A stretch of DNA of 64,000 nucleotides from Eutreptiella sp. 'Long Island Sound 2002' (GCA_964036045.1 OZ038378.1:199392001-199456000); one strand, 5' to 3'; counted from the first letter of the stretch, positions 1 to 64,000 are shown. Translations and numbers: made by a program. The notes: generated by a model from the sequence alone, not told the origin.

Positions 1-3000
1 CCCGCTGCAATCGGTTCTCAGGAGCCACAGAACAATTTTTCTTTTGTCAAGCGCATCCACGGGGGGCTGCCGGCCAGGACCCGACCCCAAGGGAGGGGGG
101 GGGTCCATCCCCCCCCCTCTATGGACCTCAAAATGGTTGTATGGGTGAATGGATTTTGTGGGCTCCAGAGATTTTGTTTTAGGCATACGGCAGGGGGAAT
201 TTTTTTGTTTTACCCCATGTGTCTATACTCAAAACACTCGGAATTTTGTGGAGAATTCAAAAATGGGTGTCAAAAATGTTTTGACTCCCGATCCAACTTT
301 CAGGTCGGACCTTGGCTGATGGGAGCCTGAGCTTATGGGCAAACTTTTTTTGAAAAAATTTACCCCACTTGTGTATGCTCAAAATGATCAGCGTGTCATG
401 GGGATCATTTTGAGGTATGTATGTTGGGGTACGCAGGGCAAGCGGGGGGATGGTGCTAAGATGGGGATGCAATTCAAGTGCCGATGGGCATTATCCTGTA
501 GGGAGGACTGGATGGAAAGCAAAGCGCCCCACAAGTCTGTTTTTCCATGCATCCTGCAATTTTTTTCGGTGCTAATGATTGCCTACAACATGCAAATTAT
601 ATTTGCGTCACCTATGCCCGGAATCTATCAAAGCAGGGCGTTAAATTCCATGCTGCTGCATCAACTTCGAGGCGTCATGCCCAGCACAGCATCCAAGTCA
701 GGTGCAAAATGCGAGATATCTCTGATCAGATGGTGATGGGGTGTCCGCACTCTGACACCATTTGTGACTCCCCTCCCTTGATGGGTCGCTGCGTTGATTT
801 GGACGCTCAGCCCTCGCCATGGCATTCAATGTCGTCCTTAAAAGCCTCTGCATTGATTTACGATTTGAGTGCAATTTACAGAGTTCACCGCTTTCTCAGG
901 AGCGCTTCAATTGGGGCAAGTTGGCGATGCAGAGTTGGGCAATATCGATGCTAAAACACTGCTTCGACCAACTACCGGAGAGATAGCTCGAGCTGTTGCT
1001 GTTGCGGTGGATACGTGTCGCCATTGCACGCTGTGTTAGATCGTTTTGGTGGTCTCAGGCTAGTGCAGCGGTGCGACTGGATGGCTTTGGCAACACATGC
1101 CGAAGTCCCACGTGCCCAACAACGACGTGCACCTCTACTATTTCCGCACGTAATTGAAAAACGTGACCAACAAGCCGCAGGTGCTGCAGGCTATGTCCAC
1201 CACAATTGGGCGTGCCGCGCACCCGCCGGCATGCGTCGCATGCGCATCCGGTCGCCTTTGAAGGATTTGGATTCATGATTGGTTTTCGTTGTACCGAGAC
1301 ATTTGGTTGGCTTCAGTGGTGAGGGAAGTAGCTGCTGCAGCAAGCCTCAAGCAGGCGCTGCCTCTTCAGCAGTGCTGCATTGACTTGGGGCTGCAGGTCG
1401 CAAAATTCATGATGGTTGGCAGCCCCTTGGGAAGCAGCTTCTGGACGGTGAGACCAGGAACGTGAGACTGCAGTACCAATCAACTGCCCCATGTACCGCA
1501 AGTGAAATGGGTTGCGGTTGGGGAGGTGTGCTGCTCAATTTTCGGGTCACCCGTACCTGCAACCTCACAGCCCAAGGCCAGTCAATGCGGGCACCATGGT
1601 TGCTGCTCGCGGAAATGTGTATGCGGTGCAACCCCCGCCAGGCAATGCTCAACAAGTTGAGCTCTGGAATATCCATCACTTAGTAGGAGCCACCAATATC
1701 TGATGGGGTTTCCCCGCATCAATGCACATCTGAGGCATCATCACTCAGCAGCATTCGGTACCCCTGTCGATTATGTCTGGGCGTCTGAGTGTCTGGGCCC
1801 TGTGCAAAAGGCCTGTGTGGTTCCCATGAAATGTGCACGGGTTCCCCATTGCTGTGTCGTTAAGAAGCCGCGAACATCTGAGAAATCGCTGACAAATCTG
1901 TCGGTGGTCAGTGCGGGGGTCAAAAGAGCCAAACTCCCTGCACTTCGCCAGTCCACGTTCCATACGCGCCCTCTCCAGCCCCACATTTGGTGGAAGGACA
2001 CGCAGACACTCTGTTGGTCTCAAGGACTGCAATGCGCACTCTTTTGGTTTCCAATCAGGGACTCCAGCGGGTTGTTGGACAACGCTGTTGCGTTTTCGCA
2101 GGCGGTTATGGCACGGAAGGGCCGCATGTTGGTTGGCGGAAATCCTGAAGCTGGGGAGGGAGAGTCGAGGGGAGATTGGCAACAAGGGCCCAGGCGCACG
2201 TCTCAGGTGTGGACTACACCCTGACGGCCGCAGTCATTTCTACTTTGCACGGGGACGTCAACGCAAAAAGCGATTGGAAAATTGGAAACTCGGAAAAATG
2301 TCGCATGACGTAGACATTGGTGGAACTGCTTAACCATGCCCTGAACAACAGCATGCAAATGAGATAAGATTCATCATGATGTGCCCCATGTCTTACATTG
2401 CTGCTGGGTGCCTCTGCAGCTTCATTATTTGCCATTTGTTCTTAAACAGCGATGCCTCCCTGGTTGGTAATTCATTCCCTGTGCATGTATGCAGGCACCA
2501 TGCAAAATGTTTTGTGGCTGTGGGGCAGTGATCGGTGGCCTTGACAAAGCCCAGCGGGAGCATGAGAAGAGTGGGAGGGACAGAAGTTTGTTGCAAAGCG
2601 AGAAGTCAATGCGGCCGCTGCAGTTTCGGGTGGTTTCCAAGGAGGCCAAGGTACAAGCAGGCAGTAGGCACAAGCAAGCGGCCAGGTTGGGACCCGCATT
2701 ATATGAATTCCCCCAAGGGCAGAGAGAGCGAAGTGAAAAAGTAAAGCAACAGGCGAGGCCGTGCAGTTTGTGGCACGTCTGGCAGCACCACCGTGCAAGG
2801 CATAGGTGGGGGTGGGATGCCTAACCCGGGAGAGCACTTGAAGTTTTGCATTCAACAGTTTTTGCACCGCCCCTTCCAAAATGGAAATGACAAGGGGGGA
2901 CGTGGGTCTCATCTTGGGTGGGTGGGTCTCATCTTGGGTGGGTGGGTCACAAGCTCCAGACCCCACCCCGTCCTTATAGCTGAAGCCCGGCTTTGACACC

Positions 3001-4940
3001 AACAAGCAGTGCCATAGGCTTGCGTGACACCCTCTGATGGGTGTTGATTGGCTGACCATACATACAGAGGAACATGTTTTGCAGCCGATCAGCACTGAAG
3101 CATCAAATTGGGCACTTGCGTGGTTGATTGGAACAAAGGCCGACACTGCCCACTACAACCCAGACGCTCTTGGGACAGAAAGACCCACTGCAACGTACAG
3201 AGGATAGGTGGGCCTCAAATAAATGACGGTTGCTATCAGAGTTGGAGAAACTGACCTCAAAGGGGTGGCCTATTGCATGGGGGGCCGACAACTCAATATG
3301 TCATTCGATCCCATACGCACGGAACGGTGTTGTATTTTTAGGAGCTTTGCCCCTGCAAATGACAGAGGACCGTCTGGTGCTGGCACCAGCATCACACTGC
3401 TGCACAGCATCATACTGCAATGGAAAACACCACACAGCACTGCACAACAGCAACCAGCACGCAGCAGGCAGCAGGCCTGCACCCAGCCATTCACCCACGT
3501 GCCCCCCCCCCCCTGCCCTTCACCGCCTGGGGAGGAATGGGTCTACTGTCACGAAACAAGTGTGGGATGAAGATATTCGGCCATAGTGAAGGCCCCGAAC
3601 ACCCGGGGAAAGATGTGCTATCGGGAATGCCGTTGCACTGCGTGCATTGGCATGGCCAAGGATGTATCAGAACGGCTGGCAACCAAAGGAGGAAACCCTC
3701 CCTTGCAGGCTCCCCACCAGACCCAGATTTGACAAAAATGAAATTTCCTGAAGGAAAGTTCATTTAGGCTATTTTTGGTACACAAAATTTTGGGTTCTAA
3801 CCCCCCCCCCCCCATTCTCTCTCCTAATGGATTGTGCCCCAGGAATTGGGGACCGTTTGGCGCGCAGTGCTGGGTCCAAACCCAAGCTACTGTGGCAAAG
3901 TGCCCATTCACCGAGCCCCTCTCGAGATGTGGTGCCAAGTGGAGAGGGGTAGTGAGCCTAACGTAAAGGCCAAGTCCGCTCAGAGCATCGACATGCTCAT
4001 TCAGTTCCCCCCCTTGACATGTTATTAGTGTCCAGCAGGGCAACTGAGTTCCGTTTGGAATCAGCCCCATACCATGTGCCAATATATAATATCCGTGCCT
4101 GTCGCAAGCACAACTCAGTAGGACTAAGCTGCATCCCATGTCCGACTCAGTAGTATTCACCTCATTCGGGTCTTGTGTGACCTGGCGGACACTCGTGGCA
4201 GTCCTATCAAAGGATGCTACTGAACTGCCCTGTGTTATTTTTGCACCATGAGTGGGACTGACGGCGCTTTTAGCAACGTCCCCGTCGCAAAAGGAGGGCT
4301 GCTCAGGCAGGCCTGGACGGGCAGCCATGAGCCTGTTGCAGGGGGAACGGCTGATGTTGCACTGCATGCGCACTGTGTGCACTGCCGTGGCACTCCGTGC
4401 CGTGTAACACACCCAGTATCTGACATGCAGCTGGCCTCTCTGCATATGTTGGGCCATGCAACCCTGATGCTACTACTTCTGATGCACAATTTTTCGTATT
4501 GTGTTTTACAGCAGTGTCCACTGCCATGTCTTTTGTTGCTCGTGGTTGTGCTTGTTCCTTGGAATTTGGGGGGGGGGTGCACAGTTTATAGGTCAGCATG
4601 CAATATTAGTTCCACTGCTCACCATGCAGCATTGCTGCCTCTGTGGTGTCTTGTCCCCCACCGGCACGATGAGGCCACTAAATCACCTCGAAGAGAGGTT
4701 GTTAGATCAAGCGCAGGTGTGGAACCTTACACCCCCCCTTTTTGGAGGTTGTTCGCGTAGCACACCCGAAGGCATGATATTGGATGTCTCCCCCCTTGTA
4801 AAATCATTATTTTCCCTGACGAAACGACCCCCCAATGAATTTTTTGATTTTGAGGCCTCTATCCCCCTGAAACTGAATGCCACATTTTAGGAGGGGGGGG
4901 GGGTGGGGGGGGGGGGTTGGGGGTCAAAATTTTGTGCTTA

Positions 4941-5070
4941 TAGGGATTTGAACCAGGGTCAGCTGAAAAAGAATAACGAGTCCACTGACCCGCGCCGGCG
5001 CTTGCTGGCCGGGATTGGACCCGGCGACATTTGAGGTGATAGGCGAACGTTCTACCACTCGATCACCCCT
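4941..5070 (-). mobile_element. tRNA-derived SINE head (tRNA-Val-like) with a second B box
   Basis: gagtggtagaacgttcgcctatcac…gccgggtccaatcccgg, then ggttcaaatccc. The anticodon stem does not pair. Confidence 0.55.
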
Positions 5071-5617
5071 TGCTCCATTGGAATCAGGGTTCCCCACTGT
5101 TTGTAGATGAGGGAGTTGCACGCACCGTGCGCGCACCGTGCGAAGTTTCGATATTCATGTCTTAGTCCTGGTCACCCCTGGTACGCATGTCTTCTACAAT
5201 CGCGCAAGTACGGGTGATCGAGTCCCAGCAATTGTGTTGGGTTCTTCATCGCAGCCCGGGGACTTTTTGCGGATCCAATATGAAGTTGGTGGCAAAGTAA
5301 GAAAGTAAGAAAAGTAAGAAAAATTCTAGGTGTACCAACAGGGGCCAACAAGGGCAGAATTAGGGACACTTGGACATATGAAAACCATTAGACCCACCAG
5401 GAAGTAACAAAAAAAGCCCTGCAAGGCAGAAGGAAACACCAGATATCACCCAAAGGCCTTTGGCGACCATCCACAAGCGTTTGGGAACACACGCCAGAGT
5501 GGTTTGTTGTGGGCCTCTCCACTGGGTAAAATCCCCGGAAACACCGGAAAGGGGCCGCACCGTGCGACAACACCCCCGATGTAGTCCGCAACTGAAAAAA
5601 AGCCAAACTGTTTGTTT

Positions 5618-5705
5618 CTGCCTGCCTGTGTGCCTGCCTGCTTGCCCGACCGGCTGCCTGACTGACTGCTTGCCTGGCTGACTGACTGATTGGCTGACTG
5701 TCAGC
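5618..5705. repeat. Degenerate (CCTG/ACTG)n tetranucleotide repeat
   Basis: Direct observation. Confidence 0.85.
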
Positions 5706-5879
5706 CTCTCTTTAAGGTGGCTTGCTGAAGGCAATAAAATTTGCAATCCAGGTGTCCTCCAATTTTAGGTCAGGCTGAGGTTGTTTCCAGAAGCGACCAC
5801 ATGGTTTGTTTGTCCCTCCCACAACTTAAGGGGGCCAGGCTGTTGGTAAAGAACCGCTAAACGGACCAACCCCTTGGGG

Positions 5880-6360
5880 AGGGGAGGAGACGCAGAAAAT
5901 TCCCGTGAGGGATCCATGAAGTTGGAGATAGGGGACATGCTTGATGACACAATCGTGTTCTATGACGTCCCACCGTGGCTAGAAGATGACGAAGTGGGAC
6001 TGTTGATTCAGCAGGCTAACGAGAGCACCGACTGCGTTACAGGGATTTTGTGGACGCTGGGGGACATGGACGCTGGGGACATGCACTCTGCGCGCGGCGT
6101 ATAAAAGTACCAGGGCTGCTGGGGATGGTGGGCAATGTGCTAAGAGACCAGGAAGCAACAGCATGCATGCATCCAATCAGCCAGAAATAGTATAATGCTG
6201 AGTGCAGTCGGGAAAAAGGAGGCGATGGAGAAAAGCAAAGGAAAAGGGTGAGAAGGTCAGGGAGGAGACTCTTCGGGCAGTACGGGGTCGGGCAGCCAAC
6301 GGAATGTTTGCTATGCCGATGCTGCTTGGGGACGGGGAAAAGGCAAGGGCAAAGACTAAA
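5880..6360 (+). mobile_element. Possible LINE ORF1-like relic
   Basis: IVFYDVPPWLEDDEV..., then a frameshifted YADAAWGRGKGKGK tail. No diagnostic motif. Confidence 0.3.
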
Positions 6361-7224
6361 TGAACAATGCTGGGTGCCAACCTATTTACAGCTCCATACC
6401 GCTGACCTTAGTGACATCAAATTTGAATGGGCCTTAGGGTATCTGTTAGGGTTACCCTTAACCCTAATGGATGGCAATGGGTTCTGCCGTTGCTCCCGTG
6501 ACACAAACATCTGGTTTTGACACTGAAAAGATTGAATTGTCTGTATTGGGAGCCAAAGAGCATCATCTTGAGAAACCCAAGAAATGGACCAAGAGAGACA
6601 TGGTTACGAGTGAACTACATCAGTTGTTGGCCAAGACCAGATGGTAGGTCCTGGCCAAGCTGCGTGGAACTGGCTTGGAACCTTGGCGCAGGAGCCTTTA
6701 GTCTACATCATTCTCCACCCAACAGGCAGAGGAGAGTGCTGGGAGCCGTTCTATTAGGCAGTGATGGGCAGAGATGGTTATGGTTCACTTCCCAAATGAT
6801 TCAATGCAACAACAGAGGCTGAGAGAGGCTGAAGACATGCCTACAACCAACACGAATTTTATTTCGGAGCCTCCAAGCGGTGCCTTTGGGGGATTTAAAC
6901 TCAATTCTGTTCCCACCCTGGGACAACCATGAGACAACTGGTCTGTTTACAAAAGGGGTGATGGTATTGCAATCAGTCAAGGTAGTCAAGGCGGGATTGG
7001 CGTGAGAGTAAATGAAGGTAGCGTGGCCACAATGGGATTACGAGACACCTCGCCCCAAGTTTTTCCGGAACTAGAGGCGGGTGTGGAGGTTGGGGTGACG
7101 TGAGGGGATGGATAATAGACCCGGTGTTGTTGCCCATGTCCGTTTCAGAGCATATTGAGTATCTATATTATACACTTTCACACACACACACACACACATA
7201 TATGGCCACTACGATACCTACAAT

Positions 7225-7719
7225 ATGAGGCTTGGAAACCACAAAAAGTGGGGAGTTGCGGGTGGACCAGGCGCCCCCGGATTTCGGATTTGAGGCACGT
7301 AGCCCAAGATACGGCTTGTTCTTGGTTTTCAGGCTGTTTGACACAACCTGCACACATTTTGGGCTATGTTTAGCCTTTTTCTTGGCCGTGTCTCAGGCAC
7401 ATCGTGGAGTTAGAGGGCAACAAAGGGCTCTTTGGGGAGGTCAACCCGCGCGTGCAATGTAGCAAGCATTTCCCTTCGTTTGGCCGTTTTGACTGAGTTC
7501 TAGGGCTGTTTTGGGCAAAAAAATGGCTGTTTTTGGCCAACAATGGCGCAAATTTGGGAAGGCACCTCCTGATTTGGCGGCTACGCCCCGGGGCACCATC
7601 GGTGAGTTGGGGGCTCAAACTTCGGACTTGGGAAGGCCATGTGTCAATGTGCGGAATGTGGGCTAGGGAGCAATAGCCAAAACACAAGAAGTGATTGTTG
7701 TTGCTTGTTAGCTAGATTT
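7225..7719 (-). repeat. Dispersed ~500-bp repeat, copy 1
   Basis: Collinear with 62744-63275. Both start aaatctagctaacaagca and share cagtcaaaacg.ccaaacgaagggaaa, ttgccctctaactccacg and gccgtatcttgggctacgtg. Confidence 0.85.
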
Positions 7720-9800
7720 GAGGCTATCTGTATCCCCCTCCAGGCCCGCAGCCAAAATACTCGGCGAAGAATACACCGCTCTACAACGGAATCACAGGAC
7801 GCCCGCATGAAGGACCTTTGGATACGTGAGGCGTCGTTGTTGATCCCGAGAGCGATGACTGCAAGCGGGACCCCACTGCCACTTTTGTTGCGGCATAAGC
7901 GGCGTAGAGTTCGGCCTTCTTGAGGGACTTGACCCACTTGGGGCACAAGTAGGTACGGTAAACACCTGGGGCCCCAACGACCCCAGCTTGGAACCCATTG
8001 TCCACGATCGCGGCGTCGCTGAACATGGCAAAGGTGCACTTGTGCGCAGCCGCACACTTGGCCAAGTCGTGTTTGGGGAAGCCTAGCATGAGAGCTTTCC
8101 CCGTGGCGCGCGCCAGAGCGTGTGTGAACCAGAGCGATCCAGCACAAATATTGCGGCAGGCTCTTGCAAGGAATGGCACAGCTCCACCCATGGGTCTCAT
8201 GATCCACTGCAGCCTGCCCAAAAGGTGCAACATCTCTCGGGGGCTCGCCTTTCCACTGCCTATGGCTTAGACCCATAGCCGCAGCCCCGTTGCCATCATC
8301 TTCGGCGTATTAGATATGGACCTGCTCCGCGAATTTAGCCGCTTACCGAGGAACGTAATATCTGTATAGGGAGTCATTTCTGATTTGGGGCTGATAAGGA
8401 ATCCGGCGTTGGTGAGTGCTTGGGCTGCCGCCCGGATGGCTTTAGCCGCCTCCTCAGGGGAACGTGTAGTGACCAGGACGCTGTCCAAGTAAACGTGCCA
8501 TGTTACGTTGTGTGTGTGTAATGCGGATGATACGATTCCACTGAGAAGCCGGTGCCAAATGACCGGCGAATATTTCCACCCAAAAGGCAGGCTGGTGAAG
8601 CGCCGCCGTTGCTTACCTGCGCGGGAGCCTTATGCTCCAGAAAGCGTTGGTCAAATCCAATTTGCACATATAGATGCGACCCGCAGCCTCACGTTCGAAC
8701 CGCTCTCTGATCTGCGACAGGGCCAGCAGGCGCGCTTTTGGAGGCGGGTGCGGATACAGATCGTTGATCCCAGTGGCCTTCAGGAGGCATCTGCATTTGG
8801 TGCTGGACTTCGGGCGCAGAAAATCAGTCGCCGTTGGAGGCGCTGCTGCTGGTTTTACGCCCCGCGTGACAGCATGAAGGGAGTGGAACATGCGTGAGAG
8901 GTGGCGTGATTGCCGGTGGAACTTTCGCAGATCCGGCTGCGCCCCTAGCACTCATTTTCGGTATATGGCCGGCAGCCCACTGGTACACATTTGCGCGAGA
9001 GCGAATGTGCAACGGACATGTGCCCCGCTGGTCCCAGTCCGGCTGCTGCCACGGATTCTAGGATGTCCATTGCTTGCGTTGGTTTGGGCGCGGGCGTCTG
9101 GTTGTCGTAGAGGACATCGTCTTCAACAAAGAGCCCTTAGTCAGCCACCGGCTGCAGGACCGTGGCATACATGGGCCTGGCGTCGTCCCCTCCACGGATG
9201 TCCCCTAGCGCCTCGAAACTATCTTGGAGGGCTGCCTGCACCATTGCTTGCCTGCCGCAACGTACCCCCGTGAGCTCGGACACATTTTTGGCCAGTGCCG
9301 TGACCCTCGCTCGCAGTTGTCCCCCATGCTTGTCAGACCCAACGTCGCCGCTTTTCCCCACTTTGTCCCGCGATCGACGCAGTCCTGTCAGGTCGCACGG
9401 AGCGCGCCCTCCGCGGCGTGCAGGGCTGGGAGCGCCCTTTGGGAGTTTGGTTTCGGTCCCACGGCGCCCATAACTACAGGGTGGTTCCCGGGCACTCAGA
9501 CCAGCCAAGCTCCTACGCCTTGAGATCCGATGGCACGACAAGCCCCCCCCCCGCGTGAAACTCCCAGTCGGATTTCGGGTATGCATACACCCGCAGCCGG
9601 ACAGGCCTAGCCTCCCCAGCGAAGAATGGCTGATGTGGGCGCCCCAGAAGGCGGAGCTGCGCCGCCCCGTAGCGGCGCCATGCGTGCCAGAGCAGGAAGG
9701 CGCATCCGGACCCCGGCCTACCCACCATGTCCCGCACGAGGGAGTGCAGGACGGCCCTTGTGGGCGACTAGGCCAGTCGGTGAGGGTGGTATCGGTCTTT
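7720..9800 (-). mobile_element. Decayed tyrosine-recombinase retrotransposon (VIPER/TATE-like order YR -> RT -> RNase H)
   Basis: YR C-terminus at ~9540-9740: WHAWRRYGAAQLRLLG/APTSAILRWGG*/..RVYAYP (HxxR..W..Y, frameshifted). RT: FLRPKSSTKCR, KLDLTNAFWSI, LPFGWKYSP, VYLDS (YLDD mutated). RNase H: FSDAA, AELYAA. Confidence 0.85.
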
Positions 9801-10149
9801 ATAGGATCGATGATCCATTGGTTTTCATCACTTGCGCATTAGCTACACAATGCGCTACAACTGAATTTTGCACGTTCTCATGTACATAGAATAGTGGAGC
9901 ACCCCAACCAAGAAGGGGGCATATGCATTTGTATGAGAATTTGCGGACTAATGGCTGAAAGTGTCTATGGCGGGAACATTCGGCCGATCGATACCAACCA
10001 TTGATCCCCCGAGGCCGAAGGACTACCCCGGGGGGGCCCACAACGGTAGCGAAGGTATGGGGGAGGCTAGGACTGCAGGAATGCTGACCCCAGCGAGCAC
10101 CGAACAATCCAGGGCGTCCTTGTGGGGCCCCTTGCCGCCGGAGATGACG

Positions 10150-12510
10150 TCCTCCATCACCCATGCAGCCGAGGAACCCGTTTGGACCGGAGGACACAAG
10201 CGAGGAGTTGAGTGGTACCGACGTCGAGGACGAGGAGTTCGATGTGGGCCCCGGAACGAAGGTCGCTATCTCAGCGCAGGGCTACGCGGACGACACGTAC
10301 ATGCTGGCCCTCAGCTTGCTGGCTTTGCTGGCAGTGCTGGCGGCGACCAGCAAGTGGCTCCAGGCAGCCGGATAGGAGGTCAACGCGAAAAAGTCGCTCG
10401 CCTTCTCGGCGACCATCTTGGTTCGCGGGAAGCCCCCGGAGCTGCGGGGGACACTTGACAGAGTGGAGCTCCCGGTGCAGCAAGAGTTTAGGCAACTGGG
10501 GGTGGCCGAAACGGGGTACCAGGCCCTTGCTGAAGCAACACATTGCCGATGGGAAGAGGGCTCTACGAACGGCGAGAGTGATCCTAGGAGGATTGGACTG
10601 CAAGGCCACCGTGGCAGCCGTGATGATTGTGGCAGCGGCGCTATTCAGCATCGAGTTGGCAGACATCGCTCTTGACCTTGGATAGGGCGTATCGCAGAGG
10701 CCTCAAGCCGCATGACCGGTGCCCATACTGCGCACAAGGGGTGCCAGAGGACAAGGACCACCTGCTATGGTGGTGCGCGGTGTGGAAGGCAGTCAAGGCA
10801 CCATTCCTGGCAGAGGTGATGTTGCTGGCCAAGGCAATCAAGCTGGGGGCGCTGTCCGATTGGCCCCTTGCATACGGTTATGCGGGCTCATACCGGAGAG
10901 CATGGTCAAGCGTAGCGGGATGGCCCGCGGGGCGGGGTGGAAGAAGCGGTGCAAGGGATTCGACCGAGTGCCCCGTTACTGGTAGCCTAGTGCACATGAG
11001 GCGCGAGAAAACACCGAACTGGCCCTCATGGGGATGATAATGAAAACCCGCTGGAGCAGTTCGTCCACAAGCTGCATGGGATGTTCTTGCCGGTGCGGGC
11101 CAGGAAGGAGGAGGAGGACTAGGCCGGCCTCTTGTTCCCGGCGCCATAAGGCGCTGCAGGACCGCTACCCGTGGCACCAGCTGCAACTCCCAGGACCCAA
11201 GGCGTACCTGACGTACGTTCCCCCCATTGGGCCCCTGCCCCGAGATTGGAAGTGGGGAGCAGATTTTCTGCCGGCCCTATTGCGGTGGCTCACTCGGTTG
11301 ATGTGGCTGCCCCCAAAAGAGGGGCCCCCGCAAGGGCAGAGCCAAGTGTCCTTCATGGAGCTCGTGTTGGATTTTGAGTCCCATGCATCCCACTGACACC
11401 ACAGGCGCGGTTCAAGGGATAGGAGTTGTCTCTGCAAAAGAAAGGGCGGCTCCGGCTGACGGTCACCCTCCTGGGCAGAGCACTGGGGACGGAGTCCATC
11501 TTGCCGGCGCCCATCACCACCAGGTGCCAGTCCCTCGTCCCGCTGGGGGCGGCAACGGTAGTGGGGTCAAGGGAAGACCTCTATTCACGCACCCCATGGC
11601 AGTAAGGCATCACCTGCAAAGGATGAGGCAATATAGTGCAGAGCGCTGGGCCCCGCAGCAGCAGGCCCGGGTGTCACGGCGGAAACGGAAAGCGCCACAG
11701 GGGTAGGCCAAACCGGCAGGATGCGCAGCGCCTATGGCGGGACAGCGAGAACGTTGCCCGGGGAGAGGAGGAGCGAAACGCAGTGTCGGGGCGTACGGGA
11801 TGGATTTTTACGCGGGGCCAGTCCTGCTCCAAATCGCCAGGCGGGGACTGTAGTACCAAGTGGAGGAGCAGTGTGATTGTCCCCAGACGGAAGTGGGGTG
11901 CGCACTCTTCATCCCGCCGGGCAGCTGCCCTTGGGCTAGGCGCCATGAAGTTTGGCCGCGGCTGCCGCGGCTATGGCTGTGCGACACACACCAACACAGA
12001 CAATGTGCCGCCTGTGCGGCAGTGAGCAAGGGGGTAAGGCACTGTTGTGCCAGAGGCCACCCTGGGCACTCCCGCCGCCCCCCGCCGCCTCAGCATAGCT
12101 GCGCGACATGGCACCAGCGGCGAGAGCATGTACCCCCCCCCCCCCTGGGGGGTCGACCAAATGGCGCAGGGCGCAGCGGCAACAGCTGCTTGAGGCTGAC
12201 AGGGGGCGAGCCTCTAAGAGGGGGAGCTTGAGGCCGCTAGGGGGCGAGCCTTTAAGAGGGGCAGGGCAGAGACCCCCCCCCCCCGCCAAAGGGGCATGCC
12301 CGCAGCCATAGAGCGAGGCACGGCATGGACGTGTAGGGATGGAAGTGACCTAAGCCCCCATACTCCACAGGTTCTGGCTCAGGCGAGGCCCCCGGCTGAG
12401 ACCCGAGCAGGCGCCACACAGGACAACTGTGCGTTAGACTGTATGCTTTTGGAGGCGCCTCAGGCGACCATGGGGGCCCTGGACCCATACGGGCCTCCCT
12501 CTATAATATT
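10150..12510 (+). mobile_element. 5'-truncated, internally deleted LINE (non-LTR retrotransposon): RT C-terminus, zinc finger, Cys-rich C-terminus
   Basis: QGYADDTY (10280s); VNAKKS...FRQLGV; CPYCAQGVPEDKDHLLWWC (CCHC); later CDTHQHRQCAAC..CC..GH. Multiple stops and frameshifts. Confidence 0.85.
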
Positions 12511-13389
12511 GTTCCTCCCCTGTTTCCACATGTCTGCACACACAGTGTCTATCCCGTCTATCAGTCCTTTAATTTTGTGAGCACCTCTGTTGGTCAACAT
12601 GCCCTCCGACGCCCTCCCGCCTGCCCTCTGAAACCGGCTCATCTTTTGGCTGGGTATGCATTTCCAGTATGTGGCTGTGCCATCATTGAGGGCACGCCAC
12701 CGCATTGTGAGTTTGCAAGAAGTTTAATTTTGTGAGTTTGCAAGAAGACAAGATGTTCACGCCTCGCATTTTCAATGCATACTGAGTCTTTTGCTGTTTG
12801 TCCTGCATGCTTGATGCACCCTCGACCGCCCCAACCGACTGAACATTCCCCCGTTATCTCTCCATTTTAAGGCCCCCTTGCCACATGCATTATGGATTTA
12901 TAGGGATAGGGTCTTCAATAGCCCTCCAATTGGTTCTGGGTTCCAGCCATGGTGGCTGCAAAGCCTATTAGAGGACGACTACTAGTTTAAGTTGGAGTAT
13001 CACCTAGAGAGGGTAAAGATGGTGAATCAGCAGTGCCACACAGGACCTGATTCCTCCACCACAATGTGTTTGGTGCCCCCACTGCCACCGTATCATACCA
13101 TCATAATGTGTGGCATATTGTGTGCCATAGGAGAATTTGGTCAAGTTTGTGGAAAATGAGGTACGTCAAAATGTTCAGCATTCGACCTCTACTTACGTAC
13201 GAGTTGTAGGGGTGAGCATACATTCTGTCATGTTCTGTGATTTTCAGCTACCAATATTGACTTTGTATGCTGGGTTCTGGTGTTCCCTTGTTTTTGTACC
13301 ACTATAGTCACCCCGATGAAAGTGGAGTACTTGCAAGACCCCCCGCCCCTCATGGTGCGGAGCGGCGAGCAAAACTGGGAAGAGTTGGC

Positions 13390-13590
13390 CATGATATGAT
13401 TCTTTGCGTCCTTGGAGCGATTGACTTTAGTTCAACGGCAGGAAGCGATGGCTTCATGGGCGCTTTCTATAAAACATTTGTGGACCATTTAGCTCAGGAG
13501 ATGCAGCAGGTGATGTGCACAGTATCACATACAGGAGCAATGCCCGACAAGTGGTGTGAAGGGATGGCAAGGTGCATCCAAACAAATAGG
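13390..13590 (+). mobile_element. LINE RT N-terminal relic
   Basis: STAGSDGFMGAFYKTF...TGAMPDKWCEG..RCI matches the PG.DG...FYK...G..P..W....I pattern. Confidence 0.6.
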
Positions 13591-14833
13591 ATTGTATATC
13601 TGTTGACCACCAGTGCTTGATAAAATTGTATAACATGGAGTGGAGCAACCTCGTGATACGGCCAAGCCTTGCTCGTGGTGATGGGTAAATACAATGTTAC
13701 ATGTGTGGTCTCGGGCACACATTGAGCACTTGTTTGCTCACTTGTGGCATTGGGGTTTGGTAAACATCCGGCATGGTGGTCTTGATGAGTTGCATCAATT
13801 TATGCGTATTTTGTTTCATGGTCTCCTTTGACAAGGAGAGCATGTCATAAGGATGTTCCTTCCCGCTGTTCCAACCAACACCTGCACCCTGCAGTCTATT
13901 GGGCATTCGAAGTTGCATTCACCAAGAGCCATGTTGCTGTCACATTGTTGCCATAGTCCCATCTTGCTTGCAATTGTAATGTTTTATGTGACAAGATGGC
14001 AAACATTGAAATTATTTTGTTGCCTACAATGTAGCTTCTGCTTTGCTTCAGCATACGGGAATTACCCCCAAAGACCCTGATGCTGCATCACTGTTCTGCA
14101 TTTGTGCTTTTGATAGTAAAGGTGGCTAAGGACAACCCTGGTGGGGGAGGGGGTCACGTTGTGGTGTGAACCATTTTTGCATTTTGTTGCTGCAGTGGTT
14201 TTTTTTTTTTTTTTGCACTTTTTGCATTTTCCTGTGTCAAGCACTTTTTGCAAAAGTGTGTTCTTTTGCATGTTTTGCATTTGGTTGCACCCATTGTTAC
14301 CTAGTTTGTTGACATGATGTTGCATTTCTTGTGTTGTATTGATTTGTGACACAAGTATCCTCATTTTTTGTGATGGCTACATCCGGTACTCGCCAACGAT
14401 CGCAAAAGTTTGATTATGTTCTAGGATGGTTCTCATGAACAAAGCCTTCTGAAAGCTTAGTCATTGTTCGGCCAGCCCATGCTTACTATTAGCTGTACAG
14501 TGGGGCAAAGTGCCCGTTATTGCATTGCCATTGATGAGCTCATCAGTTTCAAATATCCCGAAATGGCACAGATTTGATACACTATGTCCATCAACTTACA
14601 GCCACTCCCCTGTCGAGCCCAAATGGCTGATGCCAACTGGGCAAAATAAGGTTTGAATGGAATTGCATGCGGATTATAAAGGTAGCTTTCTGAGATGCCA
14701 TGATGCAGCAGCATAAATTGTAGACCACTGTCACCCATCCCTCGGCACCCACCACCACTGCCCGCTCTGTATCCCACCGCTCTCTAACCAAATCTGCGCC
14801 TCTGTGTTTCCTGCGAGGTATGCATGGCCCAAT

Positions 14834-14885
14834 ATGTCAGCCTCTACGGCGGTGGCCTCCTTCGCAAGTACGCTACGGACTGCAG
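14834..14885 (+). CDS. Polyprenyl (GGPP-type) diphosphate synthase, exon 1 (MSASTAVASFASTLRTA, phase 1)
   Basis: ATG at 14834 and donor G|GTACTG at 14886. This is the only frame that is phase-compatible with the exon 2 acceptor (G|TT = Val). Further upstream exons cannot be excluded. Confidence 0.6.
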
Positions 14886-15015
14886 GTACTGCGGCTTCAC
14901 ACCGGTTGTAAGGCACCCTCACAAGGGCCGACCCCCCCAACCCAAACAGAAAGCCTGTGCACTCGGATCCTGCAGTGGGCGAATGTGCAACTGCAAGTGG
15001 TCCCCCAATTTCCAG

Positions 15016-15323
15016 TTCGAGCCCCCGAGTTCCTGCGTTGTTACTTGGACACCACCAATCCCATCTTTGAGCCCATCATGTACACCGGGGGGACCCCTGG
15101 GTCGCTGCACCGGGTGGAATTCTTGAAGGCCATGAACCAAGTCCTCGGGGTCTCTGAGCCGGAGTCCGGCCACATCGCTGAGCTTGTGCAATGCATGCAC
15201 ACGTGTTCTCTTGTTGTGGACGATATTATCGACGACGCCGCAATGCGCCGGGGAATGCCCGCGGCGCACACAATATATGGCGTGCCCAAGAGCTTGGGAT
15301 CCGCGTACACTGCATTGTTTCAG
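15016..15323 (+). CDS. GGPP synthase-like (GGPS1/BTS1 type) exon 2, containing the first Asp-rich motif
   Basis: Acceptor tttccag at 15015. Translation includes SLVVDDIIDDAAMRRGMPAAHTIYG (FARM DDxxD plus RRG). Donor CAG|GTGCTG at 15324. Confidence 0.92.
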
Positions 15324-16296
15324 GTGCTGCATGGTCGTGGTGCTTTCGAAATGTGTTGCGCAGGGTCCCCAGAGACGCAAGTACTCCCCTGTCCCTGGCC
15401 GCATTGCAAGGAAGGGTCAAGGGCATTTGCACAGGCAGGGGCATGGGCACGTCCATTGCTTTCTGACAAGCATTGAGCCAGTGGCAGTCTGACACCGCCA
15501 ACAGTGCTTGTTGGTGACAGGCACGTATCGGTACTCACAATCTGGATACCATGCTCCTGGAGGTGTGGGGCTGTTCGAAGGCCCAGAAAATACACTTTGG
15601 AAAATTGGCATTGTTTTGACCCCCCCCCCCCCTGCCTCCGTTTTCCTCACCACCTACCCCTTGGGCGCCGAGTTGGGCGCCATGGACGCCAGAATTTTTC
15701 TGTTTGCCTGCAGCCAGGGTTTTTTTTTCACCCTTTGACCACACAAAGTGCTCAGAATTGAATGGAGAATTCAAATGTGACTGAAAAGCATGAAACCAAA
15801 AACCACCCCCTCTTCTCCAATAGTAAATGCATGCAGGGTGCGCATTGGCCTGTTGCTTTCGCTATTGGCCCGACCCCCGGGTTGCAGCAAAGAGCAGACT
15901 TTGTCCTCTCACCGGCACGCTACAACATGCCGCGGGTCATAGAACCGTGAAATCTCCTGCCCAACGGCTGTACATCCCGGCCATCCGTGGTGCGGTGATT
16001 CTTGACCATGCCCTTGTCCCGGTCCATGTGATTGACCCTGCCCTCGCCCATGCCCTGCCCGCTGCACATCTCCTTGGGCCTGCCCTTGCTCTTGCCAAAA
16101 CCCTTCAGGCTGCCCCTGTCTTCGCCCATTGCCCGTGCTTGCAGACGTGAATTCGCACTTGCCAAGCCAAAGGTGCCCGTGCATGAAACGCGGCCTTCAG
16201 CCCCAGTTTCGTCGCCCTTTCGACCCCTTTTTCATGGTCTGTATGTGTTCATCTTGCGCTGGTTGTGCCGCGACACTGTCGCTGTTGCGTGTTCAG

Positions 16297-16557
16297 GTGA
16301 TGTTATCCTCCTCCGTACATTTGGGAGATGCTGCTTTACTCGTCATCCTCGAAGAGTGTGGCCGCATGCATCATTATAACACAATGGAATTGCACTGGCG
16401 CGACGGCCTACAGTGTCCCACGGAGGCAGAATACATCAGCATGGTCGATGGCAAGACTGGCAGTGGATTCCGAGTAGTGACCAGGCTTTTGCTGGCAAAA
16501 GCTGCTCCAGATCACTCTTCGCAACTTGCACAATGTCTGCTGCAGTTCACCGACGAG
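16297..16557 (+). CDS. GGPP synthase-like exon 3
   Basis: Acceptor gttcag at 16296; 87 codons, including ELHWRDGLQCPTEAEYISMVDGKTG (cf. GGPS1 YWRD..CPTEEEY..MV..KTG). Donor GAG|GTCGCT. Confidence 0.92.
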
Positions 16558-17688
16558 GTCGCTTCTGCCCTCCGTTTCTCGCTGATCGCTTCCGTCAGCT
16601 CGGTGGTTTGACACCCGGTGTAGCCAGTCATTCCGCACGGGGGCGTTGGGGCACACCCTGGCCTCGACACTGTCTGGGTTTGGCCTTTTAACCGAATGTT
16701 GTTGTTTTGTTTCTGCTCTTCACGGGATGGGTGGGCCCCATGGATTTGAGGAAAGTGGGGAAGGGCCAGAGTTCAGCGCCTTGGAGAGGGGGGCCACCAA
16801 CTTTGGTCGCTATGTGCTGCTCCACACCCCAGCTCTGAGGCCGCTTCTTTTCATGTTTTCATTTTCTCCCCCCGCACCCCCTACCCTAATGGCATCCAGG
16901 GCATTTCCCCATGGGCCCTGCCATGGCCCCTCACGGGGAGGACTCAGTGGGTGTGGCTGAAGAATGGCAATCATTGCCCCTCCAAAGTGGCCATTGGGGG
17001 TGTTGCATGCAACAGGATTAGATGTGGATTCCATCTTTGGCGCCATCTGCTTCGCCAAGCCTGCTTTTGTGTGTGGGGGGCCTGGCTGTGAGGTGTTTCA
17101 GGCTCCGCCATTATTGAAGCATTTACGAGGCTCTGCGATGCATGACTGTTGTTCCTCATAGGAAAGAAAGTTCTGTGTATAGTCCTTTTCTCACCATCCA
17201 CTGTCTTAGCCTTGGTTGCTTTGCCCAATTCTTGCCCATAATGAGCCCCACCCGCCCGCCCTCGAGTGTCAGTGTTCCTGTCAGCGGGAGATGAGACATG
17301 CTGCACCATTCACAGTGTGGGAAATGTCACATGAAATGAAATGCTATGAAAATAAATGAAATGCCCTTGTGCTATTGTCCAGGGCCAGGGAGAATGGGAC
17401 GGACAGAAATGCAGCCAATGCGTGTATGTTGTGAGTTGGGTAGTTTTTTTTATATGGCTGTATACGCATGGAAAAACATGGTTTTGCAAGCCCTGAAATG
17501 TTGTAATGCATTACACATGCTTTCTTTGGTGGTGGTGTGTGGGGGTGATTTTGTTCCAAACTACTCGCATTACGGCAAAAAAAGGTGGTGCTCGCGTTTG
17601 CAGCAAAAAAAAAAGAGTTGCATTCAATTTCGTACTCAACTTACTTTTCCCTCAGCCAATACTATCCCTCGGCTGCGTTTGCTTGCAG

Positions 17689-17955
17689 TTTGGACGATTC
17701 TTTCAAATTCGTGACGACTACATGGACCTGGTCAGCGAGGAGTACTCTCACAAGAAAGGCGGGTGCGGGTCCGACTTGAGGTCAGGCACCTGGTCTTATC
17801 CTGTAGTCTCCTGTGTACAGCAGCACCCTGAAACGAAGTCTCTATTTTTGAGTGTATTTGACCCCGACCATGCCACAACCGACGCAGATTGTGCACACCT
17901 CATTAGTATTCTGAAGAACACCGGGAGCTTGGATCATACCGTGAAGAAACTGCAG
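17689..17955 (+). CDS. GGPP synthase-like exon 4, containing the second Asp-rich motif
   Basis: Acceptor cttgcag at 17688; FGRFFQIRDDYMDL (SARM); 89 codons; donor CAG|GTGCGG. Confidence 0.93.
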
Positions 17956-18465
17956 GTGCGGTGCATTTGTTTGGGGCTGGGTCTGCTGATTATGTCCTGC
18001 CACTTGTTGCCGCATGTCTGGTTGTCTGGTGCAGGTCATCATGGTACTGCTACTGCTTGTGTCTTCTCAGGGTGCGCACAACCAATGCCCCTGTCAGAAC
18101 AGCAGGAGGCGTTGTTTACGTGATTCTCAGTTTGTTTTACCGTTGTTGCAGGGTGGGGAGTCTGGCATTTTACTTGGCCAGAACAGAAAAGCGTAGATGC
18201 TTCAAAAGGCAATGACAAAAAGGCCCTGTTTTTGGTCTTTGAAGGGTTGGGGAGGCTTCGCTTTTGATGCAGAGGTTAACTGGGGGCGCGGGGGGGGGGA
18301 TGGGGGCACAGTGCTGAGATGATGGTGCGGGGATGGGCCAGCACGGCCAAACCCCGGTGGTGCTCCCAACACGGGGCAGACTCTGATAAGTGTATTGGCA
18401 GGGGCACAGGCACAGGCAGGGGCGCAGAGGCATGCATGGTCTGCTTTGCTGTTTTATGTTCATAG

Positions 18466-18699
18466 GGACTGGCGGACAATCTGATGACTATCACAGAACG
18501 TCTGAAAGCTGATGGATACCCTTGCGATGCATTGTTGCAGTGGTGTATCGCTTTGATTGAGAGCACACCTGGTGTCTGCATCCGAGAACCCCAGACATGT
18601 TCGGCCCATTCTGACGGGCAGCACCATCCGATTCATGACGCAGAAGATACCCTGTCGAACCATGGACCACAAAGGGTTGCCCAGCTGGGCCTAAGTTAG
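18466..18699 (+). CDS. GGPP synthase-like terminal exon 5 (an alternative 3' end is possible, see findings)
   Basis: Acceptor ttcatag at 18465, phase 0. GLADNLMTITERLKADG... runs to TAA at 18699. Confidence 0.7.
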   Translation, partial: GLADNLMTITERLKADGYPCDALLQWCIALIESTPGVCIREPQTCSAHSDGQHHPIHDAEDTLSNHGPQRVAQLGLS

Positions 18700-21600
18700 T
18701 GATGGTTTTGGGGCTAAACTGAAGAATTACGTGCATCCCCCCCCCCCTCCCACCCCACACGGTTTTACCACTTGGCAAAGCCGCAGTGTCGAGGTGGCAA
18801 ACCGGTGATCAACATTGGCGGGTGCGCGACAGTAGGTGATGGTTCGCTGACGGTGGTTGGCGGGGCAACCAATAGCACTGGGTGATGAAACCGAGATCCG
18901 AGGCTTTCTTGAGCTTCGGGCATAGCGAAATCATGCCGGTTTTTTTTTTTTAATTTTATTACAGGTCGTCCTTCTGAACTATGCCAAAGTGGTATTCAGG
19001 AGAGTATGCAGTGAGAGCTTCGGTCTGGACAGTGATAGGGATGTATTTGTTGCAAGTTTGGACCCCTTTGTGTCAGCTTCTGCTTGAGTTGTAGTGCACC
19101 AACTGATGCCAACCATTCCACATCTAAACGCCTGGCCTAGTATCCCTCCTACTCGTCCCAGAGTCCTTGCTGCCCCCCACCCCCACCCCCCCTCCTCCCT
19201 TCCTTCCCGCTGACCACACCCAACGCAAATCCATATTCCTCTGAATATTGTTTGGTTCGCTTCCCAGGCGACTCAAGCAGGACACAGCACAACGCAGTGA
19301 CAGGCACACTTGTATTTACAAACCCTCTGTTGCTGCGGGCTGGGTCGTTTATACCGAGTTGGTTGTTTCCTCTTCAATGGCCTGTTTTGCTCTGGAGCAA
19401 TGGTCATTCCAACCTGCTTGCTTGGGCTTCTGGATGTCACTGCAGGTCGCCTGTTGCAGCTGTGGTCATGTGAACTTGTCTGTTTTGGCTAGTTGCGATC
19501 GTCACTGCACGCTGTCGGTGTTGACCTCCAGCAGTGATTTCCAGCAGCCTGTTTTGGCTTGTGACAACCCTCACTTCAACTTGCCGATGGTCATTTAACC
19601 TGCCTGCTTTGGAAGTTTGCAAGCACGTGCTGAAAGCCTATAGATAGCTAGGCATCTGCTGCCACCTGTTCTTCAGACTGATACAAATTTTGCAGCATTG
19701 CCTGGCGTTGGAAGAGAATGTGCTGTCTATATGCTGAAGCACCAGGGGACTATGATATGCAGTGCACAGGGATGACTCTGACTCAACTTATTACTATGAT
19801 ATGTGTTTCAATCTGCTGTTGCACCAACTGTTTGTCCCTGACACTAGCTTCTTTATCTTTTGATGATGGCCCCCTCTGACCCTTTGAACTACTCTCCTCA
19901 GGAACGTGCACTAACATGCACGCACGCATCTTTACTGCCATTACATGCAGGATGGTGTGAGGTGTCTCAATAAATGTGTCTCTTCAGTCTGCCCACCTGT
20001 ACGAACATTCCAGATCCTTGAAACAGCTTGTGGGCCTGGTGGACGCTACTGATTGGTTTTGAAGAAGTTTTGCATGCCTGTACGGTGTACACCTTCAATA
20101 CCGTCTGTCTGTCTGTTAGAGTAGTAGGTTCTCCATGCTTGCAGGCTCGCTGTTTTTCCTACCGCCCTTCTGGCTCTTTGACCATATTCAGAATCCTTCC
20201 CCCCACATCGTCCATCCTCCCTGACCAAGACAGTATTGCTTGCTTTGCTCTCTCGCGGATGGAACCTGGCCCTCCCACCCAGCCCCAACTGATCAAGGAT
20301 TGCGATCCTACGGTTTACAACTTGGCCTTTGTTACATGTTATGCCAGGAATTGTTGAGCCGAGTGGTCGGTTGTGTGAATTTCAAATTATTTGATATAGT
20401 GGTGCACTATACTGTTGTCATATCTTGTTTGATAAACATTCTCAGATGATGTTGGTATGGCAAGTTAGTGCTTGACCGTGTTCTTGGCATCACTAGTTCC
20501 ATACAGCCCCCCAAATGTTCCAAAGCCTCGTTCCGGTAGGAAATAGCAGAGGGGCCTTGAAAACCCCTCCATGAATGTCGGCCAGAAATGCACAAGTGAG
20601 GTGGCAGATCCAACACTCTAACAGAGTGACAGTGACCTGAGCCTGCAAAGTTGTCCTTCTGGGGTCCAGAGGAGGAACAAGGGTAATGATTTGGGGGGCT
20701 GCTCCTGGGAGGTGACATATGCAGGGCGCAACAAGATGGACAGCCAGACCTTGTGTTGATTCTTCATGGTATGGGTCAATAGCCTCTCCCCCAGATTCAC
20801 GTTGAAGATCTTCTGATAAGTGGAAAGATGGAGGGAAACTCCCCAGGCCCGCATCATCAATCTGGGATGACAATCTGTCTTTAGCATCTGCTGCCTAAAA
20901 AGCGATTTGGACTGTGCCCCAGCTCTTCTGTGGCAGCTGAGTTCTCACCTGAGAAAAGTCCGCATGTGTTTTCCCAAAAGAATGGCCGTGTGCCCCAGAA
21001 AACAGGAGGATTGACCATGTAAGCATAGACCGCGCAGTGTTTCAACAGGTTATGGCATCATGGTGTGCACCTCTCTCATGGCAGTATTTGGTGATGGACG
21101 CCCATCGCTTGGTTTTCACTGCAATGGTGATCAATGGTGTTTTGTAACAAAACGAATGCATTGCACCATTTTGCATCAGTAGTCTGATGATGATCAGCAG
21201 GTTTTGAAAAGTGCTCTGATTTCTGTGGTTTCTCAGGAAGCTGGCAGCTTCATTAATTTGTTGTGTGACATTCCAATCAGAAAGGATTGCATTTCACGGG
21301 GCGCCATTGTTGATGGTTTCCAGTGCAATTTTCCTTTGCTTCTATGGCCACTTGTGTTTATTTTGCGATTGACATCAAAAGGCATGTATTTAAGACCGCA
21401 ATTAAGTTGCACACAAGTTGCAAATGCGATATTGATTGTCCAGCATCCACAGCCCAGTGTATTGTATCTCTAATTCAGGGAAGACATGGTTTTCATGGTT
21501 TCAGTGGCAGTGATTTCATGGCATTTTTTGGCATACGTTATCCACAATCCCTGATTGGTGTGGCATAAACGATCATTGATCCGCTCTTTGCATGGAATGA

Positions 21601-22642
21601 ATCTTTTTTCTTTGCAGTCGGGGCTCTGGCAATGAGAAGAATAGCATCAGATGATAGTTGGGTGCATTTTGGAACTGGAAATTGCTATGTGTTACAGTTA
21701 CAATCGTCAAGGTCCTTTTTCTTTTCATTCTGGATTTCTTTGCCTCAGAGTGTTTCGCATGCGAACAATTTCTCTTTACACGTCTGGTGATGTGGCTGTC
21801 AATTCCAGGATCAGTAGTAATGGTTTTTGAAAGCTACGTGCATGCAATTTTGATTAACCACAGTTGTCTCATCCCCATGAGGGGCTCAAGAGTTGAGGCC
21901 CATCCTAAAGGGGCCATTGACCATCAATGTCATGCGTGAATGTTTATGGACAACATGGGGTGAAATTTTGGAAGGGTGCATGGGAAACAAGCATACGATG
22001 CTACCTGGATTTTCAAAATGCCCATCCCCAAATCTTGGCTGGGCATGCACTCCTAACTTCGAAACAATGCACAGGAAATACAGCTGGAAAATCTAGCTTG
22101 GAATATTATGAAACAGAACAAAATTGTTTTGCACAGGGCACATGTGTTGTACTTGCATGATCCGGTCCACCTCGAGCACTTACGAGGCACACTTGAGTCT
22201 GAGCAAAAGAAAAATATTCTGTAACAAAACAAAATTACAAGTGGTGCATTCATACATGTGTTAGAGTATTTTTGATTATGAGCGGGTCTGTGGTGCATTG
22301 CCATTGTGAGCCAAGTGCGAAGCACTATTATGTTCACATGTGGCCTGGCATCTTTTGCCATCTGATGCACAACACCAAATCTGAAAGGCGAAATCAACAT
22401 GGAAGCGTACAGGATAGGCGTGCACGCACAGCCCATGTACAACAAAGATGCATTAAATATCAAGGCTAGGAATTATCCAATTCTCTGGATACCTCTGATT
22501 ACCTCCAATTTCTCCCATTTTTCCATCCAATATTTGGATACCAAATTTTTTAGTACCGGCGTTGTAGGGAAATTGGTGACCTTTAGGAAAATGGGGAAAT
22601 GGGAATGAACAAAAATGCCCCCCCCTCCATTTTCCACAATGA

Positions 22643-22849
22643 TTATTTTATCTTGGTCACCAAATTTTGATCGATGCCATACTGGGAAGCGGCATTTTCT
22701 ATGTTTTGGGTACCTCTAGACCACTTGGAAGAGGTTGTGGTAATGATGTTCTTTGCTCTTATTTTTTTAATTTTTTTGGACCACTCTACTTCTAACTGAG
22801 CTCTCACATAAGATTGACCCTCAACCATTTTGGCTTCATGGGGATACAT
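22643..22849 (-). mobile_element. Possible pogo/Tc1-type HTH relic
   Basis: IENAASQYGIDQNLVTK resembles the psq/CENP-B HTH 'AA..YGI...V'. Confidence 0.3.
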
Positions 22850-23442
22850 TATTCATGGCCAAGTGTTAGGTGGTGAGCCGTGGCCCGCCTTCGGATGCCT
22901 AGGCATCAAAGAAGTTGAAGGCCCCGTGGAAAACGGTTTATTCTTTAGAGATGTAGTTGAGTGCCAACAATAGTGGGGCCCCAAACGGACAGTTGCGGAC
23001 GTGGATGTCATTTTGCCAATGGTCGCTCTACCACTGCACCACTGTACGAATATTTGTGATGCAACATCAAAGGTTTCAAAGAGTGGTTACAGAAGTCACT
23101 ACACCTATGTAGACAATTACAAACATTGGCGACAACTATGCAAAGGGAATGCATACTAGTTTTAGAGGGTGCAACAGCCAGCAAATGTGGCCGGGCTTCC
23201 CATTCTTTTTTGCGATTTTCCCGCATCAACCTTTCCATTTTCTACTGCTCTTCACAATTGCCGCTATTTTCCCCAAATTGTCACTTTTGTCCCATTTTTA
23301 CGCGGCTTCTTGGATGCTTAAACACTTTGCAAATGGAGACTTCCGAGGCTTGAAATATGCATAGTGATGATGAATTTGTATAATCCGTTGCTGCTAGTCT
23401 GCTCCTCGCGATGCTGCATATCTTACTTGACGCACTTTAGAC

Positions 23443-23881
23443 TAGGGTTCGGAATTGGTTTCATGCAAAAATAACCGATTGTTTTCAATTATTTCTATAA
23501 AAATAACCAATTATTCCGATTATATGACATAAAAATAATCGGTCATTTTCGATTGTTGTCTCTACAAAATGCAATCATTGCCGAAAAGCCGTCAACTTTT
23601 ACCTAAGGGATAGTAAACAGGAAAATAGAGGTGAAAGACATGCTAAACCTTTGACTTTTATCCCAAATTGCCTGTGATTTTGCAAAATCCTCTGGTTTTT
23701 GATAAGAAACATTTCGTGGTGTATCAACGAAATATTTCTTTTTCATACATAACTTGTCCGATTAATTGGTTTATACCTGTTTTCAAAATAATCGGTTTTA
23801 CCGATTATTTGTCACATTAGACCCAATTAATCCAATTAATCCAATTATCCGATTAATTGGTAAAACCAATTCCGAACCTTA
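23443..23881. mobile_element. hAT-superfamily MITE (439 bp)
   Basis: TIR TAGGGTTCGGAATTGGTTT / AAACCAATTCCGAACCTTA; exact 8-bp TSD CTTTAGAC at 23435-23442 and 23882-23889; subterminal (a)ccgatta/taatcgg repeats. Confidence 0.92.
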
Positions 23882-26800
23882 CTTTAGACGAGCAGTAAAA
23901 GCAGCCGCAGATGCGCATGTTTTGAGACCTGCAGCATTTTTTGGCATCGTAGTGGCTGTCCCCCCCTCCCCCTTCCATTGAGCCGGTCTTGGCTCCTGCT
24001 GCCGAGGAGCTGAGTTCGCTGCTCTTGAGGAGCGCGGACCCTAAAAGAGCTCCCCAAGAGCCCTGCTCCTAGCTCTTAAGGAGCCCGGCCCGTAAGCTGC
24101 CCCTACAACTGCTCTTGAGGAACGGCACCCCTACTTTTCACGAGCAATAGTTTGTGAAGAGCACTACCCTTGCTTTTGAGGAACAATTGTGCTCCTCAGG
24201 AGCAGCACCTTTGCTGTTGAGGGGCAAAAATTCCAAAAAAAATGTTTTTACTTTTCGCATCATTCTTACACACACCGCTCACCATTTACCCTAAATGCAG
24301 GCCAAAGATCATCGAATCATCACGTAAAAAGCGAAGTGGTCAATACAAGAGCCTTTAATAAACATTCACCGCAATTTTGGTTTACATAAATTCAGATGAT
24401 TGCGCAAGATATGCCATGAGGACACACATGTCGAGGTGTAGTGCTGCCAAGGAACGTTTTCTAAGGTTGGTACTTCTCAAGGGCGCTTCTTAGATGGGTG
24501 CTTCTGAAGAACCGGGGTTGATGCTCCTTGGGCAAGGGATCGGCGGTCTATAGCCATTCACAAGGTACCATGTTGGTTGTACTTCGGTCACACGAAATAG
24601 GTAGTTCATTTGCGGTTTGACAAATTTTTTCTGCTACAAGTAGGATTTTTCCACGGTTCGTCCATTTTTTTTCTTCTGCTTAGCTTTAGCATTGTGCATC
24701 ATGTTTCTGAATATGAAGCCGTTTTAGCCCCGGGCATGTAAAATTAGTGTAATTCAACAAAAGGGACTACACATACTCTACCATATTGGAGTTTTTTGGG
24801 CAGCAAAGAAGAAAAGTGCTACATATCCTTGCCGCATCACGATTAGTCCCTTGCGAGACTCATGGCAACATAGCTCTTGCAGTCTTGGCAGCCTCTTCAT
24901 TGGATTAGGCCTTTCTTGTTGAATTGCTCAGCCATGCATTTGTTAAGTAACACTGGTTTTGTGTGTTTTTTGATGCTTTTCGTCTCCGCAAAGCATGTTT
25001 GTTCCGTTGCATTCAGTCCGGGCAACACTTCAAATGCGATTCGCGGGGTTTGCTTCGCACTTCACGTTGTTGCAAGACACACATTTCACTGACATTCATA
25101 CATGCGTTCCTTTCAAAGCAAACAACAATGGCCCATACATGTTAGGGTCGCCAAGATTCTGGAAGCTAACTAGGCTTGATAGCCCCCTTTGGGGTCTAGG
25201 GTGCAGCCACCATTGTTCATAAGCAGCAAGCAAGTAGCACCATTAAGCACGCGTAAAATGTGCAACAATCACAACTCCGTTGTGGTGCATCGGACTCAGC
25301 TGTAGTTTTGGTAGATAGCCATGGGTGTGCAATACAATCCTACACCATTTGAGCATGACTATCCACGGTGGCGGCCGTGAACAAGAGAACACGCATCGCC
25401 AGGTTTGGACGCGTGGCCCACGTCTCTAAGCATGTGCCCAATGCGGTCATACGGCCCAACCCTCCGCCTCACTTGCACGGGCCCTATCTTGTGCTACCCC
25501 CAATGCACAGGGGCATTTCATCAGGGCCGAGACTTTTCAAGGCAAAGGTGGAGGACGGCTATATTCTTCGAAGAAAAATTCAATGTTGAATTGCATATGG
25601 CTTTGTCGCTTTGCAATGGTTTGGTGAGGCCGGGACAGGGAGTTTTTTTTGTCTGCAAAAGGGGAGTTGCGGTGGTTGGGGGGAGGTTCACCCCAAACGT
25701 GGGTTTTTTTATACTTAAGAAGGGGTGTAAGGGTTTTTTTTAGGGACAGTACCAAAGCTCTCCAACATGGGTTTTTTTGTCTAAAACTCCGGGGCTCTGT
25801 TTTTTGCACCCCTTGTGACAGGTGCCGATGAGGTGGGGACTAGAATTGGCTGGGGGTGTTCAACAAACTCTGAGGCAGGGTTTTGTGCCACCGGTAGGAG
25901 CAACATCTTGGAAACCTGGCAAATGGTGATGGAGGGTTGTTTGAGGAACATTTTGGCAGGGCTTTGGCAGGAGGTTTGGGGCGACGTCTGGGGGAGAGTG
26001 TTTGGCTCTTTAAGAGAGTTTTGGGGAGAGCATTGCTTTGGTGCTTGGCATATGCATCAAAGAGCATTGTGTCGCATTCAAGACGGGGTGTGAGATCCAG
26101 CATTCATTCTACGGCGGCTTAGGCTGCCAACTGGAGTACAACGCAATAACCATTGAGGCCAGAGAGAAGTATGGGGAGATGGGAGGCAAAGAGATGGTGC
26201 AGCCCGTTGGTTACGTAAGCGGGTTGAATTGTTTGGATCACTTTGTAATGACATGTGTGGTTGTACACGAGGTGGTTTATACATGGCGGTGGTTAAAAAC
26301 CCGAAGGGGCATAATAAGAAACAGAAACAATAGAAGTATAAAATTTTTCACAGTGCATCAATTTGCAACTGCAAAGTTCGTACTGCACTAATAGGGCTGG
26401 CTATGTTGTTCGTTATGCTTTGTCATTGCATTGTTTGTTGCTGTTTGTTTGAAACACGGAGTTCCAATAACCTCAAACTAGGGACAATCTGGGCACATGG
26501 GAGAATCTTTGGGTGGTTTGTGGGAGTTGCCATGATTCATTTCAAGCGAGAAGTCTATAGATTTCATCCATTTGTGCCTATTACCCACGGAGGGGATAGA
26601 CCTTGCTGCTTATGCCGTCAAAGGTTATAAGAGGTTTTATCAATTAATCAAAAGATTTGCTTATTGGCAAGTATTGGACGTTGTTTTCAAACAATTGGCA
26701 CAACTGGTTAATTTGAACGCTAATTCAAAGGAAATAATCAGAGCGATTATGAATTGTGAAGATTTGTTTTGATGATACATTGTGTCTTTCTTATCGCTTG

Positions 26801-29728
26801 GAAAAGAAAGTTTTGTTTTGATGGGCGGTTCAGTTCCACATTGCAAAATGAAGCTTTTTAGAAACTATTGAGCATTCTAATTTGGCTTGTATGGTCACTT
26901 TTGCCAAAAACCGAGAAATTGGTTCTTTAGAACTCTAATAATCGGCAAACGGAGGTGTTTTGAAAACCCATAATAGCCAAGGTTATTTTAAAATCCATCA
27001 TCCAAAGAAACCAACTGTCCTAAAACTAGGAGGTTGAACACTCTATGATGTAGCGATTTTTGGAGCTCCCCGCCCTTGAAAGTTCACGACAGCTAGGGTT
27101 GCACACTCACTTTTTGTTCTTCTTCTCGGGGAACCCGGTATGGCAGGGGTTATGTAGCCGCGTTTTCTTCCTCTCCACGCTAGGTGCAGTAGGGACTATT
27201 TTGCTACGATGTTCTTCTATGCGAAGGGACCACGATACGGTATGGGGCATTTACCCACTTTTGTTCATCCATGCTGTCGGGTATTTGATACGGCACGGGT
27301 GACGTGGCCGCTATCCATACATTTCCAAAGTTGTTGCCCCAATACAGTAGTGGGTGAGTAGCTTATGTAACCCACCTAACGGTGCTACCACTTTAGAGTT
27401 AAGGTCATGCATCGATTGTTGTTCCCCACAACTTTCCAAACTCCAATACAGGAAGGGTTGTCCATCTACTTCTAGTTTGTTGTCAGTCTGGAGATTGTGT
27501 AGCCTCCATCCACACCCCTTTGGGGAATTGGCACCTTGATGCCATGCGGTAAGGGTGATGTGGCCACCTTTTTTCTTCCTTTGTATAGCAGCTGCAGTAG
27601 GGCAAGAGTTATGCAACTAATCTTGATATGACAAGGGCTATGTAACCACGGTTGTTCCTCCTTCCTTTAGAGACGCTGATACGGCAAATGTTGAACTAAA
27701 ACAACCATTTAACACCCAAAAAGTATTGTCTAATTGCCTCATTACCAAAAAAAATTTCAACTGTTCTTGCCGTTTGTTTCATGGTTTAAAAGTGAACAAA
27801 AACTACGTGGCTAATAACCTTGTGTAAATTTATATTGTGCTACTTGTTTTTTGTTTGCAAGCCGCATTGCAAAAGGGAAATAATCGCGTCGCAGTACAAT
27901 TAATTGTAAACGGATTGAGATACATACACGGTGGTTCAATCATGTGAAGATTGTGTAAATTCAAAGTTTTGCATTGTTACATGCTTTAGGAATTCTTCAT
28001 CATTGGTGCGATGGGTCAAATAGCAGGCACACAAATCGGTCAGGTCTATGGTCAAAGAGATCAAGGGCAAGCCCGGGTCGAAGTGGCAGCAAAAGTCAAG
28101 GCATGTGCAGGCAGGTGCATCAAATCAAGTGGTTGACAAACAAAGATGTGGAGGAGTTGTGCGATGCAATGCAGCTTGCCATTGAAGGGACATGCAAACT
28201 GAGTAAGTTCGAGAGGCAAATTGTCCCGAAGTACAAAAAAAATCAGTTGTATCTGCACCACGGCACCATTGGGCGGTACTTACGGGCGGTTCTTAACAAA
28301 AGAAGAGTCCTCAAGCCCCCCTGCGAGGTTCACTGGAAACCTGACATGGTCGCTTGACGCTCAGGATATTACTTTGGGTCTCTGGAGGGAAGCAGGACAC
28401 AGAACATCAGAGACAGGAACTTAACACGGCGCATGGCGGCTGGAAACACGCCAGCCGAACACTCAACTTGGCTGCTGGATGGTACCTGGGAACCCCCTAG
28501 CATTAGGGAGTCTGCACGACGCGGGGCTTAAGGGGTGGGTGAGGGGGGGGATGAGGTTTTTTTTTGCTTCAATTTGCTTCGAACATCAGAAGCTTCTTGC
28601 AGCGCTACTACCCAATGGCCCGGTCCATTGCGCCACCCTCCCCTCGCAGAATTCTGGAGACTTCATTACCCCCCCCCCCCGTTCGCCTTCGCCCAGGTAT
28701 TGCCCGCTACCGCCACCGCCCAGGGCACTCTCAACTCTGTGACTTTCTGCATCGGCAACTCTCACCGTATCACATGCGTTCCGGCTTGAGTGCAACCGCA
28801 GCACAGATCCGACCGGAGGTGCGCATCACTCAACCCTCGAACAGGTGAGGCCATGCCCCAATCCGGCCTCAACCAAAGCCTTGTCCTCCGCTGCTGATCT
28901 CTTTTTTGGGAAAGAACCGCGTCTACCGACGGACGCCCCCATGAACCACCGCATGCGCCGAACGCACTGCCAGTCTCATGAGCACCCCCGCCCGCCTGTG
29001 GGCCGCGGACCTGCCGCACCGCCGCTTCGGCCCTACGCACCGCTGCGGACCGCATCCTTCCGCACTCCCGACTGCGCTACCTGATCGAGAGGGAGAGACT
29101 GAGAGCAATGGTAGGGTCTCATTGACTGAATGCCCCCGCCGTAGGCACTTTCAGCCTCTAGTCCAATGACGTGTGTCCTTCACAGTAAAACTGCAATCCA
29201 CTGTGTGCACTGGGCTGTGCCCTACTTTGAAGCTTCACCGCATGTTGTCAGACCAAGGCTCTCCATGCACAGTACAGGACAAAGTCTTGTGAACCTCAGA
29301 CGGTACTGGGGTGGGGCGTGGGGGCTAAATCAGCATCCCCGGAATTTTGGCCGACCCACCCCTATACCCGGGAGGGGGGGGGGTCAGGGAGCTTGGTCGA
29401 CCGTCAACGTTGCCCCCAATTCCAAATAACCTGCTCATTGCAGCGTTCTCCTTGCCCTTGTTCCTCTTGGCTTGCAACAAAGTGTGATGCTGCTGGTGCC
29501 ACTTGTGCTCTTGAATTTCGTTGAGACGATCCCTGATGATCATCCCACATTCATGTTCTTTTCTTTTCTTATTGTTTTGTGGCTCTGACCCACCCAGCCA
29601 CCCAGCCACCCACCCACCTCAAACACAGGCTCTGTTAGTGGTCCTCGGCACTCCTCTGGCCTCAGAGGTTGACTGGTGGGCCCTCGGTTCTCTTTTCCGC
29701 AAGCACCCGCTACCCGTTCCGGGGGCTG

Positions 29729-30937
29729 TCACGCCGCCTCCCGCACGCACCGGAACCCCACGGCCCCGGAACGGTCGTACGCCTCAGCGAACAGCAGCAG
29801 TTTGCCGTGCGTGTCCAGGGGCCGGGCCTGCGGGAAGTACCAGTCGTGGTCGACCCCGGGCCCGCAGACCTGCCCGCGCTCCACGTGGCACCGCCCCGTC
29901 GGCCGGTAGTTCGAGCCCCCCTTGAGCAGCACCGCCCGAGTGTGCGCGTCGCGGAACTCGTCCGTGTACTGCCAGACGTTGCCCACGAGGTCCGCGACGC
30001 CGAACGGGCTGTCGCCCGCGGGGCTGTGCGCCGTCACCGGCTCCGGCCCCGGCCACGCGGTCCCGGTGTGGAGCGCCGGGGCGCGCGCGGCGTCGGGCGC
30101 GTCGCCCCACGGGAACCGGCGGCCGTCGAGGCCCTGCGCCGCGTACTGCCACTCCCACGCGTGCGGCAGCCGCGCGCGCGCCCACGCGCAGTACGCCCGG
30201 GCCTCCGCCAGCGACACGTGCGTCACCGGCGCGTCCGCGGGGGCGGGGGCGTAGGCGCGGCCCGGCGCGCCCCAGCGCCGCAGCCACCGCGACGGGTCCG
30301 CGGGGCGGTAGCCGGTGGCCGCGAGGTACGCGGCGTACCGGGCGTTGGTGACCGGGAAGCGGTCCACCCACAGCGGCGGGACGGCGACGACGCGGGCGTG
30401 CGCGCGCGCCGGGGCCGCCTCCCACGGGAACTGGAAGTCGACCCCGGCGCCCCCCGGGAACCGCCCGCCCGCCCCCTCGATCTCGACGCCGGTGGTCGCG
30501 AAGCGGAACGCCGGGGCCGCCGGCAGCAGCAGCATCCCGGCGGCGGGGGGGCCGCCGGGGCAGGGCGGGGCCGGCACGAGGGCCTGGGGCAGCGGCGCCC
30601 ACGCGGTGGAGAGGCCGCTCAGCGGCCGCCGGGTGAGCGACTGCATCTGCGAGAGGAACAGCCGCAGGGCCCGAAGGGGGACGCCGGACGCCCCGGCCTC
30701 CGAGGGGACGCCGAGCAGACAGCCGAAGCCCAGGCCCTCCAACGGCACTGCCAGCGTAGTCTGCCCGTCGGAGGGCCGGGCAGTGAGCGCCGTGCCGTGG
30801 TAGCAGTCGTAGTACTGGCGGCCGGGGCCCGGGCGGGGGGCGGCCACCACCGCCCCGCCGGGGGTGGGGCGCGGGCTGCGGTTCACCAGCAGCCAAACCT
30901 CGTCGCCGTGGGAGCCCACAAAGCGGCTGGCGAACAC
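29729..30937 (-). CDS. FGE-domain protein, terminal exon C (FGE-sulfatase/SUMF1-like domain)
   Basis: Acceptor tcccag|GTG TTC at 30938. The 402-codon ORF contains VDRFPVTNARY, PVTHVSLAEARAYCAWARARLPHAWEWQYAAQG, FPWG, DLVGNVWQY, KGGS and GFRC. It continues exon B as PTLLPGE|VFASRF. Confidence 0.92.
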   Translation of the reverse strand: MFASRFVGSHGDEVWLLVNRSPRPTPGGAVVAAPRPGPGRQYYDCYHGTALTARPSDGQTTLAVPLEGLGFGCLLGVPSEAGASGVPLRALRLFLSQMQSLTRRPLSGLSTAWAPLPQALVPAPPCPGGPPAAGMLLLPAAPAFRFATTGVEIEGAGGRFPGGAGVDFQFPWEAAPARAHARVVAVPPLWVDRFPVTNARYAAYLAATGYRPADPSRWLRRWGAPGRAYAPAPADAPVTHVSLAEARAYCAWARARLPHAWEWQYAAQGLDGRRFPWGDAPDAARAPALHTGTAWPGPEPVTAHSPAGDSPFGVADLVGNVWQYTDEFRDAHTRAVLLKGGSNYRPTGRCHVERGQVCGPGVDHDWYFPQARPLDTHGKLLLFAEAYDRSGAVGFRCVREAA

Positions 30938-31828
30938 CTGGGGACAGCGGTGGCGCGGGCAACGGCGGCGGAGATCGCTCCGGGGCTCCGGTGGAGCACC
31001 GCACGCACCCGGAGGGGGACTGACGGACGCCCGCCGCCAGGCGCCTACGCACGCGCGCAGGCGACCGACCGAGGCATGACCTGCGAGAGCCCCCCCACTG
31101 TACGGAGTGGGCGGTGGGTGACCTTGTCTTCTACCTGACGCGCCACCTGGAGTAACGGCTCAGGTCGATGTACGGAGTGAGCTCGGGTACGGGCTGCGCG
31201 CATTCCTGGGGTCGTGTTGGTGGTATGGGGCACGTGCAAAACAATGGGATAATGAAAGAAATCGGCCAAAGGGATGGAACATTGGTATCCCCGAGGGGTC
31301 AAAGCACGATGCACTTCTGCGTCGTACTTGGGCATCCCCCAACTGAATGACGCAACTGGAAATGCGTGCTCTGGCCCATGAGGCGCAGATGAATGAGGCA
31401 TGCAAATGCAGAACGTGCAGAATGAAGACAGAGGGTTGAGAAAGACGAACATGAGTGGGCCTGCACACTGGTGACCCCTTGGTAAAATAGAATATCTTTA
31501 ACTTGGAATGGGGTGGATGATGCAATAACAATGCAGTCGAGTACACCACATTCCCGAACTGGAGTGAAATGACCCCTTCCTATTATACTCTGTCCACTGT
31601 GGATGGTGCAGTGCAATTACCAACTGTCACTGTTGTTTGACTGCGATTGCCCAGCAGCACCCGGACCAGCCATGCTGGGAGAAGAATTTCCGACTGCACT
31701 TACGAATGGTCAACGGCGGGGGGTTAGAATGTGGAAAATGTGCCTCTGCTTGGGCAAGAAACAGCCGACTTTGCACACAGCGCGCACACAGCGCACAGTG
31801 CGCCCCCAAACAAACGCACGCATGCACG

Positions 31829-32095
<267 letters not shown>

Positions 32096-35000
32096 ACACA
32101 GGGTAAGACTACAAACACAAGCCGCCAGACCACAAGTGTCATGAAACTTTGCATCAGGTGAAAGCATCCTAAGCCGCTGACCCCAAAACGACCGGCCCAT
32201 TCCAAACATCCGCAGGGTACTGCAGCAAATGGTCTCTATCGATTGCTGTTTTGTCCTGACACTTCCTCCACTCTTGCAGGGTGGGGCAAGCAGGACATCC
32301 TGGCTGCAGAGGTCCCCCCCCCCCCTGGGAGCAAATTCAGCGAATCCCCAGAGACACGGAAATACTGCAACTGGCGAAAACAGATTTGTGCCACAAAGTG
32401 ACCGCTGAGAATCAGCCGACAGGTGCTGCGGCACATGCTAAGCGCGGACATGAGATTGCCCTCATCTTCCCCTGGTGGGCCTCCAGGGCTTGAAACGGTG
32501 TGGTGCAGTATCTGTTCTCTGCAGGCCCACCCCCGAGTGCACTGCACTATCTTTCGGTAGCATGAGGGGCCCTTGCCAACTCGTATTGCTAGATATGGAC
32601 TGGTAGTCGTTCTGCATAATTGTTGGCAAACCGAAAACTACATCATACAAAATGAAAATGCTTGCACAAAAGTGCAATATTTGGGAGCATGCCTCAACAA
32701 GCTTGAAATCTGCCAACCGGGATAAACACATCCAGCACAAATTGATTCAGGGTTGCGGTCACTGTTGGTGCAACCAGTCAGGTCTCAGGCCCCCTTTGAA
32801 GGTGTAGTACCAGCAGGTCGCCAAGAGCATGTGCACGATGGCCAAAAACGATGGGGCAGTACTTGCGCCACGCATGTGCACACTACGCGCTACTTGGGTG
32901 GCAAATACAGCCGGAATGTGCTGATTTCCCCCTCCCAAATGTCCCCTAAGGAGAGCAAACACTATTGTAGATACATCCCCCTTTCCCACAAAAATAGCAC
33001 AATGCAGAGCACAATGCAATTGGCACCCACTTCATGATCTTTGAAACGGCCCTTGGCCTGTTGTGGCAAATTGCGCTGCTTGCCAAATAAGCACATCCGC
33101 AGAGGTGCTTGGCGCGAGAGGACAAATCCAAACATCAACACAACACCTTTCGTGTGGACGCCGCCAAATAGCCGTGCTGTGTACGCGCAACATCAAGTGC
33201 TCCCCCTGTGACTCGACCCAAGTGGCTCAGATTGGGCCTGATTTTTGCTGAATGACAACTTGCAATACAATATGAAATTAATAACGTTCGCACACTGACG
33301 TCTCATGGCAGTTGTGCTGCTAGCGCATTGTGCACTGTATGCGTATGCAATTCCTACCCCTCATGCATGGTGCTAGCATTTTGATTGATTGGTTTCTCAG
33401 TGTGCACTTACAGCCCGAAGGCTAGGCTTCCATTTGAAGTGCGTAGGTGCGGAATTAGGATCTGTGGTGGGTTTTGTCTTTGGTGAACCATGCTTTTTGC
33501 GTAAGCCATTTGGAGGGTGCTTTGAAAACCCTGCATGGAAATCTCTCGGCATTCTCTGGGGGAGTTTCTTTGAGAGCATCTGTGTGGCTGCTTTCCTTAA
33601 TTGCGGACAGTTTGCATGAATGTAGCGTAAATGGCCTCATCGCCATGGCAAGGATACCCCAGTCAAAATTGGACTGACCACGTGGACCGTGTGGATGAGT
33701 GCCAAAGGCCCTGTACAACTCGGCGGTGGACCACAGCAGGGAAAATTCTAGGCCACCAACACCCACTATGAAAAAAAGCAACTGGTGTTTAAACAACAGC
33801 AGTTGGTACTTCAACAATAGCAGTTGGCCAGCACCGCTGTCGGTAACCAATATTGGTTGGCTCGTGGCTGCCAGCAATCGGCAGGCGCTCCTGCAGCCTT
33901 AAGCCTTATTGGGAAATACACATGAGTCACTAAGGAGGGCCCTGAAGCTCCAACCAAATGCCAGTTGAGGTCATGTTTGGCAAAACCTAGAAGATGTGGG
34001 GTGCTGGAAATCGTGTTCATGACACCTTGGGGCATCCACATTGTGTTGAAAAGCACAAATATCATGCTTTTGCATAGAACCCGTGTTCATGGGTTAAGCC
34101 GATTTTCAGCTCATAGGCATGCAGCCTCGTCTTGTTGGGTCACAAATTGAGTGGATTTGGACACCTATGGTTGCGCAAGAAGTGAATTGTCTATTTGGGT
34201 GGATGCACGGTCGGTGCTGACACAGTGCTTGCTACTCGCTCACATAGATCGCCAACTGAGGTTGGCAGCCAATGATTGCACAAAAATTGAAGCGTCAAGC
34301 ATGCCTTAGCCCGGTACCTATGGCCCACCATCAACCCAAAATTTGCAGGAAAAAAAATGATTGTGGACCCCTCACGGTCCCAACAGGCTATCCGCTGATT
34401 GGAGGGGGCTGGGCAGGAGAGGGGATGGTGAGTGTCCTTGTCCTGGTCCCCAAACGTCCAAACTGTCTAATGGGCCGGCTCCAACTTCAATAAGGGGAAA
34501 GGGGCAATTACACCTCAGTGCATTGGGCCTCTGTAGGAGGGTGCCCCTCCCCGTGTAAAGATTTGAGATGGTCCCCCTCCTCTCTCTGGAAATAAGACAC
34601 CAGACGCCCCAAATTTGGCAAACTTCTGTCATGACATGTCAACCTCCCCCATGGAACACTGTAGTTGTGATCTAAAGGTGGGGAGCAATGTAAATCAGTT
34701 GCAATGCGCATCAACCTGGGCAGGTATTTGGATTCGGTTGGACAGAATACCTATCATTCATGGTGGACATTGACTGTATGCTACATTGAAACTGCACCCA
34801 CTTGTTCACTCCAAACATGGCCCCACTTCAAAGGGGAGGTAACAATTAAAATTTGCCCCCTCCGCTCCCCCCCCCCCCCCCGTACAACCCCACCACACCC
34901 CTCTATGGGAGCTCCCGGGGCCCTGTGTGGTCCAAATAAGGGGTGCCTTGCACCGGGCGGCTCCAACAGCCAACCTGGCACGATAGCAGCGGGAGCACGG

Positions 35001-38000
35001 GAGCGCCCACTGCACTCACCTCAGAGTTTGAGCAAAAAGTGAAGGGTGTGAAGAGTGAGACTGCAAGCCCCCCCCCCCCCCGCCCGGTGTCCCTTGTCCA
35101 TGCAGAGGTTCACATTGAAGGCTCCCGGAACTAGGCCTCCGGTTAAAAGTGCCCCTACCTAGACCCGTGCCCCGTGCCCCGTGCCCCGTGCCTTGCAGCT
35201 TGCGGGACGACGAAGGCAATCGCTTGAGCCGGCTGCAGCACCGCTGCTTGGGAGAGACAATGGCATCCTGAGTGCCCGTATGGCCCGAGGAGAGAACCGT
35301 GTGTATGGACGTTAGACAAGGCCTTGCTTGTGCAAAGGGGGGGGGTCTACTTTTGATTGCTTATGTCTGCATCTCTGGACTGCTGCTTCTTCATGATGGA
35401 GCACCTCACAGAGCCAAACTGAGTGCTGTTGCTGGACAATGGCAATCTCGGGTCATTGCCACATCAATGGGAATGATGTGTGCACCTTTCCTCACTGGAA
35501 CTTCAGTGGCTTGCAGCACTGCTCCGTGTGGACTGCAACTCAATGTGTGGTCAATCGTGCATCTGCCTGGCCTTCCAAAGTGTCCTGGCGCATATTGCAC
35601 AATGAATAGATGCCTAAACTCTGCGCCTGCAAGTCGACAGTCGTTTGGCAGATGCAAGCATTGACATTGGTACCCTTCGGGGGGCTGGGGTGGGGGCGCC
35701 ACTTCTCCCATGCTCCACTTTCCTCCGCATTGTAGCAAGAATGAATATTGGGACCGAGCTGGTGGGGGAGGGAACATCAGCTATGAATGGTGAGGGACAC
35801 CAATGAGTCACACATTGAAGGCCGTTGACAGAGTGGAATCGGCTTGCAAGTGATCCCCTTCACCACAAGGCCCACTTTCAAGGCTTTTTTGGACTTCTGA
35901 GGGGCCAAAATGCCCCCAAAATGGGCTCAAAATAGGTTGTGGCTGTGGGACAGCATCGGGTAGTGATGTAACCGCAGGACAGGTCGTGATTGCAGTCATC
36001 ACCAGAGGCACGTTCCTGTGAGATAGTTCTTGTGCAATCGAAATCCGAATGCAGACCGACCCCCCCTCCCCCTTGCGCAAGCACAGCCGCAGTCCCAGAA
36101 AACCAAACGAAACAGCGGTTGAATGCCCACCTCATGCTTAGACAAGACTGTGTTTGCGTGGGACATGCACAACAGCAAAGCGTGCGCACCGATGTTCTTA
36201 CCAAACCTTACCCAAAGCATGGCACACTGCGCAAGCGACACCCCGCATATTCTGACTGTCCTCATTGGCTGCCAGGGGCATCAGGCGCTGTGGAACAGAA
36301 GCCCTTTCCAACCTTCCCCCTCATCTTAATCAATTGGACATGCTTGCCCTTTGGGGTAGGCTTTGGGACACGTTTCGCGGCAGGGTTCGGAATGGGTCTG
36401 GGCTTCCTATTCCTTGCCATAAAGCCATCATCCACAATATCCTGCATGAAGTATAGCTCGCGCTCAAAATGTGTGGTAGAATGATGCTATGAACAGAATG
36501 AACAATCACAGTCATGAGTGAGCCCCTATTTCCTGGTACAACCACCTCACGAACACCCAATCTTACAATCGGGACCACACAAACAGCGGTGCCAAAAAAT
36601 CCTGAAAACGGCGGTTAAACGCCCACCTCATGCTTAGACAAAGCCGTGCTTGAGCAGGTGGGGGGGGGGGTAAGTACAAGCCCGCCCCATTCCACCTGTT
36701 CAAAGCACGCTGACACTGTCTGCCCTTTGTGTTTCCACACAGATTGTGTGCGAGAATGCAAGATGACGCAGATGAGAGCCTGTAATCGTCGGAAAGAGGG
36801 TTGAGTCGCATGTTAAACTTGCGTCTGTGTGTATCATCGCCGTTGTGCTGCTGAGACAGCCGCTTTGCATGCATATATTGCATCCCCCCAAGACCAAGGG
36901 GTCTGTGTGGTGCAGCATGTACAGGAAGGCAAGGGCAGCTGCGTCTGCTGTTCAAGGCAGCAACATGACACGGAGTTCCGGTGGTTGGGAAGATCACTTG
37001 CATTCCCGTTGGGTTGAGGCCGGGTATGCTCCTTGTACGCAGATGCCCCCGGTTGACCTGCCACCCGGGGACCCTAGCGTTTGGGGTTGAGGGCATTGGG
37101 GCGCGATGGAAGGCGGCTGGACCGAGATGATGGCCGCAGCGGATCAGCGGACGGTGAACCAAAGGCAAACAAATAGTTGGAGACTCAGGCCAACAGCATT
37201 TGAACAACCAAAAGACGGCGAGGGGGGGCGGGGGGGGCACAGGGCTGAATGACACAGCAGAGCGATTCGAAGAGCAATCAACAGTTACCATGTACCTTCA
37301 ACCTCAAGAAAACGATGAACACCACAGTTTCAGTAGGTGCCTCTGGGCCTCTGGGCCCATACCTGAGCCCATCTATAAACTGGCGTATCCCAGCCCCAAC
37401 AACCCCGCCTCATCCCAGCACTTCCATTCGTAACATGACGACAGAAGCCCCATGTCTGCTGGACATGCATGCGACTGTCGGTGTGATACCCCCCAAAAGC
37501 CACCCGGTGCAAAATGCGAAGATGCCGCAGGACTGTAGGTGCCAGAATGCTTCCTCCCACTACGCTTAGTTGACCGACAACCGCCCCAGTGCCGCAGATT
37601 TCACACGGCGCAGTCCTGTTGGGTCGCCCCCGGGCAATTCCCGCTGTGGCCCCGTGGGCTGCATGCCAAAGGGGACCCCCCCCCCCCAGAGTTTTGCTCA
37701 GAGGGTGGGGGCTGGGGGGGCTGTTTGGGGGGGGGGGGGGGGGCGCCCCGCCCAGGAGACCCTGAATTGTTAGAGGGGCCGAAGAATTTTTTGGCCTAAG
37801 CTGACTTGCGCCGGAGAAAAAATCGAGGTGATTTGGCGGATGGGGGGGGGGTTCGAGGGGGGGGGGGGTGTTAGCCCCCCCCCCCCCCCCCCGGCCCGCG
37901 CAGGAGATGAAGCAAGGCTCTGCACCCCTGGCGCTCCAGATTCAATGGTTCAACACATAGACTCCATAGACCAGCGCGGCGGACATGGCCAGTGCCACGG

Positions 38001-38020
38001 CATGCCCTCGGCCTCTCGTG

Positions 38021-38227
38021 CTACGCCCCAGTGTACGGTCCATCGTAGTAGAATATGCCGCGCTGGTACAAGCGGCCTTTGTGGTACTGAGCTGCTGCAA
38101 GGAACTGGGGCCACCCTGCCCGGTGGTCCCAGGGCACCCAAGCAGCATCCGCTATGGCCAGCAGCCGCGGGAACAACTGATACTCGACCGAGTCCCAGGT
38201 CTTCATGGTCTCAGTCCAAAGTAGCGC
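38021..38227 (-). CDS. GH20 terminal exon 6
   Basis: Acceptor ctgctgcag; ALLWTETM...VEYQLFPRLLAIADAAW to TAG. Joins exon 5 as IIGLQ|ALLWTE. Confidence 0.93.
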   Translation of the reverse strand, partial: ALLWTETMKTWDSVEYQLFPRLLAIADAAWVPWDHRAGWPQFLAAAQYHKGRLYQRGIFYYDGPYTGA

Positions 38228-38514
38228 CTGCAGCAGAGGAGGCAGAGACTTGGCTCGAGATCCGGAGGCGAGAGGGAGGACTGGAGTGCGGCTCATGACT
38301 GTCCTTAAAGTAAACAAGATCGTTGAGTTACACTTGGCTACACGAATGCAGCACTGAATGGCAGTCAACCAACAGCACCCGGCCCATCACCAATAGCAGT
38401 TGGCGGGTCAGTGGCAGCAGCTGTTCACAGCGGACGGCACGGCACTTGGTGGTTACCGGGCAAATTCCACCCATAGACTGCCAACAGTTGGTGGTTACTC
38501 ACTGGCCTTGGGGG

Positions 38515-38750
38515 CTACTCCTGTAGCTCAGTGGTCAGAGGCATCAACAGTAGGCGCCCCAGCCAGGTGTTTGACATCCGGCCTGTCCCACTGATTGCTC
38601 CACGGAGGAGGTCTTGAGAAGGGTCATGTTTCGACCCACAGGGACCGCACAAATCCACCACAAACCCACCACAGGAGCAAGTAGCGCAGTGGTTAGCCAC
38701 TCCATGCTCAGAAATGCCTTGAATGAGGACCCCGGGTTCAATCCCAACTA
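38515..38750 (+). mobile_element. Two tandem degenerate tRNA-like/SINE heads
   Basis: A boxes tagctcagtggt (38524) and tagcgcagtggtt (38682); B box gggttcaatccc (38734). No intact cloverleaf. Confidence 0.5.
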
Positions 38751-40256
38751 CCCACCAATTACTGTGCACTAACAGAGTACGTACATGTATCCCTCCATGT
38801 AGCATGCTACAGGGACGGCAATCACAGGACAGGAAGGCTCATAACCTCCAGCCTTGGGGGTTGATCCTTATGAGCTGTCTTTATGAGATAAAAGGAAAAA
38901 GAATGTCCCTTATGGATAACAGTGGTGCTGCCACAAGGCACAGCTGGTACTGCCCAGTGCATGCCTCGTGTTTAGGTCCCTCCGACCTCCCTTTTGTTCC
39001 CTAAGCCCATCACACCCGTCCTCCCTGCTCTTGTGCTTCTCTCTATGGCTTGCATGCTCATCCTTGCACCAATGGAACCGGCTGTGGTTGGGCCATGTGG
39101 CACACAAGTGATCCCTAGAAACACTCTTCCACAATTAGGAAATGGCCAATCCCATTAGCGCTGTACAAACATGTATATGGGGAGTCTTTGCACTGCGCGC
39201 GCACTGCGCGCTACTTTTAGACTATGTTCCCCCCGAAGAGCCTCCAAGCACACCCCTTGGAAACGCCCTTAGAATTAGGTGACCCAAACTGCCCCAGCTC
39301 AAGAAAGTTGCAAACTACCTTCCCTTCACATAACACACATCATGCACAACTGGAAAAGCCATGAACAGCGCCCCTTGTATGCACCATCCATGGAGCCAAT
39401 CTCATAATCCATATAATGTCCCTTCACCCTTTTGGGCCCCTCGCGATCCCAAATGAGAACATCCGCCGATGTCCCCGGGGCCAACGGACAAATCCAAACG
39501 ATGTTGCCCAAGCTGTCAATGGCAAGATTGTCCCGGTTTCCTCAATAGCACCGGAAGGTTGGGGCCCAAAAGAGGGCGGAAATGCTACATCACCCCTGCA
39601 TTCTCGGGGGTCCCCAACAAAATCAGAACTCAAAACCTCCGCAACGGGTCACCATGATGCCCCTAGGGGCCCCTAGTATCTCAAAGTATGGGTCTCTAGT
39701 ACGGCCAGACGCCCAAATAGTTGCACTGCGCGCGCACTGCGCTTGAGGCGCCCCCATAGACATTTGCCTGCTATGTACTACAAGACCTGCCGCCTGCCAC
39801 ATGTTGGCCATCTTGTGAAACTTGAACTTCTTCTTGATAACGGTGCCTTGGCCTCCTCATGCTCGTATGCATTTGGATTGGTTTTGGTAGAAATGTGGGA
39901 GTTCATTATTCCGACAATTTGGGCTACTTTAGGCCATCCTCAGATTATTTGCCTTGATTTGCACTGATTGACTTGCACATCGCACCCTCCTTCTCCCCAG
40001 GTTGCTTGTCACTGCTGTCCATTGCCAACAGCTGTTGTTGTTGCAGCTACCTCATTTCCTTTCTTCCACTCATTGTGCTACCCTTCTTGCCTTCAACAGA
40101 GCCAGGGTGCCTCGTCTAGTAATGATGTGACCCCCCCCCCCCGCCCCTTGGCGGCAACAATGGCTGAAGGCTTCAGAAAAGGGGGGATGGAACATACATA
40201 TATATTAGGCAATCAAGGGTGTGCTTTTAGGCGGGTGTCCCCAAGATGTCCCAAAC

Positions 40257-40805
40257 CTAACCCCCCTGTTTAATATTCACACCCCATAATTTAACATTCA
40301 CGGCAGAATTACTATTCAAATGTGCCAAGAATGCCGGCCAACGACACATAGCGTGTGCACAACATTGAACGGGACAGGCTCCATTTCCATTTCGAAGGGT
40401 ATTTGAATACCAAAAACAAATTACATCACTATTGAGCAGGAGGTGTGGCCTGTGCAGCCACCTCCTTTTGAACAAATAAGCAATTGGTTGACATAGAACC
40501 TTGCCCTTTCTATGTTGCACATATTTCAAGCCGCACACAAAAGTGAACTGACCGGGGCTATCACACGCTGTACCTTTCTGAAACGTTTTCCTCCAATTGC
40601 AATGCGATACGGCGCGATAAAGTCTGGGCTGCACGGCTGTAGACCGTTGTGTGGACTGCACTACGGCTGTACTTGTTGTACTAATCTGAGAAATATCTGT
40701 CGCTGTAACATCTTGATTTTCAGAAAAGTCCACATCCTCCCCATCATCAAAAATGCAGCCATCAGAGTCACTATCAAATATTTGGACATCAGACAATAGC
40801 TCCAC
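40257..40805 (-). mobile_element. Possible piggyBac-like transposase N-terminal relic
   Basis: Acidic DSDSDGCIFDDGEDVDFSE head, then W...FTFVCGL...PIAYLF. No DDD core seen. Confidence 0.35.
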
Positions 40806-41071
40806 TTGGGTGGGGGAAAATTGGCTTGCGCGGGCGGGGGGGTCGTTGGAGCCCCTTTCCCGGACCCCCCCCCCCTCCTTGGCTCCCGTGACGGGGCCTT
40901 GAAAAAGGTCATAGATGGTGGCAAATAAAGTTGAACTTCCATTGAGGGGGGGGGGGGGGGCAGCAGTGGTGGTATTTATGTCCGGTTAGAGAGAAACACA
41001 CAGTTTGGGTTTTCGTCAGTAGCAGACTTGGATCCAAGCAGTGGGGAGGCCATGTTCACCGAGACTGGCAA

Positions 41072-41228
41072 TAGTCAAATGGTAGTGCAGCGGGCAGTAG
41101 AATTTTTGGTCGGCGGTTCGAATCCCGGTCAGGCGCACATGCAGGCGGCGCCGCCGATGGCATCCGCCTGGCAAGGATTCGAACCGTCGACCACAAAAAC
41201 TGCAGCTGCCTGCGCTACCATTCGACCA
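41072..41228. repeat. Inverted pair of tRNA-like SINE heads
   Basis: 41072-41135 (+; tagtcaaatggtag…ggttcgaatccc) and 41165-41228 (-; tggtcgaatggtag…ggttcgaatcc). Confidence 0.7.
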
Positions 41229-42519
41229 TGGGATGTTGCGGTAGGAATGTGCATCCACATTGCTTGGATCCTTCTGATGCCTTGGGGTATGCTACGTGAA
41301 TGACCCCAAAAAAGGGGGGTATACGACGCCCACGCCTGCACCTCTCTTCGAGGTGATAGGTACTTTACCAAGGGTTCTGTCACAGGAGCCCCATTGCCAG
41401 ACCCCCCCCCCCTCCTTCGGGGGGCTCCCACGACCCCCCCCCCCTCGCGCAAGCCAATTTTCCCCTCGCCCTTGCTCCACTCTTGACTCCGTTGTGCTGA
41501 TAGACCACCCATCATCATCCATGGAGGGTGTGTGCACACGTGTTGTGACCAGAGCGACCTTTGGGGGTGGTCTCGGGCTTTGGGGGGGTTGGGTTGGGCT
41601 GTCGGCCTCATGCAGGAGCCACTCGGGTCCGGGCATCCCTCCCTGCCCCACCATGAGGCTGAACAACCTGACTGTCCGGTCCCAAGGCCAAGCGGACTAT
41701 CAACAGTGACATGGCCTGAGCGGTAGATACCGTTGTCCCGCGTGTGGGCATGTGCACAAGGACTGGAGTGTTACGTGTTGGCCGGTCAGGCACGGGGCTC
41801 ACGGGCGTCTATGGCTGGGCTGCACCCAGCACATGAAGGATCCATGCCGTGCTGGCCCACATGCCTAGGGTTTCGGGGCCCGGGGGTCTCGCCACATCGC
41901 ATCTATTCGTCTGTGCCCCCCGGCCCCTGGGGGTCGCTGGTGCCCCGGTGTGGGCGGCGGTGCTGCTCCTTCGCGTGTTCTGACCTCTTGGCTTACCGAT
42001 TTCGATGCTCGCTGGGCTGCCGTGGATGGTCGTTTCATGGCTGGTCATTTGCACGCTTGGGGCGAGCCATGTCACGCTGTGCTGGAGCCACACCTGATCA
42101 GGGACCTGTGGCTATATAGGAATGTATAAGGGCTGTGTCGAGGCTGCGCAGGGGCTGCAAAGGAGTGTATGTCTGTCCGCGTGTGCCTGTGTAAGAGCTG
42201 TATCAGGGCTGTATAAGGGCTATACAAGGGCTGTGTAAGGGCTGTGTAAAGGCTCTGAAAGGGCTGTGTAAAGGCTGTCTCTCTGTCAGCCCTGGGTCAC
42301 GCACGCTTGGCCCTAGGCTACAAACAGCCGCCCACAGCATGAAATCCTTCAGAAGGTATACCCCCGTGTTGCGCCCTGCTGTGCCTGTGCTGCCTGCCTG
42401 CACTGCCGACCAGGACACCAGACCCCACCCCAGGAACACCGCACAGGCTCTGGCTTTGGGGGGGGGGGGGGCGGGGGGGCTACCCTTGGCGCACCCGCTG
42501 GAACTACCCACAGTTGCTG

Positions 42520-42520
<1 letters not shown>

Positions 42521-42572
<52 letters not shown>

Positions 42573-42620
42573 TGTGTGTGTGTGTGTGCGTGTGTGTGTG
42601 TGTGTGTGTGCGTGTGTGCG
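42521..42620. repeat. (TG)n microsatellite, ~100 bp
   Basis: Direct observation. Confidence 0.98.
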
Positions 42621-44327
42621 CGCCGCCGTTGCAATCGTGGGACCGCCCACTCACGCCGTTGTGTGTGCGTTTCAGTGCAGCAAGCGAGCAGTCGATTGTG
42701 CAGGCACAAAAAGCAGCCATGGGATTGCCTGTCGCTGCCAAAAGCAGAGGGGTGGCCCATCGTCGTTTTGCTGGAGGAGGATGCCCCACTGGGAATCGAC
42801 CCCAGGGCATCCATTCCTTCGTCAAGGGGGTGGACCATTCGACCACCACCAGGCGTACCCTGTCAGTCCTCGGAGCGTATGGTGTGGGCGTGTGTGAGCG
42901 CGCGTTTTGTGCTTGTACTTTGATGCTCGGTGGTGGGGGGGGGGGGGGCTTTAACTCTCCCTGAGCTCCAGGTTACCCCCACAGGCTACTCCCCGGATGG
43001 CAACGCACCTTGGTGACTCAACTCAAATCAGGGGGAAGAGGAGAGTGCAGGGACGCCTGCCGGTGCACTTAAAACCGCCGGCGACTTCCTTCACAAGTTC
43101 GGCACCCCCCAGGTGTTTCGTGCCAAAGGCACTTAAACCCGACACTGTTAATTTACACCGCCAAAGGCCCTGCTGCGGGGCCTTGCACCCAGCACCCAAC
43201 CTGAGCAACCCTCCTCTATTTACCGGCCCCGGTTTGGGAGGACTTGGTAGCCACAGGGGTGGGGGCGGGGGTGGGGGCTGAGTTGAAATGAAAAAGGCAG
43301 AGACCCACGCCAAGTGAGGCAGGCACCATTTGGTGTACCCCCATGGGGGGGGGGGGGCTCAGCCAAGGAGGCAGGCACCCACCCACCGACTGACGAACAT
43401 AAAGGAACCTGCAAAGAAAAAGACAGGCACTCACCCGCCCCTCCCCACCATCTGGGATAGGGTTGGCCCTTCAGTAAACGCCGCAGTAGGCAACGTCTCA
43501 AGGTCCCTCGAAGGGGGGGGATCAACATGGCTACATAACCCTTGCCGTCTCGGGTCTCCAGAGTGGGGAGGAATCCAAGTAGCTACATCACCTTTGCCTT
43601 GTTGGGGCCCCCAAACTGGGAGGACCGAAAAAGGGTGCAAAACCCCTAACCACTTGATACATATGATGCACGCCAAGCCTTTGGAAGGCTCGCATCAGCA
43701 ATAGGCCTTCCGGCTTCTGCTGATCATGCCAGGTTCATAAGCCACGTCTTGTGGTTGATTCATATCTCAAGGGTCAGGGTTGCCAGTTCATCCGAACAGG
43801 TCTTGGGACGCCGGGGACCTGTACCAGGTACAAGGACCTGGTCTTGGGCTTGGCCCACGACCCAACTCTTACCATCGCGGCCTGTGGCTCACCGGCGTTG
43901 TCCTGGCACCGTCCGTGCACTTTGCCACCTCCTCTGAATCCTTCTGTTTTCGTTGAGACCATCTGCATTTTGCCCTTGTCTGTCCTCTTTGTGTGGTTGT
44001 GCGCGCGTGCGTTGCACCCCTTGCGCTGAGACATCGCAGGGCCGGTCATACGTGACACTGGCTTCATTGTTGCTGGTCCTTTGCATATGAAAGGGGGACG
44101 GGGCGGAAGGAGGGAGGAAGGTCCCCCCACCCCTCCCCCCTTGCGTAAGCACGCTGAAAGTCAGGGAAACGACGGGCAGACGGGCCCCCGTGCCTAGACA
44201 AGGCAGTGCTTGCGCAGTGGGCAGGTGCGGGGCGGGGCGAGGGCAGGGAGTGAGCGGGTGGATGGAAAAGAGGAGGGGGGCAGGGGTGCGTGGGTGCAGG
44301 GCCGAGAGAAGGTGAGGGCGCAGGCAC

Positions 44328-44801
44328 CTGCAGCCCGATGATGTTCTGGTGCTGCAGCAGCCCGATCTCCCACGCATTCCGGAGGTGGACCGTCCCCGCC
44401 TGCACCGAGTAGGCGCTCTGGCTGTGCGGCTCCATCTGAAAGAGATCCAGATAACTCTTCGACGTCGGGGCGGCCACCACCGGATACCCGAGGCGCATGA
44501 TCTTGTCGAACGAGGCCTCGGGGGCCCAGTCGCGCCACCAAACCAGCACCGTCTTCGCCCGGTCCGGCGCGTACCCCCGCAGGTCCACGAACGAGTCGTC
44601 CCAGGCGAGCACCCGCTTCTGGTACTCCCCCACAAACGCCGTCAGGCGGTCCAGCAAGTGCCCCTGCAGCCGCTCGTTGTCGGGGATGCCGAGCGCCGCT
44701 TTGACCCGGCGGCCCGGCTCGGCATTGTACGCGGCATCGCGGAACTGCGAGGCCTCGTCTCCGCCCAAGTGCAGGAAGCTGCTGGGGAACAGGTCAAGTA
44801 C
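44328..44801 (-). CDS. GH20 exon 5 (catalytic Asp-Glu pair)
   Basis: Acceptor tcctcag; LFPSSFLHLGGDEA...AWDD...YLD; 158 codons; donor CAG|GTGCCT. Confidence 0.95.
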
Positions 44802-45132
44802 CTGAGGACCGGGGGGACGAGCGAAAGTGCACGCGCGGTCCGGCAACGACAGCGTTCTCGGCCGGATGGCCTTGTGGGTTGACCTGGGGCCACCGTCCGA
44901 TGGCACGCCAACACAGCACTTCAAATTGCTGTGGCATTGTGAAGGGGAGTGATCCAGCCGGATGGCGGTCTGCGTGTGTACGTGCTGTGGTGTTGCCCCG
45001 CCCCCCCCCCCCAATGTCCATCGCCCACCTCTGCCTCTGGAAGCTTAATGCGGCCCTCCAATTGCATACGGTTCCTGGGAAGCCCAATGAAATCAGGCCT
45101 CGAGGGTTACGCTCATCAAAATGCATTCCTAC

Positions 45133-45358
45133 CAGGCCTTTGCTTAGTGATACTGGGGGGGGGGGGTCAAATTGGCCCCCCGGGATTTTGGCTGACCCAC
45201 CCACCCACCCACATCAGAAAATTTTTCCTCAGAAAAAAATGAAATTTTATCAAAGGGGCCCGAACTTGGAGGTCGATTTTAGGTACACAAACTTTTTTTT
45301 GGCCTCTGACCCCCCCCCCCCCCGGTATAGTATCAACCAGCCACTAAGCAAAGGCCTG
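45133..45358. mobile_element. hAT-superfamily MITE (226 bp)
   Basis: Perfect 17-bp TIR CAGGCCTTTGCTTAGTG; exact TSD ATTCCTAC at 45125-45132 and 45359-45366. Confidence 0.92.
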
Positions 45359-46599
45359 ATTCCTACCCCTCTACCTCCAGCACGAGGAGGTCAAAAGCCG
45401 AGCCCCCCTGTGTGGTACGGTGTTGCGTTGATGCAGTGGCATACATTAAGCCCCCGCGTATCTGACGGACCGAACAATGTACGGTACGCCATGCAACAGG
45501 CCGGTATACTGCTTCTGCGGATTGCACGGTCCTGTGCCCAGTCAATGCCCAGCAGCTGCCCCAAACGCTACACTGCGTAACAACAAGTGTCAGAAGTGTG
45601 ATGGTCGGATGGCATCGGATACGCACCAAAGATGCGCGCCCCCCTCTGTATGAGGTACCCGATTGCGGGGGAGAGCTGCCTTGGGGCATTTAGGCATTCA
45701 GGGCACCAACAAGGCCTGAATCCCGATCCGCAACCCAAGCGTAACGGCAGCCAATCGTGCAGCAGCAGACAGTCTTACAGGAGAGCTATTCGGCCCGAGC
45801 CAACAGTTCCAAGTGACTAAAATCAACCCAACTTGCAATATTCGAAATTTGATTGCCAATTTTGCAACGGTTCATCTTGCTTTCACAGTTGTGTCTCACA
45901 ACGGTGCCGCAAACTCTTTAGGGGAGAGTTCTCCACCCGGGTCTGCAGATGGTTTTCTGGATGCTGAGGACATTGATTTTGATGCTATCAGATGTGGCGT
46001 GGACCAACTTCCACCGTCTTTGGACACATTCGAGGCCCGTACCAGACCCCCTTTGGGAGCCCATTGCTGAACGCCGTGGCCCATCTCGTGCGAAACACAC
46101 TCGTAGACCCCCCCCCCGTTATGCCGTGATTGCACGATCCAGGGGCAATGGAGGGCACCGTCATGCTGCCCAACCCCCCGAATATGTGCAACGGCTGCTG
46201 TGCCAAAGACGCCACCAATCGCCCACGGGTCTCGCCTCACCTCCGACAGGGCAGCACCGAGAGTTCACCCCGCGGGCGCCTTAACAAGCATCCGGACCAG
46301 TGCAGGCACAGGTCCTCCCAGCGCCCTACTACTACAGTACCACCGGGGTGTCACACGTGACGGGACTGCCCACTGAGGGGCTGGAGGTCTCCTCGCTTCA
46401 AAACAGGCGGCTCACAACAGATCATACGATTCCGAATCACAACAGATGACCAGGAGCCGCTGCCCCCCTCACAACCGTCACGCAGTAAAAGCTGCTGTTT
46501 GCATTCACTACTACATCGACGGCTGCCCCAGCGGAAGGGTGCGGGCACACCCCATTTGACATTTACCAGACCCCAAGTGGAGCCTGCCGGGCACTAGCC

Positions 46600-46830
46600 T
46601 GCCATGCATCGCACAGCACTAGCAGAGCACTGCACTGGCCTGCACTGCACAGCAATGCACAGCAGGGCCGTGCAATGCCCTGCAATGCACAGCACAACAC
46701 TGCCCTGCACAGCACAGCATAGCACAGCAATGCACAGCACTGCACGGCACGGCCCTGCACTACACTATGTTGCCCTGGGCAGGGCAGTGCAGTGCACTGC
46801 AGGGCGGTGCTGTGCAGTGCTGTGCCATCT
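46600..46830. repeat. Degenerate (GCACA/GCACT)n pentamer array
   Basis: Direct observation; orientation flips near 46780. Confidence 0.85.
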
Positions 46831-47056
46831 CCGAGATAAACCAGATTTGTGGGCCACTTTGCGGGACTCACCATAGAACATGCCCATTTTGTCTTCATTT
46901 GAACGACTGTTGTCCGCACGCTGCACTCCATTTGCTGAAGCGCAGACACGACTCAAGAGCGGCGCATCGCTGCCAGTCCCCTGACGTCCCATGACGACGT
47001 CTGCCACTGGTTCACCTGCGCAGAGCGCAGAGAAAGAGGGAGAGTGGGGGGCCGAC

Positions 47057-47431
47057 CTCCTCCAAAATGTCCCGGAGGTACTGCATGGTCTCATTCGTCG
47101 GGATGACCATGCCGTGCGTGCCGCCCATGCAGTTGGGAGCCCCATGTAGCGCCTTCTGCCCTCCCGGATGTGTACATCCCTCATGCAGCTCCACAGCCCC
47201 GAGGTGGACCGGGGGCGACGCGTGCCGCGCCGCAACAATGAGGGCTGCCGCATGCGCCGGGACGTCAATCTCAGGGATCACATCAATGAACAGGTCCGCG
47301 GCATACGACACAATGTCACGGATCTCCGACTGCGTGTAGTACTGCGGGATCACGTACTCTGTGCCGTTGTACACTGGGTGCCCTGGTGTGGCCGTGCGCT
47401 GGTTCAGGGTGGGCCCACGGCGGCCTCCGAC
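47057..47431 (-). CDS. GH20 exon 4
   Basis: Acceptor ctacacag; VGGRR...YYTQSEIRDIVSYAADLFIDVIPEIDVPAH; 125 codons; donor GAG|GTCGGC. Confidence 0.95.
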
Positions 47432-48170
47432 CTGTGTAGGACGAGGATGAGGGAAGGATGAGAAATGGAAGGAAGGGGTGGCCAAAGGTGCTGGTGCGGG
47501 GTGGTGCGGCCCCTCTCCCGGTTTCACCTGAAGTCTCGCTGCTGTGGTGAAGCATCTGGGGCCCCAAGGAGCTGTGGAATGCAGGTGTTGGTGCAGACTC
47601 TGCCCTTGTGGGGGCACAACGCAGCGCAGCAGCAAGTGATCAGAAGAGAAAGATCTTCAGTCATTGCAAGCTGCACCTTTCGCGGCAAGAGGAGCGTCCG
47701 AATAGAGACCTGAGATGAGGACTGGTTCAATGGTACCTGGAAACCTGGCTTGCCCACTTGAAACACCGGCTTGATCCTCAGTTCATTATTCACCGCACCC
47801 CCTCCCCCCACCCAATGCAGAAGCGCAACTTCTGCCCCTCTCCGCGTGTTCAAGCACATCATCCTGCGGTGCTGGTTGCGCGACGGCCAGCCACTGGTGC
47901 TATGTGAAGTCCACAGCTATGCGACATTGGCGCCATGCATGCAAGGAGGACACGGCCTTTGTGCAAGCATGCAACCCACTAGGTCACTCAATGCAAGGCT
48001 CCAACACCTCACCGTTTGGACTAGAGCGGTGGTGACTTGGTAAATTTGGAGCTAAGTGCAGGGGCAATGATGATTGTCACGGGGGCTTGTGTACCATTCT
48101 CTGACCCAGTTTCACAAAGGTAACAATAGTAATAACCATATGAACCGCAATGAATAATGAAACTTTCCTC

Positions 48171-48297
48171 GCACTATTAAACACTGTGGACCTGTTCTCA
48201 TGCATGCCTTCCCTGAACTTCAAAAGGCCATGTGAACCAATCCAGCGAGTTTTGGGGATGACATGCATGAGGACAGGTCCATAGTGTTTAATGGTGC
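48171..48297. repeat. 127-bp fold-back/MITE with 36-bp arms
   Basis: 48171-48206 and 48262-48297 are reverse complements with 3 mismatches; flanked by CTC on both sides (possible 3-bp TSD). Confidence 0.8.
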
Positions 48298-50109
48298 CTC
48301 ACACTTTTCTGAATTGGCTATATTTAGCCAGATTAGCTAGATTAGCTAGATTGCAAAATTTCCTCGCAAACACATATCTCTCGGGGACATTCAGAACACG
48401 CCAACGAGGTGGGTTTTGGCACTTTTTGCGGGTTTAGCGAACTTTTGGTCTGTTGCGCCAAAATTTCGTCCCTTTGGGGGGTATGTGTCGAAAAAAAGGC
48501 CATTTCAGAAATGTATTGGATTGGGGGGGGGGGGGGGGGTAAGGAGGTCACATTTTTGAGCAAACAGAGCTGCGGACCTCTCACGGCTGACCCGCACCCA
48601 GGCTGCACCACCACGGCGTGCTCTTTTCCGAACCAATGGTTTCTGCGGTGCATCCGGTGAAGCAACTACACGTGGCGTGAATTTGTATGCATACATGGTG
48701 GCTGCCTATTGACAAAAACAAGCAGCAAGCAACACAGGCATCGTCCAAAACGGACGAAAATCTCAAACACGTCGTCGGTACAGCATGCAGACCTAGGGTG
48801 TTCCGAATAGCCCTTTCCAAGGGCTTTCCGAATATACCCCACATACCCTACCTTCGGAACACTAAGCGGGCATAAATGAGGGAAAAATGGCACCAACCCC
48901 CGAAAACCCACCGAGTTGGCGCAATTCCGGTTGTCCCCACGAGATATGCACCGAGATGAGAAGCACACACAGACATCAAAGCACAATGATGAAGTGACCA
49001 CACATTGAAATGTAACAAATGTGTAGGAATTTAGTGATTTTGTCCACATACATCAAAGGCGCTAGACAGTTGTGCATATAATACTCTAGTTTCCTTCGAG
49101 TTACATTGTAGCTTCTATGCCAACCTTGCACGTCTAACATGTCCCAAGGGGATGGATGACCAGCCGGGCAAGTCACAATCAGAAGCTGGCCCCTCAATGC
49201 AATGTCTCAAGTCAGGTAGTCATCCTAGGGGATTGGCCGTGTAGTTGACAACAAGCCCCAAGAGAGCCAGCTATTGGAAGGTGTCACCAATGACAAACTC
49301 CGTGACCATTAGGGGTAGAGAGGGCAGTGCAGCGATGAGTGGCAATGTAGCTAATGCCAAGTCGCAAGAGGGCTACACAGCCGATGAGCAACCCAAAAGT
49401 GGGGAAGTGCTGCACCAAACCCCCACAAGTATTCGCACAAAGGACCAAAGACACAAGAGCAATAATCCAATACAAAAAACAATCCCTCGGATGCTGGGCT
49501 GCAATGACAACACTCAAAAGAGGAGGGTTAGCTAGGGGGTGTGACCTAATTAAAAAACAGACAAATGCAAACCAGAGGGTTAGCTAGGGGGGGGGGGGGG
49601 GTAGCTAGTGGGGGGGCGGGGTTTAGACTAGCCCAAGCTACTTGAGGAGACGGTGTATGACCCCGGGGCTGAGATGATGGGCTATGACAAGATACGCCAT
49701 TTAACACTCTCGAGGACTATGGTGCAGGGTTGGCATGCACGGCATGCACAGCATGGCAGAAAAATCGTGGAGAAGCGGGCGTGGAGGCAACAACAACACC
49801 GGAAGCCCCGATGCAGCTTGTTGCCGTGGTGGTGAGCTACTCAGGCCACACACATGCAAGGTGATGATAGGACACTGCTCATGCTGGACTAGCCCCACAA
49901 TAGATCCTCCCACAATGAGGCTTGGACCTTGTCCAAGCACTCCCACATCATAGGCGAAGGGTCACAAGCCCCTCGAAGGAGGGTCCCTTGCTACCCCTTT
50001 AAAGGGGAAACCTGACAAGGTGGACCCATTAGCCACGATCCCCTCTAACGGGCACCCCCTAGCTCCAACCCACTTGGGACACTGAAGAGGGTCATCCCAA
50101 CAGGTCCAT

Positions 50110-50280
50110 AAGGACCATGACTGGCGACCCCTACTTTTTCCGCTTGGTGCAGTGGTGGCAGGAGCTGCCCCATCCGAATCACACCTTGCCAACTAGGCAG
50201 TGTTCCCTGGTGGCGGGGGCTCACCTGGAGCAAATGGAGGGGGTGTTACACCAGCACTGGCTCCGGCGGGTGAGGGAGAG
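50110..50280 (+). mobile_element. Possible LINE C-terminal relic
   Basis: FFRLVQWWQEL..NHTLPTRQCSLV loosely resembles LLRWLTRL..QSQVSFMELV of the 11.2-11.4 kb LINE. Confidence 0.25.
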
Positions 50281-51574
50281 GACCTTTTCTCCCAGCCATT
50301 AGACCAAATATAGGGTGTCTTAGGACTCATTGGAATCCTGAGACCATGCTCTATCCAGAGAAACTGCGTATTCAGATTTTGCATCGAAAGATTTTGAGAT
50401 ATTTTGTACTTTTGTGGCCCCACGGTCTGGTTCCCGGCCAAAATATTTGAAATGGTGGGAAGTGTTCCATAAAGGCTGATGGGATCCCGGGTAGTGCAAC
50501 CGGTGTCCGTGCAACCAGTATTGTTGGGGGCCGAACACTTGCCATAAAAGCTGAGTAACTGTGCCGGTTGGTATGCACCGGTTTCATCTTCCAGGAATCA
50601 ATTGTTTACATTGCTTGCCACACGCCACTGGACGAGAGTTGGGTAGTTGTCCCAGTGCTCACAAATGCTACTTCTGCCCCTCAGCGTCCCTCCCGTGCCG
50701 GTGCTGGCAATGCTTGACACAAAAGCATTCCCAAGACAGTGAAATCTGAGGGCGCACACCACGCCTGATGTGAAAAATGCATCGCAGGGCCGGGACTTCC
50801 CGATCACCAAGATTGGTGGTGTGCTGCATTTGCAGACATTTTGCCACTGGTTCTTCGTCTTTTCTTTAGGGGGGGACAAAGGACCTACACCAGGGCTCCG
50901 ACGGGCCGACACTTGGTTGGGTGTACGCTCAGGGGGTGGTGCTGTTTCCATGGCGGTAGGGGCCTTGCTGGTACTCACAACGGGGATAACACCTCAGCCC
51001 TTCGCGGCGGGTCGCGATACCCGGTTGTGGGTGTGGTCGAGGGGGGGCTGCGTGCCATCAACATTTGTATTGGGATTGGGGTGGGAGGGGGGGCAGTGGT
51101 GGCTTGCTGACACCCACATCCAAGGCAACACGTCAGCATCGCAGTGGGCGGGCGGGTGTGGTCTGGGGAGGCATGGGTTGCGCTGCATGCGTGTGCAGGG
51201 GGGAGGCGGGGGGGGGGGGGGCTACCCACGCTGGGCCTTCGTCGTCGAAGCACTTCCCCCCGTCCTTGCTACCCCCCCCTCTGTCGCGGTTCGCCCAGTT
51301 CCCCCGCCTCAGTGCAGCTCACTCCGGGGGTTTGGGACCGCTGGTTCCGGGTGCCGGTGGTGGCGGGTGCAACGAGCCTCCCCCGATCCCGCCCGCCCCT
51401 GCGTCCCCTTTGCAGAGGTCACCTGGGCCTTCCCCGTTGGCCTCCGGGTTTACGCACCCGGTCGGTGGCCCCCTGCGGTGTAGAGGGGGGGGGTGGTCAC
51501 TGGGGTGACATTTTGTTGGTGAGTGGAACGTCAGTCCCCCTGCTCGCGTTGAAGGGGGGGGGGGGGGGGGGAAG

Positions 51575-51760
51575 GCTACTGCTTAAGGACCCTGGGGGGG
51601 GGGGAGGGGTGTTTGGGGCCCTGGCCAGCCCCGCTCGACCCCCCAACATCAGAAAAATTTTCCTCCGGCAAAAAATGAAATTTATTAAAGGGGCCGGAAA
51701 TTTGAGGCCGATTTTAAGGACGGTAATTTTTTTTGGCCTCTGACCCCCCCCCCCCAATAG
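51575..51760 (+). repeat. Partial copy of the 45133 MITE family
   Basis: Shared core catcagaaaa(a)ttttcctc…aaaatgaaattt…aaaggggcc…gattttag…ggcctctgacccc. Confidence 0.75.
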
Positions 51761-51817
51761 CCTGAGTGGGGGGGGGGGGGGGGCAAGGCAAGGCAGCGCC
51801 GGGGGGGGGGGGGGGAC

Positions 51818-52246
51818 CTGCACGAGCTCAGGGAATCGCATGATCTCAATGCGCCAGCCCTGATCGTCCGTCAAGTGCCAGTGAAACACGTTCAGTTTGT
51901 GCAGCGCCATGAGGCCCAGCAGGTGTTTGATGTGCTCGACGGAGTAGTAGTGGCGCACGCTGTCCAGCATCAGCCCCCGCCACGCGTAGCGCGGCCAGTC
52001 CACGACGTCCACCGCCGGCACGGCCCACACCGGCGTGTGCCGCCGCCGCTTCCGGGGCGGCAGCGCGAAGGCGTTGAAGGGCAGCAGCTGCCGCAGCGTC
52101 TGGAAGGCGTAGAAGGCCCCTGCCATTGCGGACACCAGCAGCCGGATGCCGCCGGGGGTGACTTGCAGCTGATACCCCTCGGCCGGGGTGGGACGGTCGT
52201 ACATGACGTGGATGGCCCCCGGTGTATTGACTGTCGTCTCATTGAC
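51818..52246 (-). CDS. GH20 exon 3
   Basis: Acceptor ctccacag; EGYQLQV...GAFYAFQTLRQL...DWPRYAWRGLMLDSVRH...KLNVFHWHLTDDQGWRIEI; 143 codons. Confidence 0.95.
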
Positions 52247-52753
52247 CTGTGGAGGGGTAAAGCTGGGGCTTGGTGGATGTTAGACCCCCCCTTGTTAGGC
52301 CCCCCCTTGTTAGACCCCAGGCAACCGGGGGTCCGTGCACACGAAGAAGCCAAGGAAAGGCATGCGGAGGGTTTGCAGGCATTTTGCCCTCCAAGGCGTT
52401 GGGCTACAGCAAGTCCAAGTGCAATCAAACCCAAGACCACAGCAGCACCAGCAAGAATAGCTTAGAATACCACAACCAACACCAAAAACCAACAACAGCA
52501 GCTGGAGCAAGAGCAACAGCAACAGCAACAGCACAGACAAAAGTATCGTCAACAATGAGAGCGGCGATAGCAGAACCAGCACCAGCAGCACCAGCGTGTC
52601 ATTGCCGCCCGTGCCCCTATCGCCCGCATCCGAATCCAAACCCGAATCTAACTCTAGTCCGCACGCGAAACCGAATCGCAACCTCCACAACCCCCGACAC
52701 CCACCCGCCAGATGGCACGCGTGGCACGACGGAAGCACGCCTCATGCCTGAAC

Positions 52754-53006
52754 CGCCAATTGGCACCGGATGAGGGCCTGCAGTTGCAGGGCCATGGGGC
52801 GCGCACGCTCGTCGGCGGCAAAGATCAGGGTCTGCGAGGACAACGTGAAGTGCCCCGGCAGCACACGCAACTGTGCGGGCCTGGGCAGCACGCACAATGC
52901 GGCGTCCAGGGGGCAGGAGGGGTTGGGCATGTTCGGGAGGAAGTAGGAGAAGCGCTGGGGACCGCCGTGGCACCCGGGCCTCAGAGGCGACTTCGCACGG
53001 CGACAC
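52754..53006 (-). CDS. GH20 exon 2 (start of the GH20b/N-terminal domain)
   Basis: Acceptor gtccgcag (phase 2); VLPRPAQLRVLPGHFTLSSQTLI is the typical GH20b 'lP.P..l....G.F.l' pattern. Donor GCG|GTTCAG; an in-frame GC donor at 52747 is the alternative. Confidence 0.8.
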
Positions 53007-53131
53007 CTGCGGACACAAGGGCTCTGCAGAGGGTTGTGACGAGTAATGGGGGGTTGCACAGGGGCTGTGGAAACGTGCGGACCGCCATCGGGAGTTGCAG
53101 GACCGTGTGGGATGAAGGGGAAAGGCAGGGG

Positions 53132-53337
53132 CAGGGCTTCTTTTGAGCAGGGGGGGGGAGGGGGGGAGGGGGTTTTGGACCCAAAACTTGGTGTACCAAA
53201 AATGGCCTGACCAGATTTTCCCAATTGTAAATTTCGTTTTTTCCCACTATGGTCACTTTGGTCTGGGGAGGGGGGGTGGAGGTTTTGGGGGAGGGGTCCC
53301 CCCCCCCTTGGTTTTTAATTATTCTAAAGAAGCCCTG
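53132..53337. mobile_element. hAT-superfamily MITE (206 bp)
   Basis: TIR CAGGGCTTCTTT / AAAGAAGCCCTG; exact TSD GGCAGGGG at 53124-53131 and 53338-53345. Confidence 0.85.
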
Positions 53338-55296
53338 GGCAGGGGCCTCTCAAAAGGGCTTGCGTGACCGAGGCCCTTGCCAACCCGCCAGCTGTCAGGC
53401 GCAATCGTCATTCACACTGCATTGGTTCTGGTGTCCGAAGGGATATGCTATGAACAATCCAGATGAACCTCCATGTATCCACGCGTCACAAATGCAAACA
53501 TATCCACAATCAAACTTCGAGAGAGCACATGGAAAGATGACGATATCTTACGGCATCCAAGGGTGCCTGCATACGACTTACTGTCTGTCCTGCCAACCGT
53601 AGGCACCGTAATCAAGCACTCCTTGGGCTCTCGGTTCCTGTGGCTGTGATAGTTGTGTGTGGGACTATGGCTGAAAAGGAAAGGTGGTAAAATGCGTGAA
53701 GTGTTACGGCTGAAGTCGTGCTCAGTTTCTAGGCATCGAGACTTCTGTGCTGGCGGAGTAAGCCGAAGAGGCTCCCATAGAGTTGGTGATCTGATCCAAT
53801 GTCAGCATCAGAGTCAGATTCCAAAATGTTTTCCCCATGAACGGCACAAAACCTGGAGAGGAAAGCAGATGTCACGGACTTGGGGGGGGGGGGTACCCAA
53901 CCTATATGAGCCGATGTGATCCCCACAACACGCTGATCATTTTCATTTATGTATCACAGGGGAACTTTTTTCCCGGCACATTGCTGTCCGAGTTGCTTTG
54001 CACCCCGATTCAAGCTGGTTTTCACAGTCAACACATGTGGGAACCCTTTTCCTAGTCACCCTCTCCAGCTTTTTCGGGGGTTCGGGGGTTCGGGGGTTCA
54101 CCCCTTTTGTGGCACCCCGATGCTTTTCAGTATCGGCTGCTCTGAGCTCCCCTGAACACACTGGTCGTGGTGCTTGTCCGAGGGTCGGACATGCCAATGC
54201 CCCAAATGACCGCAGGTTCAGCAATGATCGTATCCTCTTGACAATATTCCACGTGCTGTACCCTTTGGACATGGCTGGAAAACCCAGGGCCCAATCAAAC
54301 TTTCTTGGGTGGACCTGGGAGAGTGGGGGCTTCTGCAAAAAGTGACACCATGCGGGGTTCTGCAACCAGCCCCCCCCCCAGGTTTCTAGGCATTTCCCAT
54401 TACAGCAAGTCAGGGAATTCCCTTCCCCTGTTTTCGGGGAGGGGGGGGCATTCTTTACCCGAGGAAACTGTTATTGTCATGCAGCCTTTTGAGGGCCACC
54501 AGCACTCTGAACGGACATTTCATGCGTAGCGTCTCCCATCGGGGTGCACTGCAGGATATTTTGGGGAAATCACAGGGGACTTCACGGGGATACACATGGG
54601 TCCAATGCAAGTCAAGGCCCTACCACGTTGCTTTACTTGTACTGCAGGTGGTCCCCCATCACTTTTGGCAGACATTACTTTCACCTGCTTTTGAGCCCTT
54701 GGTGACTCCTTTGTAACCATACCCTAGCACACGCATCGTGTGCCACCACCACCACACTGAGCAACGCACACTGCTCACTTTCAAGCTAGTTTTGACCTTT
54801 GTTTGTGGGGAGAAGCTGTCATTGTCAAAATTAAGTTCTCACGGTCAAAGAATTCATCTTTATTATATTACTTATGTATGACGCATTTCCACTCTCATAG
54901 TGGGCCCTTTTCAACGCATTACGGGGCTTCACAAGCATACAAACGGGCCAAAGGTGACCAACTGTGGTCCATCAAAACGATGTTTTGACCATCCTAGCAT
55001 TCGATGGTCCCTTTCAAAAAGTCTTTTTTGCCCCAACCCCCCCGCTGACTATCGACCCAAAGCCCTACTCTGGAATATGCACAATGCACCATAAACGCTT
55101 CTAGAGGGGGGTGAAGGGTGCCTGCTACCATGGCTTTTCATCGCCATTCAAAAGCAGTCAAATCCACGGTTATGCAGAATCCCGCAGGATTGTGGAGGAT
55201 TGTAGAGAGCTGTAGAGGGTGATGGAGGTTGGTGTGGTGTTGGCAAGGTTTATCCAGGGTTTTGGTACGGCTTTCGAGAGGGTGTGGAGGCTGTAC

Positions 55297-55658
55297 CATG
55301 GAGCTTCGTCTTGACAATAGCGCTCTTCATCCTCCGGGTTGCGCTTCGGTTTGGGGCTTGGCCTTGCTGGCGGACTTGGTGTCGCAGATGTGGGGTTTTG
55401 CGCGTGAGCTTGTGAGGACACATCGGGAGGGGGGTTATGGTCTACGGGTTGCTGGCGACTCATCTGAGGCTGAGGCTGCGCGGACTTTCTCGTGGGATCC
55501 AGCGCAGGGCGCTGCAGTGGAGCACCTCGCACTGGGGTGGCTTGGGCTGTGCTATCCGGCACAGGGTTGGCGCGCCACAGCCTCACATGGAGCAACGCGA
55601 AGGTGACCATTATGCAAATGAGAAAGACCCGCCATGGCAATCGCGGCTTGCGAGGCAT
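55297..55658 (-). CDS. GH20 beta-N-acetylhexosaminidase exon 1: short basic tail, TM/signal anchor, Pro/Gln-rich stem
   Basis: MPRKPRLPWRVFLICIMVTFALLHVRLW followed by a P/Q/S-rich linker. Donor TG|GTACAG (phase 2) joins exon 2 to give Trp. Confidence 0.72.
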
Positions 55659-55694
55659 TGGGGCCGCAGGCCACGAACATTCAGCAAAAGAGGG

Positions 55695-55730
55695 CTGGAA
55701 CATGGGGCACACATGAGGACAGGAGGGCGT
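55695..55730 (-). promoter_or_regulatory. Pyrimidine-rich 3' splice acceptor (…ccatgttccAG) 36 nt upstream of the GH20 ATG; candidate cis- or SL-trans-splice site
   Basis: Minus strand reads ccctcctgtcctcatgtgtgccccatgttccag|ccctct…ccaATG. Use of this site is inferred only. Confidence 0.4.
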
Positions 55731-57081
55731 CTGATGGGAGGAGCAGCAGACGTGCGAACATAAAATGCCAGTGCCAGGGCTTGGCGGGCTTTCACTTCCG
55801 GGGGGGGGGGGGGGTCGATAGAGCCCTCCGGCCGGACCCCCCCCCCCAAAAGGGCTCAATTGACGGGACCCCCCAAAACCAACCTGGGGACGTCTGTGGT
55901 TCCAATGACGGTGGTATTTGTGTTTCAGGACACAAGGCCCCCGGTCAATTCTGGCTACACATGTATGTAGTGCCTCACCATGGCCTATCATTAGAACCAC
56001 ATGAGCTGGGGGGTGCCTAACAAGGGGACAAAATCAGAAGTGCATAGCCCCTGCCAAAAGTGGCTCCTAAGCTTCTTTTGAATAGTGACAATGGTGTCTG
56101 TCAATGGAGCTCTTTTCCCGAACCCTCCCCCCCCCCCAGTTTTTGGCTCTCTATCGACCTCCCCCCCCGAAAGTGAAAACCCGGCGCCCCCAGAGCCTAA
56201 TCTTACATCTGAGCAAAGCCATAGAAGCCCACTACATGCGCTCCCCCAAGCCGTGGAACCCCCCCCCCCCCACTTAAGATACCCCCCCCCCTACTTATCG
56301 TACACCCCCTGGGAAGCCACGAAAATCAAGTACCTAAGGGACCCCCCTTTGGTGAAACACCTCATAAACAAAGCAAGACAACGTTCTATGCCCCCATTGG
56401 ATAAACTGCCCAGATCAGAACCTTCAGAACCGTCACCCACATCATCACCATTGACAACAAAAGAGTTCAATGCAATGTCTGCCATGTCTAGAACTGCAGT
56501 ACCACTATGGCAAGAACTGCAAACGTAAAATCTGCAATGTGAAGGACACACCCCCACTTATTGTACCCCCCCCCCCCCCGGACTTATCGTAGCCCCCCTT
56601 AGGAAGCCAAAAAATTTCAGTTCGGGATCGTACCCAGGGGTACGATTATGGGGGCTGGGGGAGTTTACACATCAGCTGGACAACGGCATTGGTCACGTGT
56701 GCATGGTAGCAGCTGCTGCCCCACCATTCAGCCACCTGCCCGCGCCCTGTTCTGTGGGCAAGGGCAAATGGAACAGTTCCGTTGCCAGACCTACAGAAAC
56801 TCGCACCGTCTTTCCTGAGGATGGTATATGCGCTCGCTCGTTAAGGCAATTGGCAGTACAGACTGGGGCCTTTTTTTTTTTCACGGGCAGCTTCGTCTTT
56901 TATCTTTTCCATTTTTGAGCCCAGCGACCAACGGGCGTTGGCCGCTGCTGATTCACTGGGCACCTCAAATCAGCATCGGGGGAATCAAGGCTGGTGTCGG
57001 TTCACAAATAGAGCATTTTAAATTACTTCATTCCACGTGCTTGCACGCTCACTCACTCACTCGCTCATGCACACGCGCACG

Positions 57082-57114
<33 letters not shown>
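57082..57114. repeat. (CA)n(GA)n compound microsatellite next to the donor of the 26-kb intron
   Basis: Direct observation. Confidence 0.95.
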
Positions 57115-57120
57115 GGAAAC

Positions 57121-57510
57121 CTCTCCAGGCAGAAGCGTTGGATAATGCGGCTCCCAGACCTGATATCCCACTGTCAGTCTGTGCCTGCTCAAGAACCGCA
57201 AAATGTGTGCCACGCGGCGCAGAGCCTCTGCATCGCGTGGCACGACCTGGTTCCACGTGCCCCACACGTTCTCCCAGGCCACGTACCCCGCGGCATTGAA
57301 ATAACAGTAATGCAGCGCGTCGGTGCGGTTGCGGGCCCAACGGTCGCTCACATGCGTCATGCGCTGCCCGTACGGGCTGATCCATTTCGCACGGTCTACG
57401 CCGGGGGCGACTGCGTACGTCGTCTGGGCCGTAGTGTTGTTGGTGGCGGCCTCCCAGTATCCCCAGCCCACCGTCGTCCAGCCCAGCGACGCGAAAGTCA
57501 CATTGCTGCC
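57121..57510 (-). CDS. FGE-domain protein, internal exon B
   Basis: Acceptor gtgtcag, donor GAG|GTTTCC; 130 codons: WGYWE...DRWARNRTDALHYCYFNAAGYVAWENVWGTWNQVVPRDAEALRR...WEPHYPTLLPGE. Phase 0 at both ends. Confidence 0.87.
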
Positions 57511-59744
57511 CTGACACAATAAAATCACCGTTGTGGAATCCCGCGGATGGGAGGAATGCAACAGCACCCTCGTTGAGGGATGGGGGTGGGGGTCGCTGTG
57601 TGACACTTCATGCCTCTGCATGCACCACATCGGGGGTGACCATGTGTGTAATTGAGTGTGTTAGTGAGTGTGTCTGTGACTGTGAGCGCGGTGTGTGTGT
57701 GTGTTTGTGTGCTCTGTACTATTAACGAGGTTGATGGCTTTTAATGTCCTGGCCGCTCTTGCGACGGGAGGGTTAGTACTATTAACGAGGTAGATCCATA
57801 TGCAGCCTGGAGGCGGCAGCCACATTCGTGTTGACTTGAGAGCCTGCCCTCCATGTGTCCGTTCCCCGACTCTTTTGCTGAATCAGAACCTCTGCGAGCT
57901 GACGTCCTTTAAGTTTGTTCTGTGCTGGCCCTCCCGTGGCCCCATGAAAATAGGATGCGTGGTTGCAACTCCTGATCCTCCTTCATGCCCTGCGGCTACA
58001 GCGCTAGGGTGAGGGGGGTACTGCTGGCAGTGGTTGCCACCTCTTTGCTGGCTGTGGTGTGCCGGGTGTGTTTGGGGCGCAATGCCGCCCCACGTGTGTT
58101 CGTGCGTGCGCGGTGTGTGCGCGCCGTCTTTTTGCAATAGGCCCCTATTCAAAGGCAGGACGCTTACACGGTAGCGTGCGTGCGGGAGTCACCACCTTGT
58201 GGTGGCCTCGGTTGCAGCAGTGCCTGACCCCCCTCCGAGTCAGCGTGCATTGTGGGCAAGGGGGGACGTTGTGTTTGGAACATCGATGTGAAAGCGGCAG
58301 TCGGGCCAAATAACCCTGCTCGTGGTGTCCGGCATCACAACAGACTTGCGCTATCCTGCCCAGCGTGCGGCATGTCGCACACGCTGTGGCCGTGTGTCGT
58401 GCACACATGGTAACAGGGACGCATGTTGGGGCGGGGGCGGGGGCTGGGTCTTCCACTAGCTGCCTGCGTCTTGTAGTAGTGTACGGTGCCTGTGGCACCT
58501 TGCCATCCCACATGACGAGAAAGATTCCCTCGCAAAGGTGCCGCTGGAGCCTCCCTTGACCATGTTGGTGTGCCTGGATGTTGGCATGAGGCCTGTATTG
58601 AGAGTCCCGCACAGAGCCCGACGCATTAGTGACTCTTCAACCTCCTCCGCCGTTTTGCGTGCGCGATACACGTACGGTCTGTGCACATGCGCGCGTGTGT
58701 GGGAGCGGGTAGCCCATGTGGACTCACAGTAACGTGCAAGCATGTTAACGTGAGCGATCATTTGGCGCCCACAGGCAAAATACGGTCGCCTGATCAGTCC
58801 GCAAAGGGCTGGACCCCACAATGGAATCAGTGCCCCGCATCTGGTCATTGTGGATGTAGGGTATAGCAGCCCTATTTTCACCAATTTTTGCACAGTGGCC
58901 AAGGCCAATCGGAGTACACGCGCGTGTTCCTATAAAGAGAGGGTGTGTCCTGTGTATTTTGCCTCTGGTGCTACCGGTAGTGTGCGACCCGCAAAGTCCT
59001 CGAAATCCAGTGCTAACTCGAGGAAGTGACCGTTCCTAGAGCATCAGACCATTGCAGGGCCCGTAGCCACCGCAGCAAGTCTCTCATGAAAGGCATGAAA
59101 GGCAGTTCCTACGGCTAGTTTTTTGCTATGGGTGTGGCCAGTGATAAGATGGGGGGCTTCGCCGGCTTGGGCAATGGGCCTAGAAGTTGTTGCCAAGGGT
59201 AGGCACCACGGGGGGGGGGGGCGTACCATCGGGCCATACGCCGACTCCCTCCCACTTTCCAGCCAATTTCAGGGCGGGGGGGGGGGGGGGGGGTCTGGGG
59301 CCGGCTGAAGGGGAGGGGGGCACCCGGACCCCAACGCATATGGCTTAACATGACCCCCTCATCGCGCTAGACATTTTTGCCGAATGTATGTTGGCAAGAA
59401 AAATTGCTATAAGGGGGGGGGGGGCATGGTAGGTGCTACATCACCCCTGCCTTCTTCCTTGCCAATCAAGTCCAAAACGGCCAATTCCTCCATGTTTGCA
59501 CCAACGATGTATGGCTGATCATGTAGGGGGTAAACCTCAAGGCAAAGGTATTCACGTGTTGGGGCAATCAACAATAAGCTAAGCACCCAATGTGGATTGG
59601 CCAAATATATACACGTTATATACACGTGCCACAGTAAAGGGGGGGTTGCAACAGCCACATCAATGGCCGATTGCAAAATGCGGTGTGCCCATGAATCAAC
59701 CAACTCTTGTCTACGCTGCCCACCTCAAACTACTCATTCAAAAA

Positions 59745-60285
59745 TGAATCACATTGCCTGCCGTCTTGGGGGCCCATTTACCTTCTCGGGGGTCCCAAAT
59801 GTGGGGAGGAAATCACTCCGAAATCAGTTCTTTCCGGGGCCCATTTGTGGGCAAAGTGGCAACACAACCCCTCCTGTCTCGGGGGCCCATTTGTGGGCAA
59901 AATGGCTACATAACCACTACTGTCTCGGGGGTCCCCAATGTAGGGAGGAAATCAGAATTGGCTCGGGTACAGCTGGTTGGGTATTTGTCTGTTGAACACC
60001 CTCATCTGCCTCTGCTTGTGGGGAGGGAATCAAAGGGGCTACAAAACCCCTGCCGTTTCAGACGGGCAAAATGGCTACATAACCCGTGCCGTCTGGTGGT
60101 TATCCATGTGGGGAGGAAATCAGAAGTGGCTGCATAACCCCGACCATCTGGGGGCCCTGATGTGGGGAGGAAATCAGAAGTGGCTCCATAATCTCTGCCG
60201 TCTTGGGGGCACACATGTGGGCGGAGTGGCTACACAACCCCTATCATCTCGGGTCCCCAATGTGTGGAGGAAAAGACGTTTTTCT
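59745..60285 (+). repeat. Tandem degenerate ~55-60-bp units (ggctacataaccc…tctcggggg(t)ccc.aatgtggggaggaaatc)
   Basis: Roughly 8-9 units; related units at 43520-43640 and 39580-39620. Confidence 0.8.
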
Positions 60286-61212
60286 TAATTTCTGTAACTT
60301 AGTAAAATGTGTACTAAGTAAAAAAAATGGGGGAAAAAAGTGTTTCCACTAACTTTCGAAACTTAGGAACAAAAACCCCAAGATATACTGAAACCCGGGC
60401 ACAAAACATTTTAACAAAATTTCAAAATGTTTTCGAAAAAATTTCTCAGTTTTACCCACAGACCCCACAAGGGGGAGGCGAGGAGGGGGAGGGGGATGGG
60501 AGGCGGGGAGCCCCCCACCCTCTCGGCGCCCCCCCCCCCCTCCCAGTGCGGCAAGCCACAGCGGGGAGGGCGTCCAAAAGGCGCCTTATGTTGTACTCAT
60601 GTGAGTAGCGCGGGGCAGCAGTGTGCAAATCATGCATGGGGCACCAGGGGGTACAGCACTGTTGCTCCAGGCAGCACCCAGGTCATTGCAGGCCTCGAAA
60701 GTGGCTGGTTTGAGGCATCTTGTATGGTAGGCAGACTTCAGCCTGTCAGTCGCGACCCATCTGCATCGATCCCAAATGACGAACCGGAAACAAAAGTACA
60801 GGTAATGCCACACCTTCATCTGATAAATGGCCAAAACTGCAAGCCCCTACCCCCCAAAAAAGAAAAGAAAACGCACGTATTCTTATGGTGCCCCTCACCC
60901 CACCACCTCCTCCTCCTCCACTGTTGAGTTGGGCAACGAATACATCATTTTCGAGCTTGTCAGGCAACGGACAACCCGCATGCCATGGTCTTTTCGCTTG
61001 AAGTGCCTCCAAGTGATGATAACTTGGCTGCGTGTTCTTATGGTGGCGCCTGTTATTTTTTTTTTCGGGGGCGGGGGATGAAATAGATGTGTCTCAGAGT
61101 CTACGAGCACGTCACAGACGTTCGATGGGTTCGCCATACAGTGAGAGCCCCCGCACTATTCCGCTTCTCAAGCCGCTGCACACCGCCTGTGAAATGCGGT
61201 GCCCCCGCATAC

Positions 61213-61410
61213 CAGCGCCATGGTCGCATAGCCCCCGCCCTCGGCCTCTGCGGCCATGCCTCTGGCCGCGAAGGCCCGCGGCACGTACTGCATCGTGTCG
61301 CCGTTGAAGCCGTCGGCCCCCACAGCCTCCAGCAGCGCCGCGAGCGCGGCGGCGTCCCCACGCGCCTCAGGACGGGTCCCACTGTCCCACGGGTTGTACG
61401 GCAGCAGCAC
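61213..61410 (-). CDS. FGE/sulfatase-modifying-factor-domain protein, internal exon A (glycosidase-like N-terminal region)
   Basis: Acceptor ctcgcag, donor CTG|GTATGC; 66 codons: VLLPYNPWDSGTR...GADGFNGDTMQYVPRAF. From recall, this resembles the N-terminal region of long bacterial FGE-family proteins. Confidence 0.85.
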
Positions 61411-61700
61411 CTGCGAGCATCGGGGGATGCCAGGCCACGAAATCCGGTTGTTGGTACTGGGGGATGCATGACCAGGGGGATGCCCCCGCCCCCGTGAGCA
61501 CAAGGCAGAGGGAGGGCATTGGGGGTACAGCGAAGCGCAGCGTTCAGCGCGGAGGTGCGAGGGCCTTCGTGGAAAGGGCACGTGCGGGGTGCGCACCGCA
61601 TCCCCCGCCCATTGCATGCACGTTTGGCTGGAGTAGCTCCACTGGTTGTGAAGTAGTAGACCGATCGGGCGGGGGGGGGGGGTTCAGTTCAGTTCCGCAC

Positions 61701-61895
61701 CAGGCCATTGCTTAAGGACCTCAGGGGGGGGGGGGGGGATTTGGGGCCCTTGCCAGCCCCGGGTCACCCACCGCCCCACCCACATCAGAAAAATTTTCCT
61801 CAAACAGAAAATGAAATTTATTGAAGGGGCTGGAAATTTGAGACCGATTTTAGGGACACAAACGGTTTTTGGCCTCTGACCACCCCCCTCCCCCC
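61701..61895 (+). repeat. Partial copy of the 45133 MITE family (left TIR only)
   Basis: Starts CAGGCCATTGCTTAAGG and has the same core; no right TIR seen. Confidence 0.75.
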
Positions 61896-62319
61896 TTGTG
61901 TTGAGTTGCTGTTGCAAGGTCGGTTGGATATGTTTGCTTCCTGGGGACTGAAACTTCTGTGCTGGCAGATGATGTGAGTGAGACAGTGCTCTGGTCCGCA
62001 ACACCATCACAACAATTGGAATCATGATCCGAAGCTGGGGGATGTCCTCCCCCAAGGGTGCTGCAGATCCAAAGCAGATAGTATGCATACAGCAGGGCTA
62101 TCTGCAAGGCTCAGGAAATGTGGTGATGGTGTGTAGTGAGCTGCACTAGACCGAATTGCAGGTCGTGGCACCATCGGAGAAATGGCTGTGTGGTTGGGCG
62201 CAAAAGTATCAAAAAGATTGCCCCTGACTGGGGAATTGCAAGGAGATTGTAGTGCTGGTAGATCCTCGCGCCTCTTTGCAGTGAGCGGTGGATGTTACGA
62301 GCCTAGGGGCGACGGATTG

Positions 62320-62720
62320 TCTAAGCAATGGGCTGCTGAGACAACCGTCTTCAGCTAACCAATCCGCTTCTTCGCTTCCTTGAATACCTACATGTGACAG
62401 TACTTTAATCCATTCTACGCTTGTGAGTGGGAGTCCAGCTCTTGAAGCCGGTCCTTCCAGAGCTCCACTGTGCTGCCGGGGCCTCTCGAGCCAACCCAGT
62501 TATTGAGAGCCCACTTTCTAGCTTTCCTAATGGCATCGAGGTGCACCGTGGAAGAATCGGTACAGAGAGCAAGTTTCTCAGTTGGGAATTTTTTCGAAAT
62601 TTGGATAGCAGCAAAAATTTTGGCTATATTGTTTAGTCCGTCGTATGTGTGTGGGTCGATGGGCTCCAATGGCATGTGAGCCTTCGGAATAAAATAGCCT
62701 CCGACATAGAATAAATAATA
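62320..62720 (-). mobile_element. RNase H domain relic of an RNase-H-bearing LINE
   Basis: GLNNIAKIFAAIQ...LCTDSS...WALNNWVGSRGP..VELW, then WIKVLSHVGIQGSEEADWLA. The catalytic Glu is mutated. Confidence 0.8.
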
Positions 62721-62743
62721 TATTACTACACCCCTCTCCCCTT

Positions 62744-63275
62744 AAATCTAGCTAACAAGCAAGCAACAAGCAACAAGCAAGCAAGCACGCCACGCCTCCG
62801 TTTTGGCTGTTACTCCGTTCCACCGCCTCGGGCTGTACTCTACTCTAGCCATCTCATACCCCAAGTGGTGCCCCTGCACAATCCAAGTTTTGAGCCAAAA
62901 AGTCACCGGTGGCGCCCCAGGGCGGGGGTGCCAAGTCGGGAGGAAACTGCGCATTTTGTGCCCCAAAACAGCCTTTTTTGGCCCAAAACGGCCCCAGAAC
63001 CCAGTCAAAACGACCAAACGAAGGGAAACGGATGCTACACTTTACATGTGCCATGATTGCCCCGTGACAAAGAGCCATTTCTTGCCCTCTAACTCCACGT
63101 TATGTCCGAGAAACAGCCCAAAAATGGCCAAAAATGGCCCCGATTGCGCGCCGTTGGTGTCGAACAACCCCATAACCAAGAACGGGCCGTATCTTGGGCT
63201 ACGTGGCTTAAAACTGCATTCCAAGGGTACCTAGTCCACTCACAACCCCCCACTTTTTGTGGTTTCCAACCCTCA
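62744..63275 (+). repeat. Dispersed ~500-bp repeat, copy 2
   Basis: Collinear with copy 1 (7225-7719, minus strand). Confidence 0.85.
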
Positions 63276-63404
63276 GAACCACCCAACGAGACGCCTCGCC
63301 CCTGTACCAGTGGTCGGTTGGTGGATAAAGGGGGCAGCCCAGACCGTGCACGGTGGGGGCCAACGGTGGGTCCACCGGGGTCCCCGGGGCGAAAAAAATG
63401 ATTT

Positions 63405-63950
63405 TTTCCAAAGTTGTTCCTAGACCATTTTTGGTGCTCAAACAAGTGTTTTTAGCCGGTTTTGAGCTGGTGGTGACGCGTTTTTGGCCGATGGAAAATC
63501 CCACAACACCTTGAAAATGGGCCGTTTTGGGACCAAAAATGGGTCAAAAATGGGTCAAAAATGCATTTTTCCAAAAGCGATCCTGAACCATTCGGGAAGC
63601 TCAAACAAGTGTTTTTAGCCTGTTTTGAGCCCGTGGTGATGCGTTTTGGGCCACGGAAAATCCCACAATGCCTTGAAAATGGGCCGTTTTGGGACCAAAA
63701 ATGGGACAAAAATGGGTCAAAAATGTGTTTTTCCAAAAGTGATCCTGGACCATTCGGGATGCTCAAACAAGTCTTTTTAGCCCATTTTGAGCTCGTGGTG
63801 ACGCGTTCTAGCCCATGGAAAATCCCAAAATGTCTTGAAAAGGGGCCGTTTTGTGACCAAAAATGGGTGAAAATGCGTTTTTCCAAAAGTGATCGTGGAC
63901 CATTGGGGGTGCACAAACAAGCAAAATGAGCCTATTTTGAGCCCGTTTTC
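63405..63950 (+). repeat. ~150-162-bp tandem satellite, 3.5 units
   Basis: Units start ttttccaaaag near 63406, 63567, 63729 and 63879. Confidence 0.9.
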
Positions 63951-64000
63951 ATCAAGTTTAGCCCCTTCCGCCACATGTATGCACCAAGTTGTACCCTTCG

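Follow-up and report, generated by a model that had tools for sequence, protein, structure and literature searches.

The window, meaning the whole 64,000-nt stretch of Eutreptiella sp. 'Long Island Sound 2002' DNA (GCA_964036045.1 OZ038378.1:199392001-199456000), carried a complete and intact GH20 gene of six exons (701 aa) that lay on the minus strand, like its host, and wholly within a host intron. The exons on either side of the GH20 gene are shown by their homologues to belong to one host gene, of which the following parts were located:

G000:C1:199458100-199458336 (beyond the window): host exon A, earlier than exon B, located via homologues
61213-61410, minus strand: host exon B, part of the TIM barrel (VLLPYNPWD...ATMAL), found by tblastn with homologues P0018, P0017, P0009 and P0007
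57121-57510, minus strand: host exon C, end of the TIM-barrel domain (GSNVTF...PTLLPGE), about residues 190-338 of the homologue
30938-57120, minus strand: host intron 3 (the third visible), 26,183 nt, GT-AG, phase 0, holding the entire GH20 gene
29729-30937, minus strand: host last exon, beta-sandwich, FGE-sulfatase domain (Pfam PF03781, E = 5e-34) and stop codon

The host gene product is predicted to be about 750 aa long, with a GH13/GH27-like TIM barrel followed by a beta-sandwich and then an FGE-like domain, an architecture whose family is widespread. All four visible host exons were open and 37-52% identical to homologues, and the GT/AG sites sat exactly at the homology boundaries. Exon B had an acceptor CAG/G and a donor G/GTATG, each in phase 0. 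Across the 57121/30937 join, homologue residues 338 and 344 mapped to 57130 and 30937, which are contiguous in the protein. Comparison by tblastn showed that the FGE exon was 44% identical to residues 344-721 of P0018, and its PF03781 match was above the cut-off over profile positions 9-255 of 255; the C-terminal part of the host is an FGE-sulfatase domain by this match and may make formylglycine. Exon C, the N-domain exon, had 558 homologues, with a C-terminal PF03781 domain in eight of the 10 long ones. Own-genome searches found exon C and the FGE exon each in single copy. A bacterial-type contig carried the whole host architecture in one intronless stretch, save for one frame change near the middle. 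The AF2 model of P0018 (pLDDT 90.6) placed the barrel up to about residue 325, the beta-sandwich at 344-423 and the FGE domain at 476-727, and a Foldseek search with this model produced matches to FGE structures, GH13 amylases and GH27 alpha-galactosidase. By these boundaries, host intron 3 falls in the linker that connects barrel and beta-sandwich.

The first 291 nt of the beta-sandwich coding part contained no ATG in any frame, and the beta-sandwich can therefore be translated only if it is spliced to upstream exons. This bears on a split or decaying host, in which the N-domain exons would no longer be joined to the FGE exon after GH20 came into the intron, and the FGE exon would be silent or, beginning from an in-frame first ATG at 30646, expressed alone via its own spliced-leader (SL) acceptor. 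The strong C-rich tract of the FGE acceptor could take an SL, its exon begins with two in-frame ATGs that no out-of-frame ATG precedes, and some algal transcript ORFs of 430-490 aa span the beta-sandwich and FGE domain only. In addition, the protein searches with the N-domain and FGE exons turned up no Euglena transcript of the host: a full HMMER representative search with the former gave 100% identity only for the genome ORF and no Euglena transcript-derived protein, while two length-limited word searches with the latter, the second to 833 aa, gave only the own-genome ORF and homologues of at most 55% identity. A length-limited word search with GH20 exon 1 produced no matches. However, a conserved beta-sandwich upstream of the first ATG would be left untranslated if the FGE exon were expressed alone, the four exons have kept the reading frames, identity and exact splice sites described above, and the function of this single-copy gene would not be supplied elsewhere in the genome. 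A split host was consequently given only a small chance of being correct.

The donor GT of host intron 3 (57120-57119) lay right behind a complete codon (...PGE), which makes it phase 0, and the FGE exon began at 30937 after a CAG, also in phase 0 and with a strongly C-rich acceptor tract. The longest Euglena introns in the literature are 8.2 kb and 9.2 kb, so that host intron 3 is about three times longer than the longest reported. Two repeats were found between the host donor and the GH20 gene:

57060-57114, minus strand: (CT)n(GT)n microsatellite, by direct reading, beginning 6 nt into the host intron and with numerous GTGTG motifs
55774-56193, minus strand: dispersed MITE-like repeat, about 420 bp long and with inverted ends of about 45 bp, from the own-genome DNA search

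GTGTG has been reported as a 5' splice-site consensus for Euglena. The search with the MITE-like repeat gave 2,604 first-look candidates, of which 40 were scored; these gave full-length copies with 84-92% identity and also short matches, in reverse orientation, of one repeat end to the other. Only 116 nt of unique sequence separate the edge of the repeat from the GH20 ATG, which lies downstream. On the other side, 7.1 kb separate the GH20 stop from the last host exon. Pfam scans of 10 further open frames, situated within or near the GH20 introns or elsewhere in the host intron, found no domain.

The GH20 coding sequence (2,106 nt) had no internal stop and ran from the ATG at 55658-55656 to the stop TAG at 38023-38021 in six exons:

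55297-55658, minus strand: GH20 exon 1, from the ATG through a signal anchor (RVFLICIMVTFALLHV) and a Pro-rich linker to ...CQDEAPW, by comparison with the C12 paralogue
52748-53006, minus strand: GH20 exon 2, covering the N-terminal half of GH20b, 46% identity to residues 100-187 of the C12 paralogue
51818-52246, minus strand: GH20 exon 3, end of GH20b and catalytic-domain positions 1-58 (Pfam PF02838, PF00728)
47057-47431, minus strand: GH20 exon 4, catalytic-domain positions 56-155 (Pfam PF00728)
44328-44801, minus strand: GH20 exon 5, positions 154-295 including HLGGDE (Pfam PF00728), donor at 44327
38021-38227, minus strand: GH20 exon 6, ALLWTE... to the stop TAG (Pfam PF00728 positions 315-346), acceptor CAG/G in phase 0

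Exons were searched individually and were joined only to check the frame, stops and short junction neighbourhoods. The PF02838 and PF00728 matches were above the Pfam cut-off over four GH20 exons, and the catalytic Asp-Glu pair was present in HLGGDE of exon 5. Exon 1 ended at a TG/GTACAG donor in phase 2 (GT at 55296), exon 2 had a phase 2 acceptor and a GC donor behind CAG, and the join between them, APW/CRRAKSPL, resembled APWCHRKRKPL of the paralogue. The nested gene encodes a GH20 beta-hexosaminidase, by predicted activity, with an N-terminal membrane anchor. VPKPWINL, a stretch late in the open frame of exon 1, was considered as the start of GH20b together with a nonconventional intron and was rejected, as comparison with the C12 paralogue revealed exon 2 as an exon of its own and the GT donor at 55296. 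Recent duplication was likewise rejected as the source of the nested copy, the nearest GH20 paralogues being only 50-60% identical.

The original prediction described a single host gene with a GH20 gene nested in it on the same strand, and splice phases that would allow the two to be joined in frame, and these parts hold. The AG at 55696-55695 is followed by an exon start at 55694 and by 12 open codons (55694-55659, PSFAECSWPAAP), which places it 36 nt before the GH20 ATG. The host donor at 57120 is in phase 0, with its GT directly after a complete codon, and would read in frame into GH20 via 55694. All four acceptors of GH20 exons 3-6 are in phase 0, intron 1 being phase 2. The exon 5 donor (GT 44327-44326, phase 0) is also in frame with the FGE exon, whose start at 30937 follows a CAG in phase 0. 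Overall, the phases were 0, 0 and 0 for the host introns and 2, 0, 0, 0 and 0 for those of GH20, i.e., phase 0 in seven of the eight.

The AG/G sites in both coding sequences were then counted by phase as the background; a spliced-alignment survey of intron phases in GH20 paralogues had been tried for this and proved too ambiguous. The counts were 42, 8 and 5, which gives 76% phase 0, an estimate drawn from the host and GH20 only, with published Euglena phase data being sparse. Given this bias, the probability that at least seven of eight introns are in phase 0 was 0.40. The introns of the two genes occupy (A/T)G/G sites, and three in four such sites lie between codons in these sequences, which are rich in codons that start with G. 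For a single AG lying 36 nt ahead of the ATG to be both in frame and open, the probability was approximately 0.24. That the two CAGs nearest the GH20 ATG are both in frame has a probability of approximately 0.06, which is mildly unlikely and counts against the explanation preferred below. The sharing of phase 0 by the host and nested splice sites is a real pattern that lies within what codon context predicts, and it is incidental. The phase match is no evidence for fusion proteins, because codon context alone predicts it.

The further claim, that one transcription unit yields chimeric isoforms, did not find support. It would mean that the shared phase was selected and that N-domain+GH20, GH20+FGE and N-domain+FGE proteins are all made and functional. 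Every junction needed for such chimeras is in frame and open, and the position of the host intron at a domain linker would fit them, but the phases are those expected from codon context, and canonical exon skipping is nearly absent in E. gracilis, with just one event among 18,643 mRNAs (PMC11170887). In a GH20+FGE product the GH20 catalytic domain would stop 68 aa short, just before ALLWTE, with profile positions 315-346 falling in the skipped exon. In N-domain+GH20 the membrane anchor of GH20 would be buried in the middle of the protein, and the host barrel would be cut off from the beta-sandwich. A GH20 domain was listed neither in the 10 long N-domain homologues (Pfam) nor in the 120 best FGE-exon matches, and the searches described above returned no transcript-derived Euglena protein. 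Functional chimeras are accordingly considered very improbable.

Spliced-leader trans-splicing, which had been put forward as the alternative route to a GH20 mRNA, fared better. The euglenid SL exon had about 5,460 copies in the genome and none in a reversed control, and each of the three copies inspected continued into a GT intron with conserved flanks, as in SL RNA genes. In E. gracilis, 11,921 outrons were reported for 18,643 mRNAs (about 64% SL trans-spliced), the outron 3' splice site being a C-rich pyrimidine tract followed by CAG that is indistinguishable from cis-intron sites (PMC11170887). Two sites of this kind preceded the GH20 ATG:

55731-55732, minus strand: candidate 3' splice or SL acceptor AG, first exon base 55730, with 72 nt open and in frame up to the ATG
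55695-55696, minus strand: candidate 3' splice or SL acceptor AG proposed earlier, first exon base 55694, 36 nt before the ATG

At the former, 16 of the 20 upstream bases were pyrimidines (10 C) before the CAG, and at the latter 14 of 20, again in a C-rich tract before CAG. The thousands of SL RNA genes, the share of trans-spliced E. gracilis mRNAs and the C-rich-pyrimidine CAG at 55695 all lend support to this alternative, and the 5' end of the GH20 mRNA is likely to come from trans-splicing of the SL to 55694 or 55730. Whichever of the two acceptors is used, the leader would retain an out-of-frame ATG (55680) ahead of the start codon, which is less than ideal for translation. GH20 exon 1 was single copy in an own-genome search, which revealed no retrocopy bearing an SL, and outron sequences were not among the contents of the supplement of PMC11170887.

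If GH20 had no promoter, the locus could work as an intronic operon. Each host pre-mRNA would then give either the host mRNA, with the whole 26-kb intron spliced out, or the GH20 mRNA, by SL trans-splicing at 55694/55730 and polyadenylation after 38021 with destruction of the upstream host part, and the two outputs would be mutually exclusive and coupled. In favour of this, the genes are on the same strand, the SL machinery is abundant and the unique sequence from the dispersed repeat to the GH20 ATG is short (those 116 nt). Euglena outron and intron 3' splice sites cannot be told apart (PMC11170887), and expression in Euglena is reportedly controlled largely post-transcriptionally (PMC6366073). 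Against this, Conrad and colleagues reportedly found in C. elegans that a 3' splice site with a 5' splice site ahead of it on the same RNA is cis-, rather than trans-spliced, a precedent that would speak for chimeras and not for release. Extensive polycistronic transcription was also deemed unlikely in the sparse E. gracilis genome by the paper on its draft. Such an operon is a tentative proposal that we regard as rather unlikely.

The explanation that we prefer, and hold to be reasonably probable, is that this nested pair, two genes on one strand of a euglenid nuclear genome, matures as separate mRNAs, with the GH20 5' end provided by the SL and the phase match incidental. The host mRNA would be made by removing the entire 26,183-nt intron. 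The GH20 mRNA would obtain its 5' end by SL addition at the C-rich-pyrimidine CAG acceptor 36 or 72 nt before the ATG, whatever the initiation site of its precursor. We infer that the two mRNAs mature separately and that in-frame host-GH20 or GH20-FGE chimeras would be rare by-products at most. A point against this explanation is that, if splicing were simply first-come, the GH20 acceptors would be within reach of the host donor well ahead of the FGE one, and the host mRNA would have to avoid them.

The splice-phase match is an ordinary consequence of where introns are placed relative to codons. What is noteworthy is the layout, in which a multi-exon gene sits intact, and in its host's orientation, within a very long intron, in a setting where cis- and SL trans-splicing acceptors look alike. 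At this locus one can ask how the euglenid spliceosome picks either a cis donor or the SL RNA, and whether host transcripts release nested genes. If the intronic operon were true, SL trans-splicing would be what lets euglenids tolerate same-strand nested genes.

Animal host and nested gene pairs likewise have a complete protein-coding gene within a long intron, and in mouse and human the same orientation is nearly as frequent as the opposite (PMC11694760); the present pair differs in belonging to a euglenid protist with SL trans-splicing. Nested genes can cause host intron retention, exonisation and cryptic polyadenylation (PMC3192792). A literature search did not find a paper on nested genes in Euglena. 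The E. gracilis outrons (Gao et al. 2024, PMC11170887) share with this locus the C-rich tract and CAG shortly before the start codon and the thousands of SL RNA genes, whereas the putative GH20 outron would lie within the intron of another gene and downstream of a competing cis donor. As in SL-resolved polycistrons (kinetoplastid units and nematode operons), an SL acceptor could cap a downstream unit that has no promoter of its own; in contrast, GH20 lies inside a host intron and not past the host 3' end, both genes have cis introns, and the two may or may not be co-transcribed. Read-through or conjoined-gene chimeras also have in-frame donor-acceptor pairs between same-strand neighbours, whereas here the likeness consists of frame compatibility alone, and the GH20 barrel would be truncated in GH20+FGE and the host barrel separated from its beta-sandwich in N-domain+GH20.

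On the minus strand, the open frame that ends at 57121 (the N-domain exon of the host gene) had no match in Pfam, and its search in the representative library gave 558 homologues, among which Symbiodinium members were found. A C-terminal FGE-sulfatase domain was present in 8 of the 10 long homologues (701-918 aa). With tblastn, homologue P0018 mapped in two blocks, residues 189-338 at 57576-57130 and residues 344-721 at 30937-29735. Homologues P0017, P0007 and P0025 mapped likewise onto both host blocks, and P0009 showed the same two blocks but with an additional insert of approximately 95 residues between them. The host features located were:

61410-61213, minus strand, host upstream exon, mapped in the tblastn and boundary checks
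66336-66100 (extended coordinates), minus strand, host upstream exon beyond the window
57120..30938, minus strand, host intron of 26,183 nt, GT-AG, phase 0, at the linker between barrel and sandwich

The N-domain and FGE parts of the host were each single copy in this genome. A metagenome contig (68% GC) carried the complete host architecture in one intronless stretch with a single frame change near the middle. The host protein family is large, with over 3,300 proteins at E ≤ 1e-40; its members come from bacteria, haptophytes and other algae and are annotated at source as FGE-family protein or iron(II)-dependent oxidoreductase. In the AlphaFold2 model of P0018 (pLDDT 90.6), the (beta/alpha)8 barrel extends to residue ~325 and is followed by a beta-sandwich (344-423) and the FGE fold (476-727). 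Foldseek matched this model to experimentally solved structures of FGE, to GH13 amylases and to a GH27 alpha-galactosidase. Pfam offers no model for the N-terminal 340 residues of this widespread FGE-family group, which in P0018 fold into a TIM barrel resembling those of GH13 and GH27, with a beta-sandwich at its C-terminal end; the group thus combines an uncharacterised, glycosidase-like domain with an FGE-like one. The host last exon (29729-30937) had no ATG in any frame within its first 291 nt, and since this is the conserved beta-sandwich part, it would be translatable only once spliced to upstream exons. The sequence thus argues that a host mRNA is produced, or was until recently. The first two ATGs of this exon (30646 and 30535) were both in frame.

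The GH20 gene (beta-hexosaminidase) nested within the 26-kb host intron was delimited by Pfam, with GH20b and GH20 catalytic segments over four minus-strand exons, and by a paralogue on contig C12 (50-60% identical), which exposed an additional exon at 53006-52748. The resulting model was identical to the six-exon structure of the original prediction:

55658-55297, minus strand, GH20 exon 1 (paralogue)
53006-52748, minus strand, GH20 exon 2 (paralogue)
52246-51818, minus strand, GH20 exon 3 (Pfam)
47431-47057, minus strand, GH20 exon 4 (Pfam)
44801-44328, minus strand, GH20 exon 5 (Pfam)
38227-38021, minus strand, GH20 exon 6 (Pfam)

Exons were queried one at a time and were joined only in scripts for frame and stop checks, by which the CDS was 2,106 nt (701 aa) with no stop inside and intron phases of 2, 0, 0, 0 and 0. 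Intron 1 was fixed by the C12 paralogue, the GH20 join ...APW|CRRAKSPL corresponding to APWCHRKRKPL. Intron 2 (52247-52747) was apparently GC-AG (CAG|GCATG), which matched the paralogue length exactly, the alternative being a GT donor 6 nt upstream. The protein contained HLGGDE, and its N terminus had a basic stretch followed by a hydrophobic anchor, as in the paralogue. No retrocopy of GH20 exon 1 was found in this genome. An intronless GH20 gene was observed at locus L001 (G000:C8:36041264-36042283), with a 551-aa open frame covering the whole catalytic profile (E = 2e-100), unlike the other GH20 copies of the genome, which were all intron-split. Recent horizontal acquisition, retrogene origin or contamination could each account for it.

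The splice sites on which a compatibility between host and GH20 had been proposed were all borne out. The G of the AG upstream of GH20 lies at 55695, and the 36 nt between it and the ATG at 55658 encode PSFAECSWPAAP; the host donor at 57120, the acceptors of GH20 exons 3-6, the GH20 exon 5 donor at 44327 and the FGE exon start at 30937 are all phase 0. The match is nevertheless ordinary and not beyond chance. Twelve codons would be open with a probability of 0.71 at the local base composition, giving P = 0.24 for an open in-frame AG. Only five AGs occurred in the 150 nt before the GH20 ATG, and the two that combine CAG with a pyrimidine tract, whose exons would begin at 55730 and 55694, both share the GH20 frame, a mildly unusual outcome (~0.06). 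Phase 0 was found in 7 of the 8 introns of host and GH20, for which a generic 45% phase-0 rate gave P = 0.018. All eight introns had an (A/T)G|G exon context, and AG|G sites in these two coding sequences fell in phases 0, 1 and 2 at 42, 8 and 5 sites (76% phase 0), owing to the many codons that begin with G. Under this AG|G model the probability of at least 7 of 8 introns in phase 0 was 0.40, therefore phase compatibility is the expectation from intron-site context and is uninformative on selected chimeras.

Chimeric isoforms of host, GH20 and FGE exons, which had been suggested from the shared phase, were not supported: the match is predicted by context, the products would truncate or separate domains and exon skipping is very rare in Euglena gracilis, with one canonical event among 28,337 introns and 18,643 mRNAs (Gao et al., PMC11170887). 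Joining GH20 exon 5 to the FGE exon would cost the GH20 catalytic domain its final 68 residues, and joining the host exon ending at 57121 to GH20 would split the barrel from the beta-sandwich and leave the membrane anchor of GH20 in mid-chain. No GH20 domain was listed in 10 long N-domain homologues (Pfam) or in the 120 best FGE-exon matches. On a host transcript, the GH20 acceptors come within reach of donor 57120 well ahead of the FGE acceptor at 30937. As the junctions are in frame, mis-spliced products would be free of premature stops; this is a consequence of the layout and not a design. Word searches that used GH20 exon 1 or the FGE exon as query (the second FGE search admitting proteins up to 833 aa), and an exhaustive search of the representative library with the N-domain exon, returned no Euglena transcript-derived protein from a protein collection that includes transcript contigs from other algae.

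The other proposal, that spliced leader (SL) trans-splicing releases GH20 from the host transcript, is plausible by analogy with E. gracilis, in which 11,921 outrons were reported for 18,643 mRNAs, ending in a C-rich pyrimidine tract and CAG and indistinguishable from cis-intron acceptors (PMC11170887). Both candidate acceptors fit this pattern, with 16 of 20 pyrimidines (10 C) before 55730 and 14 of 20 before 55694, with the caveat that an out-of-frame ATG at 55680 stays in the GH20 leader with either. In the 2.28-Gb assembly (window G000:C1:199392001-199456000), the 24-nt euglenid SL exon occurred approximately 5,460 times on both strands with ≤1 mismatch, and the reversed control gave 0. 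In all three copies inspected (L009-L011) the SL exon led directly into GT and had conserved flanks, a layout typical of SL RNA genes. PMC3621762 records the identical leader from Euglena and Eutreptiella, which makes this a euglenid genome, and SL trans-splicing is thus the default here rather than an exotic alternative. The SL exon copies were scattered along chromosomes and not restricted to one array.

Two repeats were identified between the host donor and the GH20 ATG:

57060-57114, (CT)n(GT)n microsatellite, starting 6 nt into the 26-kb host intron
56193-55774, MITE-like dispersed repeat of ~420 bp with ~45-bp terminal inverted repeats

For the MITE-like repeat, a first look across the genome raised 2,604 candidates, and scoring 40 of them gave full-length copies with 84-92% identity; only 116 nt of unique sequence separated it from the GH20 ATG. 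The GTGTG units of the microsatellite are identical to the 5' splice-site consensus reported for Euglena, and it therefore offers many cryptic donors.

Published maximum lengths of Euglena introns were 8.2 kb (PMC11170887) and 9.2 kb, and no paper on nested Euglena genes turned up in a literature search. Nested pairs in the same orientation are common in mammals (PMC11694760); the host/GH20 layout shares this same-strand nesting and belongs to a known kind of arrangement. Finally, G and C homopolymer runs of 10-20 nt, each paired with short conserved motifs, recurred in the GH20 flanks (37600-38020 and 55800-56600) and are probably parts of dispersed repeats.
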